Positions 1-64,000 of a DNA stretch of 64,000 nt are shown piece after piece; the stretch's first letter is position 1, and every line of letters starts with the position of its first letter. The position numbers and the translations under genes were made by a program. The notes beneath the pieces were generated by a model. It made no database searches, was not told where the DNA came from, and saw nothing but the letters and a program-made list of their open reading frames with translations. Source of the stretch: Macrostomum lignano (taxonomy: Eukaryota); NCBI GenBank assembly GCA_002269645.1, contig NIVC01000080.1, forward strand, positions 186,001 through 250,000, read 5' to 3'.

Positions 1-559
1 AGCAAAGAGTTAATTTATGGTCAAACAGTCCTCACAGTGCTCCCCTAGTGGTGGTGATGCCTCACGGATCGTTACACTCAAGCCAACCCTAGAGCAACTT
101 TTTTTTCAATCTTGGCCTATACTGATACGATACGATTGGAAGTCATAAATACAGTCTAAATAACTGACTGGCTTGCGTGGAGATAAAAATCTATCTATAT
201 AAAACAGCTCACCTCAAATCAGCCATGTCGTTATTTTTCGTTGCAATCTTTTTTAGTTTCAACATTTTTAACCAACTGCTATGGTTGGTAACCATGATAA
301 CAATATGGCTCGTAAATAAATAACTCAATATAGTGACTTTGCATGCAGCACTTAGCATGAAGCCTCAGATTTATTTATGTAAATATCATTTGTACTCTTT
401 ATGCACTGCGGCAAATTTGCACAGATATGAGATGCATGTATTTTTCAGCAAGTACATACCCAAGAAATGCAAGGCTTCAACCAAAGTCTAACAATTCTGA
501 AATCTCGTCAAAATAAGCCGAACCTCTAAATACATGTACAGATACAAGTCTGATACAAA

Positions 560-960
560 CAGAAGAGAGAAGAGATCAGATAGGAGAGATAAAAGAGGAG
601 AAAGGAGAGATGAGAGAGCAGAGACGAGAAATGAGACAGTAGAGCTAGAACAGAGGAGAGAGGAGAGGGAAGAGATTATAGAGACGAGTGGAGAAAGAAG
701 AGAAATATGTGAGAGCAGACATGAGAGACAATGGGAGAGAAGTGGAGTGAAGGAGAAAGGAGAATAAAGGGGGAGAATCGAGAGGACAGGAAGAGAGGGG
801 AGGTGAAAGAGTAAAGGGGAGAAAGTTGAGAGAAGAGTTGGGAAAAAAGAGGAGAGATGTTAAAGGAGAGTACAGATAAGAGATGAGAGAGAGGAGATAA
901 GACAAGAAATAAATAATAGGAGAGAGGGTCAAGATGATAGAGGAGAGAGAATAGAGAATT
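560..960. repeat. GA-rich low-complexity tract
   Basis: Purine-only runs (gagaga/agaggag). ORFs 534-767, 645-1001 and 676-966 are compositional artefacts of this tract. Confidence 0.85.
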
Positions 961-1141
961 TTGCACTGACCTACGAGGTGCAAAAAAACACGAGAAATCA
1001 AACTGAAATGTGCTAATTCTAACAGTCCTAGACTTCCATTGTTCCTACAAAATTTTAAACAGCGGGGCAGGACCTCCTGCGGGGCAGACCCATAGAAATT
1101 TTTCCGGTTTCCAAGATAAATATTGACTTATAGGGAATAAA

Positions 1142-2392
1142 CAGTGTTGGGCAAGTTACTCAAAAAAAGTAACTTGCGTTACTGTAACTTAAGTTACCAA
1201 TTTTTAAAAAGTAACTTACGTTAGCCTAGTAACTTTAGACAAAAACCCCGGTAACTTTTAAGTTACTGTCCGTTACTCACTTCCGTTACCCATGTTATTA
1301 ACAAAATTTTCTGCTTTTTTCACATTGCACATTTTTTTCACACTGTTTTTACCGAAATTTGCCATTGGGCATTGGGATTAACCGATTAACAGACAGAGAC
1401 AGCAATTGGCGACACGATGTGAGGCAAGTAGAAGGACCGATGGGCAATGGCAATCAATAATTAAAATTATAAATGATAAAATAAACGAATATCAATAATT
1501 CAATAAAGTAAAATAAATAACTGTATAAAATGGTGTAGTGTACTGCAGTGCCAGCGGAGGGACTTGTGGAGGCTACAGATGAATTTCTTTCTTTGGTTGT
1601 TTGTTTGAATCAAACTTGAAAATTTTTAGTAACTTGAAAATGGAAACGTATGAAACATTCGCCGACACCCACTCAGACACTTCTACAGACACTTCAGTTT
1701 CTGTCATACGAATCGTAGGAACAAGCATTAAATTTGTTTATTCCTTACAAACTACCAGTAAACTGCTTTATTTTAAGCTTTTTTTGCTTTATTTTATTAA
1801 ATCTGAATCATGAAATTTGTTATTCTGCATAGATTCTCTTCACGTGAAGAAGAATGTTAAATTTGTCCAGGACACTTCCTAATTCATATTTAATAAAATA
1901 AAGCAAAAAAAGCCCAAAATAAAGCAGTTTACTGGTAGTTTGTAAGGAATAAACAAATTTAATGCTTGTTCCTACGATTCGTACGACAGAAACTAAAGTG
2001 TCTGTAGAAGCGTCTGAACAAGTGTCGGCGAATGTTTCATACGTAAATGAAAGGCAAAAATATTTTACTGAAATTATAACAAAGCAAAACATGTTTCAAG
2101 TATTTCTTCATTAATTAAAGCGCAATACCAAATGATACTATTCACTTAATTTTGAATTTAGGAATGAAAAATGCAAAAACATGTGACAACCGGCGTAATA
2201 GCTAAGCATTTCAGTTTTAAATTTAAATATTGCGATTGTTGCAAAGTAACTGTAACGGACTTCTGAAATTTGAGTAACTTACCGTTACTCCGTTACTAAA
2301 ATAAAAAAGTAACTTGCGTAAGGAACGCTTTACGAAAAAGTAACTTGCGTTACCATTTGCAAGTTACTCGGTAACGGAAGTGCCCAACACTG
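1142..2392. mobile_element. Non-autonomous hAT-type DNA transposon (1.25 kb)
   Basis: TIRs CAGTGTTGGGCA...TGCCCAACACTG. Exact 8-bp TSD GGAATAAA at 1134-1141 and 2393-2400. Repeated subterminal GTAAC/GTTAC motifs at both ends. No transposase ORF. Confidence 0.9.
1646..2044. repeat. Internal inverted repeat (arms of about 160 bp, spacer of about 75 bp)
   Basis: 1646-~1806 is the near-perfect reverse complement of ~1882-2044. This explains the mirror ORFs 1601-1813(+) and 1820-2092(-). Confidence 0.9.
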
Positions 2393-2472
2393 GGAATAAA
2401 CACATACCGTACAAGCTCAAATTTGAGCTCAAAGTTCGAGCTCAAATCCTCTTAATACTAAAACTGACGCGA

Positions 2473-2476
<4 letters not shown>

Positions 2477-2505
<29 letters not shown>
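2477..2505. repeat. (GT)n microsatellite
   Basis: About 14 GT units seen directly. Confidence 0.95.
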
Positions 2506-2506
<1 letters not shown>

Positions 2507-4465
2507 GTAAGTGAACTCCTACAATTCTGGCAAGTCAGCGTCAAAACTTTAAATATATAAACATCGCCACATGAGCACGGAGTCACAACATAGTTTGAAT
2601 ATAATGGAAAGCGCACGTAAATAAGCGAAAAGCGGTATCCAACGGGGCAACACGAGCAAACTTTCAATATGCTAATTGGGAGGGGATTAAGCAATCATGG
2701 GCTGACTACCATTCTGCCACTCAGCGGGGGTCGAACGGGAGACTAACTCCTAATAAATAAATTTTCTCAGTCCTATAATCTTTAATGGCATGACACGCGG
2801 CCTTAACACATGGGGGCTCCAAGGCCTCCACGCTCCTTCCAGTGATTTTTTTAGAATAGTCTTTGGCTCTTAGCAGACAGTGCACTGCCCCCATCTACCA
2901 GATGTGTGGGCACATTCTCGATTAGATATTCTACAACAATATCTCTCCCGCGTTGCCTTCTAGCTGGCCTCAGCTGGTACAAGTCGGGCACTTTTTCAAA
3001 CAGAGGCTTCTTTCCTATGTTTGCTATCTATCTTTCCTATCTTTCCTTCTTTCCTAAGGGGAGAGAGTGGAGACCAGAGATAAATGAGAAGAGAGAGCAA
3101 AGATGAAAGAGAAGAGAGGTGAGGGAAGATCGACGAGAGAAGATGGGAGAGAGGAGATAGGAAAGAAGAGAAGAGAAGAGAGAGAGAGAAGAAAGAGAGA
3201 GAGAGAGGAAACAAAAGAGAAGATAGAAGTTTAAAAGGATCTGAGGGACATAGAGAGAGACAGGAGGCCAGAGATTTTGCCAATACATGATTTCGAAAGA
3301 CAAGTTTTTGTTTGAGTATGACTTCAGATTTTAGAACTAGATATAAGCTGAGCTGAGAGAGAAGATGAAAGTAGAGGCTGAGAGTAGAGAGAGGCTGAGA
3401 GCAGAGAGGGGCTGGGGATAGAGGTTGAGAGTGGATAGAGGCTGAGAGTAGAGAGAGGCTAAGAGTGGAGAGGCTGAGAATAGAGAGGTTGAGAGTAGAT
3501 AGAGGCTGAGAGTAGAGGTTGAGAGTAGAGAGGCTAGTTCACATTGTTCTCAATCCCATTCCACTATACATATAGTTTTTATCTAATGTGACTAAGCCAG
3601 GTGCTTTTAATGCAGGGGTTGGCAAACTTTTTACCTCGATTGAAAACCCAGCTCATGACTGCCCTTCTATAGTCCGCTTTGTTGGCCCCCAAAGCGAAGC
3701 GAGGAGTCCTGATGACAGCGGGCCAGAGGTGAGGAGAGAGGGTAAGGAATAGAAAAGAGAAATACAAGCATAGGATAAAGGAGAGGCGAAGGAATAAAGG
3801 AGAAGAGAGTTGATGAGAGGAGAGATTAAATACGAGCGGAGAGAGAGAAGGGAGATTAATGGACAGGAGAAAGGCGGGAAGGGAGATTAATGGAGAGGAG
3901 AAAGGCAGGAAGGAAGAAGAGAATGAAGAGGAAAAAGGAGATGAGAGCAAAGAGGTGAGGAGAGAGGAGAGAATAGAGATGAGGAGAGAGGAGAGGAGAG
4001 AGGTGAGGAGAGGATGAGATGAGAGAGGAGAGGGCAGAGATGAATACTAAATAAAGCAAGGGTGTAAGACCAAGATGGCCACACACCAAGATGGCCACAG
4101 CTGGGGTGGGGGTCACGGAAAATGACAGCTGGTTTTCTATTGGATAGCTTCGGGTGGGGAGATGTGGGGTTGCAATGGGGGTTTAGACAGGCAGTCAAAA
4201 TTTTATTAGTATATTGCAGGGCTAAAGACAAAAATGGTTACGAGTCTTAATTTCCTACTTATAGTAGGCCCCTAAGAGGTGTAAACATATAGCGTTTTAA
4301 ACAAATCTCTTCTTCATATAAAATGTGGTGTAGCTTTTTTCCATTTCTCTTATTGGTCGAGACTAATTTACTTGTTTAAAGGGATAAAAACTGGGTAAAT
4401 TTCATGCCCTGTTCAAAATTCATCTGTCTCATTCACTGACAGCAGTCTAAGCACTTAGATACAAA

Positions 4466-5060
4466 ATGGCAGGTGCATATCCATGTGTGGTCTGTCTGCA
4501 GCCAGTTTGCGATGGACAAGAAGCAATTGAGTGTTCTCAATGCTTGAATTGGCAGCACCGTGCATGTGATAGTCGCGTCACAATCGATCAGTATTCTGCA
4601 ATGAGAAATGTTGGTGAGTTTTTCTGGCTTTGCAATCAATGCAATAGACGGGCTCCTGCAGGTAACTTAGCAGTGTCTCAAGCTGCAGATGCTGCAGTGG
4701 TACATGTACAAGCCCCGAATTCTGGACCAGGGGCTGTGTCCTCTGCCTGCTGAAAATCCAGAACCAGTGCATTTGATTCCGGCGCAAGCAGAAAATTTTC
4801 TTTACCAGTATCCAGATTTCAATGACCCTGATCCAGCTCTGGAAGAATCCATTCAAATTCCTCCAGCAGAGCTTGCACCGCCCTGCAGCCCACCTCCCCA
4901 GCCCTTTGAGATTCTTACAGGTGCAGGATGCAGTCACGGAAAAGACCTTCTAGTGCAGTATGTCCAACGAGACCTTGGCCATCTGATGGATGAAAAAACG
5001 TGGCGAAATGGCAACACGTACTATCGCTGCACTAAGCGTCTAAGAATGTGTGTGGGCACA
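4466..5060 (+). pseudogene. PHD finger plus FLYWCH-like N-terminus of a truncated MULE-type transposase (copy 1)
   Basis: CVVC...ECSQC..WQHRAC...WLCNQC is a C4HC3 PHD finger. In a second frame, FEILTGAGCSHGKDLLV...YYRCTKRLRMCVGT resembles a FLYWCH start. The two frames are separated by a frameshift or stop, and homology is lost afterwards. Confidence 0.65.
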
Positions 5061-6206
5061 TTCTCGATTAGATATTCTACAACAATATCTCTCCCGCGTT
5101 GCCTTCTAGCTGGCCTCAGCTGGTACAAGTCGGGCACTTTTTCAAACAGAGGCTTCTTTCCTATGTTTGCTATCTATCTTTCCTATCTTTCCTTCTTTCC
5201 TAAGGGGAGAGAGTGGAGACCAGAGATAAATGAGAAGAGAGAGCAAAGATGAAAGAGAAGAGAGGTGAGGGAAGATCGACGAGAGAAGATGGGAGAGAGG
5301 AGATAGGAAAGAAGAGAAGAGAAGAGAGAGAGAGAAGAAAGAGAGAGAGAGAGGAAACAAAAGAGAAGATAGAAGTTTAAAAGGATCTGAGGGACATAGA
5401 GAGAGACAGGAGGCCAGAGATTTTGCCAATACATGATTTCGAAAGACAAGTTTTTGTTTGAGTATGACTTCAGATTTTAGAACTAGATATAAGCTGAGCT
5501 GAGAGAGAAGATGAAAGTAGAGGCTGAGAGTAGAGAGAGGCTGAGAGCAGAGAGGGGCTGGGGATAGAGGTTGAGAGTGGATAGAGGCTGAGAGTAGAGA
5601 GAGGCTAAGAGTGGAGAGGCTGAGAATAGAGAGGTTGAGAGTAGATAGAGGCTGAGAGTAGAGGTTGAGAGTAGAGAGGCTAGTTCACATTGTTCTCAAT
5701 CCCATTCCACTATACATATAGTTTTTATCTAATGTGACTAAGCCAGGTGCTTTTAATGCAGGGGTTGGCAAACTTTTTACCTCGATTGAAAACCCAGCTC
5801 ATGACTGCCCTTCTATAGTCCGCTTTGTTGGCCCCCAAAGCGAAGCGAGGAGTCCTGATGACAGCGGGCCAGAGGTGAGGAGAGAGGGTAAGGAATAGAA
5901 AAGAGAAATACAAGCATAGGATAAAGGAGAGGCGAAGGAATAAAGGAGAAGAGAGTTGATGAGAGGAGAGATTAAATACGAGCGGAGAGAGAGAAGGGAG
6001 ATTAATGGACAGGAGAAAGGCGGGAAGGGAGATTAATGGAGAGGAGAAAGGCAGGAAGGAAGAAGAGAATGAAGAGGAAAAAGGAGATGAGAGCAAAGAG
6101 GTGAGGAGAGAGGAGAGAATAGAGATGAGGAGAGAGGAGAGGAGAGAGGTGAGGAGAGGATGAGATGAGAGAGGAGAGGGCAGAGATGAATACTAAATAA
6201 AGCAAG

Positions 6207-8779
6207 GGTGTAAGACCAAGATGGCCACACACCAAGATGGCCACAGCTGGGGTGGGGGTCACGGAAAATGACAGCTGGTTTTCTATTGGATAGCTTCGGG
6301 TGGGGAGATGTGGGGTTGCAATGGGGGGTTTAGACAGGCAGTCAAAATTTTATTAGTATATTGCAGGGCTAAAGACAAAAATGGTTACGAGTCTTAATTT
6401 CCTACTTATAGTAGGCCCCTAAGAGGTGTAAACATATAGCGTTTTAAACAAATCTCTTCTTCATATAAAATGTGGTGTAGCTTTTTTCCATTTCTCTTAT
6501 TGGTCGAGACTAATTTACTTGTTTAAAGGGATAAAAACTGGGTAAATTTCATGCCCTGTTCAAAATTCATCTGTCTCATTCACTGACAGCAGTCTAAGCA
6601 CTTAGATACAAAATGGCAGGTGCATATCCATGTGTGGTCTGTCTGCAGCCAGTTTGCGATGGACAAGAAGCAATTGAGTGTTCTCAATGCTTGAATTGGC
6701 AGCACCGTGCATGTGATAGTCGCGTCACAATCGATCAGTATTCTGCAATGAGAAATGTTGGTGAGTTTTTCTGGCTTTGCAATCAATGCAATAGACGGGC
6801 TCCTGCAGGTAACTTAGCAGTGTCTCAAGCTGCAGATGCTGCAGTGGTACATGTACAAGCCCCGAATTCTGGACCAGGGGCTGTGTCCTCTGCCTGCTGA
6901 AAATCCAGAACCAGTGCATTTGATTCCGGCGCAAGCAGAAAATTTTCTTTACCAGTATCCAGATTTCAATGACCCTGATCCAGCTCTGGAAGAATCCATT
7001 CAAATTCCTCCAGCAGAGCTTGCACCGCCCTGCAGCCCACCTCCCCAGCCCTTTGAGATTCTTACAGGTGCAGGATGCAGTCACGGAAAAGACCTTCTAG
7101 TGCAGTATGTCCAACGAGACCTTGGCCATCTGATGGATGAAAAAACGTGGCGAAATGGCAACACGTACTATCGCTGCACTAAGCGTCTAAGAATGTGTGT
7201 GGGCACATTCTCGATTAGATATTCTACAACAATATCTCTCCCGCGTTGCCTTCTAGCTGGCCTCAGCTGGTACAAGTCGGGCACTTTTTCAAACAGAGGC
7301 TTCTTTCCTATGTTTGCTATCTATCTTTCCTATCTTTCCTTCTTTCCTAAGGGGAGAGAGTGGAGACCAGAGATAAATGAGAAGAGAGAGCAAAGATGAA
7401 AGAGAAGAGAGGTGAGGGAAGATCGACGAGAGAAGATGGGAGAGAGGAGATAGGAAAGAAGAGAAGAGAAGAGAGAGAGAGAAGAAAGAGAGAGAGAGAG
7501 GAAACAAAAGAGAAGATAGAAGTTTAAAAGGATCTGAGGGACATAGAGAGAGACAGGAGGCCAGAGATTTTGCCAATACATGATTTCGAAAGACAAGTTT
7601 TTGTTTGAGTATGACTTCAGATTTTAGAACTAGATATAAGCTGAGCTGAGAGAGAAGATGAAAGTAGAGGCTGAGAGTAGAGAGAGGCTGAGAGCAGAGA
7701 GGGGCTGGGGATAGAGGTTGAGAGTGGATAGAGGCTGAGAGTAGAGAGAGGCTAAGAGTGGAGAGGCTGAGAATAGAGAGGTTGAGAGTAGATAGAGGCT
7801 GAGAGTAGAGGTTGAGAGTAGAGAGGCTAGTTCACATTGTTCTCAATCCCATTCCACTATACATATAGTTTTTATCTAATGTGACTAAGCCAGGTGCTTT
7901 TAATGCAGGGGTTGGCAAACTTTTTACCTCGATTGAAAACCCAGCTCATGACTGCCCTTCTATAGTCCGCTTTGTTGGCCCCCAAAGCGAAGCGAGGAGT
8001 CCTGATGACAGCGGGCCAGAGGTGAGGAGAGAGGGTAAGGAATAGAAAAGAGAAATACAAGCATAGGATAAAGGAGAGGCGAAGGAATAAAGGAGAAGAG
8101 AGTTGATGAGAGGAGAGATTAAATACGAGCGGAGAGAGAGAAGGGAGATTAATGGACAGGAGAAAGGCGGGAAGGGAGATTAATGGAGAGGAGAAAGGCA
8201 GGAAGGAAGAAGAGAATGAAGAGGAAAAAGGAGATGAGAGCAAAGAGGTGAGGAGAGAGGAGAGAATAGAGATGAGGAGAGAGGAGAGGAGAGAGGTGAG
8301 GAGAGGATGAGATGAGAGAGGAGAGGGCAGAGATGAGAGAGAGAAAAGATTAGAGACGAGAGGGCAGAGATGAGAGAAAAGATCAGAGATAAGAGGGCAC
8401 TCCAATTTTTGCTTACTTCTATCATAACTAATACCTTTAACCTCTACCTTTAACTTTTAACATATACAAACAACACGTCAGTTTTAGTATATTGAAGATA
8501 GGTTTGAAACTATTATCCACGATCCAAAAACCAACTGTCTTGTGCTAGTAGTGCTACTAGCTTTAGTAGGTAGTAATACCTGCTGTAAAGGGAAGTGTTT
8601 TTTTTTTTACTTAGTCTAATTTCACTAACGAAATCTGTCTTCTCCGAGACTTGAAGCTAGGTCATACCCCACCCCAATCACAGCCAATAGGAAATGAGGA
8701 AATATATAGACCTATTCCTATCCAAGCAGCCATTCAAAGCTGTGGCCATCTTGGTGTGTGGCCATCTTGGTCATACGCC
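6207..8779 (+). mobile_element. Mutator-like (MULE) deletion derivative; its left end is repeated at 4061
   Basis: 42-bp TIR GGTGTAAGACCAAGATGGCCACACACCAAGATGGCCACAGCT, matched 40/42 by the reverse complement at 8738-8779. TSD AAAGCAAG at 6199-6206 and 8780-8787. Internal PHD and FLYWCH-like coding remnant. The MULE assignment is inferred from the GG termini and domain order; the DDE domain is absent. Confidence 0.7.
6613..7207 (+). pseudogene. PHD finger plus FLYWCH-like remnant (copy 2)
   Basis: Identical translation to 4466-5060. Confidence 0.65.
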
Positions 8780-9121
8780 AAAGCAAGTAGCCTAGCTCAA
8801 AATAAATACCTTAGACCTATTGCATATTTATCCATTTTGAACCATTGCATTACAACTAGCAATAGTTTCTTGATAAACTGATAGTGATAGATTTGATAGA
8901 TATGATATAATGATAGAGAATAAACTGGCACAAACAGTAAAAAGATTAAAGTTTTTATATTATGGATAATTAGTTTCAAATCTATTATTATATAAATTGT
9001 ATTTATGAATAAGATTGATTAAAAATTATTAATATAACAATAGCTAGGCTTATTAAGTTGCTAATTAATGATAAAGAAAAAGTAAATTATAGTTATAGAT
9101 ATAATAGAGATTCAATATGGT

Positions 9122-9156
9122 GCCATCTTGGTATATGACCATCTTGATCTTACACC
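9122..9156 (-). mobile_element. Orphan diverged TIR of the same MULE family
   Basis: Reverse complement GGTGTAAGATCAAGATGGTCATATACCAAGATGGC resembles the TIR at 4061/6207. Confidence 0.6.
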
Positions 9157-10859
9157 ATTGGAAATGGGGTAAAAAAATTGCCATTTTAGAGACAGATAGG
9201 CAGACTAATAAATTTGTTTGTCAAGAACAAGAGTTAAGCCTAGCCATAAATTCAAAGCTACAATACAAAGGACATTGCAATTTGCAAGGAGAACAAACGT
9301 TTTTAAGAAAATGTGCTTTTTTAATTTTAATTTTTCGCATTAATAATTTTTGCTCCAAAAGACGCCCCAAAAGGGTGTACTAGATTGCTAGTTAGGCCTA
9401 ATTACTAATAATATGACTAATTTAAATTTACTAATAAAATGTTGATTTTATGAGATTGATTTCTAGGGAGTTAGGTCTAAATCTGTCTGTCTACTCTAGC
9501 CTATTAATTAACCAAACTTTAGGCAAAAGTTAAACAAAGTAGCAAGGTATTAAAAAAATTTTTTTCTTAACCTTTTTAAATGGTCCGTCTGTTTGCTTTT
9601 TTTTTTTTAGCACGTGCTGTTACGATCTATAGGTATTTAAATATAATATTATTACTCTGATTATGCTACCAAATGATAAAAATAACTGCGCTAAGTTGAT
9701 TTAATTAATAAGTGGTAGTTAGCAAATCGTAATATTTACTTTTTCAAGTGAAACTAAAAATTAAATGTTATATTGCTTACCGCAAATTTTCCAAGAAACT
9801 GATAAGTTTCTTCTTCAGGCTCGCGTCTGTCAGAGATTCAAGAAGAGCATAGGCCTACGCATACGTAGCCATAGACTTATTCCATTTCGTCATAACCGAT
9901 GGCAAAGTTGCCAATATTTTACTAATAGCTGATACCTATACTGATACCTATATTTACACTTTGACTTTGTCCTCCACCCGCCAGTAAAAGGTGATGCCAA
10001 TGCTTTGTGTAGCATCGATAATGATGCACACAACACAAAATCCAAACCAAAAGTGTGGGCACGCTAGGCCTATCTTCCAAGTTCCAGTCAGAGAGAATTT
10101 GCCAATAAATTGCAGTAATAAATACAAAAATGGACGCCCCATCTTTTAAATGTTAAATCTCATATAAAAATTAATTCACTGCTTGCTCATTGTCATTGCT
10201 CTATGACTAGGCCCCCCTATAATTCTAATTCAATTTATATTAGGCCTGTTGCTGTTAGTGTTAATATATTATAGTCTAAATTTTCCACATTAATTCACTT
10301 GCATTGGAATTCACATGCTTGCTTATGCTGAGAGTATGCAGTTGGATGACTCTCTTCAGACCTTAGCCTTAGTCAAGTGTGGGCCTAGTGCATGCTAGGC
10401 CCATCTGCCTGATGAAAATGATGGCCTACTTATTAATAATGATGGTGGGTAGATGTGACTTATATGTGGGTAGAGGTGGGTACTTATGTAGATGTTATCA
10501 AGAATCAAGATCAATCAAGGTAGGAGGAACTAACTAGGAATGATAATTGATATTATAATAATGATAGGCTATGAACCTTATCATCTTAATGGCTTATTAA
10601 TGTTAGATTAGATGCCTAGTCATTTTGTTTGCCACTTTTTATCTGCTAGGTAGTAGACAAAATGATTTTTAATAAGAAAAATTAAAAAATAGCTATGTAA
10701 CTTTTAACTTATAAAGCTACTTTTTATATTATAATGAGATAAATTGTGAGTCATGCAAAGAGTTATTATAATATGTCTTTTTGTATGCCTAGTTTTGTTT
10801 ATTGCAACATTACAAAGAAACATTATATTTAATTTAAATATCGATTGAAAAAAGTTGGA

Positions 10860-11935
10860 AGTGCTTATCCACATGGTCCTATACCAACAATTCCAATTTT
10901 ATTCACACAGATCTGTGTCAATAATTTTCAGCTTATCCCCACTGCAGCTTATTAAAATAGCTGCTACCATTTAAGTCTCATAGGCCATGTCAATAATTTC
11001 AATTTTATCCATATAGATCTATGTCAATAATTTTCAGCTTATCCCCACAGCTAAGATTATGTAGTTGTTTATGTTTAGTTTTGTATAATACTGATGTTAA
11101 ATCAATATTGTCATTGTTATTAATATTATTATAATTATTATTATATATTGAATTTTTAATTTTGCAAGTCTCATTTGCCTCAATCTTAAGGTTGTTCAAT
11201 TGTTCTAAGCAAAGCCAGCTAAGCAAATATTTAAAATTAATATTTTTAACAATGAAAAAGTTTTAACAAAGTACTCAACAGGGCCTACTATTCAGTATTC
11301 AGTACTGGGTTTTTTTTCGCCAGAGACAAGGTGCAAAATTGCACCTTGTGCCAAATTTCAAGGTGTAATTTTAAGGCTCAGAGTGCAATTTCTCTTGAGT
11401 CTTGTTTCAGACAACTGGGAATGTATAGACATATCTTACATAAGGCTATAGCCATAGGCTATACAACTTAATAGGATTTAAAGAGTTATTTTGTTTTATA
11501 TTTTAAGGCAGTGCATGAAAAAATAGCTTAAGCATGGTTAAGCCTTTAAAGAAAAATGGTTATAAGACTGCACCTTAACCGCACCTACTTTTTTAATTTC
11601 AGGGTGCGATTTAAAAATTTAGGGTGCATACGCACACTCTGCGCACAAAAAACCCTGATTCAGTAGTTTTTTTGGAAGATTTGTAAAACAGTGAAAACAA
11701 ATAGATAGTTTTTGGATATATTCATTTTAGGGTTCTCTATTCCAATAAGCTGCTATAGGGATAAGCTGAAAATTATCAACACAGACCTATGTGAATAAAA
11801 TAGGAATTATTGACATGGCCTACAGACTTGAATAGTGGTAGCTATTTCATTGCAAATAAGCTAGAAATTATTGACACAGATCTATATGGATAAAATTAGA
11901 ATTATTGGCATGGGACCATGGGGATAATCATTTCA
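10860..11935. mobile_element. Old foldback/MITE-like element with diverged inverted arms of about 190 bp
   Basis: 10860-11052 aligns by eye to the reverse complement of 11748-11935 (shared gtcaataattttcagcttatccc, gatct and ggccatgtcaataatt motifs). No TSD identified. Confidence 0.6.
11305..11657. mobile_element. hAT-type MITE (353 bp)
   Basis: Termini CTGGGTTTTTT...AAAAAACCCTG. Exact 8-bp TSD ATTCAGTA at 11297-11304 and 11658-11665. Confidence 0.85.
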
Positions 11936-12379
11936 AAAAAAGTTTGTAAATTTAAATAGAAAGCAAAGTAGTTTGTAGTTGAATAAGATAGTGATTGGCC
12001 GGCTGTTATAAGCATTGTTATGAACCCTGGCCTTTTCTCTATCCAATGACAATAATGTATGTTGTCTTATTGCAGTTTATTTATAATAAACAAAAGTTAA
12101 TATATAGGTCAAGTTGACAGTTGTTTGGTAGGGGTCTTTCAGATAATAATATTCTTAGATAGACTCATACATGCGCAACCTCCAAAATTTGGTCGGCCGT
12201 GCGACTTAGTTTTCGGCCAAAAATGCGACTTACATGAAAAAAACCTGAAAGCAAAATTAACGCAACTTTGGGTAAACGGCAGGAGTAACTATGACTGTCT
12301 TTATTAAGGCAAAATGCTTCGTCAGCTACTTAATACTACTTTGGTATTTATTTGGGTGGGCATTTTTGCAACTTACCTT

Positions 12380-14221
12380 ACTTACTTACTTACTACTGAC
12401 GGGGGGCGCAGGCGCCGCGAATAGGCCGCGAGGCCCCTATCGCAACCCCAAGGTAAAAGAGCACAAGGATTAGCCTTGGGGGTGCGCCCAGTCCCCGCCA
12501 GTAGTCGGCAGGTCCGCAGTGGAGGCATCGGCGACCCTCATCCGGCCGGAGTCCCGGACGAAGGCGCGGAGGTCTCGGATATTGTCCGCGGTGGTCAGCT
12601 CGTCCATCCGCTGGGGGTGGCCGAGGTATTTGTGCCGCGCCTTGTTGAAGTAAGGGCAGAAGGTGACGTGATGCTCCGCGGTCTCCTCTCCTATGCCACA
12701 GAAGGGACAGGTGGGAGGGCAACCGGTTTGCAACGATATATGTCTCTGGAAGAATCCGTGGCCGGTTAGGACCATGCACATCTCCCTGAGGTCGGTTCTG
12801 TTAAGCGAAATCAGATAATCAGAGACTTTCCTGTTCAGGTTAGGCATGGCAGAGCGGCTCTGCCTGTACTCGGTGCAGCTGTTCCAGTGGAGCTGGTGCT
12901 GCTGATGGAGCCACCTGTTGATATGGCGGGTGACTTGCGACCTGGGGGTGGGTAGCCTCATCAGACGGTGGTTGCCGTCTGGGTTGCTGCCCTCCTTGGC
13001 AAGAGAGTCCGCGAGCTCGTTGCCCAGGATGTTGCTGTGACCAGGTGTCCAGATAATTCTAATCCTGTTAAGGACTGAGAGAGATTGCACACTGCGGTGG
13101 CATTGAGATACTGTAGCAGCGGAGATATTCTCAGTGGTTAAGGCCTTAATAGCAGCTTGGCTATCAGTGTAGAAATTAATGTCAAAATTATTAATGTTCG
13201 CCTGAAACAGTTGCTGGGCACACTGCTCAATGGCGCAAATTTCAGCTTGGAAAACTGAGGTGTTCTCACCGAGGTGCAGACTTTCCTGGAGAAGCATCTT
13301 ACCCTCGTGGAAAATGGCAATACCCGCTCCAGCGCGGCCGTTGAACAGCGAGCCATCGGTGAAGCAGTGAATGCCCTGGCTGCGCCGGTTCACACCGACA
13401 TCCAGCGGAATGTTGTCTCGGCCAGGGATGGCGGTCTTGAAGCCCCTCCTGATGTTGAGGGCGGGAGGTCGACTATCCACATTGCCCAGGTCCATGTGGA
13501 TGTTGTTAAGGTCGCGGCGGACAAAGTCCATATGCGGGATTAATGTTTTCATTGGCATAAAGCCAGAGGGCGCGTTATTTAACGTTTTATCTCTGATAAG
13601 CCGGGAGGCAGACTTCATAGCCTCCGCCCTAATAAATAGGTGAAGCGGAGGTAGGTTAAGGATAGTGTTCAGCCCCTCGTAAGGGGTGGACGGGTACGCA
13701 CCTGTGATGGCACGGCAAATGCTGCCCTGAAGCTGGTACAGCCGCTGACGGGCGGCCTTCTGCTCCAGCACGCTAGTCCAGATGAGACTCGCGTATGTGA
13801 TACTGGGCCGGATGATGCCGGTATAAATCCAACGGACCGTTCTAGGCGAGAGGCCCCAAGTCGGCCCGATGGCTCTGCGCAGCTGGGCAAAGCAGCGTTT
13901 TGCCCGACCGATGACGTTATCAAGGTGCTTCGTCCAGCGCAGGTCATGCGTTAGCGTCACACCGAGGTATTTGACCTCCTTCTTGAAGGGGATGTTTCTG
14001 CCATAGACAGTGAGGTTTTTCATCTCCCATTTACGGCGCTTGGTGAAAACGACAGCGACAGTCTTAGTGACGCTGATTTTTAGGCCATGCTGTGTAGCCC
14101 AGTCGGCCGCCTTGTCGGCGAATTGCTGCATCAGGTTGCGCAGAGTGGCGGGGTCGGGTCCGCTGACGACCGCGGCAACGTCATCGGCGTAGCCCACCCT
14201 GGTGATACTGCTGATACGCCC
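12380..14221 (-). mobile_element. 5'-truncated non-LTR retrotransposon (RT plus RNase H; LOA/R1-like clade inferred)
   Basis: 23-bp TSD TGGGCATTTTTGCAACTTACCTT at 12357-12379 and 14222-14244. (TAAG)n tail on the minus strand at about 12380-12395. GC-rich intact ORF. Confidence 0.9.
12470..14221 (-). CDS. LINE ORF2 C-terminal part: RT (YADD, VKYLGV), thumb, RNase H and C-terminal CCHC-like motif
   Basis: Motifs GYADD, KYLGVTL, WGLSP, FTDGS...[43 protein letters not shown]. The N-terminal about 23 aa of the listed ORF are target/TSD-derived. Confidence 0.9.
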
Positions 14222-14739
14222 TGGGCATTTTTGCAACTTACCTTGGTTGGCCGCCAAATCAGTCGTCCATATCGGCCAACTATTGTGCATGTATGGTTTT
14301 GACTCTTGTCATTCCTAATCGTATTTGTACCCCATGTGGCACTAGAACAGTACACTTGACACGGAGTGTTTTAGGCATGATTGTACAGTGTAAGGTTGCA
14401 AAAGTGGGGAGTGGCAGAGATACATATGTATATATAGCTGTATGAGTATGATGGCACAAGCTAAGGCTAAGTCAATGCATGCAGCGATAAAAGCAGTCTG
14501 TAAAGCCAAATAGTGAAAGTTAACCTTAACTTATAGCACCTTGGCAGCCTATGCTGTCTGCCTGCATCTGATACGAGCATATAACTAAACTAGCAAGGCA
14601 ATTGGTTGTATTTACACTTACTTTCTGTACATGAATTGGTAAAGGTAAGGGCTTTTAAATGTTTTATTTATATAGTAATACTCATAAATCAATTTTATTT
14701 TATCACCAAAATCATATACTCGACTTAATCTTTCACAGA

Positions 14740-16329
14740 ATGATGTACAGCCTTAGTTGTCTTTGCCTACTGATTCTAAGTGGCATCCTAGCTATCAATG
14801 GTATTCTAGCTGAGAGTGAGTGCTCAATTGTTATAAATGAGTTAAATACTGATGAGCCGAATATTGGATCTCAAGAATTTTCAGAGTTCATTGAGCTGAA
14901 GAAAGTTTGTTCCACAACTGCAATGCTATTAGGATCAGTGCCAGTGAGACTCCGTGATTTTCTTCTGATTGGAGTTCAAGAATATAGCGGCGATTTTAGA
15001 CGACCTGTGGTTTCATTTTCTGCTGACTTCTATCGGTCCTCGGGCTTCAAAACGGACAGCAGTTTCTTTGTTATTGCATCAAAAGAGAAGCAGGAAGCAG
15101 CAGATATGTTTTTTACCAATACATCTATTGTGTATCAGGGAAAAACTAGACATGGGCTGCCAAGTTCCGCTCCTAGTGGATCATCGCAGTCATCCATCAT
15201 TGATTTTTTCAAGTCTGCTAGTAAGACAATTCCAACAGAACCAAATGCATTAAAGAATGGGAATGGTAAAAGTGCTATGGCCATTATTCTCTTGTATCAA
15301 CGAGACTTTTCTAGATCAGAATCGGACAGTTCAAGTTCCACAACTGCCAGTAGCATTGGAAAACTGCGACTAGCTAAAATGCATGCAACACAAAGAAGAC
15401 CTGTTTATGAAGATAAAATTATCATTGATAACTCATTAGCTGAAATTATTAGGAACAATGTGCATGACATGATCATCTATGCACGAAGTACACAAAATAA
15501 CAGGTGCACATTTTTTGAGTCCATTTATCATAGGCTAAGAGACAAGCCCAACTACATCTTAAAGCCAGCAAGAGAATGGGATGAACTTGGTCATGAGGAC
15601 TATTCAATAAACCGGTGCCCTGAATCCAGCAGTGAGTTACGAAAGCCTTTGCTTTTTACAAGGTGGAAACTTGGACAGTTGACTCCAGGTAGAGAAAATG
15701 ACTGCTCAGGTGCTCATTGGATTTTAGAGGACAATATTGAAGCCATCATAAATACACCTTCAAGAGAAGCAGGTACATTGGCAGACTCAGCATTAGCATC
15801 TGCTTCATCAGCAACAGAAAGAATCGAAATGCGACTAGCTCCTGCTCCAGCTCCATGTTCTGAAAGCTCACACCGTAGTGAATTGGCCAGGTCCTATGAA
15901 TTTTCAGAGCAAATAGCAGCTAATCGAGATCATGCTGTTCAAACTGCTGCTGCAGAAACTTCTATTTTTTGCTCTGCTGCAAATGTACAGGAAAGAAGAG
16001 AGTTGTTGGAGAATGACCAGCAAACAAGCAAACTACAAGTGGAAATTATTAGGCAAGTAAATATTCAAAGACAATCAACGAAACGATCACTTTGCCAAAG
16101 TCCTATTGTTGATTTAGATTCGAGCGACTCAAGGGGTTCAGGTGATGTTGAAATAGTACAAGTAAATACTGCAGAAGCAGGGCCATCGCAAAGAAAAATA
16201 CCATGCATAAGCACATCTGCAGACGCATGTCTAGCCACTTCAGCATCAAAGCCCTCGTCTTCCTCTATGATGGGCGAAAATATTGAAGTTTTCCCTAAAA
16301 AGGACTGGGAGGATACATCTGGTTTTTGA
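14740..16329 (+). CDS. Signal-peptide protein with a lamin-tail-like domain; 5' part of the hAT element gene
   Basis: Hydrophobic N-terminus MMYSLSCLCLLILSGILAINGILA-ES. Motifs IVINELNTDEP...EFIEL and D.SINRCP...LTPGRENDC resemble LTD-type extracellular domains (judged by eye). Ser-rich linker follows. Ends at TGA 16327-16329. Confidence 0.55.
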   Translation: MMYSLSCLCLLILSGILAINGILAESECSIVINELNTDEPNIGSQEFSEFIELKKVCSTTAMLLGSVPVRLRDFLLIGVQEYSGDFRRPVVSFSADFYRSSGFKTDSSFFVIASKEKQEAADMFFTNTSIVYQGKTRHGLPSSAPSGSSQSSIIDFFKSASKTIPTEPNALKNGNGKSAMAIILLYQRDFSRSESDSSSSTTASSIGKLRLAKMHATQRRPVYEDKIIIDNSLAEIIRNNVHDMIIYARSTQNNRCTFFESIYHRLRDKPNYILKPAREWDELGHEDYSINRCPESSSELRKPLLFTRWKLGQLTPGRENDCSGAHWILEDNIEAIINTPSREAGTLADSALASASSATERIEMRLAPAPAPCSESSHRSELARSYEFSEQIAANRDHAVQTAAAETSIFCSAANVQERRELLENDQQTSKLQVEIIRQVNIQRQSTKRSLCQSPIVDLDSSDSRGSGDVEIVQVNTAEAGPSQRKIPCISTSADACLATSASKPSSSSMMGENIEVFPKKDWEDTSGF

Positions 16330-18894
16330 GAGGAGTGGTTACATTCTTTGGAGATGCACCAGTCACAGTAAGTAAATGGAAACTGACGAACTATAAATTA
16401 ATGTATAGTGTACTGTGTATTGCACTTATTAGCATATTGCTTTTAGATACTCACAAATAGTCCAAATCCCAAAATATTCTCTAATTTGACCATTGCAGAT
16501 CATTTTCAAGAAAATTTGTGTCACAAGAAATGAAGACATGGTTTCAATATGTTCAAAACACCGAAGATCTATCAAGATCTGGAATACAATGTCGGATCTG
16601 CAGAAAATTTTTGAATGCACATAAGAAAAAGGAGACAAATCTAGAGAGCCAACGTAAGTTAACTTTTGCAACAGAACAAGGCTACATTCCCAAAGGTCAT
16701 GCAAAAGATAGCGTACGAAGAAAACTACAGGAACATTCATCAAATACACTTTACAGTGACGCCATAAAGTGGATGAAGGAAAAACATACTTCAGTTCTTG
16801 CAAAGCAACTCAAACAGATGAATGAGGCCGCTAGACTAGCTAAAACTAAACGAGATGAAATAACAGCCCGAGTTTTGACAACAGTTTATGCCGAAGTCAA
16901 ATCTAATATTCCATTCAGTGCTCATCCAAATATAATTGATTTACAAGTAAAAAATGGGTTGGATATGGGGAGCCATCATAAGCATCGCAAAAGTGCCGCA
17001 GCAATGGTGGAATCAATCAGTAATACAATGCATCGGACATTTGTGAATTACATTAAAAGTGCTGACAATCTTCCGATTTCTATTGTACTAGATACAACGT
17101 CTGATATTCATTCAAACAGCTACGTCATGATATACTTCAGAGTTCTTGAAAACAGCCAACCTTTGATGTTTTTTTATCGGTTTAAACGTCTGACTGAAGT
17201 AGAGACTGGACGAAGCATTTATGAACTTCTCATCCGTTTATTTTCGGATGACAAGCTAGAAGATGAAATCAAACGAAGGCTATGGGGGGTGACAACTGAT
17301 GGTGCATCCGTAAAGACAGGAAGTCGAGTGGGATTAATAAGTCAACTGAGGCCTTGGGCTAGCAAACAATTTTTTCAGCACCATTGTGCAGCGCATAAGT
17401 TAGAACTTTCAATCTATCATGCCTTTGCAATCTTCCCATTTATGCAACATCTCGATAAGAATATAAATTCTCTACACAAATTTTATATGAGCCACACTGT
17501 TAAACGTAAGGCATCTTTGGCACAAACTTCGGAAGCACTCAACTTGGTTTTCTATGAATTAAAAAGAATATATCGCATCAGGTGGGTTGCATCGGAAGTG
17601 TCTGCTCTTGATGTGATTCGAAAGTCGTACTACTTGCTTCTGACAAATTTAGAAAATATCAAATCACCTTCCTCAGGCTTTGATGACGAAAGTAAAGCAA
17701 CTGCCTCTGGATTATTGAAAACATTGCAAAATGTCCGGTATTATTCATTACATCTATTTCTCATGGACATTCTAAAATTACTGGAATTTGAGTCCTTGCA
17801 GTTTCAAAGAGCCAAGGGTACATTTATTGGCTTGCAAGAACGCCACACTAACCTTATCCATTCACTAGAAACCTTAAAAACGAACAATGGTCCTCGCATT
17901 GTGGACTTTTTGGCTTCCTGCAAGTGTCGTCGAGTTTTGGGAACTGCAGATGGATATCCGCAGCTGGAATACCATTCAGGATGTCACACAAGAGACCTAT
18001 CTTATTCTAACTTTGCTTGTCCTTCCGGCCCTGGAAGCAGCGATCCAACAGAGAGGTTTGAGTTGAAGCAACCAGGTTCTGCTGCAGACAGATCTCTAAG
18101 AAATAGATTATTTGATGCTAGTGGACGTGGCAGTGTTGTTGACATGGGAGCTTATCCAGCACTGGATGAGATTCGCAGTCGAATCATTGATAGCATAATT
18201 GATCAGCTGCGTAATTATTTTCCTGAGGATGACTACTCAATATTTAATGTGCTCAACCCAGTGTTATTGCCTAATGCTGAAACATTACATACTGTCTTTA
18301 CATACAGTTCGAGAATCATACCTCTTGCTAGACGGTTTGGAATGGAAGATGACAGCTCTGAATCTGAAACAGAGGACCATCTTTCTGATTCAGACTCTAG
18401 AGATGCAGATGCTTCAGAACGCGCTACAGAAAGGACAATCTCTGGTCAGTTCGGTCTACTCCTAAAAAGTTTGATCACTTCGCATAGTGTTGACTTCTGT
18501 GCCTACAAAGGCAAAGGTCCGGTGAAATTTTGGAGTCACTTTCTATCACTTTCTAGAGACAAGAACTGTTGAATGGCTGCCCAGAATAAAGAATCTAATT
18601 ATGGTTGTGTTAACTTTGCCAATATCATCAGCTGAGGCTGAAAGAGGGTTTTCTATCTATAAGCACATTGCCTATGACAGGAGAACACGCTTGGCACCAA
18701 AAACATTGGAGCATCTACTACGGATTCGAATAAATGGGCCTCCGCTGATGAAATTTAAGCCGGATATTTATGTCAATGATTGGCTGAAAAAACACTGGCG
18801 TTCTGATGCTCCTGGAGGTCAACGGCAAAAAGAATCCAACGTAGACGAGGAAATTAAAGATTCTGATTCTGATTTGCTAAGTGGACTATTTTGA
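16330..18894 (+). pseudogene. ZNF862-like hAT transposase, disrupted
   Basis: CRIC zinc finger, IVLDTTSD (D), TTDGAS (D), HHCAAH (CxxH), IRWVAS and LPISSAEAERGFS (E, dimerisation domain). Intron 16368-16498 (GTAAGT...TTGCAG). Frameshift from tandem duplication of TCACTTTCTA (18536-18555). Confidence 0.9.
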
Positions 18895-19244
18895 AAGTTT
18901 TTTATCAGTTTTAATCTGCTACAATTTTAATCAATTATTACAATGGTACATGCATAATCATTAAGACTACAGTTCTTCTAAGTTCATATATAAGACCGTT
19001 AGAATCTTGCAGTTTTAATTTGCTAATTAAATATTATTAAAAGTATGATTTGCAATTGTAATAGGGCTGAAAAATTACTGCTTATAAGTTATTCTATCCC
19101 TATTTCTATTCCTTAGCCATTTCTGGCTTCGTAATTCTTAATTTTTCAAATTGATGCGTTAATGCACACGTAGCCTACACCCTAGTAAGTGATACATTAA
19201 ATTCATCCTAAACTAATCCTATCCTAATAATCCTAAAGATGCTC

Positions 19245-20039
19245 TGCGACTTAACTCAGTCCTGCTGCGACTTACCTCGGCCCTGCTGCGACTTACTCGG
19301 TCCTGCTGCGACTTAGCTCGCCCTCAGTGCGACTTAGCTCTCGCTCGGTGCGACTTATTTTGCCCTCGGTGCGACTTAGCTCGGTCCTGCTGCAACTTAG
19401 TGCGACTTAGCTCTCGCTCGGTGCGACTTAGTTCGCCCTCGATGCGACTTAGCTCGGTCCTGCTGCGACTTAGCTCGCCCTCGGTGCGACTTAGCTCTCG
19501 CTCGGTGCGACTTAGCTCGCCCTCGGTGCGACTTAGCTCGGTCCTGTTGCGACTTAGTGCGACTTAGCTCTCGCTCGGTGCGACTTAGTTCGCCCTCGGT
19601 GCGACTTAGCTCGGTCCTGCTGCGACTTAGCTCGCCCTCGGTGCGACTTAGCTCGGTCCTGCTGCGACTTACTGCGACTTAGCTCTCGCTCGGTGCGACT
19701 TATTTTGCCCTCGGTGCGACTTAGCTCGCCCTTAGTGCGACTTAGCTCGGTCCTGCTGCGACATAGCTCGCCCTCAGTGCGACTTAGCTCTCGCTCGGTG
19801 CGACTTAGTTCGCCCTCGGTGCGACTTAGCTCGGTCCTGCTGCAACTTAGCTCGCCCTCGGTGCGACTTAGCTCGGTCCTGCTGCGACTTAGCTCTCGCT
19901 CGGTGCGACTTATTTTGCCCTCGGTGCGACTTAGCTCGCCCTCGATGCGACTTAGCTCGGTCCTGCTGCGACTTAGCTTGCCCTCGGTGCGACTTAGCTC
20001 GCCCTCGGTGCGACTTAGCTCGCCCTCGGTGCGACTTAC
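19245..20039. repeat. 21-bp subterminal tandem array (tgcgacttagctcgccctcgg), about 38 copies
   Basis: Seen directly. The core TGCGACTTA also occurs near both element ends (12201-12231, 20185). Confidence 0.95.
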
Positions 20040-21039
20040 CTTGTCTTCAGTGCTGCAACTTACAGCACTTACAACTCTTTTTGTGTTTTTCTCTTTCTCT
20101 TTGCTCCCTTTTTCTCGTTTTTTCCTTTTCCTTTCCCCTTTTTCGTCTTTTGTTTTTTCGTTTTTTTTGGCGGTTAATCAATTTTGCGACTTACTTGGTT
20201 GGCCGCCAAATCGGTCGGCCGGATCGGCCGACTCGGCCGACTGTTGCGCATGTATGGATAGACTCAATTTCAAAAATGAGTTTATTATCTTTACTTTAAA
20301 TATTTTTAAGATAAGCTATATAGTCCAGATATTTCCTTTCATTATACATATTAATACTGACATTGTAGTGAATATTTTGTAAGCAGATGAAATGATAGCA
20401 TTATATTTTTGCAGAAAAGAGAGTAGTAGACAAAATGACTATCAACCTTGATGTTATGATCCTCTTGATAAGGATTACCAATTAGATGTTGCAATAACTG
20501 TTTTCATATGCTATGGTTAGACCTATCTATAGCTAATAATTTTTTAGTAATTTGTTTTAGTGATACATTTTGGCAAATTTTTTTTTAATTTTAAGAAATA
20601 AAATATTTTGCTAATCTTATTCTATATGACTACATAGTATTTGAAGTCAATTGACAATCTAAATATATTTTTGTTAAAATATTTAAGACTAGTAGGCCCT
20701 AGTAGTATTAGAAAATTTCATTTATTTAGTCCTATAAATATGCTTTACCTAAAAGCTAGCAGCCAGCATAGAATTCTTGCATCTGATATATAAAATGGAA
20801 AATTGCATTTTTTGTATACCTAATTCCGTATTGAATCAAACAAAATTTAATAATTTTGTTAAAAACAAAATTTAGCATGATTTTTTGTTTCAGATTGCTA
20901 TTATCAATGTCAATAAATTCTTAGGTAGTAGACTTAGGCCTATTTTACTTAATAGATAGGATGATGATCTTATGCTTTTTAATTGGAATAATTTTTCAAT
21001 TTAAAAAATTGTAAATAATGAAATATAGTATAGGCCTAT

Positions 21040-21354
21040 CATACATGCGCAACAGTTGGCCAAGTCGGCCAATCTAGCCAAGTCCACTAATCTGGCCAAC
21101 CAATTTGGCAGCCAACCAAGGTAAGTTGCAAAAATGCCTACCCCAAAGAATATGGACATAGTACTAATTAGATGATGAAGCATTTAGCCCTCATAAGACA
21201 GTCATAGTTACTCCTACCATTTACCCAAAATTGCATTAATTTTGCTTTAGGGTTTCTTTCACAGGTAAGTCTCATATTTGGCCAAAAACTATGTTGAATT
21301 TTTGTTAAAACTAACTCACATGGCCGACTGAATTTTAGAGTTTGCACATGTATG
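21040..21354 (-). mobile_element. CATACATG-family hAT MITE
   Basis: Termini CATACATGCGCAAC...TTGCACATGTATG. TSD AGGCCTAT/AAGCCTAT (7/8). Aligns in reverse to 12166-12379 plus 14245-14295. Confidence 0.85.
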
Positions 21355-21817
21355 AAGCCTATATATAATTTATATTTCCATATTCAATAAAGTAAATTCA
21401 ATGTCTTTAATGAATAGTGCAAAAGAACTTTAAATTGTATCTCCTATGTGTAATCATATTGCAGTTTTGTATAAGTAGTCACAAAATAATTTGCAGTTTT
21501 TGTTGAAATTTTTGCTAATTGTACAAGTATGTGATTTTTTCTAGGTTACACAATGTTTTGCAATTTATTTCCAAACTGCTCAAAATTTCCCAATTGAATT
21601 TAGCCCAAAGATAAAAGCATTCCTTTGGTTTATGATCATTTTTTACTTGCATTTCAGTTTATGATCCTTATATAATTTTTTTTCAGGGATCATGGCTTGC
21701 TCAAAAAGCAAAAATAATTAAACTGGGCTTATTCCAGTTTTGGCAATGACAATGATATATCTACTTTGATTTAAAATCATTTAAATGGTAGAAATATATA
21801 TAAATGGTAATGAAACT

Positions 21818-22093
21818 CATACATGTGTAACTGCTAGCTGACCTAGCTGATCTGGCCATTATAAATTGTAGTAAACCAAGAATAAGTTGTAAAAATACCT
21901 ACCCAAAAGAATATAGACATAGTACTAATTAGATGATGAGGCATTTAGCCTCAATAAGATAGTCATAATTACTCCTGTCATTTTTCCAAAATTGTGTTAA
22001 TTTTGCTTTAGGGTTTCTTTCACTGGTGAGTCTCATTTTTGTTCAAAAATAAGTTGCATGGCTAGTTTAAATCAAATGGGTTGCATATGTATG
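21818..22093 (-). mobile_element. CATACATG-family hAT MITE (more diverged)
   Basis: Termini CATACATGTGTAAC...TTGCATATGTATG. Exact TSD ATGAAACT at 21810-21817 and 22094-22101. Confidence 0.85.
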
Positions 22094-22693
22094 ATGAAAC
22101 TTATATAATTTATAGAAGATTAGAAGAATATTCTATAAGTTATATTATAAATTAGGTTCAAATAAGAAAGTATTCTAAGTTATAAGTAGAGATAGGACAA
22201 AATGAAAATTTTAAACCAATTCAATTTAATTAAAATATCTAACAAAACCTATTCAAATATCAAATAGGAATATTTCAGTGAATAATATCCTTTTAGTAGT
22301 AAGAAAAACAACTTTATCATTATAAGCTATATCTAATAAGATAATGTAAACAATATATATTTTAGTTTAGCAACATGTTTTGCCGCATAAGTGGCATAGT
22401 AGATTTGATCAATTCCATATATCCCAACATCAATTTCATGGCTGAGATTGGTAATAAAACTTTCAACTTTCTTGATACTACCATTGTCTACTGTGGGACT
22501 CAATCAAAAGCAAAGTGTATCAACAACATACTTACACTGGTATAATGCTCAATTTTTGAACCATCTGTCTAATTCAATGGAAATGTAGTTTGATCCAATG
22601 TCATAAAGCCTACCTTGTGTATAGCAGTTGGTCTTTATTTCATATTGAGCTTACTTTGTTAATGCAATATTTTAAAAAGCAATTATACTAGAA

Positions 22694-23082
22694 CAGGGGT
22701 CCCCAACCTTCTATGGCAGTAGGCACATTGACAATTGGCTTGGGGTATGCAGGCCATATGCTCCCTCTCCCTTTCCTTCCTATCTCCCTCCTCCCTACCC
22801 CCCCAATTCTTTTAGCCCCCAACCCCACCTCTTTTGCCTTGAACCTTATTGATATTAGCTAGCATTCCTTCCTAATTTTCATTTCTACTCTTGACTGCAT
22901 ATATATTTGTGCACTATGAATAGCTAAAATAGCAATCCAAATGATTTAGAAGCTACATAACATTTTCGGGTGCCACATTAGAATCTAGTGATAGAATCAG
23001 CAGTCTGCATATAATGAAAACTATTGGAAATTGCCATAGACTGCACAAAAAGGGCTTGTAGGCTGTAGGTTGGAGACCCTTG
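22694..23082. mobile_element. Charlie/hAT-like MITE, old
   Basis: Termini CAGGGGTCCCCAACC...GGTTGGAGACCCTTG. TSD TACTAGAA/CCCTAGAA (6/8) with a central CTAG. Confidence 0.7.
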
Positions 23083-24321
23083 CCCTAGAAAGTTTGTTGA
23101 AACTGAGGTCTACAATTGCATCAACCAAAAGTTTAGCTCAAAAAACAAAAAACACAATTATTCAGCAAGTGTCCATGCACAAACAAAATATTATCAATCT
23201 TACTCGTCATTCATTGGCAAAGCCACAATTAAATTAAAAAAAAAACTTCAAAATGCTATCTGCATCTGCAAAACCAGTATTAACATCAGCTTCTCTACCA
23301 TGAAAGTTGGTCAATTTGCTCAAAACCTCAAATGTACTATTCCTGAGCCACTATGTACTTAGTACTTGTGACTGCTTAAGCACATTGTGCCATATGTTGT
23401 CCTATCCTTAATTCTCTGCCCTCATTTATGAGCCACAAGCCCATAACCCCTAGAATTCTTCAAACTCAAACTTCTCAGTCCTCCACTCCTCCTAAAGCCT
23501 CAAATCTTGACACAACATACTCAATTGTTACACTTCTAATCCCTTTGCCTTTCCTTAGAGCACAACTATCCCTAATTCCTTCCCTTTATTTATAAGCCAC
23601 AACATCAATAATTTACTCTTAACTTGTTCCAAATATTCATTCCACAGCAGAGAAATTATTTGGTTAATTGTCAACTTTCCAATTTGAACTGATTTGGTTG
23701 ATTAAATTCCAAGTATTCCAAATATTTGTCCCATCTCTAGTTTCAAGACAAAAAGGTTTTACTTTATAATTCAAATATGAGAAAGGTTTAGTTATATACT
23801 TGTAATCAAGCATTGATATTTATTAGAATAGCCATTGTGAGTACTCCTACTTCATGGAAAGTCTATGACCAATTTCCAACTATCAATCATATAGAAAGAC
23901 ATGATAAAAAACCCATTAACCTTTTGATTACCTATTTTAAAAAAGCAGCTTTGATAATTTTTATGGCAATATAGGTGCAAACAAGAAATTGGCAAGTCAT
24001 AACATCTATGGAAATAATTGTAGCAAGTGCAACTGCTTCTTAGATCCTATTCACTATTACTGCTTCTTAGCTACTATTTGGGCTCAAAGTTTCTTATAAG
24101 CAACTAGTCGGACGTAACAGCTTTCTAATTATTAAAAATGTGAAGTTAGGATTCAATTTTTAAAAAAAATACTTTAAACTTTTACAAAAATCTTTTTAGA
24201 AATAACATTGGGAAATTTTTGGTCTTTAATATAGAATTTAATATAATTAATATTTATCTGGTCTGATTTATGAAAATCGTCACTGCTAGGCACTTTTCAT
24301 AATATTCATGCTGCACTGACA

Positions 24322-27300
24322 ATGTCTTCGCCACCAATGCGTTCGCCATCAACATCGGCCCAAGGACAAGACATTTCAAACAATGACCCAGATGGTTCAG
24401 ATATAGCTGCCATTATGGGATTTGCAAGCTTCGGAAAGGCTGGAAAGCTACCAACACCATCTGCATCTAATGAAGCAAAGAAAAGCCAGGGCAAAGAGAA
24501 AGATAAAGAGTTACCAACCGACTACATGAAATTGTTTGAGGATTCATTGCGATTGGCTAGGTAATTACTTCATGATTTCAATTTGTTAAATGACAATGTA
24601 GCTGGTACCAAGAACTAGTTATACAGAAGGTTCGGCGAGAAACTTCCAAAGTGATATTATTGCCCTAGAGACGAGAATAATTTTAATACATCAATAGAAT
24701 ATAGAAGTACTCGTCTATGGAACCTGCTTAATTGCTTCATAAAAACCTTACAGATTAGCTCATATTTAGCCTAACTTTTTTGGGTATGGCATAAGCCATA
24801 ATATGAAATCATTTTTTATAGAATTAAGTGATTTCTAGCCGAATTCGAATGCGAAAAAATTGAAAAACAAAACTCTTTGTGGGTAAACAGTGGGAGTAAC
24901 CTTCACCACCTGTAACATACTTAAAGACTTCATCATCTAACTAATGCTACTAAATACCTGTTTAACGCATCTATTAGTTTGAAAAGTGCATCACTACAAT
25001 TAGTTTTTCCTAGTTTTGTCATTAGTCAAATAATCCAGGGTTTGATATATTCGATAAATTAGAAATCTCAGTAATCAGACATCCAGTTTCAACAGCTGAC
25101 TTTAAAGCAACTTGCTGCCAGACTAGAATGATATGCGATGAAAACCATTCCATCCTTGAATTTACACAGGGAGCGAAATCAGCAGCGACAGCAAGACGGA
25201 CCGGAAGATTCGGCTCGTTCTGCACTCATTGGCCCGAGTCTTCCTCCGCCGGTCAGTGCTGACGAAAATCTGAAAGTAGCAGAAGCAGATAAGAAGAAGT
25301 CAAAGAAAGACAAGAAGAAAAAGAAACACAAGAAGAAAAAGAAGCACAAGAAGAAAAAGAGCAAGGCGAATAGCGACAATGATGATGATGGGGCAGAGTG
25401 GGTTGGTCCAGCTATACCCGATTGCTTCAAGGCTGCTGGTTCAACTGGACCTGTTGCTGCCGCTGATAATGATGATGGTGATACTGAACAGGTGTGTAAT
25501 CATCACTGCTAATTGTTGTTTTAATATAGCAACTTATAAATCGAGTAATGGACTAAGAACTTAATATTAGCTAAATTTTCATAATGCTAATGTATACCCC
25601 AGTCACAGATGCCTAAAGACTGTTAATCAGCTTAAATTCTATTTTAGTGCATCAGATTTGTACTCGCACAGTGGCCTTTACTGGGTAAGGCAAGCAGCCT
25701 GCTAAGATTAAAATAAACTGGTTTTGTTCATTTCAGAGTCCTGGCGACGACAGGAAAGCTGGTGAAGATGATGCTGACACGGATGAAGGTGATGAAGCCA
25801 GCGATGCTGATGATCCCGGGCCGGATTCTCAGGCGCAGCAGCACAGATTCGTGCCCCGGGCTAGCCAGATTAACCTGGATCACCGCAGCGGTAAGCCGGT
25901 GGTAGCGCTAGGCCTGGACGCGTCCGGAGCTCGAGTAGTATCTGGCGGATCAGATTTCAGCGTGCGCTATTGGAATTTTGCCGGCATGGACTCGGCCTGC
26001 CGACCGTTCAAAGTGTTGGACCAGCCGTGCGGCTCGCACCAGATTCGCTATGTTGGCTTCAATGCTACTAGCGACTGCGTACTGGTGGCCTCTGGCTCTG
26101 CCCAGCTGCGACTGTACGGACGAGAGGGCAAGCTGATAGTCGAATCGGTGAAAGGCTATCAGTATATCAGCAATCCGCGCAGTACGCCAGGGCATACTCA
26201 CGCACTGCTCAATGCTGCCTGGCATCCCCGAGATGGCGCCGAGTTTGCCACCTGCGGCATGGATAATTCTCTGCGATTGTGGGACGCTAATAATACGGAA
26301 AAGATGCTGCAGGAGGTGAGTCTTTTGGTTGTTGAACTGAGTGGTTTATGGCCAATCAAAATGCAGAACAAAGCAATAAGCAAAACCTAATTTTAAGATT
26401 TGGCTCTAAACCTCTAATTCAGTGGCGGATCTAAAGTTTCATTTGGGGGGGGTGGTCCCAGTTTTGGGCGCCAACACGATTATAAGGGGCGCCAATTTTT
26501 AGGCTAAGGGGCGCTAAAAATGCGTGTAGGAGGCGACAAATCAAGCTTAGGGGCGCTAAAAATGCGTGTAGGGGGCGACAAATTAAGCTTAGGGGCGCTA
26601 AAAATGCGTGTAGGAGGCGACAAATCAAGCTTAGGGGCGCTAAAAGTGCGTGTAGGAGGCGAAAAGTCAAGCTTTAGGGGCGCAAAAAAGCATTTAAGAG
26701 CGAAAAATCAAGTTTAGGGGGCGCAAATTTAGGTTTTTGGGGGGCGCAAATTTAGGTTTTTTGGGGGGGGGGCGCAAATTTAGGTTTTTGGGGGGCGCAA
26801 ATTTAGGTTTTTGGGGGGCGCAAATTTAGGTTTTTGGGGGCGCAATATGTTCAGTCAAGCTGTTTTAGTTAAATCCGCCCCTGCTCTAGTTATTGTATTG
26901 CAACTGTACAGCCCCACCCTATATAAGATATTGCTGCTATAATTACAGACCCGCCTGAAGAGCAGCAAAGAAGTGATTGTACCCAAGAGTGCTCAGGGCC
27001 GCGCCGTGGTGCCCTCAGCCTGTGCCTACTCCCCAGACGGCAACCAAGTATTCGCTGGCTGCATTGACGGCTCAATCCAGGCCTGGGATCGGCGCAGGCG
27101 CTTTATTAACACCTGTCATTTGGTGCAGCGAGCACATGGGGCCGATACGGTTACCTGTTTGGCCTTCTCGTACGATGGACTCTGTCTGTTGAGCAGAAGT
27201 ATGGACGACACACTGAAACTGTGGGACATTCGGCAAATCAACAAGCCGCTATTTGTACGCCAAGATTTGAGCACTCAGTTTGAGCAGACGGCTTGCGGAT

Positions 27301-28789
27301 TTGCGCCCAACGATCGGCTGTTTTTCACGGCTACTTCGGGTAAGACGTCTTTGCATACTTAGCTAAACTTATTCCTTCATTACTACTGCTCACCATGCGA
27401 GGAAGTAGTGCAGTTCAGACGTAAAACAAGCCAGACAAATATTTATTTATCATGATGATTTTGCCAACAGGTCCTGGTTTTTCGTTTTCAGATTTGATTA
27501 TCTAAGATTTGTATGCTTATATTTATTGCAAAAATTCGGTTTGAAACTTAGCTAGAATGAAGATATTTTAGTTGGGTGAAAATGTGTTAATTAGCTCAAA
27601 CTTTCACATCGTCAGGACTAGTGACTAGTAGAATTTTCTATAATTTGAAACTGTAAGATTGTGACAGGGTCCCTAGCCAATTAAATGCTTTTAAGAAATG
27701 CATTGCTTAACCTTGCTGCATTTCTATTAATGTAACTCTTTTGTCTTACAGCACTGCAGGCTGTAGTTCTATTCATAGTGCAGATCAATGATGCTTAATG
27801 CATGGCTGGAGCGGCGCATTCTGAAATTCGATTAGCTGTTGGAGCATGAGAGCTGTGCAATTTCCCCGATATTGGTATCTTGATACTAAGTATTCGATTT
27901 GTGTGGATGCTGGGATGCTGAAATTTAGCAATTGGATCTTCATCTGCTCCAATGACGTCAATGACTGAGGATCTGGGAGGGTGGCGGTGGCGGTGAACCA
28001 ACGACTGAGGATCTGGGAGGGTGGTGGTGGCCCAGCAACTGAGGATCTGGGAGGGTGAACTAGCAACTGAGGATCTTGGAAGGTGATCCATAACTGAGGA
28101 TCTGGGAGGGTGACCTAGCAACTTGAGTTTTGGGAGGGTGACGTAGCAACTGAGTATCTGGGAGGGTGGCGGTGATCCAGCAACTGAGGGTCTGGGAGGG
28201 TGACCTAACAACTAAGGATCTTTGAGGGTGGTCCAACAACTGAGGATCTGGAAGGGTGGTAGAGGATATTTATCATGTTTGGCATTACTAGTATTTACTC
28301 ATATATCTAAGCAGGGCAAAAGTTCTAGTTAAGTATCTTTTCGTTATCCAATAGAATCTCAGTTTCCATGGCAACCAAGAACTCCAACGCCACTACGATA
28401 TTTAGGTTCGCCAAGGCAAGCGAAAATCGAAATTCTACGAGCTGGAGTCTGCCAACAGCCTGGCCAAAGGTCAGCGCAAGCTCCACCAGGCCGAGGCGCC
28501 TCTCAGCGGCCCAGGCTACGGCGGCAAACTGGGCCAGAAGGGCGGCACCCTGCACCAGTACATGCTGCAGCAGATGGTGCGCAAGCGCGGAGACGACCCC
28601 GCTGATAAGGATATCCGAGGCGCCATTCTGCGGCACAATGAGGAGGCTCAGCGCAATCCCATGTGGACAGGGGTGTACGCCAAGACCCAGCCTGTGCCAG
28701 TGTTTCAGGACACTCCGGATGAGGCCAGCGAGGACAATCAGGGCGGCGCTTCCGGTTCCGATGAGGCCAAGAAGCCTCGGCTTGCGTAA
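24322..28789 (+). CDS. WDR70: WD repeat protein 70 (gad-1)-like gene. Exons about 24322-24560, 25170-25491, 25737-26315, 26949-27339 and 28406-28789; an intervening exon was not found
   Basis: Motifs MGFASFGK, LIGPSLPPP, LGLDASGARVVSGGSDFSVRYWNFAGMD, GHT...WHP...FATC, SRSMDDTLKLWDIR and GGTL...AILRH...YAKTQP match the recalled WDR70 family. GT-AG junctions are phase-consistent except between the last two exons. Confidence 0.85.
26420..26883. mobile_element. hAT-type MITE in a WDR70 intron, with internal 53-bp and about 27-bp tandem repeats
   Basis: Termini CAGTGGCGGAT...ATCCGCCCCTG. TSD CTCTAATT/CTCTAGTT (7/8). Confidence 0.85.
27960..28260. repeat. Degenerate minisatellite of about 30 bp (actgaggatctgggagggtg...)
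   Basis: About 10 variable units seen directly. Confidence 0.85.
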
Positions 28790-29419
28790 TTTTGAGCACC
28801 TGTTTTCCCTACCTGAGGATTTCTGATCAAAATCGTGATGCTGTGGGTAAAGAGTGGGAGTTACCTTTATAGCATACGTAAACGCCTCAATGCCTGAACT
28901 ACGAAAATTGAAGCAAATCAAGAATCTAGTTACAGGAATTCAGTTAAAGGCCACTATGTCTAAGACCTCGTTAGGGTTTATTATTTTAAATGCTTTCTTT
29001 GAGTAGAACGTTTGAATGTGTAAGCCGAAAATTAATACTTTATTATGAACATTTGTAATATATGTGTCTTGTAAATAGTACTGTGTATTGCTTGCTTAAC
29101 TTAAAAGTGCATTTTTACTCGCTAATCTTATTGGTCTTTGTTCTCGTTACATTTTCAGTTCCATTGTAAATTGGCTGTTTAAAATTTTGCAAATTCAGTA
29201 AAATATACCGTTAAAATAATAAATACTAGAGCATTCTGATTATTGTTGTGCTTTAAAATTTATTTTTTTGTCTGCTCATCTGTGTAGGATTGGAAACTAA
29301 TAATAATTTGCTGCATAATAAGTTTCAACCTCAAGGTGCGTACCCATTACCAGTCTAAGATCTCCAGCCTCAATTTTGCATTTTGATTGGCATTTTGAGT
29401 GACAGTCACGTGACAAATA

Positions 29420-29563
29420 GTGGCAGTCAAATCACCTTCAGTGAAATAGTGGCAGTCAAATGGCCTTCAGTGAAATAGTGGCAGTCAAATGGCCTTTAGT
29501 CTAATAGTGGCAGTCAAATGGCCTTCAGTGAAACAGTGGCAGTCAAATAATGGCTTTCAGTGA
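29420..29563. repeat. 29-bp satellite (agtggcagtcaaatggccttcagtgaaac), left part
   Basis: Same unit as 46164-47243; the array is split by the Helentron-like insertion. Confidence 0.9.
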
Positions 29564-29649
29564 ACTAGTGAATGAAGACGCTGTCGTCTTCAAAGGTGGG
29601 ACGATGGTTTATATATTGTGTTTTTATCCTTTTATGGCTATGACATATG

Positions 29650-31975
29650 CCCCTGGCATTAGTTAGTCTAGTGGTCTAGTGGGGGGCTGGCCGCCCCCAC
29701 GCCCCTGGCATTAGTTAGTCTAGTGGTATAGTGGGGGGCTGGCCGCCCCCCACGCCCCTGGCATTAGTTAGTCTAGTGGTATAGTGGGGGCTCGCCGCCC
29801 CCACGCCCCTGGCATTAGTTAGTCTAGTGGTATAGTGGGGGCTGGCCGCCCCCACGCCCCTGGCATTAGTTAGTCTAGTGGTATAGTGGGGGGCTGGCCG
29901 CCCCCACGCCCCTGGCATTAGTTAGTCTAGTGGTATAGTGGGGGGCTGGCCGCCCCCCACGCCCCTGGCATTAGTTAGTCTAGTGGTATAGTGGGGGCTG
30001 GCCGCCCCCACGCCCCTGGCATTAGTTAGTCTAGTGGTATAGTGGGGGCTGGCCGCCCCCACGCTCCTGGCATTAGTTAGTCTAGTGGTATAGTGGGGGC
30101 TAGCCGCCCCCACGCCCCTGGCATTAGTTAGTCTAGTGGTATAGTGGGGGGCTGGCCGCCCCCCACGCCCCTGGCATTAGTTAGTCTAGTGGTATAGTGG
30201 GGGGCTGGCCGCCCCCACGCCCCTGGCATTAGTTAGTCTAGTGGTATAGTGGGGGCTAGCCGCCCCCACGCCCCTGGCATTAGTTCTTCTAGTGGTACGC
30301 TCGTATAGTGGGGGGGGCTTGCCGCCCCCCACGCCCCTGGCATTAGTTAGTCTAGTGGTATAGTGGGGGGCTGGCCGCCCCCACGCCCCTGGCATTAGTT
30401 AGTCTAGTGGTGTAGTGGGGGCTGGCCGCCCCCACGCCCCTGGCATTAGTTAGTCTAGTGGTATAGTGGGGGGCTGGCCGCCCCCCACGCCCCTGGCATT
30501 AGTTAGTCTAGTGGTATAGTGGGGGGCTGGCCGCCCCCCACGCCCCTGGCATTAGTTAGTCTAGTGGTATAGTGGGGGGCTGGCCGCCCCCACGCCCCTG
30601 GCATTAGTTAGTCTAGTGGTATAGTGGGGGGCTGGCCGCCCCCCACGCCCCTGGCATTAGTTAGTCTAGTGGTATAGTGGGGGCTGGCCGCCCCCCACGC
30701 CCCTGGCATTAGTTAGTCTAGTGGTATAGTGGGGGGCTGGCCGCCCCCACGCTCCTGGCATTAGTTAGTCTAGTGGTATAGTGGGGGGCTGGCCGCCCCC
30801 CGCCCCTGGCATTAGTTAGTCTAGTGGTATAGTAGGGGGCTGGCCGCCCCCACGCCCCTGGCATTAGTTAGTCTAGTGGTATAGTGGGGGCTGGCCGCCC
30901 CCCACGCCCCTGGCATTAGTTAGTCTAGTGGTATAGTGGGGGGCTAGCCGCCCCCCACGCCCCTGGCATTAGTTCTTCTAGTGGTACGCTCGTATAGTGG
31001 GGGGGGGCTTGCCGCCCCCACGCCCCTGGCATTAGTTAGTCTAGTGGTATAGTGGGGGCTGGCCGCCCCCACGCCCCTGGCATTAGTTAGTCTAGTGGTG
31101 TAGTGGGGGGCTGGCCGCCCCCCACGCCCCTGGCATTAGTTAGTCTAGTGGTATAGTGGGGGCTGGCCGCCCCCACGCCCCTGGCATTAGTTAGTCTAGT
31201 GGTATAGTGGGGGCTGGCCGCCCCCCACGCCCCTGGCATTAGTTAGTCTAGTGGTACGCTCGTATAGTGGGGGCTTGCCGCCCCCCACGCCCCTGGCATT
31301 AGTTAGTCTAGTGGTATAGTGGGGGGCTGGCCGCCCCCACGCCCCTGGCATTAGTTAGTCTAGTGGTATAGTGGGGGGCTGGCCGCCCCCCACACCCCTG
31401 GCATTAGTTAGTCTAGTGGTATAGTGGGGGCTAGCCGCCCCCCACGCCCCTGGCATTAGTTCTTCTAGTGGTACGCTCGTATAGTGGGGGGCTTGCCGCC
31501 CCCACGCCCCTGGCATTAGTTAGTCTAGTGGTATAGTGGGGGCTGGCCGCCCCCCACGCCCCTGGCATTAGTTAGTCTAGTGGTATAGTGGGGGGCTGGC
31601 CGCCCCCCACGCCCCTGGCATTAGTTAGTCTAGTGGTATAGTGGGGGCTGGCCGCCCCCCACGCCCCTGGCATTAGTTAGTCTAGTGGTATAGTGGGGGG
31701 CTGGCCGCCCCCCACGCCCCTGGCATTAGTTAGTCTTGTGGTATAGTAGGGGGCTAGCCGCCCCCCACGCCCCTGGCATTAGTTTTTCTAGTGGTATAGT
31801 GGGGGGCTGGCCGCCCCCCACGCCCCTGGCATTAGTTAGTCTAGTGGTATAGTGGTATAGTGGGGGCTAGCCGCCCCCCACGCCCCTGGCATTAGTTAGT
31901 CTAGTGGTATAGTGGGGGGCTGGCCGCCCCCCACGCCCCTGGCATTAGTTTTTCTAGTGGTATAGTGGGGGGCTG
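29650..31975. repeat. 51-53-bp minisatellite, about 44 copies, inside unit 1
   Basis: Unit gcccctggcattagttagtctagtggtatagtggggggctggccgccccccac. Confidence 0.95.
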
Positions 31976-34769
31976 GCCGCCCCCACACCCCCGCTCCCCC
32001 ACCCCTCCCGCGCGTTGTTGTTGGGGAGGGTGGTTGTTGTTGTGGGGTTTGCGTAACGTGGGGGCTGCCGCCCCCACACCCCCGCTCCCCCACCCCACCC
32101 CTCCGCAACTCTTCTCACCTCTAACACATCTTTTTAGCATGCTAAAACTGCTTGTAAGCCTTTGGCGACCGCGCAACACATGATACTTGCCGATATGTAT
32201 CGTAATATTTTTTCTGCACTAACAAATCATCTGTGCCGCACTTTCAGCTTCACTCTTACTCTTTAATAAGGTATAGAAGGAAATGAAAATTAAACAATCA
32301 ATATTAAATTATATTCAAGTGAAAGAGAATTGAAAATACTAATAAATCCGTTCCTGCTAAAAAAATTAAATTTAAAAAAAAAACTTGGCCCACTTGGGAT
32401 TCGAACCCGTGTTTAGGCCATTTACAAAGCAACTGCCTTCGGCCCCGATCCATCTCTTGCTTAAGCGAAGCTCTACAGTGCACGCCCTTTATATCGAATA
32501 TTCCCTATGGTAGCCACTTTTACAATTTTTGCTGCTTTTTCATACATTTCTGCTCGCTGCATCGCAGCGCCTTCATCTAAAAATGCGAGTTGCATGTCGT
32601 TACAGAGATAACATCAAGGCGCATTCATCTAATGCATTTTTAAAGTATGTCAACAAATTTTACGCCTCCTAGGCGCCAAATTGTGCATTTTCACCTGTTC
32701 TGACAGGTATTCAAACAGGTATTAAGACCTATTAACTTAAGAATCAGTTTTCAAAACTAATTTAGTTGCACAGTGCATCCATAGTGCTGTTTTTAGACAC
32801 CAAAATTGAGTCTCTAGGCCTTGCCAATGCAGAGTTATTAGTAAAAGTATGCTCAAAATTTGCCCAAAAATAGCCTTCTAAAAATTCGGAGCCAATTTTC
32901 TCAAAAATACGAATTTTCCAGCCATATTGGCGTATGACCGGTGTAACTTTAGCTATTCGACTAAACAATATTGAAAATGCAGAAAAATCGGTGCGCAAAA
33001 ATTCTTATTTTTCGACTTCAAAGTTTGTACCCCCGAATGGGCCGTTTTTCACTTAACAGGTAAAAAGTACCTGTTAACAGAGGTTTTTTCAGGAGTGTTT
33101 TATGTCATTCAAAAGGGCATCCGATAGGCTACAATTTGACGCCATACTCGAAAAACTTTGCCCCATTTTAAAAAAATTTCCTTAACAACGTCTGATTTTC
33201 TGCAGTGCCCCCCGGCCTCTTTTTTCCCTGGTTTCCGGGTCACTGCTCAGCACAGGTAGGTCCAAATGCTTAGAAAATTTAGGAAAACAAATTTCCATAT
33301 GTTTGACACGTCGTGTTAAAGTCTCAACACTGTAGCATAAAACACTTTTTCAAGTTTGAGGACTACTTTTTTAAAACGTGACCCAATTTTTCGAAAATGT
33401 CGTTTTTAGGCACTCTTTGGCACCTGGGCAGGTTATTGATGGCCCAATCGGCCAAATCTCGATGTTTCCGATTAAAAGACATCCATTTGAGTTATTTGGT
33501 ATACAAAACAGCAAAAATAAAGTTTTCCATCTCGACGCCATAGGCCTCACAAAAGTGCACTAAAAATTTGTACTTTTAAACAGCAGATAGGCAGCCATGT
33601 GAAAAGTACATTTTAGCCCTAAAAACTATAGCGCATCAAACAGCCCCAGGTGTTATTGACGCTATGAGGCAGCTCAAAGGCCGCGCTATCGCGCGTCCTT
33701 TTCGCTGCGGTGAGGCAAAGTTGAAAAAAATGCCGATTTTTCGACCTCAGAAAACACGTTTTTTGCACTTTTACCCTAAAAGTTAAAGTACAATCAAAAA
33801 ATCCATTTCGGATCATTGTAGCGTTTGAATGCCCGCGTTTACTGAGCCCACTCGCTAAGCGCTGCCATATTCTCAATCCTTATTTTTTGAGATCAAAGTT
33901 TTTGACAAAGTCGAAAAAACGCAGTTTTTGGTTGCCATGGCAACCAAAACGCGTTGCCATAGCAACGAACTATTGTGCATCCGATAGCGCTAGGTCTTTG
34001 ACACATTTTGGCAAAAACTGTTTGTAAATCGGTTGTACCGTTTTTTATTGGCAGCGTTTAAAAGTTGAAAAACGTCATTTTTAGTGTGTGCAACCACGTT
34101 ACATCTTATCAGGGACGATTTCGCAAAAGTAAGCAGTATAGAAAAAAATTCTCGCTTCGCTCGCATTTTTTTCTATACTACTTACTGGCTCATCGTCCCA
34201 CAACTAGTGAATGAAGACGCTGTCGTCTTCAAAGGTGGGACGATGGTTTATATATTGTTTGTAACTTTTATGGCCTAATTTTAAATTTAAAAAAAACTAA
34301 GAAGCTTAGTTGATTATAATTTAATTTAAACAAATTTTAAGCATAACTGTTTAAAAAATTAATAAAAATACTTATGATGGTTTATTATGTCCATTATTGT
34401 TTATGGCTTAATATAAATTTAAAAAAAAACTAAGAAGCTTAGTTGATTATAATTTAATTTAAACAAAGTTTAAGCATAACTATTTAAAAAAATTAATAAA
34501 AACACTTATGATGGTTTATTATGTCCATTATTGTTTATGGCTATGACCTATTTATTTAACCCAAATTAAGAACTAATTAAAACGCTATATCGTGTTTTTA
34601 TATTTTACGGCTATGACGTATGAAGAACTAAATAGCTTAATGGGCTACATTTTCAATTTGATTTAAACAAAGTTTATACATAACTGTGGAAATATAATAA
34701 TAAAAAATATTTTATTAGATTACAAGAATATCCACTCTGCTGTTGTGTAGAAAGGGTTGTTAAGGCGGT

Positions 34770-35280
34770 TGTTGTTGTTTGTTGGTTGTAAAAGGGGTTG
34801 TTGTTGTTGGGGTTTTTGTTGTTGTTGGGGTTGTTGTTGTTGTTGTTGGGGGGTGGTTGTTGTTGGGGGGTTTGCGTAACGTGGGGGCTGCCGCCCCCAC
34901 ACCCCGCTCCCCCACCCCTCCCGCGCGTTGTTGTTGGGGAGGGTGGTTGTTGTTGTGGGGTTTGCGTAACGTGGGGGCTGCCGCCCCCACACCCCCGCTC
35001 CCCCACCCCTCCCGCGCGTTGTTGTTGGGGAGGGTGGTTGTTGTTGTGGGGTTTGCGTAACGTGGGGGCTGCCGCCCCCACACCCCCGCTCCCCCACCCC
35101 TCCCGCGCGTTGTTGTTGGGGAGGGTGGTTGTTGTTGTGGGGTTTGCGTATCGTGGGGGCTGCCGCCCCCACACCCCCGCTCCCCCACCCCTCCCGCGCG
35201 TTGTTGTTGGGAGGGTGGTTGTTGTTGGGGGTTTGCGTATTGTGGGGGCTGCCGCCCCCACACCCCCGCTCCCCCACCTA
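34770..35280. repeat. (GTT)n plus GC-rich tandem repeat of about 87 bp; also at 38830-39435 and 42835-43170 with different copy numbers
   Basis: Unit ttgttgtggggtttgcgtaacgtgggggctgccgcccccacacccccgctcccccacccctcccgcgcg... Confidence 0.9.
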
Positions 35281-38200
35281 ACCCCTCCGCAAATTTTCCC
35301 ACCTCTAACACATCTTTTTAGCACGCTAAAACTGCTTGTAAGCCTTCTTGCGACCACGCAACACATACTTGCCGATATGTATCGTAATACTCTTTCTGCA
35401 CTAACAAATCATCTGTGCCGCACTTTCAGCTTCACTCTTACTCTTTAATAAGGTATACAAGGAAAGGAAAATTAAACAATTAATATTAAATTATATTCAA
35501 GTGAAAGAGAATTGAAAATACTAATAAATCCGTTCCTGCTAAAAAAATTAAATATAAAAAAACCTGACTCACTTGGGATTCGAACCCGGGTACATGCAGT
35601 TTACAAAGCAACTGCCTTCGGCCACGATCCATCTCTCGCTTAAGCAAAGCTCTACAGTGCACGCGCTTTATATCGAATATTCCGTATGTATGGTAGCCAC
35701 TTATACGATTTTTGCTGCTTTTTCATACATTTCTGCTCGCTGCATCGCAACGCCTTAACCTAAAAATACGAGTCGCATGTCGTTACAGAGATAACATCAA
35801 GGCGCATTCATCCAATGCATTTTCAAACTATGTCAACAAATTTTTTCGGCTGCTAGGCGCCAAATTATGAATTTTTACCTGTTCTGACAGGTATTCAAAC
35901 AGGTATTAAGACCTGTTAACCTAAGAATCAGTTTTCAAAACTTATTTAGTTGCATAGTGCATCCATAATGCTGTTTTTAGACACCAAACTTGAGTCTCTA
36001 GGTCTCGCCAATGCAGAGTTATTAGCAAAAGTATGCTCAAAATTTGCCCAAAAATGGCCTACTCAAAATTCGGAGCCAATTTTCTCAAAAATACGAATTT
36101 TCCAGCCATATTGGCGTATGACCGGTGAAACTTCAGCTATTCGACTAAACAATATTGAAAATGCAGAAAAATCGGTGCGCAAAATTTCTTATTTTTCGAC
36201 TTCAAAGTTTGTACCCCAAATGGGCCGTTTTTCACTTAACAGGTAAAAAGTACCTGTTAACAGGTATTTTTTCCAGAGTGTCTTGCGCCATTCGAACGGG
36301 CATCCGATGGGCTACAATTTGACACCACACTCGAAAAAATTCGCCCAGTAATAAAAATTTTTCTTTAACAACATATGTTTTTTTGGTCGAGTCCCCCGGC
36401 CTCTTTTTTCCCCGGTTTCCGGGTCACTGCTCCGCACCGGTAGGTCCAAATGCTTAGAAAATTTAGGAAAACGAATTTCCATATGTTTGACACGTTGTGT
36501 TAAAGTCTCAACACCGTAGCTTAAAACACTTTCTTATTTTTGGAGACTACTTTTTGAAAACGTGACCCAAATTTTCAAAAACACTGTTTTTGACCCTTGT
36601 AGCCATATAGAGCAGCAATGAATGGCCCAATCAAGCAGATCTCAGCATTTCCGAATAAAAGACATCCATTTGAGTGATTTGGGTTGAAAAATTGAAAAAA
36701 TCAAGATTTGCATCTGTATAGGATAAGCCTCTTTAAAGTGCACAAACGGTTTGTACTTTTAAAGTGCAGATAGGCAGCCATGTCAAAAGTACATTTTAGC
36801 CCAAAAAATTATAGCGCATCTAAAAGCCCCAGGTGTTGTTGACATTAGGCAGCAGCTCAAAAGCCGCGCTATTGCGCGTCCTTTTCGCTGCAGTACGGGC
36901 AAGGTTGAAAAACATGTACAAAAAATTGGCCGAAAAATTGCATTTTTAATAATCAGATGCAGTTTGCTCAAAAATACGAATTTTCCAGCCATATTGGCGT
37001 ATGACCGGTGAAACTTTAGCTATTCGACTAAACAATATTGAAAATGCAGAAAAATCGGTGCGCAAAATTTCTTATTTTTCGACTTCAAAGTTTGTACCCC
37101 CAAATGGGCCGTTTTTCACTTAACAGGTAAAAAGTACCTGTTAACAGGGGTTTTTTCAGGAGTGTCTTATGTCATTCAAAAGGGCATCCGATGGGCTACA
37201 ATTTGACACTACACTCGAAAAAATTCGCCCCATTTTAAAAAAATTTCCTTAACAACGTTTGATTTTCTGCAGAGCCCCCGGCCTCTTTTTTCCCTGGTTT
37301 CCGGGTCACTGCTCAGCACAGGTAGGTCCAAATGCTTAGAAAATTTGGGAAAACAAATTTCCAAATGTTTGACACGTTGTGTTAAAGTCTCAACACCGTA
37401 GCATAAAACACTTTCTTATTTTTTGGGACTACTTTTTAAAAACGTGACCCAATTTTTCGAAAATGTCGTTTTTAGGCACTCTTTGGCACCTGGGCAGGTT
37501 ATTGATGGCCCAATCGGCCAAATCTCAATGTTTCCGAATAGAAGACATCCATTTGAGTAATTTGGTGTAGAAATATTAAAAAAAAAAGTTTTCCATCTCG
37601 ACGCCATAGGCCTCTAAAAAGTGCACTAAAAATTTGTACTTTTAAAGTGCAGATAGGCAGCCATGTGAAAAGTACATTTTAGCCAAAAAAACTACAGCGC
37701 ATCAGACAGCCTTAAGTGTTTTTAAGGCTAGGAGGCAGCTCAAAGGCCGCGCGAAAGCGCGTCCTTTTCGCTGCGGTGAGGCAAAGTTGAAAAAAAATGC
37801 CAATTTTTCGACCTCAAAAAATACGTTTTTTGTACTTTTAGCCTAGACGTTAAAGTACAATAAAAAAATCCATTTCTGATCATTGTAGCGTTCGAATGCC
37901 CGCGTTTACTGAGCCAGCCCGCTAAGCGCTGCCATATTCTCAATCCTTATTTTTTGAGATCAAAGTTTTTGACAAAGTCGAAAAAACGCAGTTTTTGGTT
38001 GCCATGGCAACCAAAACGCGTCGCCATGACAACCAAACACTGCGGATCTGTTAGCCCTAGGTCTTTGACGCATTTTGGCAAAAACCGTTTGTAAATCGGT
38101 CGTACCGTTTTTTATTGGCAGCGTTTAAAAGTTGAAAAACGTCATTTTCCTATGTGACACCGTTGCTACATCTTATCAGGGACGATTTCGCAAAAGTAAG

Positions 38201-41200
38201 CAGCATAGAAAAAAATTCTCGCTTCGCTCGCATTTTTTCCTATACTACTTACTGGCTCATCGTCCCACAACTAGTGAATGAAGACGCTGTCGTCTTCAAA
38301 GGTGGGACGATGGTTTATATATTGTTTGTAACTTTTATGGCCTAATTTTTAATTTAAAAAAAACTAAGAAGCTTAGTTGATTATAATTTAATTTAAACAA
38401 AGTTTAAGCATAACTGTTTAAAAAATTAATAAAAATACTTATGATGGTTTTTTATGTCCATTATTGTTTATGGCTTAATATAAATTTTAAAAAAAACTAA
38501 GAAGCTTAGTTGATTATAATTTAATTTAAACAAAGTTTAAGCATAACTATTTAAAAAAATTAATAAAAACACTTATGATGGTTTATTATGTCCATTATTG
38601 TTTATGGCTATGACCTATTTATTTAACCCAAATTAAGAACTAATTAAAACGCTATATCGTGTTTTTATATTTTACGGCTATGACGTATGAAGAACTAAAT
38701 AGCTTAATGGGCTACATTTTCAATTTGATTTAAACAAAGTTTATACATAACTGTGGAAATATAATAATAAAAAATATTTTATTAGATTACAAGAATATCC
38801 ACTCTGCTGTTGTGTAGAAAGGGTTGTTAAGGCGGTTGTTGTTGTTTGTTGGTTGTAAAAGGGGTTGTTGTTGTTGGGGTTTTTGTTGTTGTTGGGGTTG
38901 TTGTTGTTGTTGTTGGGGGGTGGTTGTTGTTGGGGGTTTGCGTAACGTGGGGGCTGCCGCCCCCACACCCCCGCTCCCCCACCCCTCCCGCGCGTTGTTG
39001 TTGGGGAGGGTGGTTGTTGTTGTGGGGTTTGCGTAACGTGGGGGCTGCCGCCCCACACCCCCGCTCCCCCACCCCTCCCGCGCGTTGTTGTTGGGGAGGG
39101 TGGTTGTTGTTGTGGGGTTTGCGTAACGTGGGGGCTGCCGCCCCCACACCCCCGCTCCCCCACCCCTCCCGCGCGTTGTTGTTGGGGAGGGTGGTTGTTG
39201 TTGTGGGGTTTGCGTATCGTGGGGGCTGCCGCCCCCACACCCCCGCTCCCCCACCCCTCCCGCGCGTTGTTGTTGGGGAGGGTGGTTATTGTTGTGGGGT
39301 TTGCGTAACGTGGGGGCTGCCGCCCCCACACCCCCGCTCCCCCACCCCTCCCGCGCGTTGTTGTTGGGGAGGGTGGTTGTTGTTGGGGGTTTGCGTATTG
39401 TGGGGGCTGCCGCCCCCACACCCCCGCTCCCCCACCTAACCCCTCCGCAAATTTTCCCACCTCTAACACATCTTTTTAGCACGCTAAAACTGCTTGTAAG
39501 CCTTCTGGCGACCACGCAACACATACTTGCCGATATGTATCGTAATACTCTTTCTGCACTAACAAATCATCTGTGCCGCACTTTCAGCTTCACTCTTACT
39601 CTTTGACTTTAATAAGGTATACAAGGAAAGGAAAATTAAACAATTAATATTAAATTATATTCAAGTGAAAGAGAATTGAAAATACTAATAAATCCGTTCC
39701 TGCTAAAAAAATTAAATATAAAAAAACCTGGCTCACTTGGGATTCGAACCCGGGTACATGCAGTTTACAAAGCAACTGCCTTCGGCCACGATCCATCTCT
39801 CGCTTAAGCAAAGCTCCACAGTGCACGCGCTTTATATCGAATATTCCGTATGTATGGTAGCCACTTATACGATTTTTGCTGCTTTTTCATACATTTCTGC
39901 TCGCTGCATCGCAACGCCTTAACCTAAAAATACGAGTCGCATGTCGTTACAGAGATAACATCAAGGCGCATTCATCCAATGCATTTTCAAACTATGTCAA
40001 CAAATTTTTTCGGCTGCTAGGCGCCAAATTATGAATTTTTACCTGTTCTGACAGGTATTCAAACAGGTATTAAGACCTGTTAACCTAAGAATCAGTTTTC
40101 AAAACTTATTTAGTTGCATAGTGCATCCATAATGCTGTTTTTAGACACCAAACTTGAGTCTCTAGGTCTCGCCAATGCAGAGTTATTAGCAAAAGTATGC
40201 TCAAAATTTGCCCAAAAATGGCCTACTCAAAATTCGGAGCCAATTTTCTCAAAAATACGAATTTTCCAGCCATATTGGCGTATGACCGGTGTAACTTCAG
40301 CTATTCGACTAAACAATATTGAAAATGCAGAAAAATCGGTGCGCAAAATTTCTTATTTTTCGACTTCAAAGTTTGTACCCCAAATGGGCCGTTTTTCACT
40401 TAACAGGTAAAAAGTACCTGTTAACAGGTATTTTTTCCAGAGTGTCTTGCGCCATTCGAACGGGCATCCGATGGGCTACAATTTGACACTACACTCGAAA
40501 AAATTCGCCCAGTAATAAAAATTTTTCTTTAACAACATATGTTTTTTTGGTCGAGTCCCCCGGCCTCTTTTTTCCCCGGTTTCCGGGTCACTGCTCCGCA
40601 CCGGTAGGTCCAAATGCTTAGAAAATTTAGGAAAACGAATTTCCATATGTTTGACACGTTGTGTTAAAGTCTCAACACCGTAGCATAAAACACTTTCTTA
40701 TTTTTGGAGACTACTTTTTGAAAACGTGACCCAAATTTTCAAAAACACTGTTTTTGACCCTTGTAGCCATATAGAGCAGCAATGAATGGCCCAATCAAGC
40801 AGATCTCAGCATTTCCGAATAAAAGACATCCATTTGAGTGATTTGGGTTGAAAAATTGAAAAAATCAAGATTTGCATCTGTATAGGATAAGCCTCTTTAA
40901 AGTGCACAAACGGTTTGTACTTTTAAAGTGCAGATAGGCAGCCATGTCAAAAGTACATTTTAGCCCAAAAAATTATAGCGCATCTAAAAGCCCCAGGTGT
41001 TGTTGACATTAGGCAGCAGCTCAAAAGCCGCGCTATTGCGCGTCCTTTTCGCTGCAGTACGGGCAAGGTTGAAAAACATGTACAAAAAATTGGCCGAAAA
41101 ATTGCATTTTTAATAATCAGATGCAGTTTGCTCAAAAATACGAATTTTCCAGCCATATTGGCGTATGACCGGTGAAACTTTAGCTATTCGACTAAACAAT

Positions 41201-44200
41201 ATTGAAAATGCAGAAAAATCGGTGCGCAAAATTTCTTATTTTTCGACTTCAAAGTTTGTACCCCCAAATGGGCCGTTTTTCACTTAACAGGTAAAAAGTA
41301 CCTGTTAACAGGGGTTTTTTCCAGAGTGTCTTATGTCATTCAAAAGGGCATCCGATGGGCTACAATTTGACACTACACTCGAAAAAATTCGCTCCATTTT
41401 AAAAAAATTTCCTTAACAACGTTTGATTTTCTGCAGAGCCCCCGGCCTCTTTTTTCCCTGGTTTCCGGGTCACTGCTCAGCACAGGTAGGTCCAAATGCT
41501 TAGAAAATTTGGGAAAACAAATTTCCAAATGTTTGACACGTTGTGTTAAAGTCTCAACACCGTAGCATAAAACACTTTCTTATTTTTTGGGACTACTTTT
41601 TAAAAACGTGACCCAATTTTTCGAAAATGTCGTTTTTAGGCACTCTTTGGCACCTGGGCAGGTTATTGATGGCCCAATCGGCCAAATCTCAATGTTTCCG
41701 AATAGAAGACATCCATTTGAGTAATTTGGTGTAGAAATATTAAAAAAAAAGTTTTCCATCTCGACGCCATAGGCCTCTAAAAAGTGCACTAAAAATTTGT
41801 ACTTTTAAAGTGCAGATAGGCAGCCATGTGAAAAGTACATTTTAGCCAAAAAAACTACAGCGCATCAGACAGCCTTAAGTGTTTTTAAGGCTAGGAGGCA
41901 GCTCAAAGGCCGCGCGAAAGCGCGTCCTTTTCGCTGCGGTGAGGCAAAGTTGAAAAAAATGCCAATTTTTCGACCTCAAAAAACACGTTTTTTGTACTTT
42001 TACCTGTGAAGTGAAAGTACAATCAAAAAATCCATTTCGGATCATTTTAGCGTTCGAATGCCCGCGTCTGCTGAGCCCACTCGCTAAGCGCTGCCATATT
42101 CTCAATCCTTATTTTTTGAGATCAAATTTTTTGACAATGTCGAAAAAACGCAGTTTTTGGTTGCCATGGCAACCAAAACGCGTCGCCATGACAACCAAAC
42201 ACTGCGGATCTGTTAGCCCTAGGTCTTTGACGCATTTTGGCAAAAACCGTTTGTAAATCGGTCGTACCGTTTTTTATGCGCAGCGTTTCAAAGTTGAAAA
42301 ACGTCATTTTTAGTGTGTGCAACCACGTTACATCTTATCAGGGACGATTTCGCAAAAGTAAGCAGTATAGAAAAAAATTCTCGCTTCGCTCGCCTTTTTT
42401 TCTATACTACTTACTGGCTCCATCGTCCCACAACTAGTGAATGAAGACGCTGTCGTCTTCAAAGGTGGGACGATGGTTTATATATTGTTCGTAACTTTTA
42501 TGGCCTAATTTTAAATTTAAAAAAAAAACTAAGAAGCTTAGTTGATTATAATTTAATTTAAACAAAGTTTAAGCATAACTATTTAAAAAAATTAATAAAA
42601 ATACTTATGATGGTTTATTATGTCCATTATTGTTTATGGCTATGACCTATTTATTTAACCCAAATTAAGAACTAATTAAAACGCTATATCGTGTTTTTAT
42701 ATTTTACGGCTATACTGCATTTTCAATTTGATTTAAACAAAGTTTATACATAACTGTGGAAATATAATAATAAAAAATATTTTATTAGATTACAAGAATA
42801 TCCACTCTGCTGTTGTGTAGAAAGGGTTGTTAAGGCGGTTGTTGTTGTTTGTTGGTTGTAAAAGGGGTTGTTGTTGTTGGGGTTTTTGTTGTTGTTGGGG
42901 TTGTTGTTGTTGTTGTTGGGGGTGGTTGTTGTTGGGGGGTTTGCGTAACGTGGGGGCTGCCGCCCCCACACCCCCGCTCCCCCACCCCTCCCGCGCGTTG
43001 TTGTTGGGGAGGGTGGTTGTTGTTGTGGGGTTTGCGTATCGTGGGGGCTGCCGCCCCCACACCCCCGCTCCCCCACCCCTCCCGCGCGTTGTTGTTGGGG
43101 AGGGTGGTTGTTGTTGGGGGTTTGCGTATTGTGGGGGCTGCCGCCCCCACACCCCCGCTCCCCCACCTAACCCCTCCGCAAATTTTCCCACCTCTAACAC
43201 ATCTTTTTAGCACGCTAAAACTGCTTGTAAGCCTTCTGGCGACCACGCAACACATACTTGCCGATATGTATCGTAATACTCTTTCTGCACTAACAAATCA
43301 TCTGTGCCGCACTTTCAGCTTCACTCTTACTCTTTGACTTTAATAAGGTATACAAGGAAAGGAAAATTAAACAATTAATATTAAATTATATTCAAGTGAA
43401 AGAGAATTGAAAATACTAATAAATCCGTTCCTGCTAAAAAAATTAAATATAAAAAAACCTGGCTCACTTGGGATTCGAACCCGGGTACATGCAGTTTACA
43501 AAGCAACTGCCTTCGGCCACGATCCATCTCTCGCTTAAGCAAAGCTCCACAGTGCACGCGCTTTATATCGAATATTCCGTATGTATGGTAGCCACTTATA
43601 CGATTTTTGCTGCTTTTTCATACATTTCTGCTCGCTGCATCGCAACGCCTTAACCTAAAAATACGAGTCGCATGTCGTTACAGAGATAACATCAAGGCGC
43701 ATTCATCCAATGCATTTTCAAACTATGTCAACAAATTTTTTCGGCTGCTAGGCGCCAAATTATGAATTTTTACCTGTTCTGACAGGTATTCAAACAGGTA
43801 TTTAGACCTGTTAACCTAAGAATCAGTTTTCAAAACTTATTTAGTTGCATAGTGCATCCATAATGCTGTTTTTAGACACCAAACTTGAGTCTCTAGGTCT
43901 CGCCAATGCAGAGTTATTAGCAAAAGTATGCTCAAAATTTGCCCAAAAATGGCCTACTCAAAATTCGGAGCCAATTTTCTCAAAAATACGAATTTTCCAG
44001 CCATATTGGCGTATGACCGGTGAAACTTCAGCTATTCGACTAAACAATATTGAAAATGCAGAAAAATCGGTGCGCAAAATTTCTTATTTTTCGACTTCAA
44101 AGTTTGTACCCCAAATGGGCCGTTTTTCACTTAACAGGTAAAAAGTACCTGTTAACAGGTATTTTTTCCAGAGTGTCTTGCGCCATTCGAACGGGCATCC

Positions 44201-46163
44201 GATGGGCTACAATTTGACACCACACTCGAAAAAATTCGCCCAGTAATAAAAATTTTTCTTTAACAACATATGCTTTTTTGGTCGAGTCCCCCGGCCTCTT
44301 TTTTCCCCGGTTTCCGGGTCACTGCTCCGCACCGGTAGGTCCAAATGCTTAGAAAATTTAGGAAAACAAATTTCCATATGTTTGACACGTTTTGTTAAAA
44401 TCTCAACACCGTAGCTTAAAACACTTTCTTATTTTTGGAGACTACTTTTTGAAAACGTGACCCAAATTTTCAAAAACACTCTTTTTGACCCTTGTAGCCA
44501 TATAGAGCAGCAATGAATGGCCCAATCAAGCAGATCTCAGCATTTCCGAATAAAAGACATCCATTTGAGTGATTTGGGTTGAAAAATTGAAAAAATCAAG
44601 ATTTGCATCTGTATAGGATAAGCCTCTTTAAAGTGCACAAACGGTTTGTACTTTTAAAGTGCAGATAGGCAGCCATGTCAAAAGTACATTTTAGCCCAAA
44701 AAATTATAGCGCATCTAAAAGCCCCAGGTGTTGTTGACATTAGGCAGCAGCTCAAAAGCCGCGCTATTGCGCGTCCTTTTCGCTGCAGTACGGGCAAGGT
44801 TGAAAAACATGTACAAAAAATTGGCCGAAAAATTGCATTTTTAATAATCAGATGCAGTTTGCTCAAAAATACGAATTTTCCAGCCATATTGGCGTATGAC
44901 CGGTGAAACTTTAGCTATTCGACTAAACAATATTGAAAATGCAGAAAAATCGGTGCGCAAAATTTCTTATTTTTCCACTCCAAAGTTTGTACCCCAAAAT
45001 GGGCCGTTTTTCACTTAACCGGTAAAAAGTACCTGTTAACAGGGGTTTTTTCCACAGTGTCTTATGTCATTCAAAAGGGCATCCGATGGGCTACAAGTTG
45101 ACACTACACTCGAAAAAATTCGCCCCATTTTAAAAAAATTTCCTTAACAACGTTTGATTTTCTGCAGAGCCCCCGGGCCCTTTTTTCCCTGGTTTCCGGG
45201 TCACTGCTCCGCACAGGTAGGTCCAAATGCTTAGAAAATTCAGGAAAACAAATTTCCATATATTTGACACGTTGTGTTAAAGTCTCAACACCGTAGCATA
45301 AAACACTTTCTTATTTTTTGGGACTACTTTTTAAAAACGTGACCCAATTTTTCGAAAATGTCGTTTTTAGGCACTCTTTGGCACCTGGGCAGGTTATTGA
45401 TGGCCCAATCGGCCAAATCTCGATGTTTCCGATTAAAAGACATCCATTTGAGTTATTTGGTATACAAAACAGCAAAAATAAAGTTTTCCATCTCGACGCC
45501 ATAGGCCTCACAAAAGTGCACTAAAAATTTGTACTTTTAAACAGCAGATAGGCAGCCATGTGAAAAGTACATTTTAGCCCAAAAAACTATACCGCATCAA
45601 ACAGCCCCAAGTGTTTTTGAGGCTAGGAGGCAGCTCAAAGGCCGCGCTATCGCGCGTCCTTTTCGCTGCGGTAAGGCAAAGTTGAAAAAAATGCCAATTT
45701 TTCGACCTCAAAAAACACGTTTTTTGTACTTTTAGCCTAGACGTTAAAGTACAATAAAAAAATCCATTTCTGATCATTGTAGAGTTCGAATGCCCGCGTT
45801 TACTGAGCCAGCCCGCTAAGCGCTGCCATATTCTCAATCCTTATTTTTTGAGATCAAAGTTTTTGACAAAGTCGAAAAAACGCAGTTTTTGGTTGCCATG
45901 GCAACCAAAACGCGTCGCCATGACAACCAAACACTGCGGATCTGTTAGCCCTAGGTCTTTGACGCATTTTGGCAAAAACCGTTTGTAAATCGGTCGTACC
46001 GTTTTTTATGCGCAGCGTTTCAAAGTTGAAAAACGTCATTTTCCTATGTGACACCGTTGCTACATCTTATCAGGGACGATTTCGCAAAAGTAAGCACCAT
46101 AGAAAAAAATTCTCGCTTCGCTCGCCTTTTTTTCTATACTACTTACTGGCTCATCGTCCCACA

Positions 46164-47243
46164 ACTAGTGGCAGTCAAATAGCTTTCAGTCAAACAGTGG
46201 CAGTTAGGTAGCCTTCAGTCAAACAGTGGCAGTCAAATAGCTTTCAGTTAAATAGTGGCAGTCAAATGGCCTTCAGTGAAACAGTGGCAGTCAAATAATG
46301 GCTTTCAGTGAACTAGTGGCAGTCAAATAGCTTTCAGTCAAACAGTGGCAGTTAGGTAGCCTTCAGTCAAACAGTGGCAGTCAAATAGCTTTCAGTTAAA
46401 TAGTGGCAGTCAAATGGCCTTCAGTGAAACAGTGGCAGTCAAATAATGGCTTTCAGTGAACTAGTGGCAGTCAAATAGCTTTCAGTCAAACAGTGGCAGT
46501 TAGGTAGCCTTCAGTCAAACAGTGGCAGTCAAATAGCTTTCAGTTAAATAGTGGCAGTCAAATGGCCTTCAGTGAAACAGTGGCAGTCAAATAGCTTTCA
46601 GTTAAATAGTGGCAGTCAAATAGCTTTCAGTTAAATAGTGGCAGTCAAATGGCCTTCAGTGAAACAGTGGCAGTCAAATAATGGCTTTCAGTGAACTAGT
46701 GGCAGTCAAATAGCTTTCAGTCAAACAGTGGCAGTTAGGTAGCCTTCAGTCAAACAGTGGCAGTCAAATAGCTTTCAGTTAAATAGTGGCAGTCAAATGG
46801 CCTTCAGTGAAACAGTGGCAGTCAAATAATGGCTTTCAGTGAACTAGTGGCAGTCAAATAGCTTTCAGTCAAACAGTGGCAGTTAGGTAGCCTTCAGTCA
46901 AACAGTGGCAGTCAAATAGCTTTCAGTTAAATAGTGGCAGTCAAATGGCCTTCAGTGAAACAGTGGCAGTCAAATAGCTTTCAGTTAAATAGTGGCAGTC
47001 AAATAGCTTTCAGTTAAATAGTGGCAGTCAAATGGCCTTCAGTGAAACAGTGGCAGTCAAATAATGGCTTTCAGTGAACTAGTGGCAGTCAAATAGCTTT
47101 CAGTCAAACAGTGGCAGTTAGGTAGCCTTCAGTCAAACAATGGCAGTCAAATAGCTTTCAGTTAAATAGTGGCAGTCAAATAGCTTTCAGTTAAATAGTG
47201 GCAGTCAAATAGCTTTCAGTTAAATAGTGGCAGTCAAATGGCG
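46164..47243. repeat. 29-bp satellite, right part, about 36 units with higher-order structure
   Basis: Variants recur in an ordered pattern (e.g. the aataatggc...actagtg and gttaggtagcc variants). Confidence 0.95.
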
Positions 47244-47569
47244 TAAACCTATTTACAGCGTGTCCCATCCTATAAAAGTGGCATTGAAGTGTTTAATCAG
47301 GCATAAATATTGCAATATGTATGGAAATAAGCTAATCTATTGGGTTCTTATTGGCAATTAATGAAGTCCTATCTTTACCCTTTACGAGCTATAAACCTCT
47401 CTGAAGAATCAGGTTGTCACTAGCATACCTGAATAAGAAATATTTGGACTAATCCTTTGTCATCCTTTATTTGTTTCTGTAAAATATTCTTCTACTTTAA
47501 ATTCTGAAAGAAGGAATCGAAAGCGAGCTCTCTTGTTAGAGAATTCTCAAGTCTAAATCTGTGTTGGAA

Positions 47570-50500
47570 ATGTCAGATGAGAATCTCGGCTCTGTTCAGT
47601 ATGGCAGACCGTCCCAGGTTCCGTTTGGCAGCCTCACTGGCGGAGCACCTCAGCAGCATCAGGTTCGGCATCGTCAGCTGAACAATCCTTCTGGAACTGC
47701 GGCTTCTGCTGCTGCTGCTGCGGGTGTCCCTGCAGCTTCATCGAGCAGGCCCAGAGCTACCAGCGACTATGGTTCAATTAGAGCTTCGGCCCTGCATCAG
47801 GCTCGATTGAGAATCGAATCCGATGTTGACTGTGTCAGCTATGCCCCAGATGTGACCGTTGAGGTAGGACTTTGGCTCTGTTGTATGGCAGTTCTAATGC
47901 TCTCATTTTGGGGATTACAGTCCCTATATGGATGTTGCATTACTCATTCTTATTTCCTTGATGTCATAAGGGATTTTAGGCAAATGTATGTCGAGTTTCA
48001 GCCCACTTTTGTGCATACCGATATGTGTTGCACCAGTTGTAAACACTTTTTACATTTCGCATGCTCAAATGCAGGGTACGGAGCGTCAGCGCCTAGTGGA
48101 CAACTCAGGCGAGTGGTACTTCGAATCTCAGCACGCGGTCAGCGGCGAGGAGCTGCTCAGCGCCAAGTTCGAATCCCTGGACTATGACACGTGCGAGAAC
48201 TCCCTGTGGGCAGCTGAGGATCAATCCCGAACTGTGTGGGATCTGCGCCGAATTGAGTTGTGCCGTTGGCTAGTTCACCTGTTAATTGGAGTTGTCACAG
48301 GTGCAATCGCATTCTTTATCGATGTGTGCATCGAACAGCTGGCCAAAGTAAAGTATCGATACATGAAGAGCATGTTAGACCGGTGCATTTTTCACGACTG
48401 CCTAATCTATGCGCTATTATTGTGGATCGCATTCAATTTCATATTTGTTTTAATCGCCAGCTGTTTGACAGTGTTTGGCGAGCCCGTAGCTGCTGGCAGC
48501 GGCATTCCGCAGATCAAATGCTTCCTTAATGGAATTCAGGTGGGAATTATTTTGTTTTAGATATTATTTGTAATTGTATACCAAACTCTGAAATCCATTA
48601 AGAGAAGATGGTGTTCATTAGACAGTCATTATGGCAGTCATTTGACTCTTGTGCAGAAACAGACTGTATTAATGTCTCTTCTCAAGGATGTAGCAAATTA
48701 CATTAATGACACGCGAAGGTTAAAGATTCGTTTTTGTTTGCTATAATGCGCTCGTAGAGCTTTGATTTAGTTTAGGCCCAAATACTAGGGGTATCTAGAT
48801 TAATGGCGCTGACGTTAAATGAAATCGGCTTCAGCTATCTATAACATAGTTTTTGAATTTTGTAAATATCTACGAGCATTCAGAAGTTCTGTCCAATCTA
48901 GTACTGTGACCCTGGGTATAGCTTACAGAAAAAGACTTTAATTAACCCGGCGATGCTGCACCAAGGAGTACTAGACTAGACTAGACTATAACGAAGTGTT
49001 CCTAGTGGTCCTTGTGCTCCACCATGACAACGCCCGACCACACACGGCTTCAAGGACAGTGGAGGCAATTCAACGCATGAAGATTAAACTCCTGCCTCAC
49101 CCACCTTGCTCGCCTGACTTGGCGCCAGCAAATTTTGTCTTTTCCGAGGCTGAAGGAGCTGCTAAGAGTCTACGCCAATCGTCACTGCCTTAAAGAAGAG
49201 GTTCGGCGCCTCCTTGTTTATGCGATTGCCAAGGAGCAGTACGCGCATGTCATTGATTCACTGCGCATTCGCTGGGAGAAATGCGTCAACTGCAACGGTG
49301 ACTACGTGGAGAAGGTTTCCATCTTTAACGACAAGGATAATTGAGCGCTACTTTGACTCTCATGTTAAGAAGAACTTCAATGGATATGCTCTTAAAGATT
49401 GTCATGCTTTGTTTTTTCGAAGTATACCTGTTTTTTAGTTTCTGTAAGCTATACCCATGGGCACGGTACTATATTGGACATGACTTCTGAATGCCCGTAG
49501 ATATTTCCAAAATTAAACAAACTATGTTATAGATAGATGAAGCCGCTTTCATTTAACGTCAGCCCCATTCATCTATCTGAATCCAACTATGAGTTAGGTT
49601 GAAAATTCCCACTACTTTTTGGATGCCCCTTGTACTTTAGAAATATCAGTTGTAAGTAGAAATGAGCAAATCTGTCAGGCTTCTTATTGAGCAATTAGTC
49701 AAGTCCTATCTCTCCCGTCTGTTTAAATCTCTCGTCTCGACGGACCTCTGCTTATTCTAGAATTTTCTGTAAAGCTAAGTACGGTAATAATGATATGCAT
49801 AATCCCTATCCCCAATTGCCATCCAGGTGCCGCGAGTTGTTCGCCTGCGCACTCTAGTCTGCAAAGTACTCGGCGTCCTATTCTCCGTAGTTGGCGGCCT
49901 AGCCGTGGGCAAAGAAGGCCCAATGATTCACTCCGGCAGCGTTGTCGGTGCCGGTCTTAGCCAGGGTCGGGCCGCTTCGTTCAAATTCGATCTCGGCATT
50001 TTTGAGTACTTTCGAACCGACGCTGAGAAGCGGGACTTTGTCAGCGGTGGCGCCGCCGCAGGCGTTGCGGCCGCGTTCGGCGCCCCCGTCGGGGGTGTCC
50101 TATTCGCTTTGGAGGAAGGCGCCAGCTTTTGGAATCAGGGTCTCACCTGGCGCATCTTCTTCTCCTCAATGACGTCATCGTTCACCCTGGCCTTCCTGCT
50201 CGGCTTCTATCGTGGCATACCGAACGATTTGAGCAATCCCGGCCTGATTAGTTTCGGCAAATTTGACAAGCTAGATTATGATTTATTGCACCTGGCCATC
50301 TTTGCCTGCATGGGAGTTGTTGGCGGCCTGTCAGGTGCTCTGTTCAATACGCTGAATGAGCACCTGACTAAGTTTAGGCATCGGTACGTCACTAGCAAAC
50401 TGGGCCAGCTGACTGAAGCAGTTCTGGTAGCCTCCATCACTGCCGTTACAAGCTTCGTGTTAATCTACACAGTTCGCAGCTGTCAGCCGTTGGGCAGCGA

Positions 50501-53500
50501 TCAGATGGAATATCCGGTGCAAATGTACTGCCCAGATGGCAAGTTCAGCTCAATGGCTGCATTGTTATTCCAAACACCAGAAGCTGCTGTTAGATCTTTG
50601 CTCCACGATCCCGTTGGCACCTATTCCGTCACTGGTTTGATAGCTTTCTGCCTGCCTTACCTGCTCATAGCCACGTGGACCTACGGAGTCATGGTGCCTA
50701 GCGGCCTGTTCATTCCCAGTCTGCTCATCGGAGCCGCTTGGGGTCGCGGAGTTGGCATTGGGCTTAACCTGCTATTCCCAACCCATTTCACTGATCCTGG
50801 CAAGTTTGCTCTGATTGGCGCGGCCGCTCAGCTAGGCGGCATTGTCCGTATGACCATCTCTTTGTCCGTTATTCTAATTGAGGCTACTGGCAATGTACTG
50901 TTCGGCTTGCCAATTATGGTTGTACTTATGGTAGCCAAATGGGTTGGCGACTATTTTGGGACTGGTATCTACGATATGCATATTGAACTGGCCTCGGTGC
51001 CTCTGCTGCCCTGGGAGCCGCCTAGTCGATCCGCAGCCGTGTCCGCCCAGGCCGTGATGTCATCGCCTGTGACTTGCCTGTACAGGCAGGAGAGAGTCAG
51101 TCGGATTGTTGAGGTAATGCAGCAGTATGGGAACAGCAAGTTATGGGTACGAGCTTGTATTGTAGACGGGTGTCGTAGCCCAGTGGTCTAGCGCGGTACT
51201 CTGATGTGCCAGCAGTCCAGGCTCGATTCCAAGTGCAGTCGCATTGATTCAGGGCTAAATTGGAATCTCGGCTTGGCTCTGCTCGTGCAATTAACGGCCT
51301 TGAGGGCCAACCCCAAAGGCACAGTGAAGTGTACATGCCTAACCATAAATATAAAGTTGGGGCCGCTCCAACTAAAAAACTATATTGAATCTTGGTATCT
51401 CAAAAATCTTAGATGCAAAAACAAGAAGATTCTTACCCCAAGGGAGACAAGGGAGAGTTGAGGGAAGGGACAAGACAAGGGAGGACTCAAGAGAGAGTTG
51501 CTGAGATGCCAGGACTCAAGGGGGAGTTGCTGAGATGCCAGGACTCAAAGGGGGGGTTGCAGAGATGCCAGGACTCAAAGGGGGGTTGCAGAGATGCCAG
51601 GACTCAAGGGGGAATTGCAGAGATGCCAGGACTCAAGGGGGAGTTGCAGAGATACCAGGACTCAAGGGGGAGTTGCAGAGATGCCAGGACTCAAGGGGGA
51701 GTTGCAGAGATGCCAGGACTCAAGGGGGAATTGCAGAGATGCCAGGACTCAAGGGGGAGTTGCAGAGATACCAGGACTCAAGGGAGAGTTGCTGAGATGC
51801 CAGGACTCAAGGGGGAATTGCAGAGATGCCAGGACTCAAGGGGGAGTTGCAGAGATGCCAGGACTCAAGGGGGAGTTGCAGAGATGCCAGGACTCAAGGG
51901 GGAGTTGCAGAGATGCCAGGACTCAAGGGAGAGTTGCTGAGATGCCAGGACTCAAGGGGGAATTGCAGAGATGTCAGGACTCAAGGGGGAGTTGCAGAGA
52001 TGCCAGGACTCAAGGGAGAGTTGCTGAGATGCCAGGACTCAAGGGGGAATTGCAGAGATGTCAGGACTCAAGGGGGAGTTGCAGAGATGCCAGGACTCAA
52101 GGGGGAGTTGCTGCGATGCCAGGACTCAAGGGGGAATTGCAGAGATGCCAGGACTCAAGGGGGAGTTGCTGCGATGCCAGGACTCAAGGGGGAGTTGCAG
52201 AGATGCCAGGAATCAATAGAGGGTGCTGATATGCTAGTACATAGCTAATTTTCATTCAGTTAATCATGCCCAGAGATGTTGATGCTGATCTCTAAAAGCA
52301 ACAAAGAAGTTTTTTATAAATCCTAAAAAAATGTTATTGATTGACATGCGCGTGTAAAAAATATCGGGAAAAACTGCAGAAAGATAACGATTTCCAGAGG
52401 ACAATAAGCGAGAAATGACATTGTAGAATAGGATAATGGAAGAGAGGGAATGCTAGCTAAGTGAAACAATAGACTGGAGTTTGATGATAATGGATAGAGC
52501 TGAAAAAAATTCATACCGCGATAAACGCTGAGATGCCAGACTAGGGTATGGAATAGAATCGCATGAAAGCTACTATATGAAATTTCCAGCCTGCAGCCTG
52601 AACTCACGCAGACGCAGATTCCCTACCGCATTCCCCACCTGCAACCCGCAGATTCCCTACCGTATTCCCCACCTGCAGTCCCGCAGATTTCCTACCGCAT
52701 TCCTCGCCTGCAATCCCGCAAATTCCCTACCGCATTCCTCGCCTGCAATCCCGCAAATTCCCTACCGCATTCCCCGCCTGCAGTCCCGCAGATTCCCTAC
52801 CGTATTCCCCGCCTGCAACCCGCAGATTCCCTACCGTATTCCCCGCCTGCAACCCGCAGATTCCCTACCGTATTCCCCGCCTGCAACCCGCAGATTCCCT
52901 ACCGTATTCCCCGCCTGCAGTTCCGCAGATTCCCTACCGTATTCCCCGGCTGCAGTCCCGCAGATTCCCTACCGTATTCCTCGCCTGCAACCCGCAGATT
53001 CCCTACCGTATTCCCCGCCTGCAACCCGCAGATTCCCTACCGTATTCCCCGCCTGCAGTCCCGCAAATTCCCTACCGCATTCCTCGCCTGCAATCCCGCA
53101 AATTCCCTACCGCATTCCCCGCCTGCAGTCCCGCAGATTCCCTACCGTATTCCCCGCCTGCAACCCGCAGATTCCCTACCGTATTCCCCGCCTGCAACCC
53201 GCAGATTCCCTACCGTATTCCCCGCCTGCAACCCGCAGATTCCCTACCGTATTCCCCGCCTGCAGTTCCGCAGATTCCCTACCGTATTCCCCGGCTGCAG
53301 TCCCGCAGATTCCCTACCGTATTCCTCGCCTGCAACCCGCAGATTCCCTACCGTATTCCCCGCCTGCAACCCGCAGATTCCCTACCGTATTCCCCGCCTG
53401 CAGTCCCGCAGATTCCCTACCGTATTCCCCGGCTGCAGTCCCGCAGATTCCCTACCGTATTCCCCGGCTGCAGTCCCGCAGATTCCCTACCGCATTCCCC

Positions 53501-54367
53501 GCCTGCAATCCCGCAAATTCCCTACCGCATTCCTCGCCTGCAATCCCGCAAATTCCCTACCGCATTCCCCGCCTGCAGTCCCGCAGATTCCCTACCGTAT
53601 TCCCCGGCTGCAGTCCCGCAGATTCCCTACCGTATTCCCCGGCTGCAGTCCCGCAGATTCCCTACCGTATTCCCCGCCTGCAACCCGCAGATTCCCTACC
53701 GTATTCCCCGGCTGCAGTCCCGCAGATTCCCTACCGTATTCCCCGGCTGCAGTCCCGCAGATTCCCTACCGTATTCCCCGGCTGCAGTCCCGCAGATTCC
53801 CTACCGTATTCCCCGGCTGCAGTCCCGCAGATTCCCTACCGTATTCCCCGGCTGCAGTCCCGCAGATTCCCTACCGTATTCCCCGCCTGCAACCCGCAGA
53901 TCCTCCGTGCCGAGCCCCACAACGGTTTCCCAGTGGTCAGTGGCGACCTCGGCCCAGGCACATTCGGCACATTCGAAGGCCTGGTGACCCGCAACCAGCT
54001 CATCTGCCTGCTGGATATGCGCCTATTCGACGATGGCGATCCGAACTTCCATCTGGAAAATCCCGTGAGCCTGTCGGATTTCCGGCGAGTCTATCCGCGC
54101 TTCCCTTCGGTTCGGCAGCTGCAGCTGAGCGAGGCGGACCTGATGAAGTCGGTAGATCTTGGCCGCTACATGAACCCGGCGCCCTACATGGTGCTGCACA
54201 CCTGCTCATTGGCTAGAATATTCCGCCTGGTCCGCGGCCTGGGCCTGCGCCACTTGGTGGTGATTGATCACCGCAACCAGGTGGTTGGCATGGTAACTAG
54301 GAAAGATTTGGCCAGGTTCCGGGCTACGCACACTGGCGACCTCAAGGAGCTGCAGTTTACCGGGTGA
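47570..54367 (+). CDS. CLCN7: CLC-7 2Cl-/H+ exchanger. Exons 47570-47863, 48075-48539, 49827-51113 and 53900-54367 (837 aa)
   Basis: Motifs GSGIP, GKEGP (gating Glu), [40 protein letters not shown] and two CBS domains (HNGFPVV, GLRHLVV). All junctions are GT-AG, phase 0. Confidence 0.95.
48787..49585. repeat. Palindromic element (arms of about 85 bp) interrupted at its centre by the mariner
   Basis: 48787-48870 is the reverse complement of about 49500-49585 (gctgacgttaaatgaaa..ggcttca..tatctataacatag). Confidence 0.75.
48873..49497 (+). mobile_element. Internally deleted mariner element in CLC-7 intron 2
   Basis: TIRs of about 60 bp (CGAGCATTCAGAAGT...), TA TSD at 48871-48872 and 49498-49499. 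Transposase C-terminus LHHDNARPH...[11 protein letters not shown] / FPRLK...RWEKCV..NGDYVEK, with a frameshift. Confidence 0.9.
51480..52215. repeat. 29-30-bp minisatellite (gttgcagagatgccaggactcaaggggga) in CLC-7 intron 3
   Basis: About 24 units. Overlapping repetitive ORFs in three frames are artefacts. Confidence 0.95.
52610..53899. repeat. 29-30-bp minisatellite (ccgcagattccctaccgtattccccgcctgcaac) abutting the last CLC-7 acceptor
   Basis: About 44 units. The last unit supplies the CCGCAG acceptor at 53899. Confidence 0.95.
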
Positions 54368-54944
54368 TCACCGGGTGATCAAAGTTTGTGCGAGTGGGCA
54401 AACTGCTTTGTATATTTTTGCTAAACGGATTCTAAATCAAACATTTTTTCCGATTTAAAAATGCTGTGCAATTATGCAGTTGATGCGAATATTGGCCTGA
54501 TTCTACTGTATATAATATATATAACTCAAACATTTCATACAGATTGCTCTGTAACACTCGTCAGTATTTATTACCCGACAGCAAATCGAGGCTGCAGATC
54601 TTCTAAACTTTTATGAAGTTTCTTACTTACTTGTGAGTCGCAAAAATATTCTGGGGCCCAATTTGCCTTAAAAAACGGTTGATTATTTCGCTAAATGAAC
54701 TAATTATTTATTTCATTAAGAAAAAAATCTATTGATTGATGCATAAATAATTTGTCTGTGTGTGCGTTTTGTACTATTTTTATCTGTTTATATATTTCAA
54801 TCAGAATTTTTTTCTATTTTAGCTGCGTCGTCTCGGAAATTAATATCAATTGCTAGCTCAGCATTGAGAATATTTGTGTTATTCTTGTTATTCAGATTCG
54901 CCCACGGCAAATAGAACTCCGGATCTCAGTTGAACTCTTGCCCA

Positions 54945-57595
54945 ACACGCCTCATGATCCCCATTTGACCCCAACACGCCTCATGATCCCCATTTGACCC
55001 CAACACGCCTCACGATCCCCATTTGACCCCAACACGCCTCATGATCCCCATTTGACCCCAACACGCCTCATGATCCCCATTTGACCCCAACACGCCTCAC
55101 GATCCCCATTTGACCCCAACACGCCTCATGATCCCCATTTGACCCCAACACGCCTCATGATCCCCATTTGACCCCAACACGCCTCATGATCCCCATTTGA
55201 CCCCAACACGCCTCATGATCCCCATCTGACCCCAACACGCCTCACGATCCCCATTTGACCCCAGCATGCCTCATGATCCCCATTTGACCCCAACACGCCT
55301 CATGATCCCCATTTGACCCCAACACGCCTCATGATCCCCATTTGACCCCAACACGCCTCACGATCCCCATTTGACCCCAACACGCCTCACGATCCCCATT
55401 TGACCCCAACATGCCTCATGACCCCCTTTGACCCAAACACACCACATGATCCCCATTTGACCCCAACACGCCTCACGATCCCCATTTGACCCCAACACGC
55501 CTCATGATCCCCATTTGACCCCAACACGCCTCACGATCCCCATTTGACCCCAACACGCCTCACGATCCCCATTTGACCCCAACACGCCTCACGATCCCCA
55601 TTTGACCCTAACACGTCTCATGACCCCCTTTGACCCAAACACACCACATGATCCCCATTTGACCCCAACACGCCTCACGATCCCCATTTGACCCCAACAC
55701 GCCTCATGATCCCCATTTGACCCCAACACGCCTCACGATCCCCATTTGACCCCAACACGCCTCACGATCCCCATTTGACCCCAGCATGCCTCATGATCCC
55801 CATTTGACCCCAACACGCCTCATGATCCCCATTTGACCCCAACACGCCTCATGATCCCCATTTGACCCCAACACGCCTCACGATCCCCATTTGACCCCAG
55901 CATGCCTCATGATCCCCATCTGACCCCAACACGCCTCATGATCCCCATTTGACCCCAACACGCCTCATGATCCCCATTTGACCCCAACACGCCTCACGAT
56001 CCCCATTTGACCCCAGCATGCCTCATGATCCCCATTTGACCCCAACACGCCTCATGATCCCCATTTGACCCCAACACGCCTCATGATCCCCATTTGACCC
56101 CAACACGCCTCACGATCCCCATTTGACCCCAACATGCCTCATGATCCCCATTTGACCCCAACACGCCTCATGATCCCCATTTGACCCCAACACGCCTCAT
56201 GATCCCCATTTGACCCCAACACGCCTCATGATCCCCATTTGACCCCAACACGCCTCATGATCCCCATTTGACCCCAACACGCCTCATGATCCCCATTTGA
56301 CCCCAACACGCCTCATGATCCCCATTTGACCCCAACACGCCTCATGATCCCCATCTGACCCCAACACGCCTCACGATCCCCATTTGACCCCAGCATGCCT
56401 CATGATCCCCATTTGACCCCAACACGCCTCATGATCCCCATTTGACCCCAACACGCCTCATGATCCCCATTTGACCCCAACACGCCTCACGATCCCCATT
56501 TGACCCCAACATGCCTCATGATCCCCATTTGACCCCAACACGCCTCATGATCCCCATTTGACCCCAACACGCCTCATGATCCCCATTTGACCCCAACACG
56601 CCTCATGATCCCCATTTGACCCCAACACGCCTCATGATCCCCATTTGACCCCAACACGCCTCATGATCCCCATTTGACCCCAACACGCCTCATGATCCCC
56701 ATTTGACCCCAACACGCCTCATGATCCCCATCTGACCCCAACACGCCTCACGATCCCCATTTGACCCCAGCATGCCTCATGATCCCCATTTGACCCCAAC
56801 ACGCCTCATGATCCCCATTTGACCCTAACACGCCTCATGATCCCCATTTGACCCCAACACGCCTCACGATCCCCATTTGACCCCAACATGCCTCATGATC
56901 CCCATTTGACCCCAACACGCCTCATGATCCCCATTTGACCCCAACACGCCTCATGATCCCCATTTGACCCCAGCATGCCTCATGATCCCCATTTGACCCC
57001 AACACGCCTCATGATCCCCATTTGACCCCAACACGCCTCATGATCCCCATTTGACCCCAACACGCCTCACGATCCCCATTTGACCCCAACATGCCTCATG
57101 ATCCCCATTTGACCCCAACACGCCTCATGATCCCCATTTGACCCCAACACGCCTCATGATCCCCATTTGACCCCAACACGCCTCATGATCCCCATTTGAC
57201 CCCAACACGCCTCATGATCCCCATTTGACCCCAACACGCCTCATGATCCCCATTTGACCCCAACACGCCTCATGATCCCCATTTGACCCCAACACGCCTC
57301 ATGATCCCCATCTGACCCCAACACGCCTCACGATCCCCATTTGACCCCAGCATGCCTCATGATCCCCATTTGACCCCAACACGCCTCATGATCCCCATTT
57401 GACCCTAACACGCCTCATGATCCCCATTTGACCCCAACACGCCTCACGATCCCCATTTGACCCCAACATGCCTCATGATCCCCATTTGACCCCAACACGC
57501 CTCATGATCCCCATTTGACCCCAACACGCCTCATGATCCCCATTTGACCCCAACACGCCTCATGATCCCCATTTGACCCCAACACGCCTCATGAT
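54945..57595. repeat. 29-bp satellite (ccccatttgaccccaacacgcctcatgat), about 91 copies
   Basis: Seen directly; very homogeneous. Confidence 0.97.
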
Positions 57596-57929
57596 CGTCT
57601 CATGATGATGAAGTAAAGTTTATCTTATCATCTTTGAATTTTACGCGAATTTATGATTGAATTCCTATGTATTTTTGTACTCGTATCAATATAAACAATT
57701 GACCGATGCCAGCAGAATTGTAAATTGTATTAACATTTTTTGTTACTCTAGCCGGAGCAATGATGCATTGTCTTTAATATTTTTAAACTGATTGCATTAC
57801 CGCAACCTGTGATTGGGAATGCAAATATACGGCTGCGTAAATTGCGTGCCAATTAATGTTTTACAGATATTTTGCACCTTTATTTGTGTTTTTGTCGGCT
57901 GATAGTGTCAGGTATAGAGGGGAGTATAC

Positions 57930-58600
57930 GTATGGGGTAGACAGGAGAGGGGAGTTTGGGTTAGACTGGAGAGGGGAGTGTGGGGTAGACTGGAGAGGGG
58001 AGTGTGGGGTAGACTGGAGAGGGGAGTGTGGGGTAGACTGGAGAGGGGAGTGTGGGGTAGACTGGAGAGGGGAGTGTGGGGTAGACTGGAGAGGGGAGTA
58101 TGAGGTAGACAGGAGAGGGGAGTGTGGGGTAGACTGGAGAGGGGAGTGTGGGGTAGACTGGAGAGGGAAGTGTGGGGTAGACTGGAGACGTAGAGAGGGG
58201 AGTATGGGGTAGACTGGAGAGGGGAGTATGAGGTAGACAGGAGAGGGGAGTGTGAGGTAGACTGGAGAGGGGAGTATGAGGTAGACTATAGAGGGGAGTG
58301 TGAGGTAGACAGGAGAGATAGTGTGAGGTAGACAGGAGAGATAGTGTGAGGTAGACAGGAGAGATAGTGTGGGGTAGACTGGAGAGGGGAGTGTGGGGTA
58401 GACTGGAGAGGGGAGTATGAGGTAGACTGAAGAGGGGAGTGTGAGGTAGACAGGAGAGGGGAGTGTGGGGTAGACAGGAGAGGGGAGTATGGGGTAGACA
58501 GGAGAGGGGAGTGTGGGGTGTATAAGAGATGAGAGTGTGGAGTAGACAAGAGAGGAGAGTGTGGGGTAGATAGGAGAGGAGAGTGTGAGGTAGACAATAG
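57930..58600. repeat. 27-bp minisatellite (ggggagtgtggggtagactggagag)
   Basis: Seen directly; degenerates toward the right. Confidence 0.9.
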
Positions 58601-58691
58601 AGGCCAGCATATAGGCCAGATCAATGGGGAGTGGGTAGGTCAAGAGCTTGCAGGTTATTCATTCTAATAGTCTTACTGTTCCATTGCTTGC

Positions 58692-59995
58692 ATGTCATCC
58701 TCCAGCCAGAAGCCTCCAGCTGATAAGTGCGGGGACGCCCCTAGGGCGGCGGCGGGCTCAGAGTCAGCTGACCCGGATGGAGCCCTCCTGACCGCCCAGC
58801 TGGAGGCCTGCGACGCCCGAGCACTGCAGCGCGAATCGGAGGCTCGCAGCCGCCAGCTGGAGGCTGAATCGGTCAGGCTGGCCGAAGAGCTGGCTGGCCT
58901 ACAGGAGGAGCTGGTGACGATTAAAATGCGCGAAGCCGAAGGTTCGCTTCGCCTGCGAGACCTTCAGCAGCAGCAGCAGCAGCAGTCTTCAGGCGCATCA
59001 TCTTGTCCGCAGTGTCGAGAACTGCGTCACCGGCTGATGCAGGCTGAGGCTGAGCACCAGCTGTGCGCTGGGCGACTCAGCCGAGCCTGGCAAGGCCGGG
59101 ACCGGGCCGAGCAGCTGCTGGCTGAGTCAGCGGAGAGAGAGAAAGCTCTGAGGAATGAGCTGCGAGAGGCCGAGCGGCGCCTGGCTCAAGCGGAGGCGGC
59201 TAGGCGGGAGGAGCAGGTCAGTGACCGATATGTTGTGAAACTTATATTTTCAATTTTAGCTATTGTAAATAAAAGGTTTATAAAAATGCATTGACATTCA
59301 ATGACACATTAGTCAAAGTTGGTGTCACTATCTATAATGGTGTAAAAGCATGCGATAGCCACTGTGTACACCTGTGTGGCCGTGTGCATTAGTGCATGCC
59401 TGTGTACAGTATTGGTGCGCTTGTATGTGCTCAGAAGTCAGCGGAATGGGCAGAATTGTCAAAGGCGTTAAGCCAGGCTGTCCGGCAGCTCTCGCGCGAA
59501 TACGCAGGAGCTTTAACATCTCTCGTTTCGTCCGACCTCAAATCTTGATCTACTTAGCTGTTGCTATTGTTGAGCTGCGTCTCCCCACGCCCGCAGGTGC
59601 TGTGGCGCCTCAAAGAGACGGAGCGCAGCGCTGATCTGGCCCAGCGCGTGGCTCGCCTCGAGTGCGAACAAGCCGAGGAGGTGGCCGCGGCCAAGATCAT
59701 CGGCGCCTCGGCGGCCTCCAACCCGTCGCGAGCTGGCGGCAGCTCGGCCGCTGCTGCTAGCTCTGCTAACAACCGGTTAGGCATCCTGAGGGGCAAGTGG
59801 AAGGACCTGCCCGAGAGTATTATGACTGACAGCATTGGGCCATTGGAAGAGCTGTGCTTTGTGCCTGACGATCCTCTGATCACTAGCATCTATATGGGCA
59901 GCGGCAGTGAGAAGGCATCGCAAGCTCCGGCTTCTATGTCAGCTTCTCAGATTTCATTCGATATGCAGCATCAGCAGCAGTCCCAGAAGCACTGA
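58692..59995 (+). CDS. EVI5-like coiled-coil protein lacking a TBC domain. Exons 58692-59216 and 59597-59995 (307 aa if this Met is used)
   Basis: LQEELVTIKMREAEGSLRLRDLQQ, EAEHQLCAGRLSR and REEQVLWRLKETERSADLAQRVARLE resemble the recalled EVI5 C-terminal heptad motifs. GT-AG phase-0 intron. Confidence 0.6.
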
Positions 59996-60048
59996 GTCTT
60001 TATTCAGGCTTGGCTAATATAGCATTTAGCGAGCTCATTGGGCTATAG

Positions 60049-60388
60049 CAGAAGTCGGCAAACTATTTTACCTCAAGACAAGTTCAAGAAACCAGCTCTT
60101 GGCTGTGGGTCAGATAATAGAGGAAATAAAAGGGAATAAAGGAGATATGGGGATTAGAGATTAAAGAAGCGAGAAAATGCAATAGAGGATATGGGACGAG
60201 AGAGAGAATATGAAAAGATAGATACGAGATGAGATATTAAAACAGAAAAGAGATGATAGAAAGAAGATAATAGGAGAGACAAGGTAAAAGAGCTAAGAAC
60301 CCTGAGCGGCAAGATTTCTATTGTGAAGTTTCAAAGGACCAGAGGGTTGGATAAAGAGGCTTTGCGGGCTGGAGTTTGCCGAACCTTG
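60049..60388. mobile_element. Degenerate hAT-type MITE with GA-rich interior
   Basis: Termini CAGAAGTCGGCAAAC...GTTTGCCGAACCTTG. TSD GGCTATAG/GGCTAAAG (7/8). Confidence 0.7.
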
Positions 60389-61867
60389 GGCTAAAGGTTA
60401 CAATACCGGTATAAGGATACAGCCTACGTTAAAAGAAAACTTCAGCAATAATGCGAGAGATCGGATCTATCGAGTACATATAGTCCAATTTCAATGTTTG
60501 TAATTCAAGCTCTGTGATCCAGCCCTAAATAGCTCGTACATGTAATTGTTTATGGTCGGAGCGAAAATCCTGCTAGCAGTCCTTGGAAGTCGAGCATTGA
60601 AATTAAGGACTCGGCCAGCCATATTCAACCCACGCTTCGACGATTGTCTATGGCCAAAACAGGGATATAGGGAGAGCATTAAATTGAAAAAGAGGTGCAG
60701 GGGCGGTCCGACCAGAGCCGCCACCCACTCACTACCATTGACTATTTTTTTCAATAAATGAACTTCAAAAGTTTACGCGATTTGCTGGTGATTAATAGAG
60801 TTTTGGCCATAGACAGCTTGCTGTATCAACCAGTTTTTGTGCTTTCTCTACCGCTCGATTAGCGGGCGTCAATGGGTCTATAGCTATTAACGGGCACAGG
60901 TAGGCAGGCAAAAAGATCATGTTGTAACAATCCGTGGTAATGTGTCTGCTTTAAATTGATTTTCTCATTAATTAAAAGCTTTTTCTGCTAAAACAAATTA
61001 CTTATTAAAAAATAACGAGTTAAGGAGATGAGCATAGCTCGCAATCAATTTGATTATATCCAGCCTATAATCATATAGCTTGCTAATTAATAAATTTGGC
61101 TCAATTTAATTAATAGCTGCAAGTCTAAGCTTATCTGCTTATTTCAATTTCACAGACTAACGTGGAATTTCGTATTCCCTGAAGTTAGCCCTATTTTGAT
61201 GAAGAGAAAAATTATAAAGTCACAATGCTGCAAGCAGTATTCTTTTCTACATAACTTTAGACCAAGCTTATTAACTTTTCATTTTTTTATATTTTATCTA
61301 TTTGCCTGAATCTCTACTCTGGGTGTTGTGCGATAATAGTTTTTTTTTATTAAGTCACATTAACAATATGCAATGCTTACTGTTTTATTGTTATTGTGTT
61401 TTTATGTTGAATATTTCTACAATTTTGTGATAACTTTAATTAATAATTAATGCTTTACTTATGAATAAATATTTGTTACTAAGGAAAAAAATGATATAAG
61501 TTTGTTACGCACACATTCACACCTGTATATACTACACGTACATGAGAATAGATCAGATGTTAATGATTTTTACAATGTTACCTGTAGTCTCTTATGCACT
61601 TATTAATATAAATTCTCCATTCTTATCGGTCCCTGCTCTCAACTGTCTTGCTCTCCTTTATACCTTTCTAATACTCGTATAATCCTGCGCAGGTCTTTTA
61701 TAGTTACACACACTGTGATTGGCATTGTGAGGGATCACTGCTGCTTAATGCTGAGTCATCTAGCTACTATACGCTTGTACTTTTATCAAATAAATTGGAT
61801 TGCTAGCTTACCTTTGTTATTATTTGCGGTTTCATTTTTGAATCTTTGTCTCCTTCAGTTACATTGG

Positions 61868-62449
61868 GTTCATATAAGAGCTGGGATAATCAGTGGCTTT
61901 GAGTTGCTTCCTCACTAGGGTTAGTTTTGAGTTCATAAGAGCTGGGATTATCAGTGTTGAGTCGCTTCCTCACTAGGGTTAGTTTTGAGTTCATAAGAGC
62001 TGGGATTATCAGTGTTAAGTCGCTTCCTCACTAGGGTTAGTTTTGAGTTCATAAGAGCTGGGATTATCAGTGTTGAGTCGCTTCCTCACTAGGGTTAGTT
62101 TTGAGTTCATAAGAGCTGGAATTATCAGTGTTGAGTCGCTTCCTCACTAGGGTTAGTTTTGAGTTCATAAGAGCTGGGATTATCAGTGTTGAGTCGCTTC
62201 CTCACTAGGGTTAGTTTTGAGTTCATAAGAGCTGGAATTATCAGTGTTGAGTCGCTTCCTCACTAGGGTTAGTTTTGAGTTCATAAGAGCTGGGATTATC
62301 AGTGTTGAGTCGCTTCCTCACTAGGGTTAGTTTTGAGTTCATAAGAGCTGGGATTTTCAGTGTTGAGTCGCTTCCTCACTAGGGTTAGTTTTGAGTTCAT
62401 AAGAGCTGGGATTTTCAGTGTTGAGTCGCTTCCTCACTAGGGTTAGTTT
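61868..62449. repeat. 58-bp tandem repeat, about 10 copies, just upstream of prohibitin
   Basis: Unit gagttcataagagctgggattatcagtgttgagtcgcttcctcactagggttagtttt. Confidence 0.95.
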
Positions 62450-62493
62450 TACATATTGCACTGATTACCACTGCAGCGTTGGTGACAAACAAT

Positions 62494-63937
62494 ATGCAAA
62501 GTCTACTTAATAAGCTCGGCATCCTTGGCCTCGGCGCCGCGGCCATTGGCAGTGCTGTTCAAGCGGCCGTTTATAATGTTGACGCTGGCGAGCAGGCTGT
62601 CATCTTTGACAGATTCTCGGGCGTCAAGCAGGAGGTCTATAGCGAGGGCACGCACTTTCGCATTCCCTGGCTGCAGCGGCCGACCATTTTCGAGATTCGC
62701 TGCCGCCCCCGTCTGGTCTCCGTCGTGACCGGCAGCAAGGACCTGCAGAATGTCAACATCTCGCTGCGCATTCTGTTCAGGCCTCAGTCTGAGCAGCTGC
62801 CCCAGATACTCAACAATCTTGGCGCCGACTATGACGAACGCGTCCTGCCGTCCATCACTAACGAGGTGCTGAAGGCCGTGGTGGCTCAGTTCGACGCGTC
62901 CGAGCTCATCACCCAGCGAGAGGTGGTGTCTCAGAAGGTGCGCCACTGGCTGACTGACCCACTGAGTCACCCACTGATTGACCCTCTGACCCACTGAGTC
63001 GCCCACTGATTGACCCTCTGACCCACTGATTCACCCACTGATTGACCCTCTGACCCACTGAGTCGCCCACTGATTGACCCTCTCACCCACTGAGTCACCC
63101 ACTGATTGATCCTCTGACCCACTGAGTCACCCACTGATTGACCCTCTTGACCCACTGAGTCACCCACTGATTGACCCTCTCACCCACTGAGTCACCCACT
63201 GATTGACCCTCTGACCCACTGAGTCACCCACTGATTGATCCTCTGATCCACTGAGTCACCTACTGATTGACCCTCTCACCCATTGAGTCACCCACTGATT
63301 GACCCTCTGACTCATTGAGTCATCCGCTGATTTACTCTCTGACCCATTGATTCACCCACTGATTGACCCTCTGACCCATTGAGTCACCCACTGACTGACC
63401 CTCTGATCCACTGACTCATTAATTGACCCTCTGACAGTGTCTATTGACCCACTAACACACCCACTGACTCACTGACCCACTGAATATTGTATTGTACTAA
63501 GTGCAAGCAGCAACTCACTAAAAGTACAGTGCTTAAGCCTCTCTCCTAACTGCTGAATACTGCAGGTCCGCGAAGGCCTAGTGGAACGCGCCTACAGCTT
63601 CGGCATCACGATCGACGACATCGCGCTGACGCATCTGACATTCGGCAAGGAATTCTCTGACGCGGTAGAAGCCAAGCAGGTGGCTCAGCAGGAGGCGGAG
63701 CGGGCTCGGTTTCTTGTTGAAAAAGCCGAGCAAACCAAGAAAGCGGCCATCGTGTCGGCAGAAGGCGACGCCCTGGCTGCTAAGCTTCTGTCCGAGGCGT
63801 TCGGCAAAGTTGGCGAAGGCCTGATTGAGTTGCGTCGGATCGAAGCGTCCGAAGATGTGGCCTATCAGCTGGGCAAGAATCCCAGGGTGGCCTACTTGCC
63901 AACTGGCCAGACCACTCTGCTGCAGTTGCCGCAGTGA
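62494..63937 (+). CDS. PHB1: Prohibitin-1. Exons 62494-62937 and 63566-63937 (271 aa)
   Basis: Motifs [74 protein letters not shown] and [24 protein letters not shown]. Phase-0 GT-AG intron. Confidence 0.95.
62950..63480. repeat. 32-bp minisatellite filling the prohibitin intron
   Basis: Unit actgagtcacccactgattgaccctctgaccc, about 16 copies. Confidence 0.95.
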
Positions 63938-64000
63938 ACTGACCAGAATATTTTCAAAGCAAAATGACAGGGTTGCAGACATTTCCTAGTTTTTTCCGTA

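Follow-up and report, generated by a model that had tools for sequence, protein, structure and literature searches.

The question raised by this locus of Macrostomum lignano was whether an open reading frame with a signal-peptide-like start and an LTD-type domain belongs to the hAT transposase that follows it. The window, i.e. the whole 64,000-nucleotide stretch of contig NIVC01000080.1 that was analysed, very probably carries at 12166-20256 a dead autonomous-type hAT copy, in which the signal-like and LTD module is an ancestral, selected and clade-wide part of the transposase. Transposases act on nuclear DNA, and a conserved secretory-type leader combined with an extracellular-type domain is for that reason unexpected. 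Coordinates of the features are given in table 1.

Table 1. Features of the element and of its MITE derivatives in the window (window positions).
Feature	Position	Strand	Evidence or remark
Left target-site duplication GATAGACT	12158..12165	.	identical 8 bp at 20257-20264
Left TIR CATACATGCGCAAC, 14 bp	12166..12179	+	perfect reverse complement of 20243-20256; same ends in L007, L005
Left subterminal region, TGCGACTTAG-type motifs	12166..12379	+	contiguous with 14222 onward in L007
Nested 5'-truncated LINE fragment (RT with YADD motif; RNase H assigned by eye)	12380..14223	-	ORF 12470-14290
Internal direct copy of the element's right end, ending CATGTATG	14224..14295	+	~86-88% identical to 20179-20233, inverted 21090-21138
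Possible 5'-UTR intron or trans-splice acceptor directly before ATG (putative)	14645..14738	+	AAAG/GTAAG donor, CACAG/A acceptor
Signal-peptide-like hydrophobic N-terminus (aa 1-24)	14740..14811	+	maximum Kyte-Doolittle 9-residue mean 3.08
LTD-type domain, one complete unit (about aa 28-323), two insertions; C293, C322 invariant	14821..15708	+	hhalign, dN/dS, AF2
Ser/Ala-rich linker, low constraint	15709..16367	+	dN/dS 0.79 and 0.46
NLS-like basic patch QRKIPC in linker	16189-16206	+	RKRPC, KKKRVC, AKRPC in P0001, P0002, P0022
W-x-D-x-S/T-x-F motif at junction	16303-16326	+	conserved in intronless homologues
Private nonsense TGA (ancestral CGA)	16327..16329	+	CGA in L007 and L001-3
Phase-2 intron, GTAAGT...CAG, 131 nt, predicted	16368..16498	+	donor position/phase same in L001, L004, L005
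Transposase exon, stop 18892-18894	16499..18894	+	PF05699, conserved motifs in 11 homologues
Transposase zinc-finger region, CxxC...H	16590-	+	
Catalytic D741	17091-17093	+	by motif
Catalytic D810	17298-17300	+	by motif
CxxH (C839-H842)	17385-17396	+	by motif
RW (R904-W905)	17580-17585	+	by motif
Private 10-bp tandem duplication (frameshift)	18546..18555	+	absent from L007; removal restores frame into hAT dimerisation motif
Catalytic E1254	18640-18642	+	by motif
Internal array, ~38 copies of 21-bp repeat (TGCGACTTAGCTCGGTCCTGC), right subterminal region	19245..20060	+	also in L007 and in the diverged L005
Right subterminal region and right TIR (20243-20256)	20179..20256	+	
Right target-site duplication GATAGACT	20257..20264	.	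exact 8-bp pair with 12158-12165
MITE, same family, 315 bp, left end plus right end	21040..21354	-	TSD AGGCCTAT/AAGCCTAT (7/8)
Second MITE, more diverged, 276 bp	21818..22093	-	exact TSD ATGAAACT

The mobile unit was delimited by direct sequence reading and is larger than the interval 14740-18894 first assigned to it; the gene had been placed inside TIRs and an exact TSD, and both exist, but well outside that interval. The TIR pair matches at 14 of 14 positions (CATACATGCGCAAC and GTTGCGCATGTATG) and is common to the window copy and two other M. lignano insertions, L007 and L005, with exact 8-bp TSDs of their own (CTTGGGTT and AATTTAAA, respectively). Homology between the window and L007 stopped exactly at both TIRs, with unrelated flanks. 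Since all six CATACATG sites in the window came from this element family, and the same ends occur elsewhere with different TSDs, the TIRs and TSD are beyond chance. The CATGTATG at 14288-14295 was considered as an element end and rejected, being part of an internal copy of the right end just 5' of the gene; homology with L001 begins exactly at 14296, and 14224-14295 together with 12166-12379 makes up a complete MITE-like unit. The left subterminal region matches, in reverse, the MITEs at 21118-21294 and 21883-22062, and the left end has the TGCGACTTA motif in common with the 21-bp repeat array. A further M. lignano sequence, BOX15_Mlig001790g1, was 99% identical to the transposase and carries PF27073, and its 90% cluster holds 18 member sequences. 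With copies at unrelated loci and three TSD-flanked insertions, the element has been mobile. It would move by DDE-transposase cut-and-paste and has spawned the MITEs; its TSDs are 8 bp long, and its 14-bp TIRs are accompanied by subterminal repeats of the TGCGACTTA type.

The 8-bp TSDs, short TIRs, PF05699, DDE/CxxH/RW motifs and three independent insertions support the original prediction of a hAT element. The hAT dimerisation domain PF05699 was matched with E 2.6e-07 and 30.8 bits (cut-off 21.4 bits), and the Hermes C-terminus gave a weak match (E 0.016). Residues D741, D810, E1254, C839-H842 and R904-W905 fall into columns that are conserved in 11 homologues, their roles being assigned by motif and not by structure. 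The element resembles the hAT ZNF862/KIAA1586/FAM200-ZBED5 group (PF27073, DUF4371), with Hermes as reference, in its 8-bp TSDs, short TIRs, N-terminal zinc finger, DDE RNase-H-like core with CxxH and RW, C-terminal dimerisation domain, MITE derivatives and subterminal repeats, but adds a signal-peptide-like segment and an LTD-type domain of ~300 aa before the zinc finger. This N-terminal module was present in none of the 29 LTD-less transposase matches examined.

The closest named relatives of the transposase, ZNF862 and KIAA1586-like (24-27% identity), are domesticated hAT genes, and this, the introns of the gene and the purifying selection on its N-domain would suit a host-transposase fusion gene domesticated in the manner of ZNF862 or GTF2IRD2, and not a transposon. 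Such an origin is extremely improbable, as TIRs and exact TSDs were found at three unrelated loci, with MITE derivatives, and not at one immobile locus; the disabling mutations arose independently in each copy, the family as a whole retains the catalytic residues, and the purifying selection lies between element lineages, as expected for an active family. ZNF862, which carries KRAB PF01352, is a hAT-type host-transposase fusion. Formation of host-transposase fusion genes by exon capture is described by Cosby et al. (bioRxiv 10.1101/2020.05.07.082677). As presented there, such fusions (e.g. KRAB-ZNF862) have, like the element, a host-type domain in frame at the N-terminus of a hAT-type transposase; their transposase is immobilised in a host gene, whereas here the host-type domain sits in a mobile, multi-copy, TIR/TSD-bounded element with the catalytic residues kept.

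All predicted landmarks of the gene (ATG 14740, TGA 16327, GT 16368, AG 16498 and the 18546-18555 duplication) were recovered by direct reading. The frame runs from the ATG through 529 codons to the in-frame TGA at 16327-16329, and past it as EEWLHSLEMHQS up to CA/GTAAGT, with the GT at 16368-16369. The acceptor ...CATTGCAG has its AG at 16497-16498, and the exon restarts at 16499, where CA/A (Gln) and then SFSRKFVSQEMK are read in frame with the transposase ORF of 684 aa. Two tandem copies of TCACTTTCTA lie at 18536-18545 and 18546-18555; removal of one copy combined with splicing gave the single repaired ORF that had been proposed, 4014 nt encoding 1337 aa plus the stop at 18892-18894, with the TGA as sole internal stop. 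The intron is predicted to be spliced: its donor position and phase are kept in copies down to 52% identity, and the predicted product is colinear with intronless homologues. The element would have a single gene with two coding exons, encoding in order a signal-peptide-like segment, an LTD-type unit, a linker with an NLS-like patch, a zinc finger, the hAT core and the dimerisation domain. The donor and acceptor signals preceding the ATG also occur in L001, and in L004 an acceptor lies 25 nt 5' of its ATG.

Linkage of the LTD-type domain to hAT transposases, which had been suggested as a check, was recurrent: both domains were present in 50 of the best 150 matches in a library clustered at 50% identity, and 25 of these 50 were longer than 1000 aa. 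In intronless homologues with 36-45% identity the N-domain leads into the transposase in one ORF; the ORFs of P0005/L006 and P0022 span the junction without a break, and the order is the same in L008. Together with the kept donor position and phase, this read-through in the relatives indicates, as had been claimed, that one gene contains both the 5' ORF and the transposase and that the fusion is real and old. Two genes in one transposon, namely a secreted LTD 'cargo' ending at about 16327-16371 and a transposase starting at ATG 16530, with an incidental fusion and the 16498 acceptor perhaps used for SL trans-splicing, would explain how a signal peptide can go with an enzyme that works in the nucleus. 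The intron separates the two parts in all Macrostomum-lineage copies, its retention would stop translation one codon past the exon (CAG TAA), the window copy, L005 and L006 each have a Met (MKTWFQY) after the acceptor, and the linker is weakly constrained (dN/dS 0.79). This arrangement is nevertheless quite unlikely, given the uninterrupted ORF of the intronless relatives (P0005, P0022 and the 25 proteins of more than 1000 aa), an exon that ends in phase 2 with a conserved EEWLHSL.HQ reaching the donor and colinear with the intronless ORFs, and an internal Met at 16530 that is not conserved in P0022 (ARKTWLNY) or L008. Two products can also be reconciled with the single fused gene as alternative isoforms.

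As an alternative to decay, the TGA had been proposed to be a programmed stop or a readthrough site. This was not supported: the TGA arose by a private C>T change at a CpG, and the same copy is also frameshifted and LINE-inserted. The CGA sought at 16327 in other copies was found in L007 and L001-3, and K, Q or R-class residues occupy the site in other homologues. Because the other copies have CGA and are without the 10-bp duplication, the window copy is decayed and not recoded. The LINE fragment, whose boundaries are approximate and taken from BLAST ends, is likewise private to the window copy; in L007 both flanks abut. Inactivation of the window copy would have come from these three private lesions, i.e. 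CGA>TGA, the 10-bp duplication and the LINE insertion in the left arm, and it does not carry the intact transposase ORF of an autonomous active element. L007 has a 1-bp deletion, a 2-bp insertion, a 39-bp deletion and a catalytic E>K change at 18640, and L005 has a 5' deletion and stops. The search for an intact copy gave none: lesions are present in the window copy and in L005, L006 and L007, although some of these lesions could be assembly errors.

For the N-domain, predicted to be LTD-like, the profile matched the Branchiostoma protein P0041 (E 1.2e-69), which itself scores PF00932 at E 7.5e-95 and belongs to a cluster named 'LTD domain-containing protein'. Comparison by hhalign with PF00932-positive LTD units gave 99.7%, E 2.3e-25, over 182 columns (template columns 2-184 of 184). 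At the profile level, and by way of PF00932-positive proteins, these matches establish homology to the LTD family. In the direct searches proposed with PF00932 and Foldseek, the window protein had no PF00932 match at E<=1, and no lamin tail was retrieved from the PDB. Of the 45 N-domains of the family, three were matched by PF00932, the best at E 0.0011 and none reaching the gathering threshold of 34.3 bits, and a relative, P0024, gave a direct sub-threshold match (E 0.0045, profile positions 5-44). The AF2 model of the N-domain (pLDDT 82, pTM 0.85) is mostly beta-strand, with an N-terminal helix (aa 2-25) standing apart; Foldseek of this model against the PDB returned nothing at E<=0.001, with Ig V-domains at E ~0.02. 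Compared with the canonical lamin tail (PF00932; nuclear lamins and bacterial secreted LTD proteins), the element's domain is linked transitively but lies below the Pfam threshold, is without a significant match to any solved chain and forms a unit of about 200-300 aa against a 109-position model. The suggested dN/dS analysis per domain gave 0.21 (versus L001) and 0.16 (versus L004) for aa 27-340, i.e. purifying selection, and 0.79 and 0.46 for the linker.

The nearest non-transposon relatives of the N-module are surface proteins from amphioxus and Ptychodera that combine a signal peptide with LTD repeats (B. floridae LOC118427361/C3ZWX4 'LTD domain-containing protein', B. lanceolatum Hypp7364 and Ptychodera flava XP_070578841). 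Like the element, these extracellular deuterostome proteins have a signal-like N-terminus directly before an LTD unit, the landmarks VVINELNxDxP, EFIEL, D.S..RC and TPG..NDC and both invariant cysteines, with the hhalign match extending across the whole unit. They differ in having 8-12 tandem units, Pro/Thr-rich linkers, a C-terminal TM segment in one case and no transposase, whereas in the transposon one unit stands alone, interrupted by two insertions at about aa 130-175 and 190-225 and bearing a further three conserved cysteines. The N-domain probably folds as in these relatives, because the two invariant cysteines are common to both. Capture of an extracellular module, as originally predicted, fits these results, since the nearest non-transposon relatives are extracellular signal-peptide plus LTD-repeat proteins; the module would most probably derive from the 5' end of a gene for such a protein. 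A capture peculiar to this element was rejected, the module being the ancestral state of a large clade. It would be neither cargo nor specific to this copy; in a large hAT clade it would belong to the transposase ancestrally and be maintained by selection.

As for the predicted signal peptide, hydropathy showed a signal-peptide-like N-terminus across the family: a Kyte-Doolittle 9-residue mean >=2.0 was reached by 47 of 56 family N-termini, compared with 4 of 28 LTD-less transposases and 8% of internal windows. In the window protein aa 1-24 is the only TM-like stretch, with a second such segment absent by hydropathy. In the amphioxus relative a matching segment immediately precedes the first LTD unit. 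The N-terminus may work as an ER signal. How a transposase could carry a functional signal peptide is biologically puzzling, because a fully translocated protein with no stop-transfer segment could not reach DNA.

Alternatively, the hydrophobic N-terminus is not secretory but a membrane tether or buried helix, and the whole protein is nuclear, with the LTD binding chromatin, DNA or lamina. Lamin tails bind DNA and chromatin, and LTDs occur in bacterial extracellular nucleases. The putative Ig-like beta-sandwich fold class, with a separate N-terminal helix in the AF2 model, the NLS-like patch in the linker, the need of transposases to reach DNA and some fusion proteins without a hydrophobic start (P0034, P0035, P0043, P0118 and P0145) agree with a nuclear protein. 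We regard this explanation as conceivable, though doubtful: the nearest domain relatives are extracellular repeat proteins with the same signal-like start and, in one case, a C-terminal TM segment, both of their invariant cysteines are also invariant here, and the N-terminus varies in sequence while its character and position are kept in 84% of members, as in signal peptides. If the leader is signal-like in function, a working guess for nuclear access is that only part of the protein would be translocated, or that an N-terminally shorter isoform would be the nuclear transposase and the module accessory or regulatory. That the signal peptide is functional, that the LTD-transposase enters the ER/secretory pathway and that this hAT clade routes or regulates its transposase through the endomembrane system is rather unlikely. 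If true, it could take the form of perinuclear/ER sequestration with regulated release, or of cell-to-cell export and uptake, e.g. from soma to germline, and would be a trafficking mode new for any DNA transposase; to our knowledge, endomembrane trafficking is not known for any of them.

No description of the signal-like plus LTD hAT transposase design or of its clade was found in the literature (Repbase and Dfam were outside the scope of the search). The family is nearly absent from annotated proteomes and is missed by standard annotation, because its matches lie in raw assemblies (Logan, ENA and JGI) and Pfam is blind to its domain. As the module is clade-wide and under purifying selection, and not a one-off chimera, it must help the element or be tolerated by it. 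This raises the questions of how the enzyme reaches the nucleus, and of whether the module limits, targets or transmits transposase activity. It also raises the question of whether host exons can be taken up by transposons and retained as working parts of their enzyme, the mirror image of hosts capturing transposases, and the tractability of M. lignano for transgenesis makes tests feasible.

The mobile element was delimited by comparison with L007, another M. lignano insertion (97.6% nucleotide identity), whose homology with the window ran from 12165/6 to 20256 and ended on both sides there. The window element ends in CATACATGCGCAAC and its perfect complement, with an exact GATAGACT duplication outside; the same ends were found in L007 (flanking duplication CTTGGGTT) and in L005, a diverged copy at 72% nucleotide identity (flanking duplication AATTTAAA). 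Because the limits of homology coincide with the terminal inverted repeats and the exact flanking duplication, and the ends recur in both copies, the element is assigned to 12166–20256, giving a length of 8091 bp in the window versus 5895 bp in L007. Within this interval, 12380–14223 had no counterpart in L007. These additional 1.8 kb consist of a LINE fragment, 5'-truncated and on the minus strand (ORF 12470–14290), which is nested in the left arm and contains a reverse transcriptase with a YADD motif and, by eye, an RNase H-like portion together with a Cys/His region at the C-terminus. CATGTATG at 14288 was discarded as an element end because it is a duplicate of the right end inside the element (true ends 12166 and 20256), and no TIR partner was found for the 14296 boundary (GTTTTGAC...) with up to three mismatches allowed. 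The five TSDs showed no clear pattern when typed against the Ac and Buster consensus. Since the transposase part shares 99% identity with the annotated protein BOX15_Mlig001790g1 and a further paralogue, at 70%, likewise comes from M. lignano, the host is M. lignano or a very close relative.

The gene structure of the original prediction was recovered by direct sequence reading. An ATG is present at 14740, 529 codons precede the in-frame TGA at 16327, and the frame continues as EEWLHSLEMHQS to CA/GTAAGT, with the GT at 16368; the acceptor AG lies at 16497–16498 and is rejoined as CA/A followed by SFSRKFVSQEMK, matching the frame of the 684-aa transposase ORF. The 10-bp duplication consists of TCACTTTCTA in tandem at 18536–18555. 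With the intron spliced and one repeat removed, a single ORF of 4014 nt was obtained, encoding 1337 aa plus the stop at 18892–18894, in which TGA 16327 was the only internal stop. When the window ORFs were searched against Pfam, the sole match was hATC (PF05699; C-terminal dimerisation region; E 2.6e-07, above cut-off), and LTD gave no match at E<=1.

The TGA had been considered as a programmed stop or readthrough site, with CGA expected in other copies if it were decay. CGA was found at this position in L007 and in the Logan contigs L001-3, the latter reading ...SGFREEWLHSLEMHQSQ, which rules out programmed stop or readthrough; for the same reason the TGA is attributed to C>T at a CpG, private to this copy. 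The 10-bp duplication was absent from L007, which has lesions of its own: two deletions, of 39 bp and 1 bp, an insertion of 2 bp, and a G>A substitution at 18640 that converts the catalytic Glu codon, at its first position, to Lys (SSAEAERGFS to ...AKRGFS). BOX15_Mlig001790g1 therefore derives from a catalytically dead copy. L005 lacks aa 1–247 and contains stops. Separate damage to copies of an intact common ancestor is read as characteristic of a transposon family that was active until recently; part of the single-base indels could be sequencing errors of the older assembly.

That the 5' ORF and the transposase form one fused gene was upheld by the conserved donor and by intronless relatives. 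Within the Macrostomum lineage, codon position and phase of the donor were unchanged in L001 (92% identity), L005 (about 64–70% amino acid identity in the shared part; 72% nucleotide) and L004 (52% identity). Outside it the intron was absent and both parts lay in one ORF: P0005/L006 (36% identity) passed from the LTD part to the transposase across ...THQSIYVSNTWITSEMKVWLEY..., and P0022 (45% identity) was likewise continuous, while in L008 the two parts occupied adjacent ORFs in unchanged order. The predicted spliced junction aligned gap-free with the intronless proteins, and the D, D, E, CxxH and RW motifs were kept throughout the aligned homologues. An exhaustive profile search of a library holding one representative per 50%-identity cluster returned 947 representatives at E<=0.001, 117 of them at E<=1e-30. 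Among the 150 best profile matches, 50 carried N-domain and transposase in one protein; half of these (25/50) exceeded 1000 aa, and 23 of the 25 covered most of the transposase, about half also covering the whole N-domain. Values of dN/dS for the N-domain (aa 27–340) were 0.21 against L001 and 0.16 against L004, denoting purifying selection, and the linker was much freer (0.79 and 0.46, respectively). On these sequence comparisons the fusion is judged to be real, and this architecture goes back to the ancestor of a large clade. Two independent genes were ranked far below this single fusion gene as an explanation, and a domesticated gene was also ranked below it. Upstream of the intronless homologue, the metagenome contig L006 carries a Tc1/mariner-like transposase remnant (735–1328, minus strand), and L006 is accordingly classed as a repeat-rich eukaryotic contig. 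No complete element of another lineage was confirmed in scans of metagenome contigs.

The claimed likeness of the N-domain to LTD was borne out by sequence profiles. Only 3 of 45 family N-domains matched in Pfam, the best (P0024, E 0.0045) below threshold. The family profile matched P0041, an extracellular LTD-repeat protein of Branchiostoma floridae, at E 1.2e-69 over repeated stretches; P0041 itself matches PF00932 (E 7.5e-95), and its cluster holds the 'LTD domain-containing protein' C3ZWX4. The amphioxus and Ptychodera LTD-repeat proteins have a signal-like start followed by 8–12 units of about 190–210 aa, separated by Pro/Thr-rich linkers and each spanning VVINELNADNP...EFIELYN to D.S.SRC...TPG..NNC, and one has a C-terminal transmembrane segment; on these features they are classed as extracellular. 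Profile–profile comparison of 45 transposon N-domains with 16 extracellular units gave 99.7% probability (E 2.3e-25, 182 columns) and covered the whole unit, corresponding to aa 29–323 of the window protein with two insertions. The cysteines invariant in the extracellular units (SRC, NDC) correspond to C293 and C322, which are also invariant in the transposon family. An initial AF2 model built on 9 sequences was of low quality (pLDDT 59) and uninformative in Foldseek; a second, from 45 sequences, was confident (pLDDT 82, pTM 0.85) and mostly beta-strand, and its only matches in Foldseek against the PDB, Ig V-domains at E about 0.02, were not significant. LTD homology is therefore founded on the sequence profiles. 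Kinship with FGF1, the sole match of a PDB sequence-profile search (E about 0.6), was dismissed as chance; the non-significant resemblance to the FGF1 core involves aa 233–296 (window about 15436–15627; DMIIYARSTQNNRCTFFES versus GLLYGSQTPNEECLFLER).

Of the claimed signal peptide, a signal-like hydrophobic N-terminus across the family was retained, as judged by hydropathy only (9-residue Kyte–Doolittle mean >=2.0, in members with at least 15 residues ahead of the VVINE motif). A hydrophobic core lay directly upstream of this motif in 47/56 family members and in 9/12 fusion proteins (seven distinct sequences and two near-identical cluster members), compared by the same measure with 4/28 N-termini of LTD-less transposase relatives and 8% of random internal windows. 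The window protein reached 3.08 and had no second TM-like stretch by hydropathy in its 1337 aa. Past the core the flank is acidic (AESEC), which would fit a translocated C-terminal side. The segment varies freely in sequence while keeping its character and position, the same pattern as in signal peptides. The linker carries an NLS-like basic patch (RKRPC in P0001, KKKRVC in P0002, AKRPC in P0022, RKIPC in the window).

Two MITEs are built from the ends of the element (table below), and every one of the six CATACATG sites in the window is part of this family. In the right subterminal region, at 19245–20060, a 21-bp repeat (TGCGACTTAGCTCGGTCCTGC) is present in about 38 copies; arrays of this repeat also occur in L007 (about 12300–12800) and L005 (12432–13143) and vary in length among copies. 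Its TGCGACTTA motif recurs in the left end and the array resembles the subterminal TGCAACTTACCTTGGTTGGCC; these motifs may be candidate, possibly amplified, transposase-binding sites. Because the right end is repeated internally, in direct orientation, at 14224–14295, the left 290 bp (12166–12379 plus 14224–14295) form a complete MITE-like unit by themselves, around which no TSD was found. Homology with the 92% copy L001 starts exactly at 14296, and the L001 sequence upstream (L001 1–146) is unrelated. This suggests that the left end of the window/L007 subfamily was gained by a MITE joining a 5'-truncated element.

Elsewhere in the window, a segment of at least 234 bp occurs three times about 2147 bp apart (3063–3296, 5209–5442, 7356–7589), each followed by the same GA-rich 47/64-bp microarray, and looks like a long-period tandem repeat; it is 73% similar to L005 16303–16523, 3 kb downstream of the L005 element. 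The interval 26500–63400 is dense in satellites, and several of its long 'ORFs' fall within repeat arrays.

MITEs and satellite arrays in the window
Feature	Position	Composition	Remarks
MITE	21040-21354	built from element's left and right ends	8-bp TSDs; just downstream of element
MITE	21818-22093	built from element's left and right ends	8-bp TSDs; just downstream of element
Satellite	29649-31992	52-bp unit	
Satellite	about 34839, 38906, 42906	91-bp unit	
Satellite	46166-47239; 54941-57596	29-bp units	
Satellite	52613-53901	35-bp unit	

The element belongs to the hAT superfamily, having every defining feature that was tested; it moved as a unit, generated MITEs and encodes one fused SP-like/LTD/zinc-finger/DDE/hATC protein. 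The closest group to its transposase is that of ZNF862, KIAA1586 and FAM200-ZBED5 (24–27% identity), from which it differs by the N-terminal module. In a literature search no LTD or signal peptide linked to a hAT transposase was found, and a Repbase or Dfam consensus may exist; of 30 family representatives looked up in databases, the LTD-repeat proteins of amphioxus and Ptychodera alone had names, the transposon-type matches all being nameless. Transposition would proceed by ordinary hAT cut-and-paste. Access to the nucleus despite a putative ER signal might involve translocation that is partial or inefficient, a hydrophobic segment with some role other than secretion, or a shorter nuclear isoform made in Macrostomum from the internal AUG at 16530 or by trans-splicing at 16498; the Met at 16530 is not conserved in P0022 or L008. 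The window copy is an ordinary dead transposon and is not recoded. The interest lies in the architecture of the family, in which the module would have been taken from the 5' end of a gene encoding an extracellular LTD-repeat protein and kept through serving the element.
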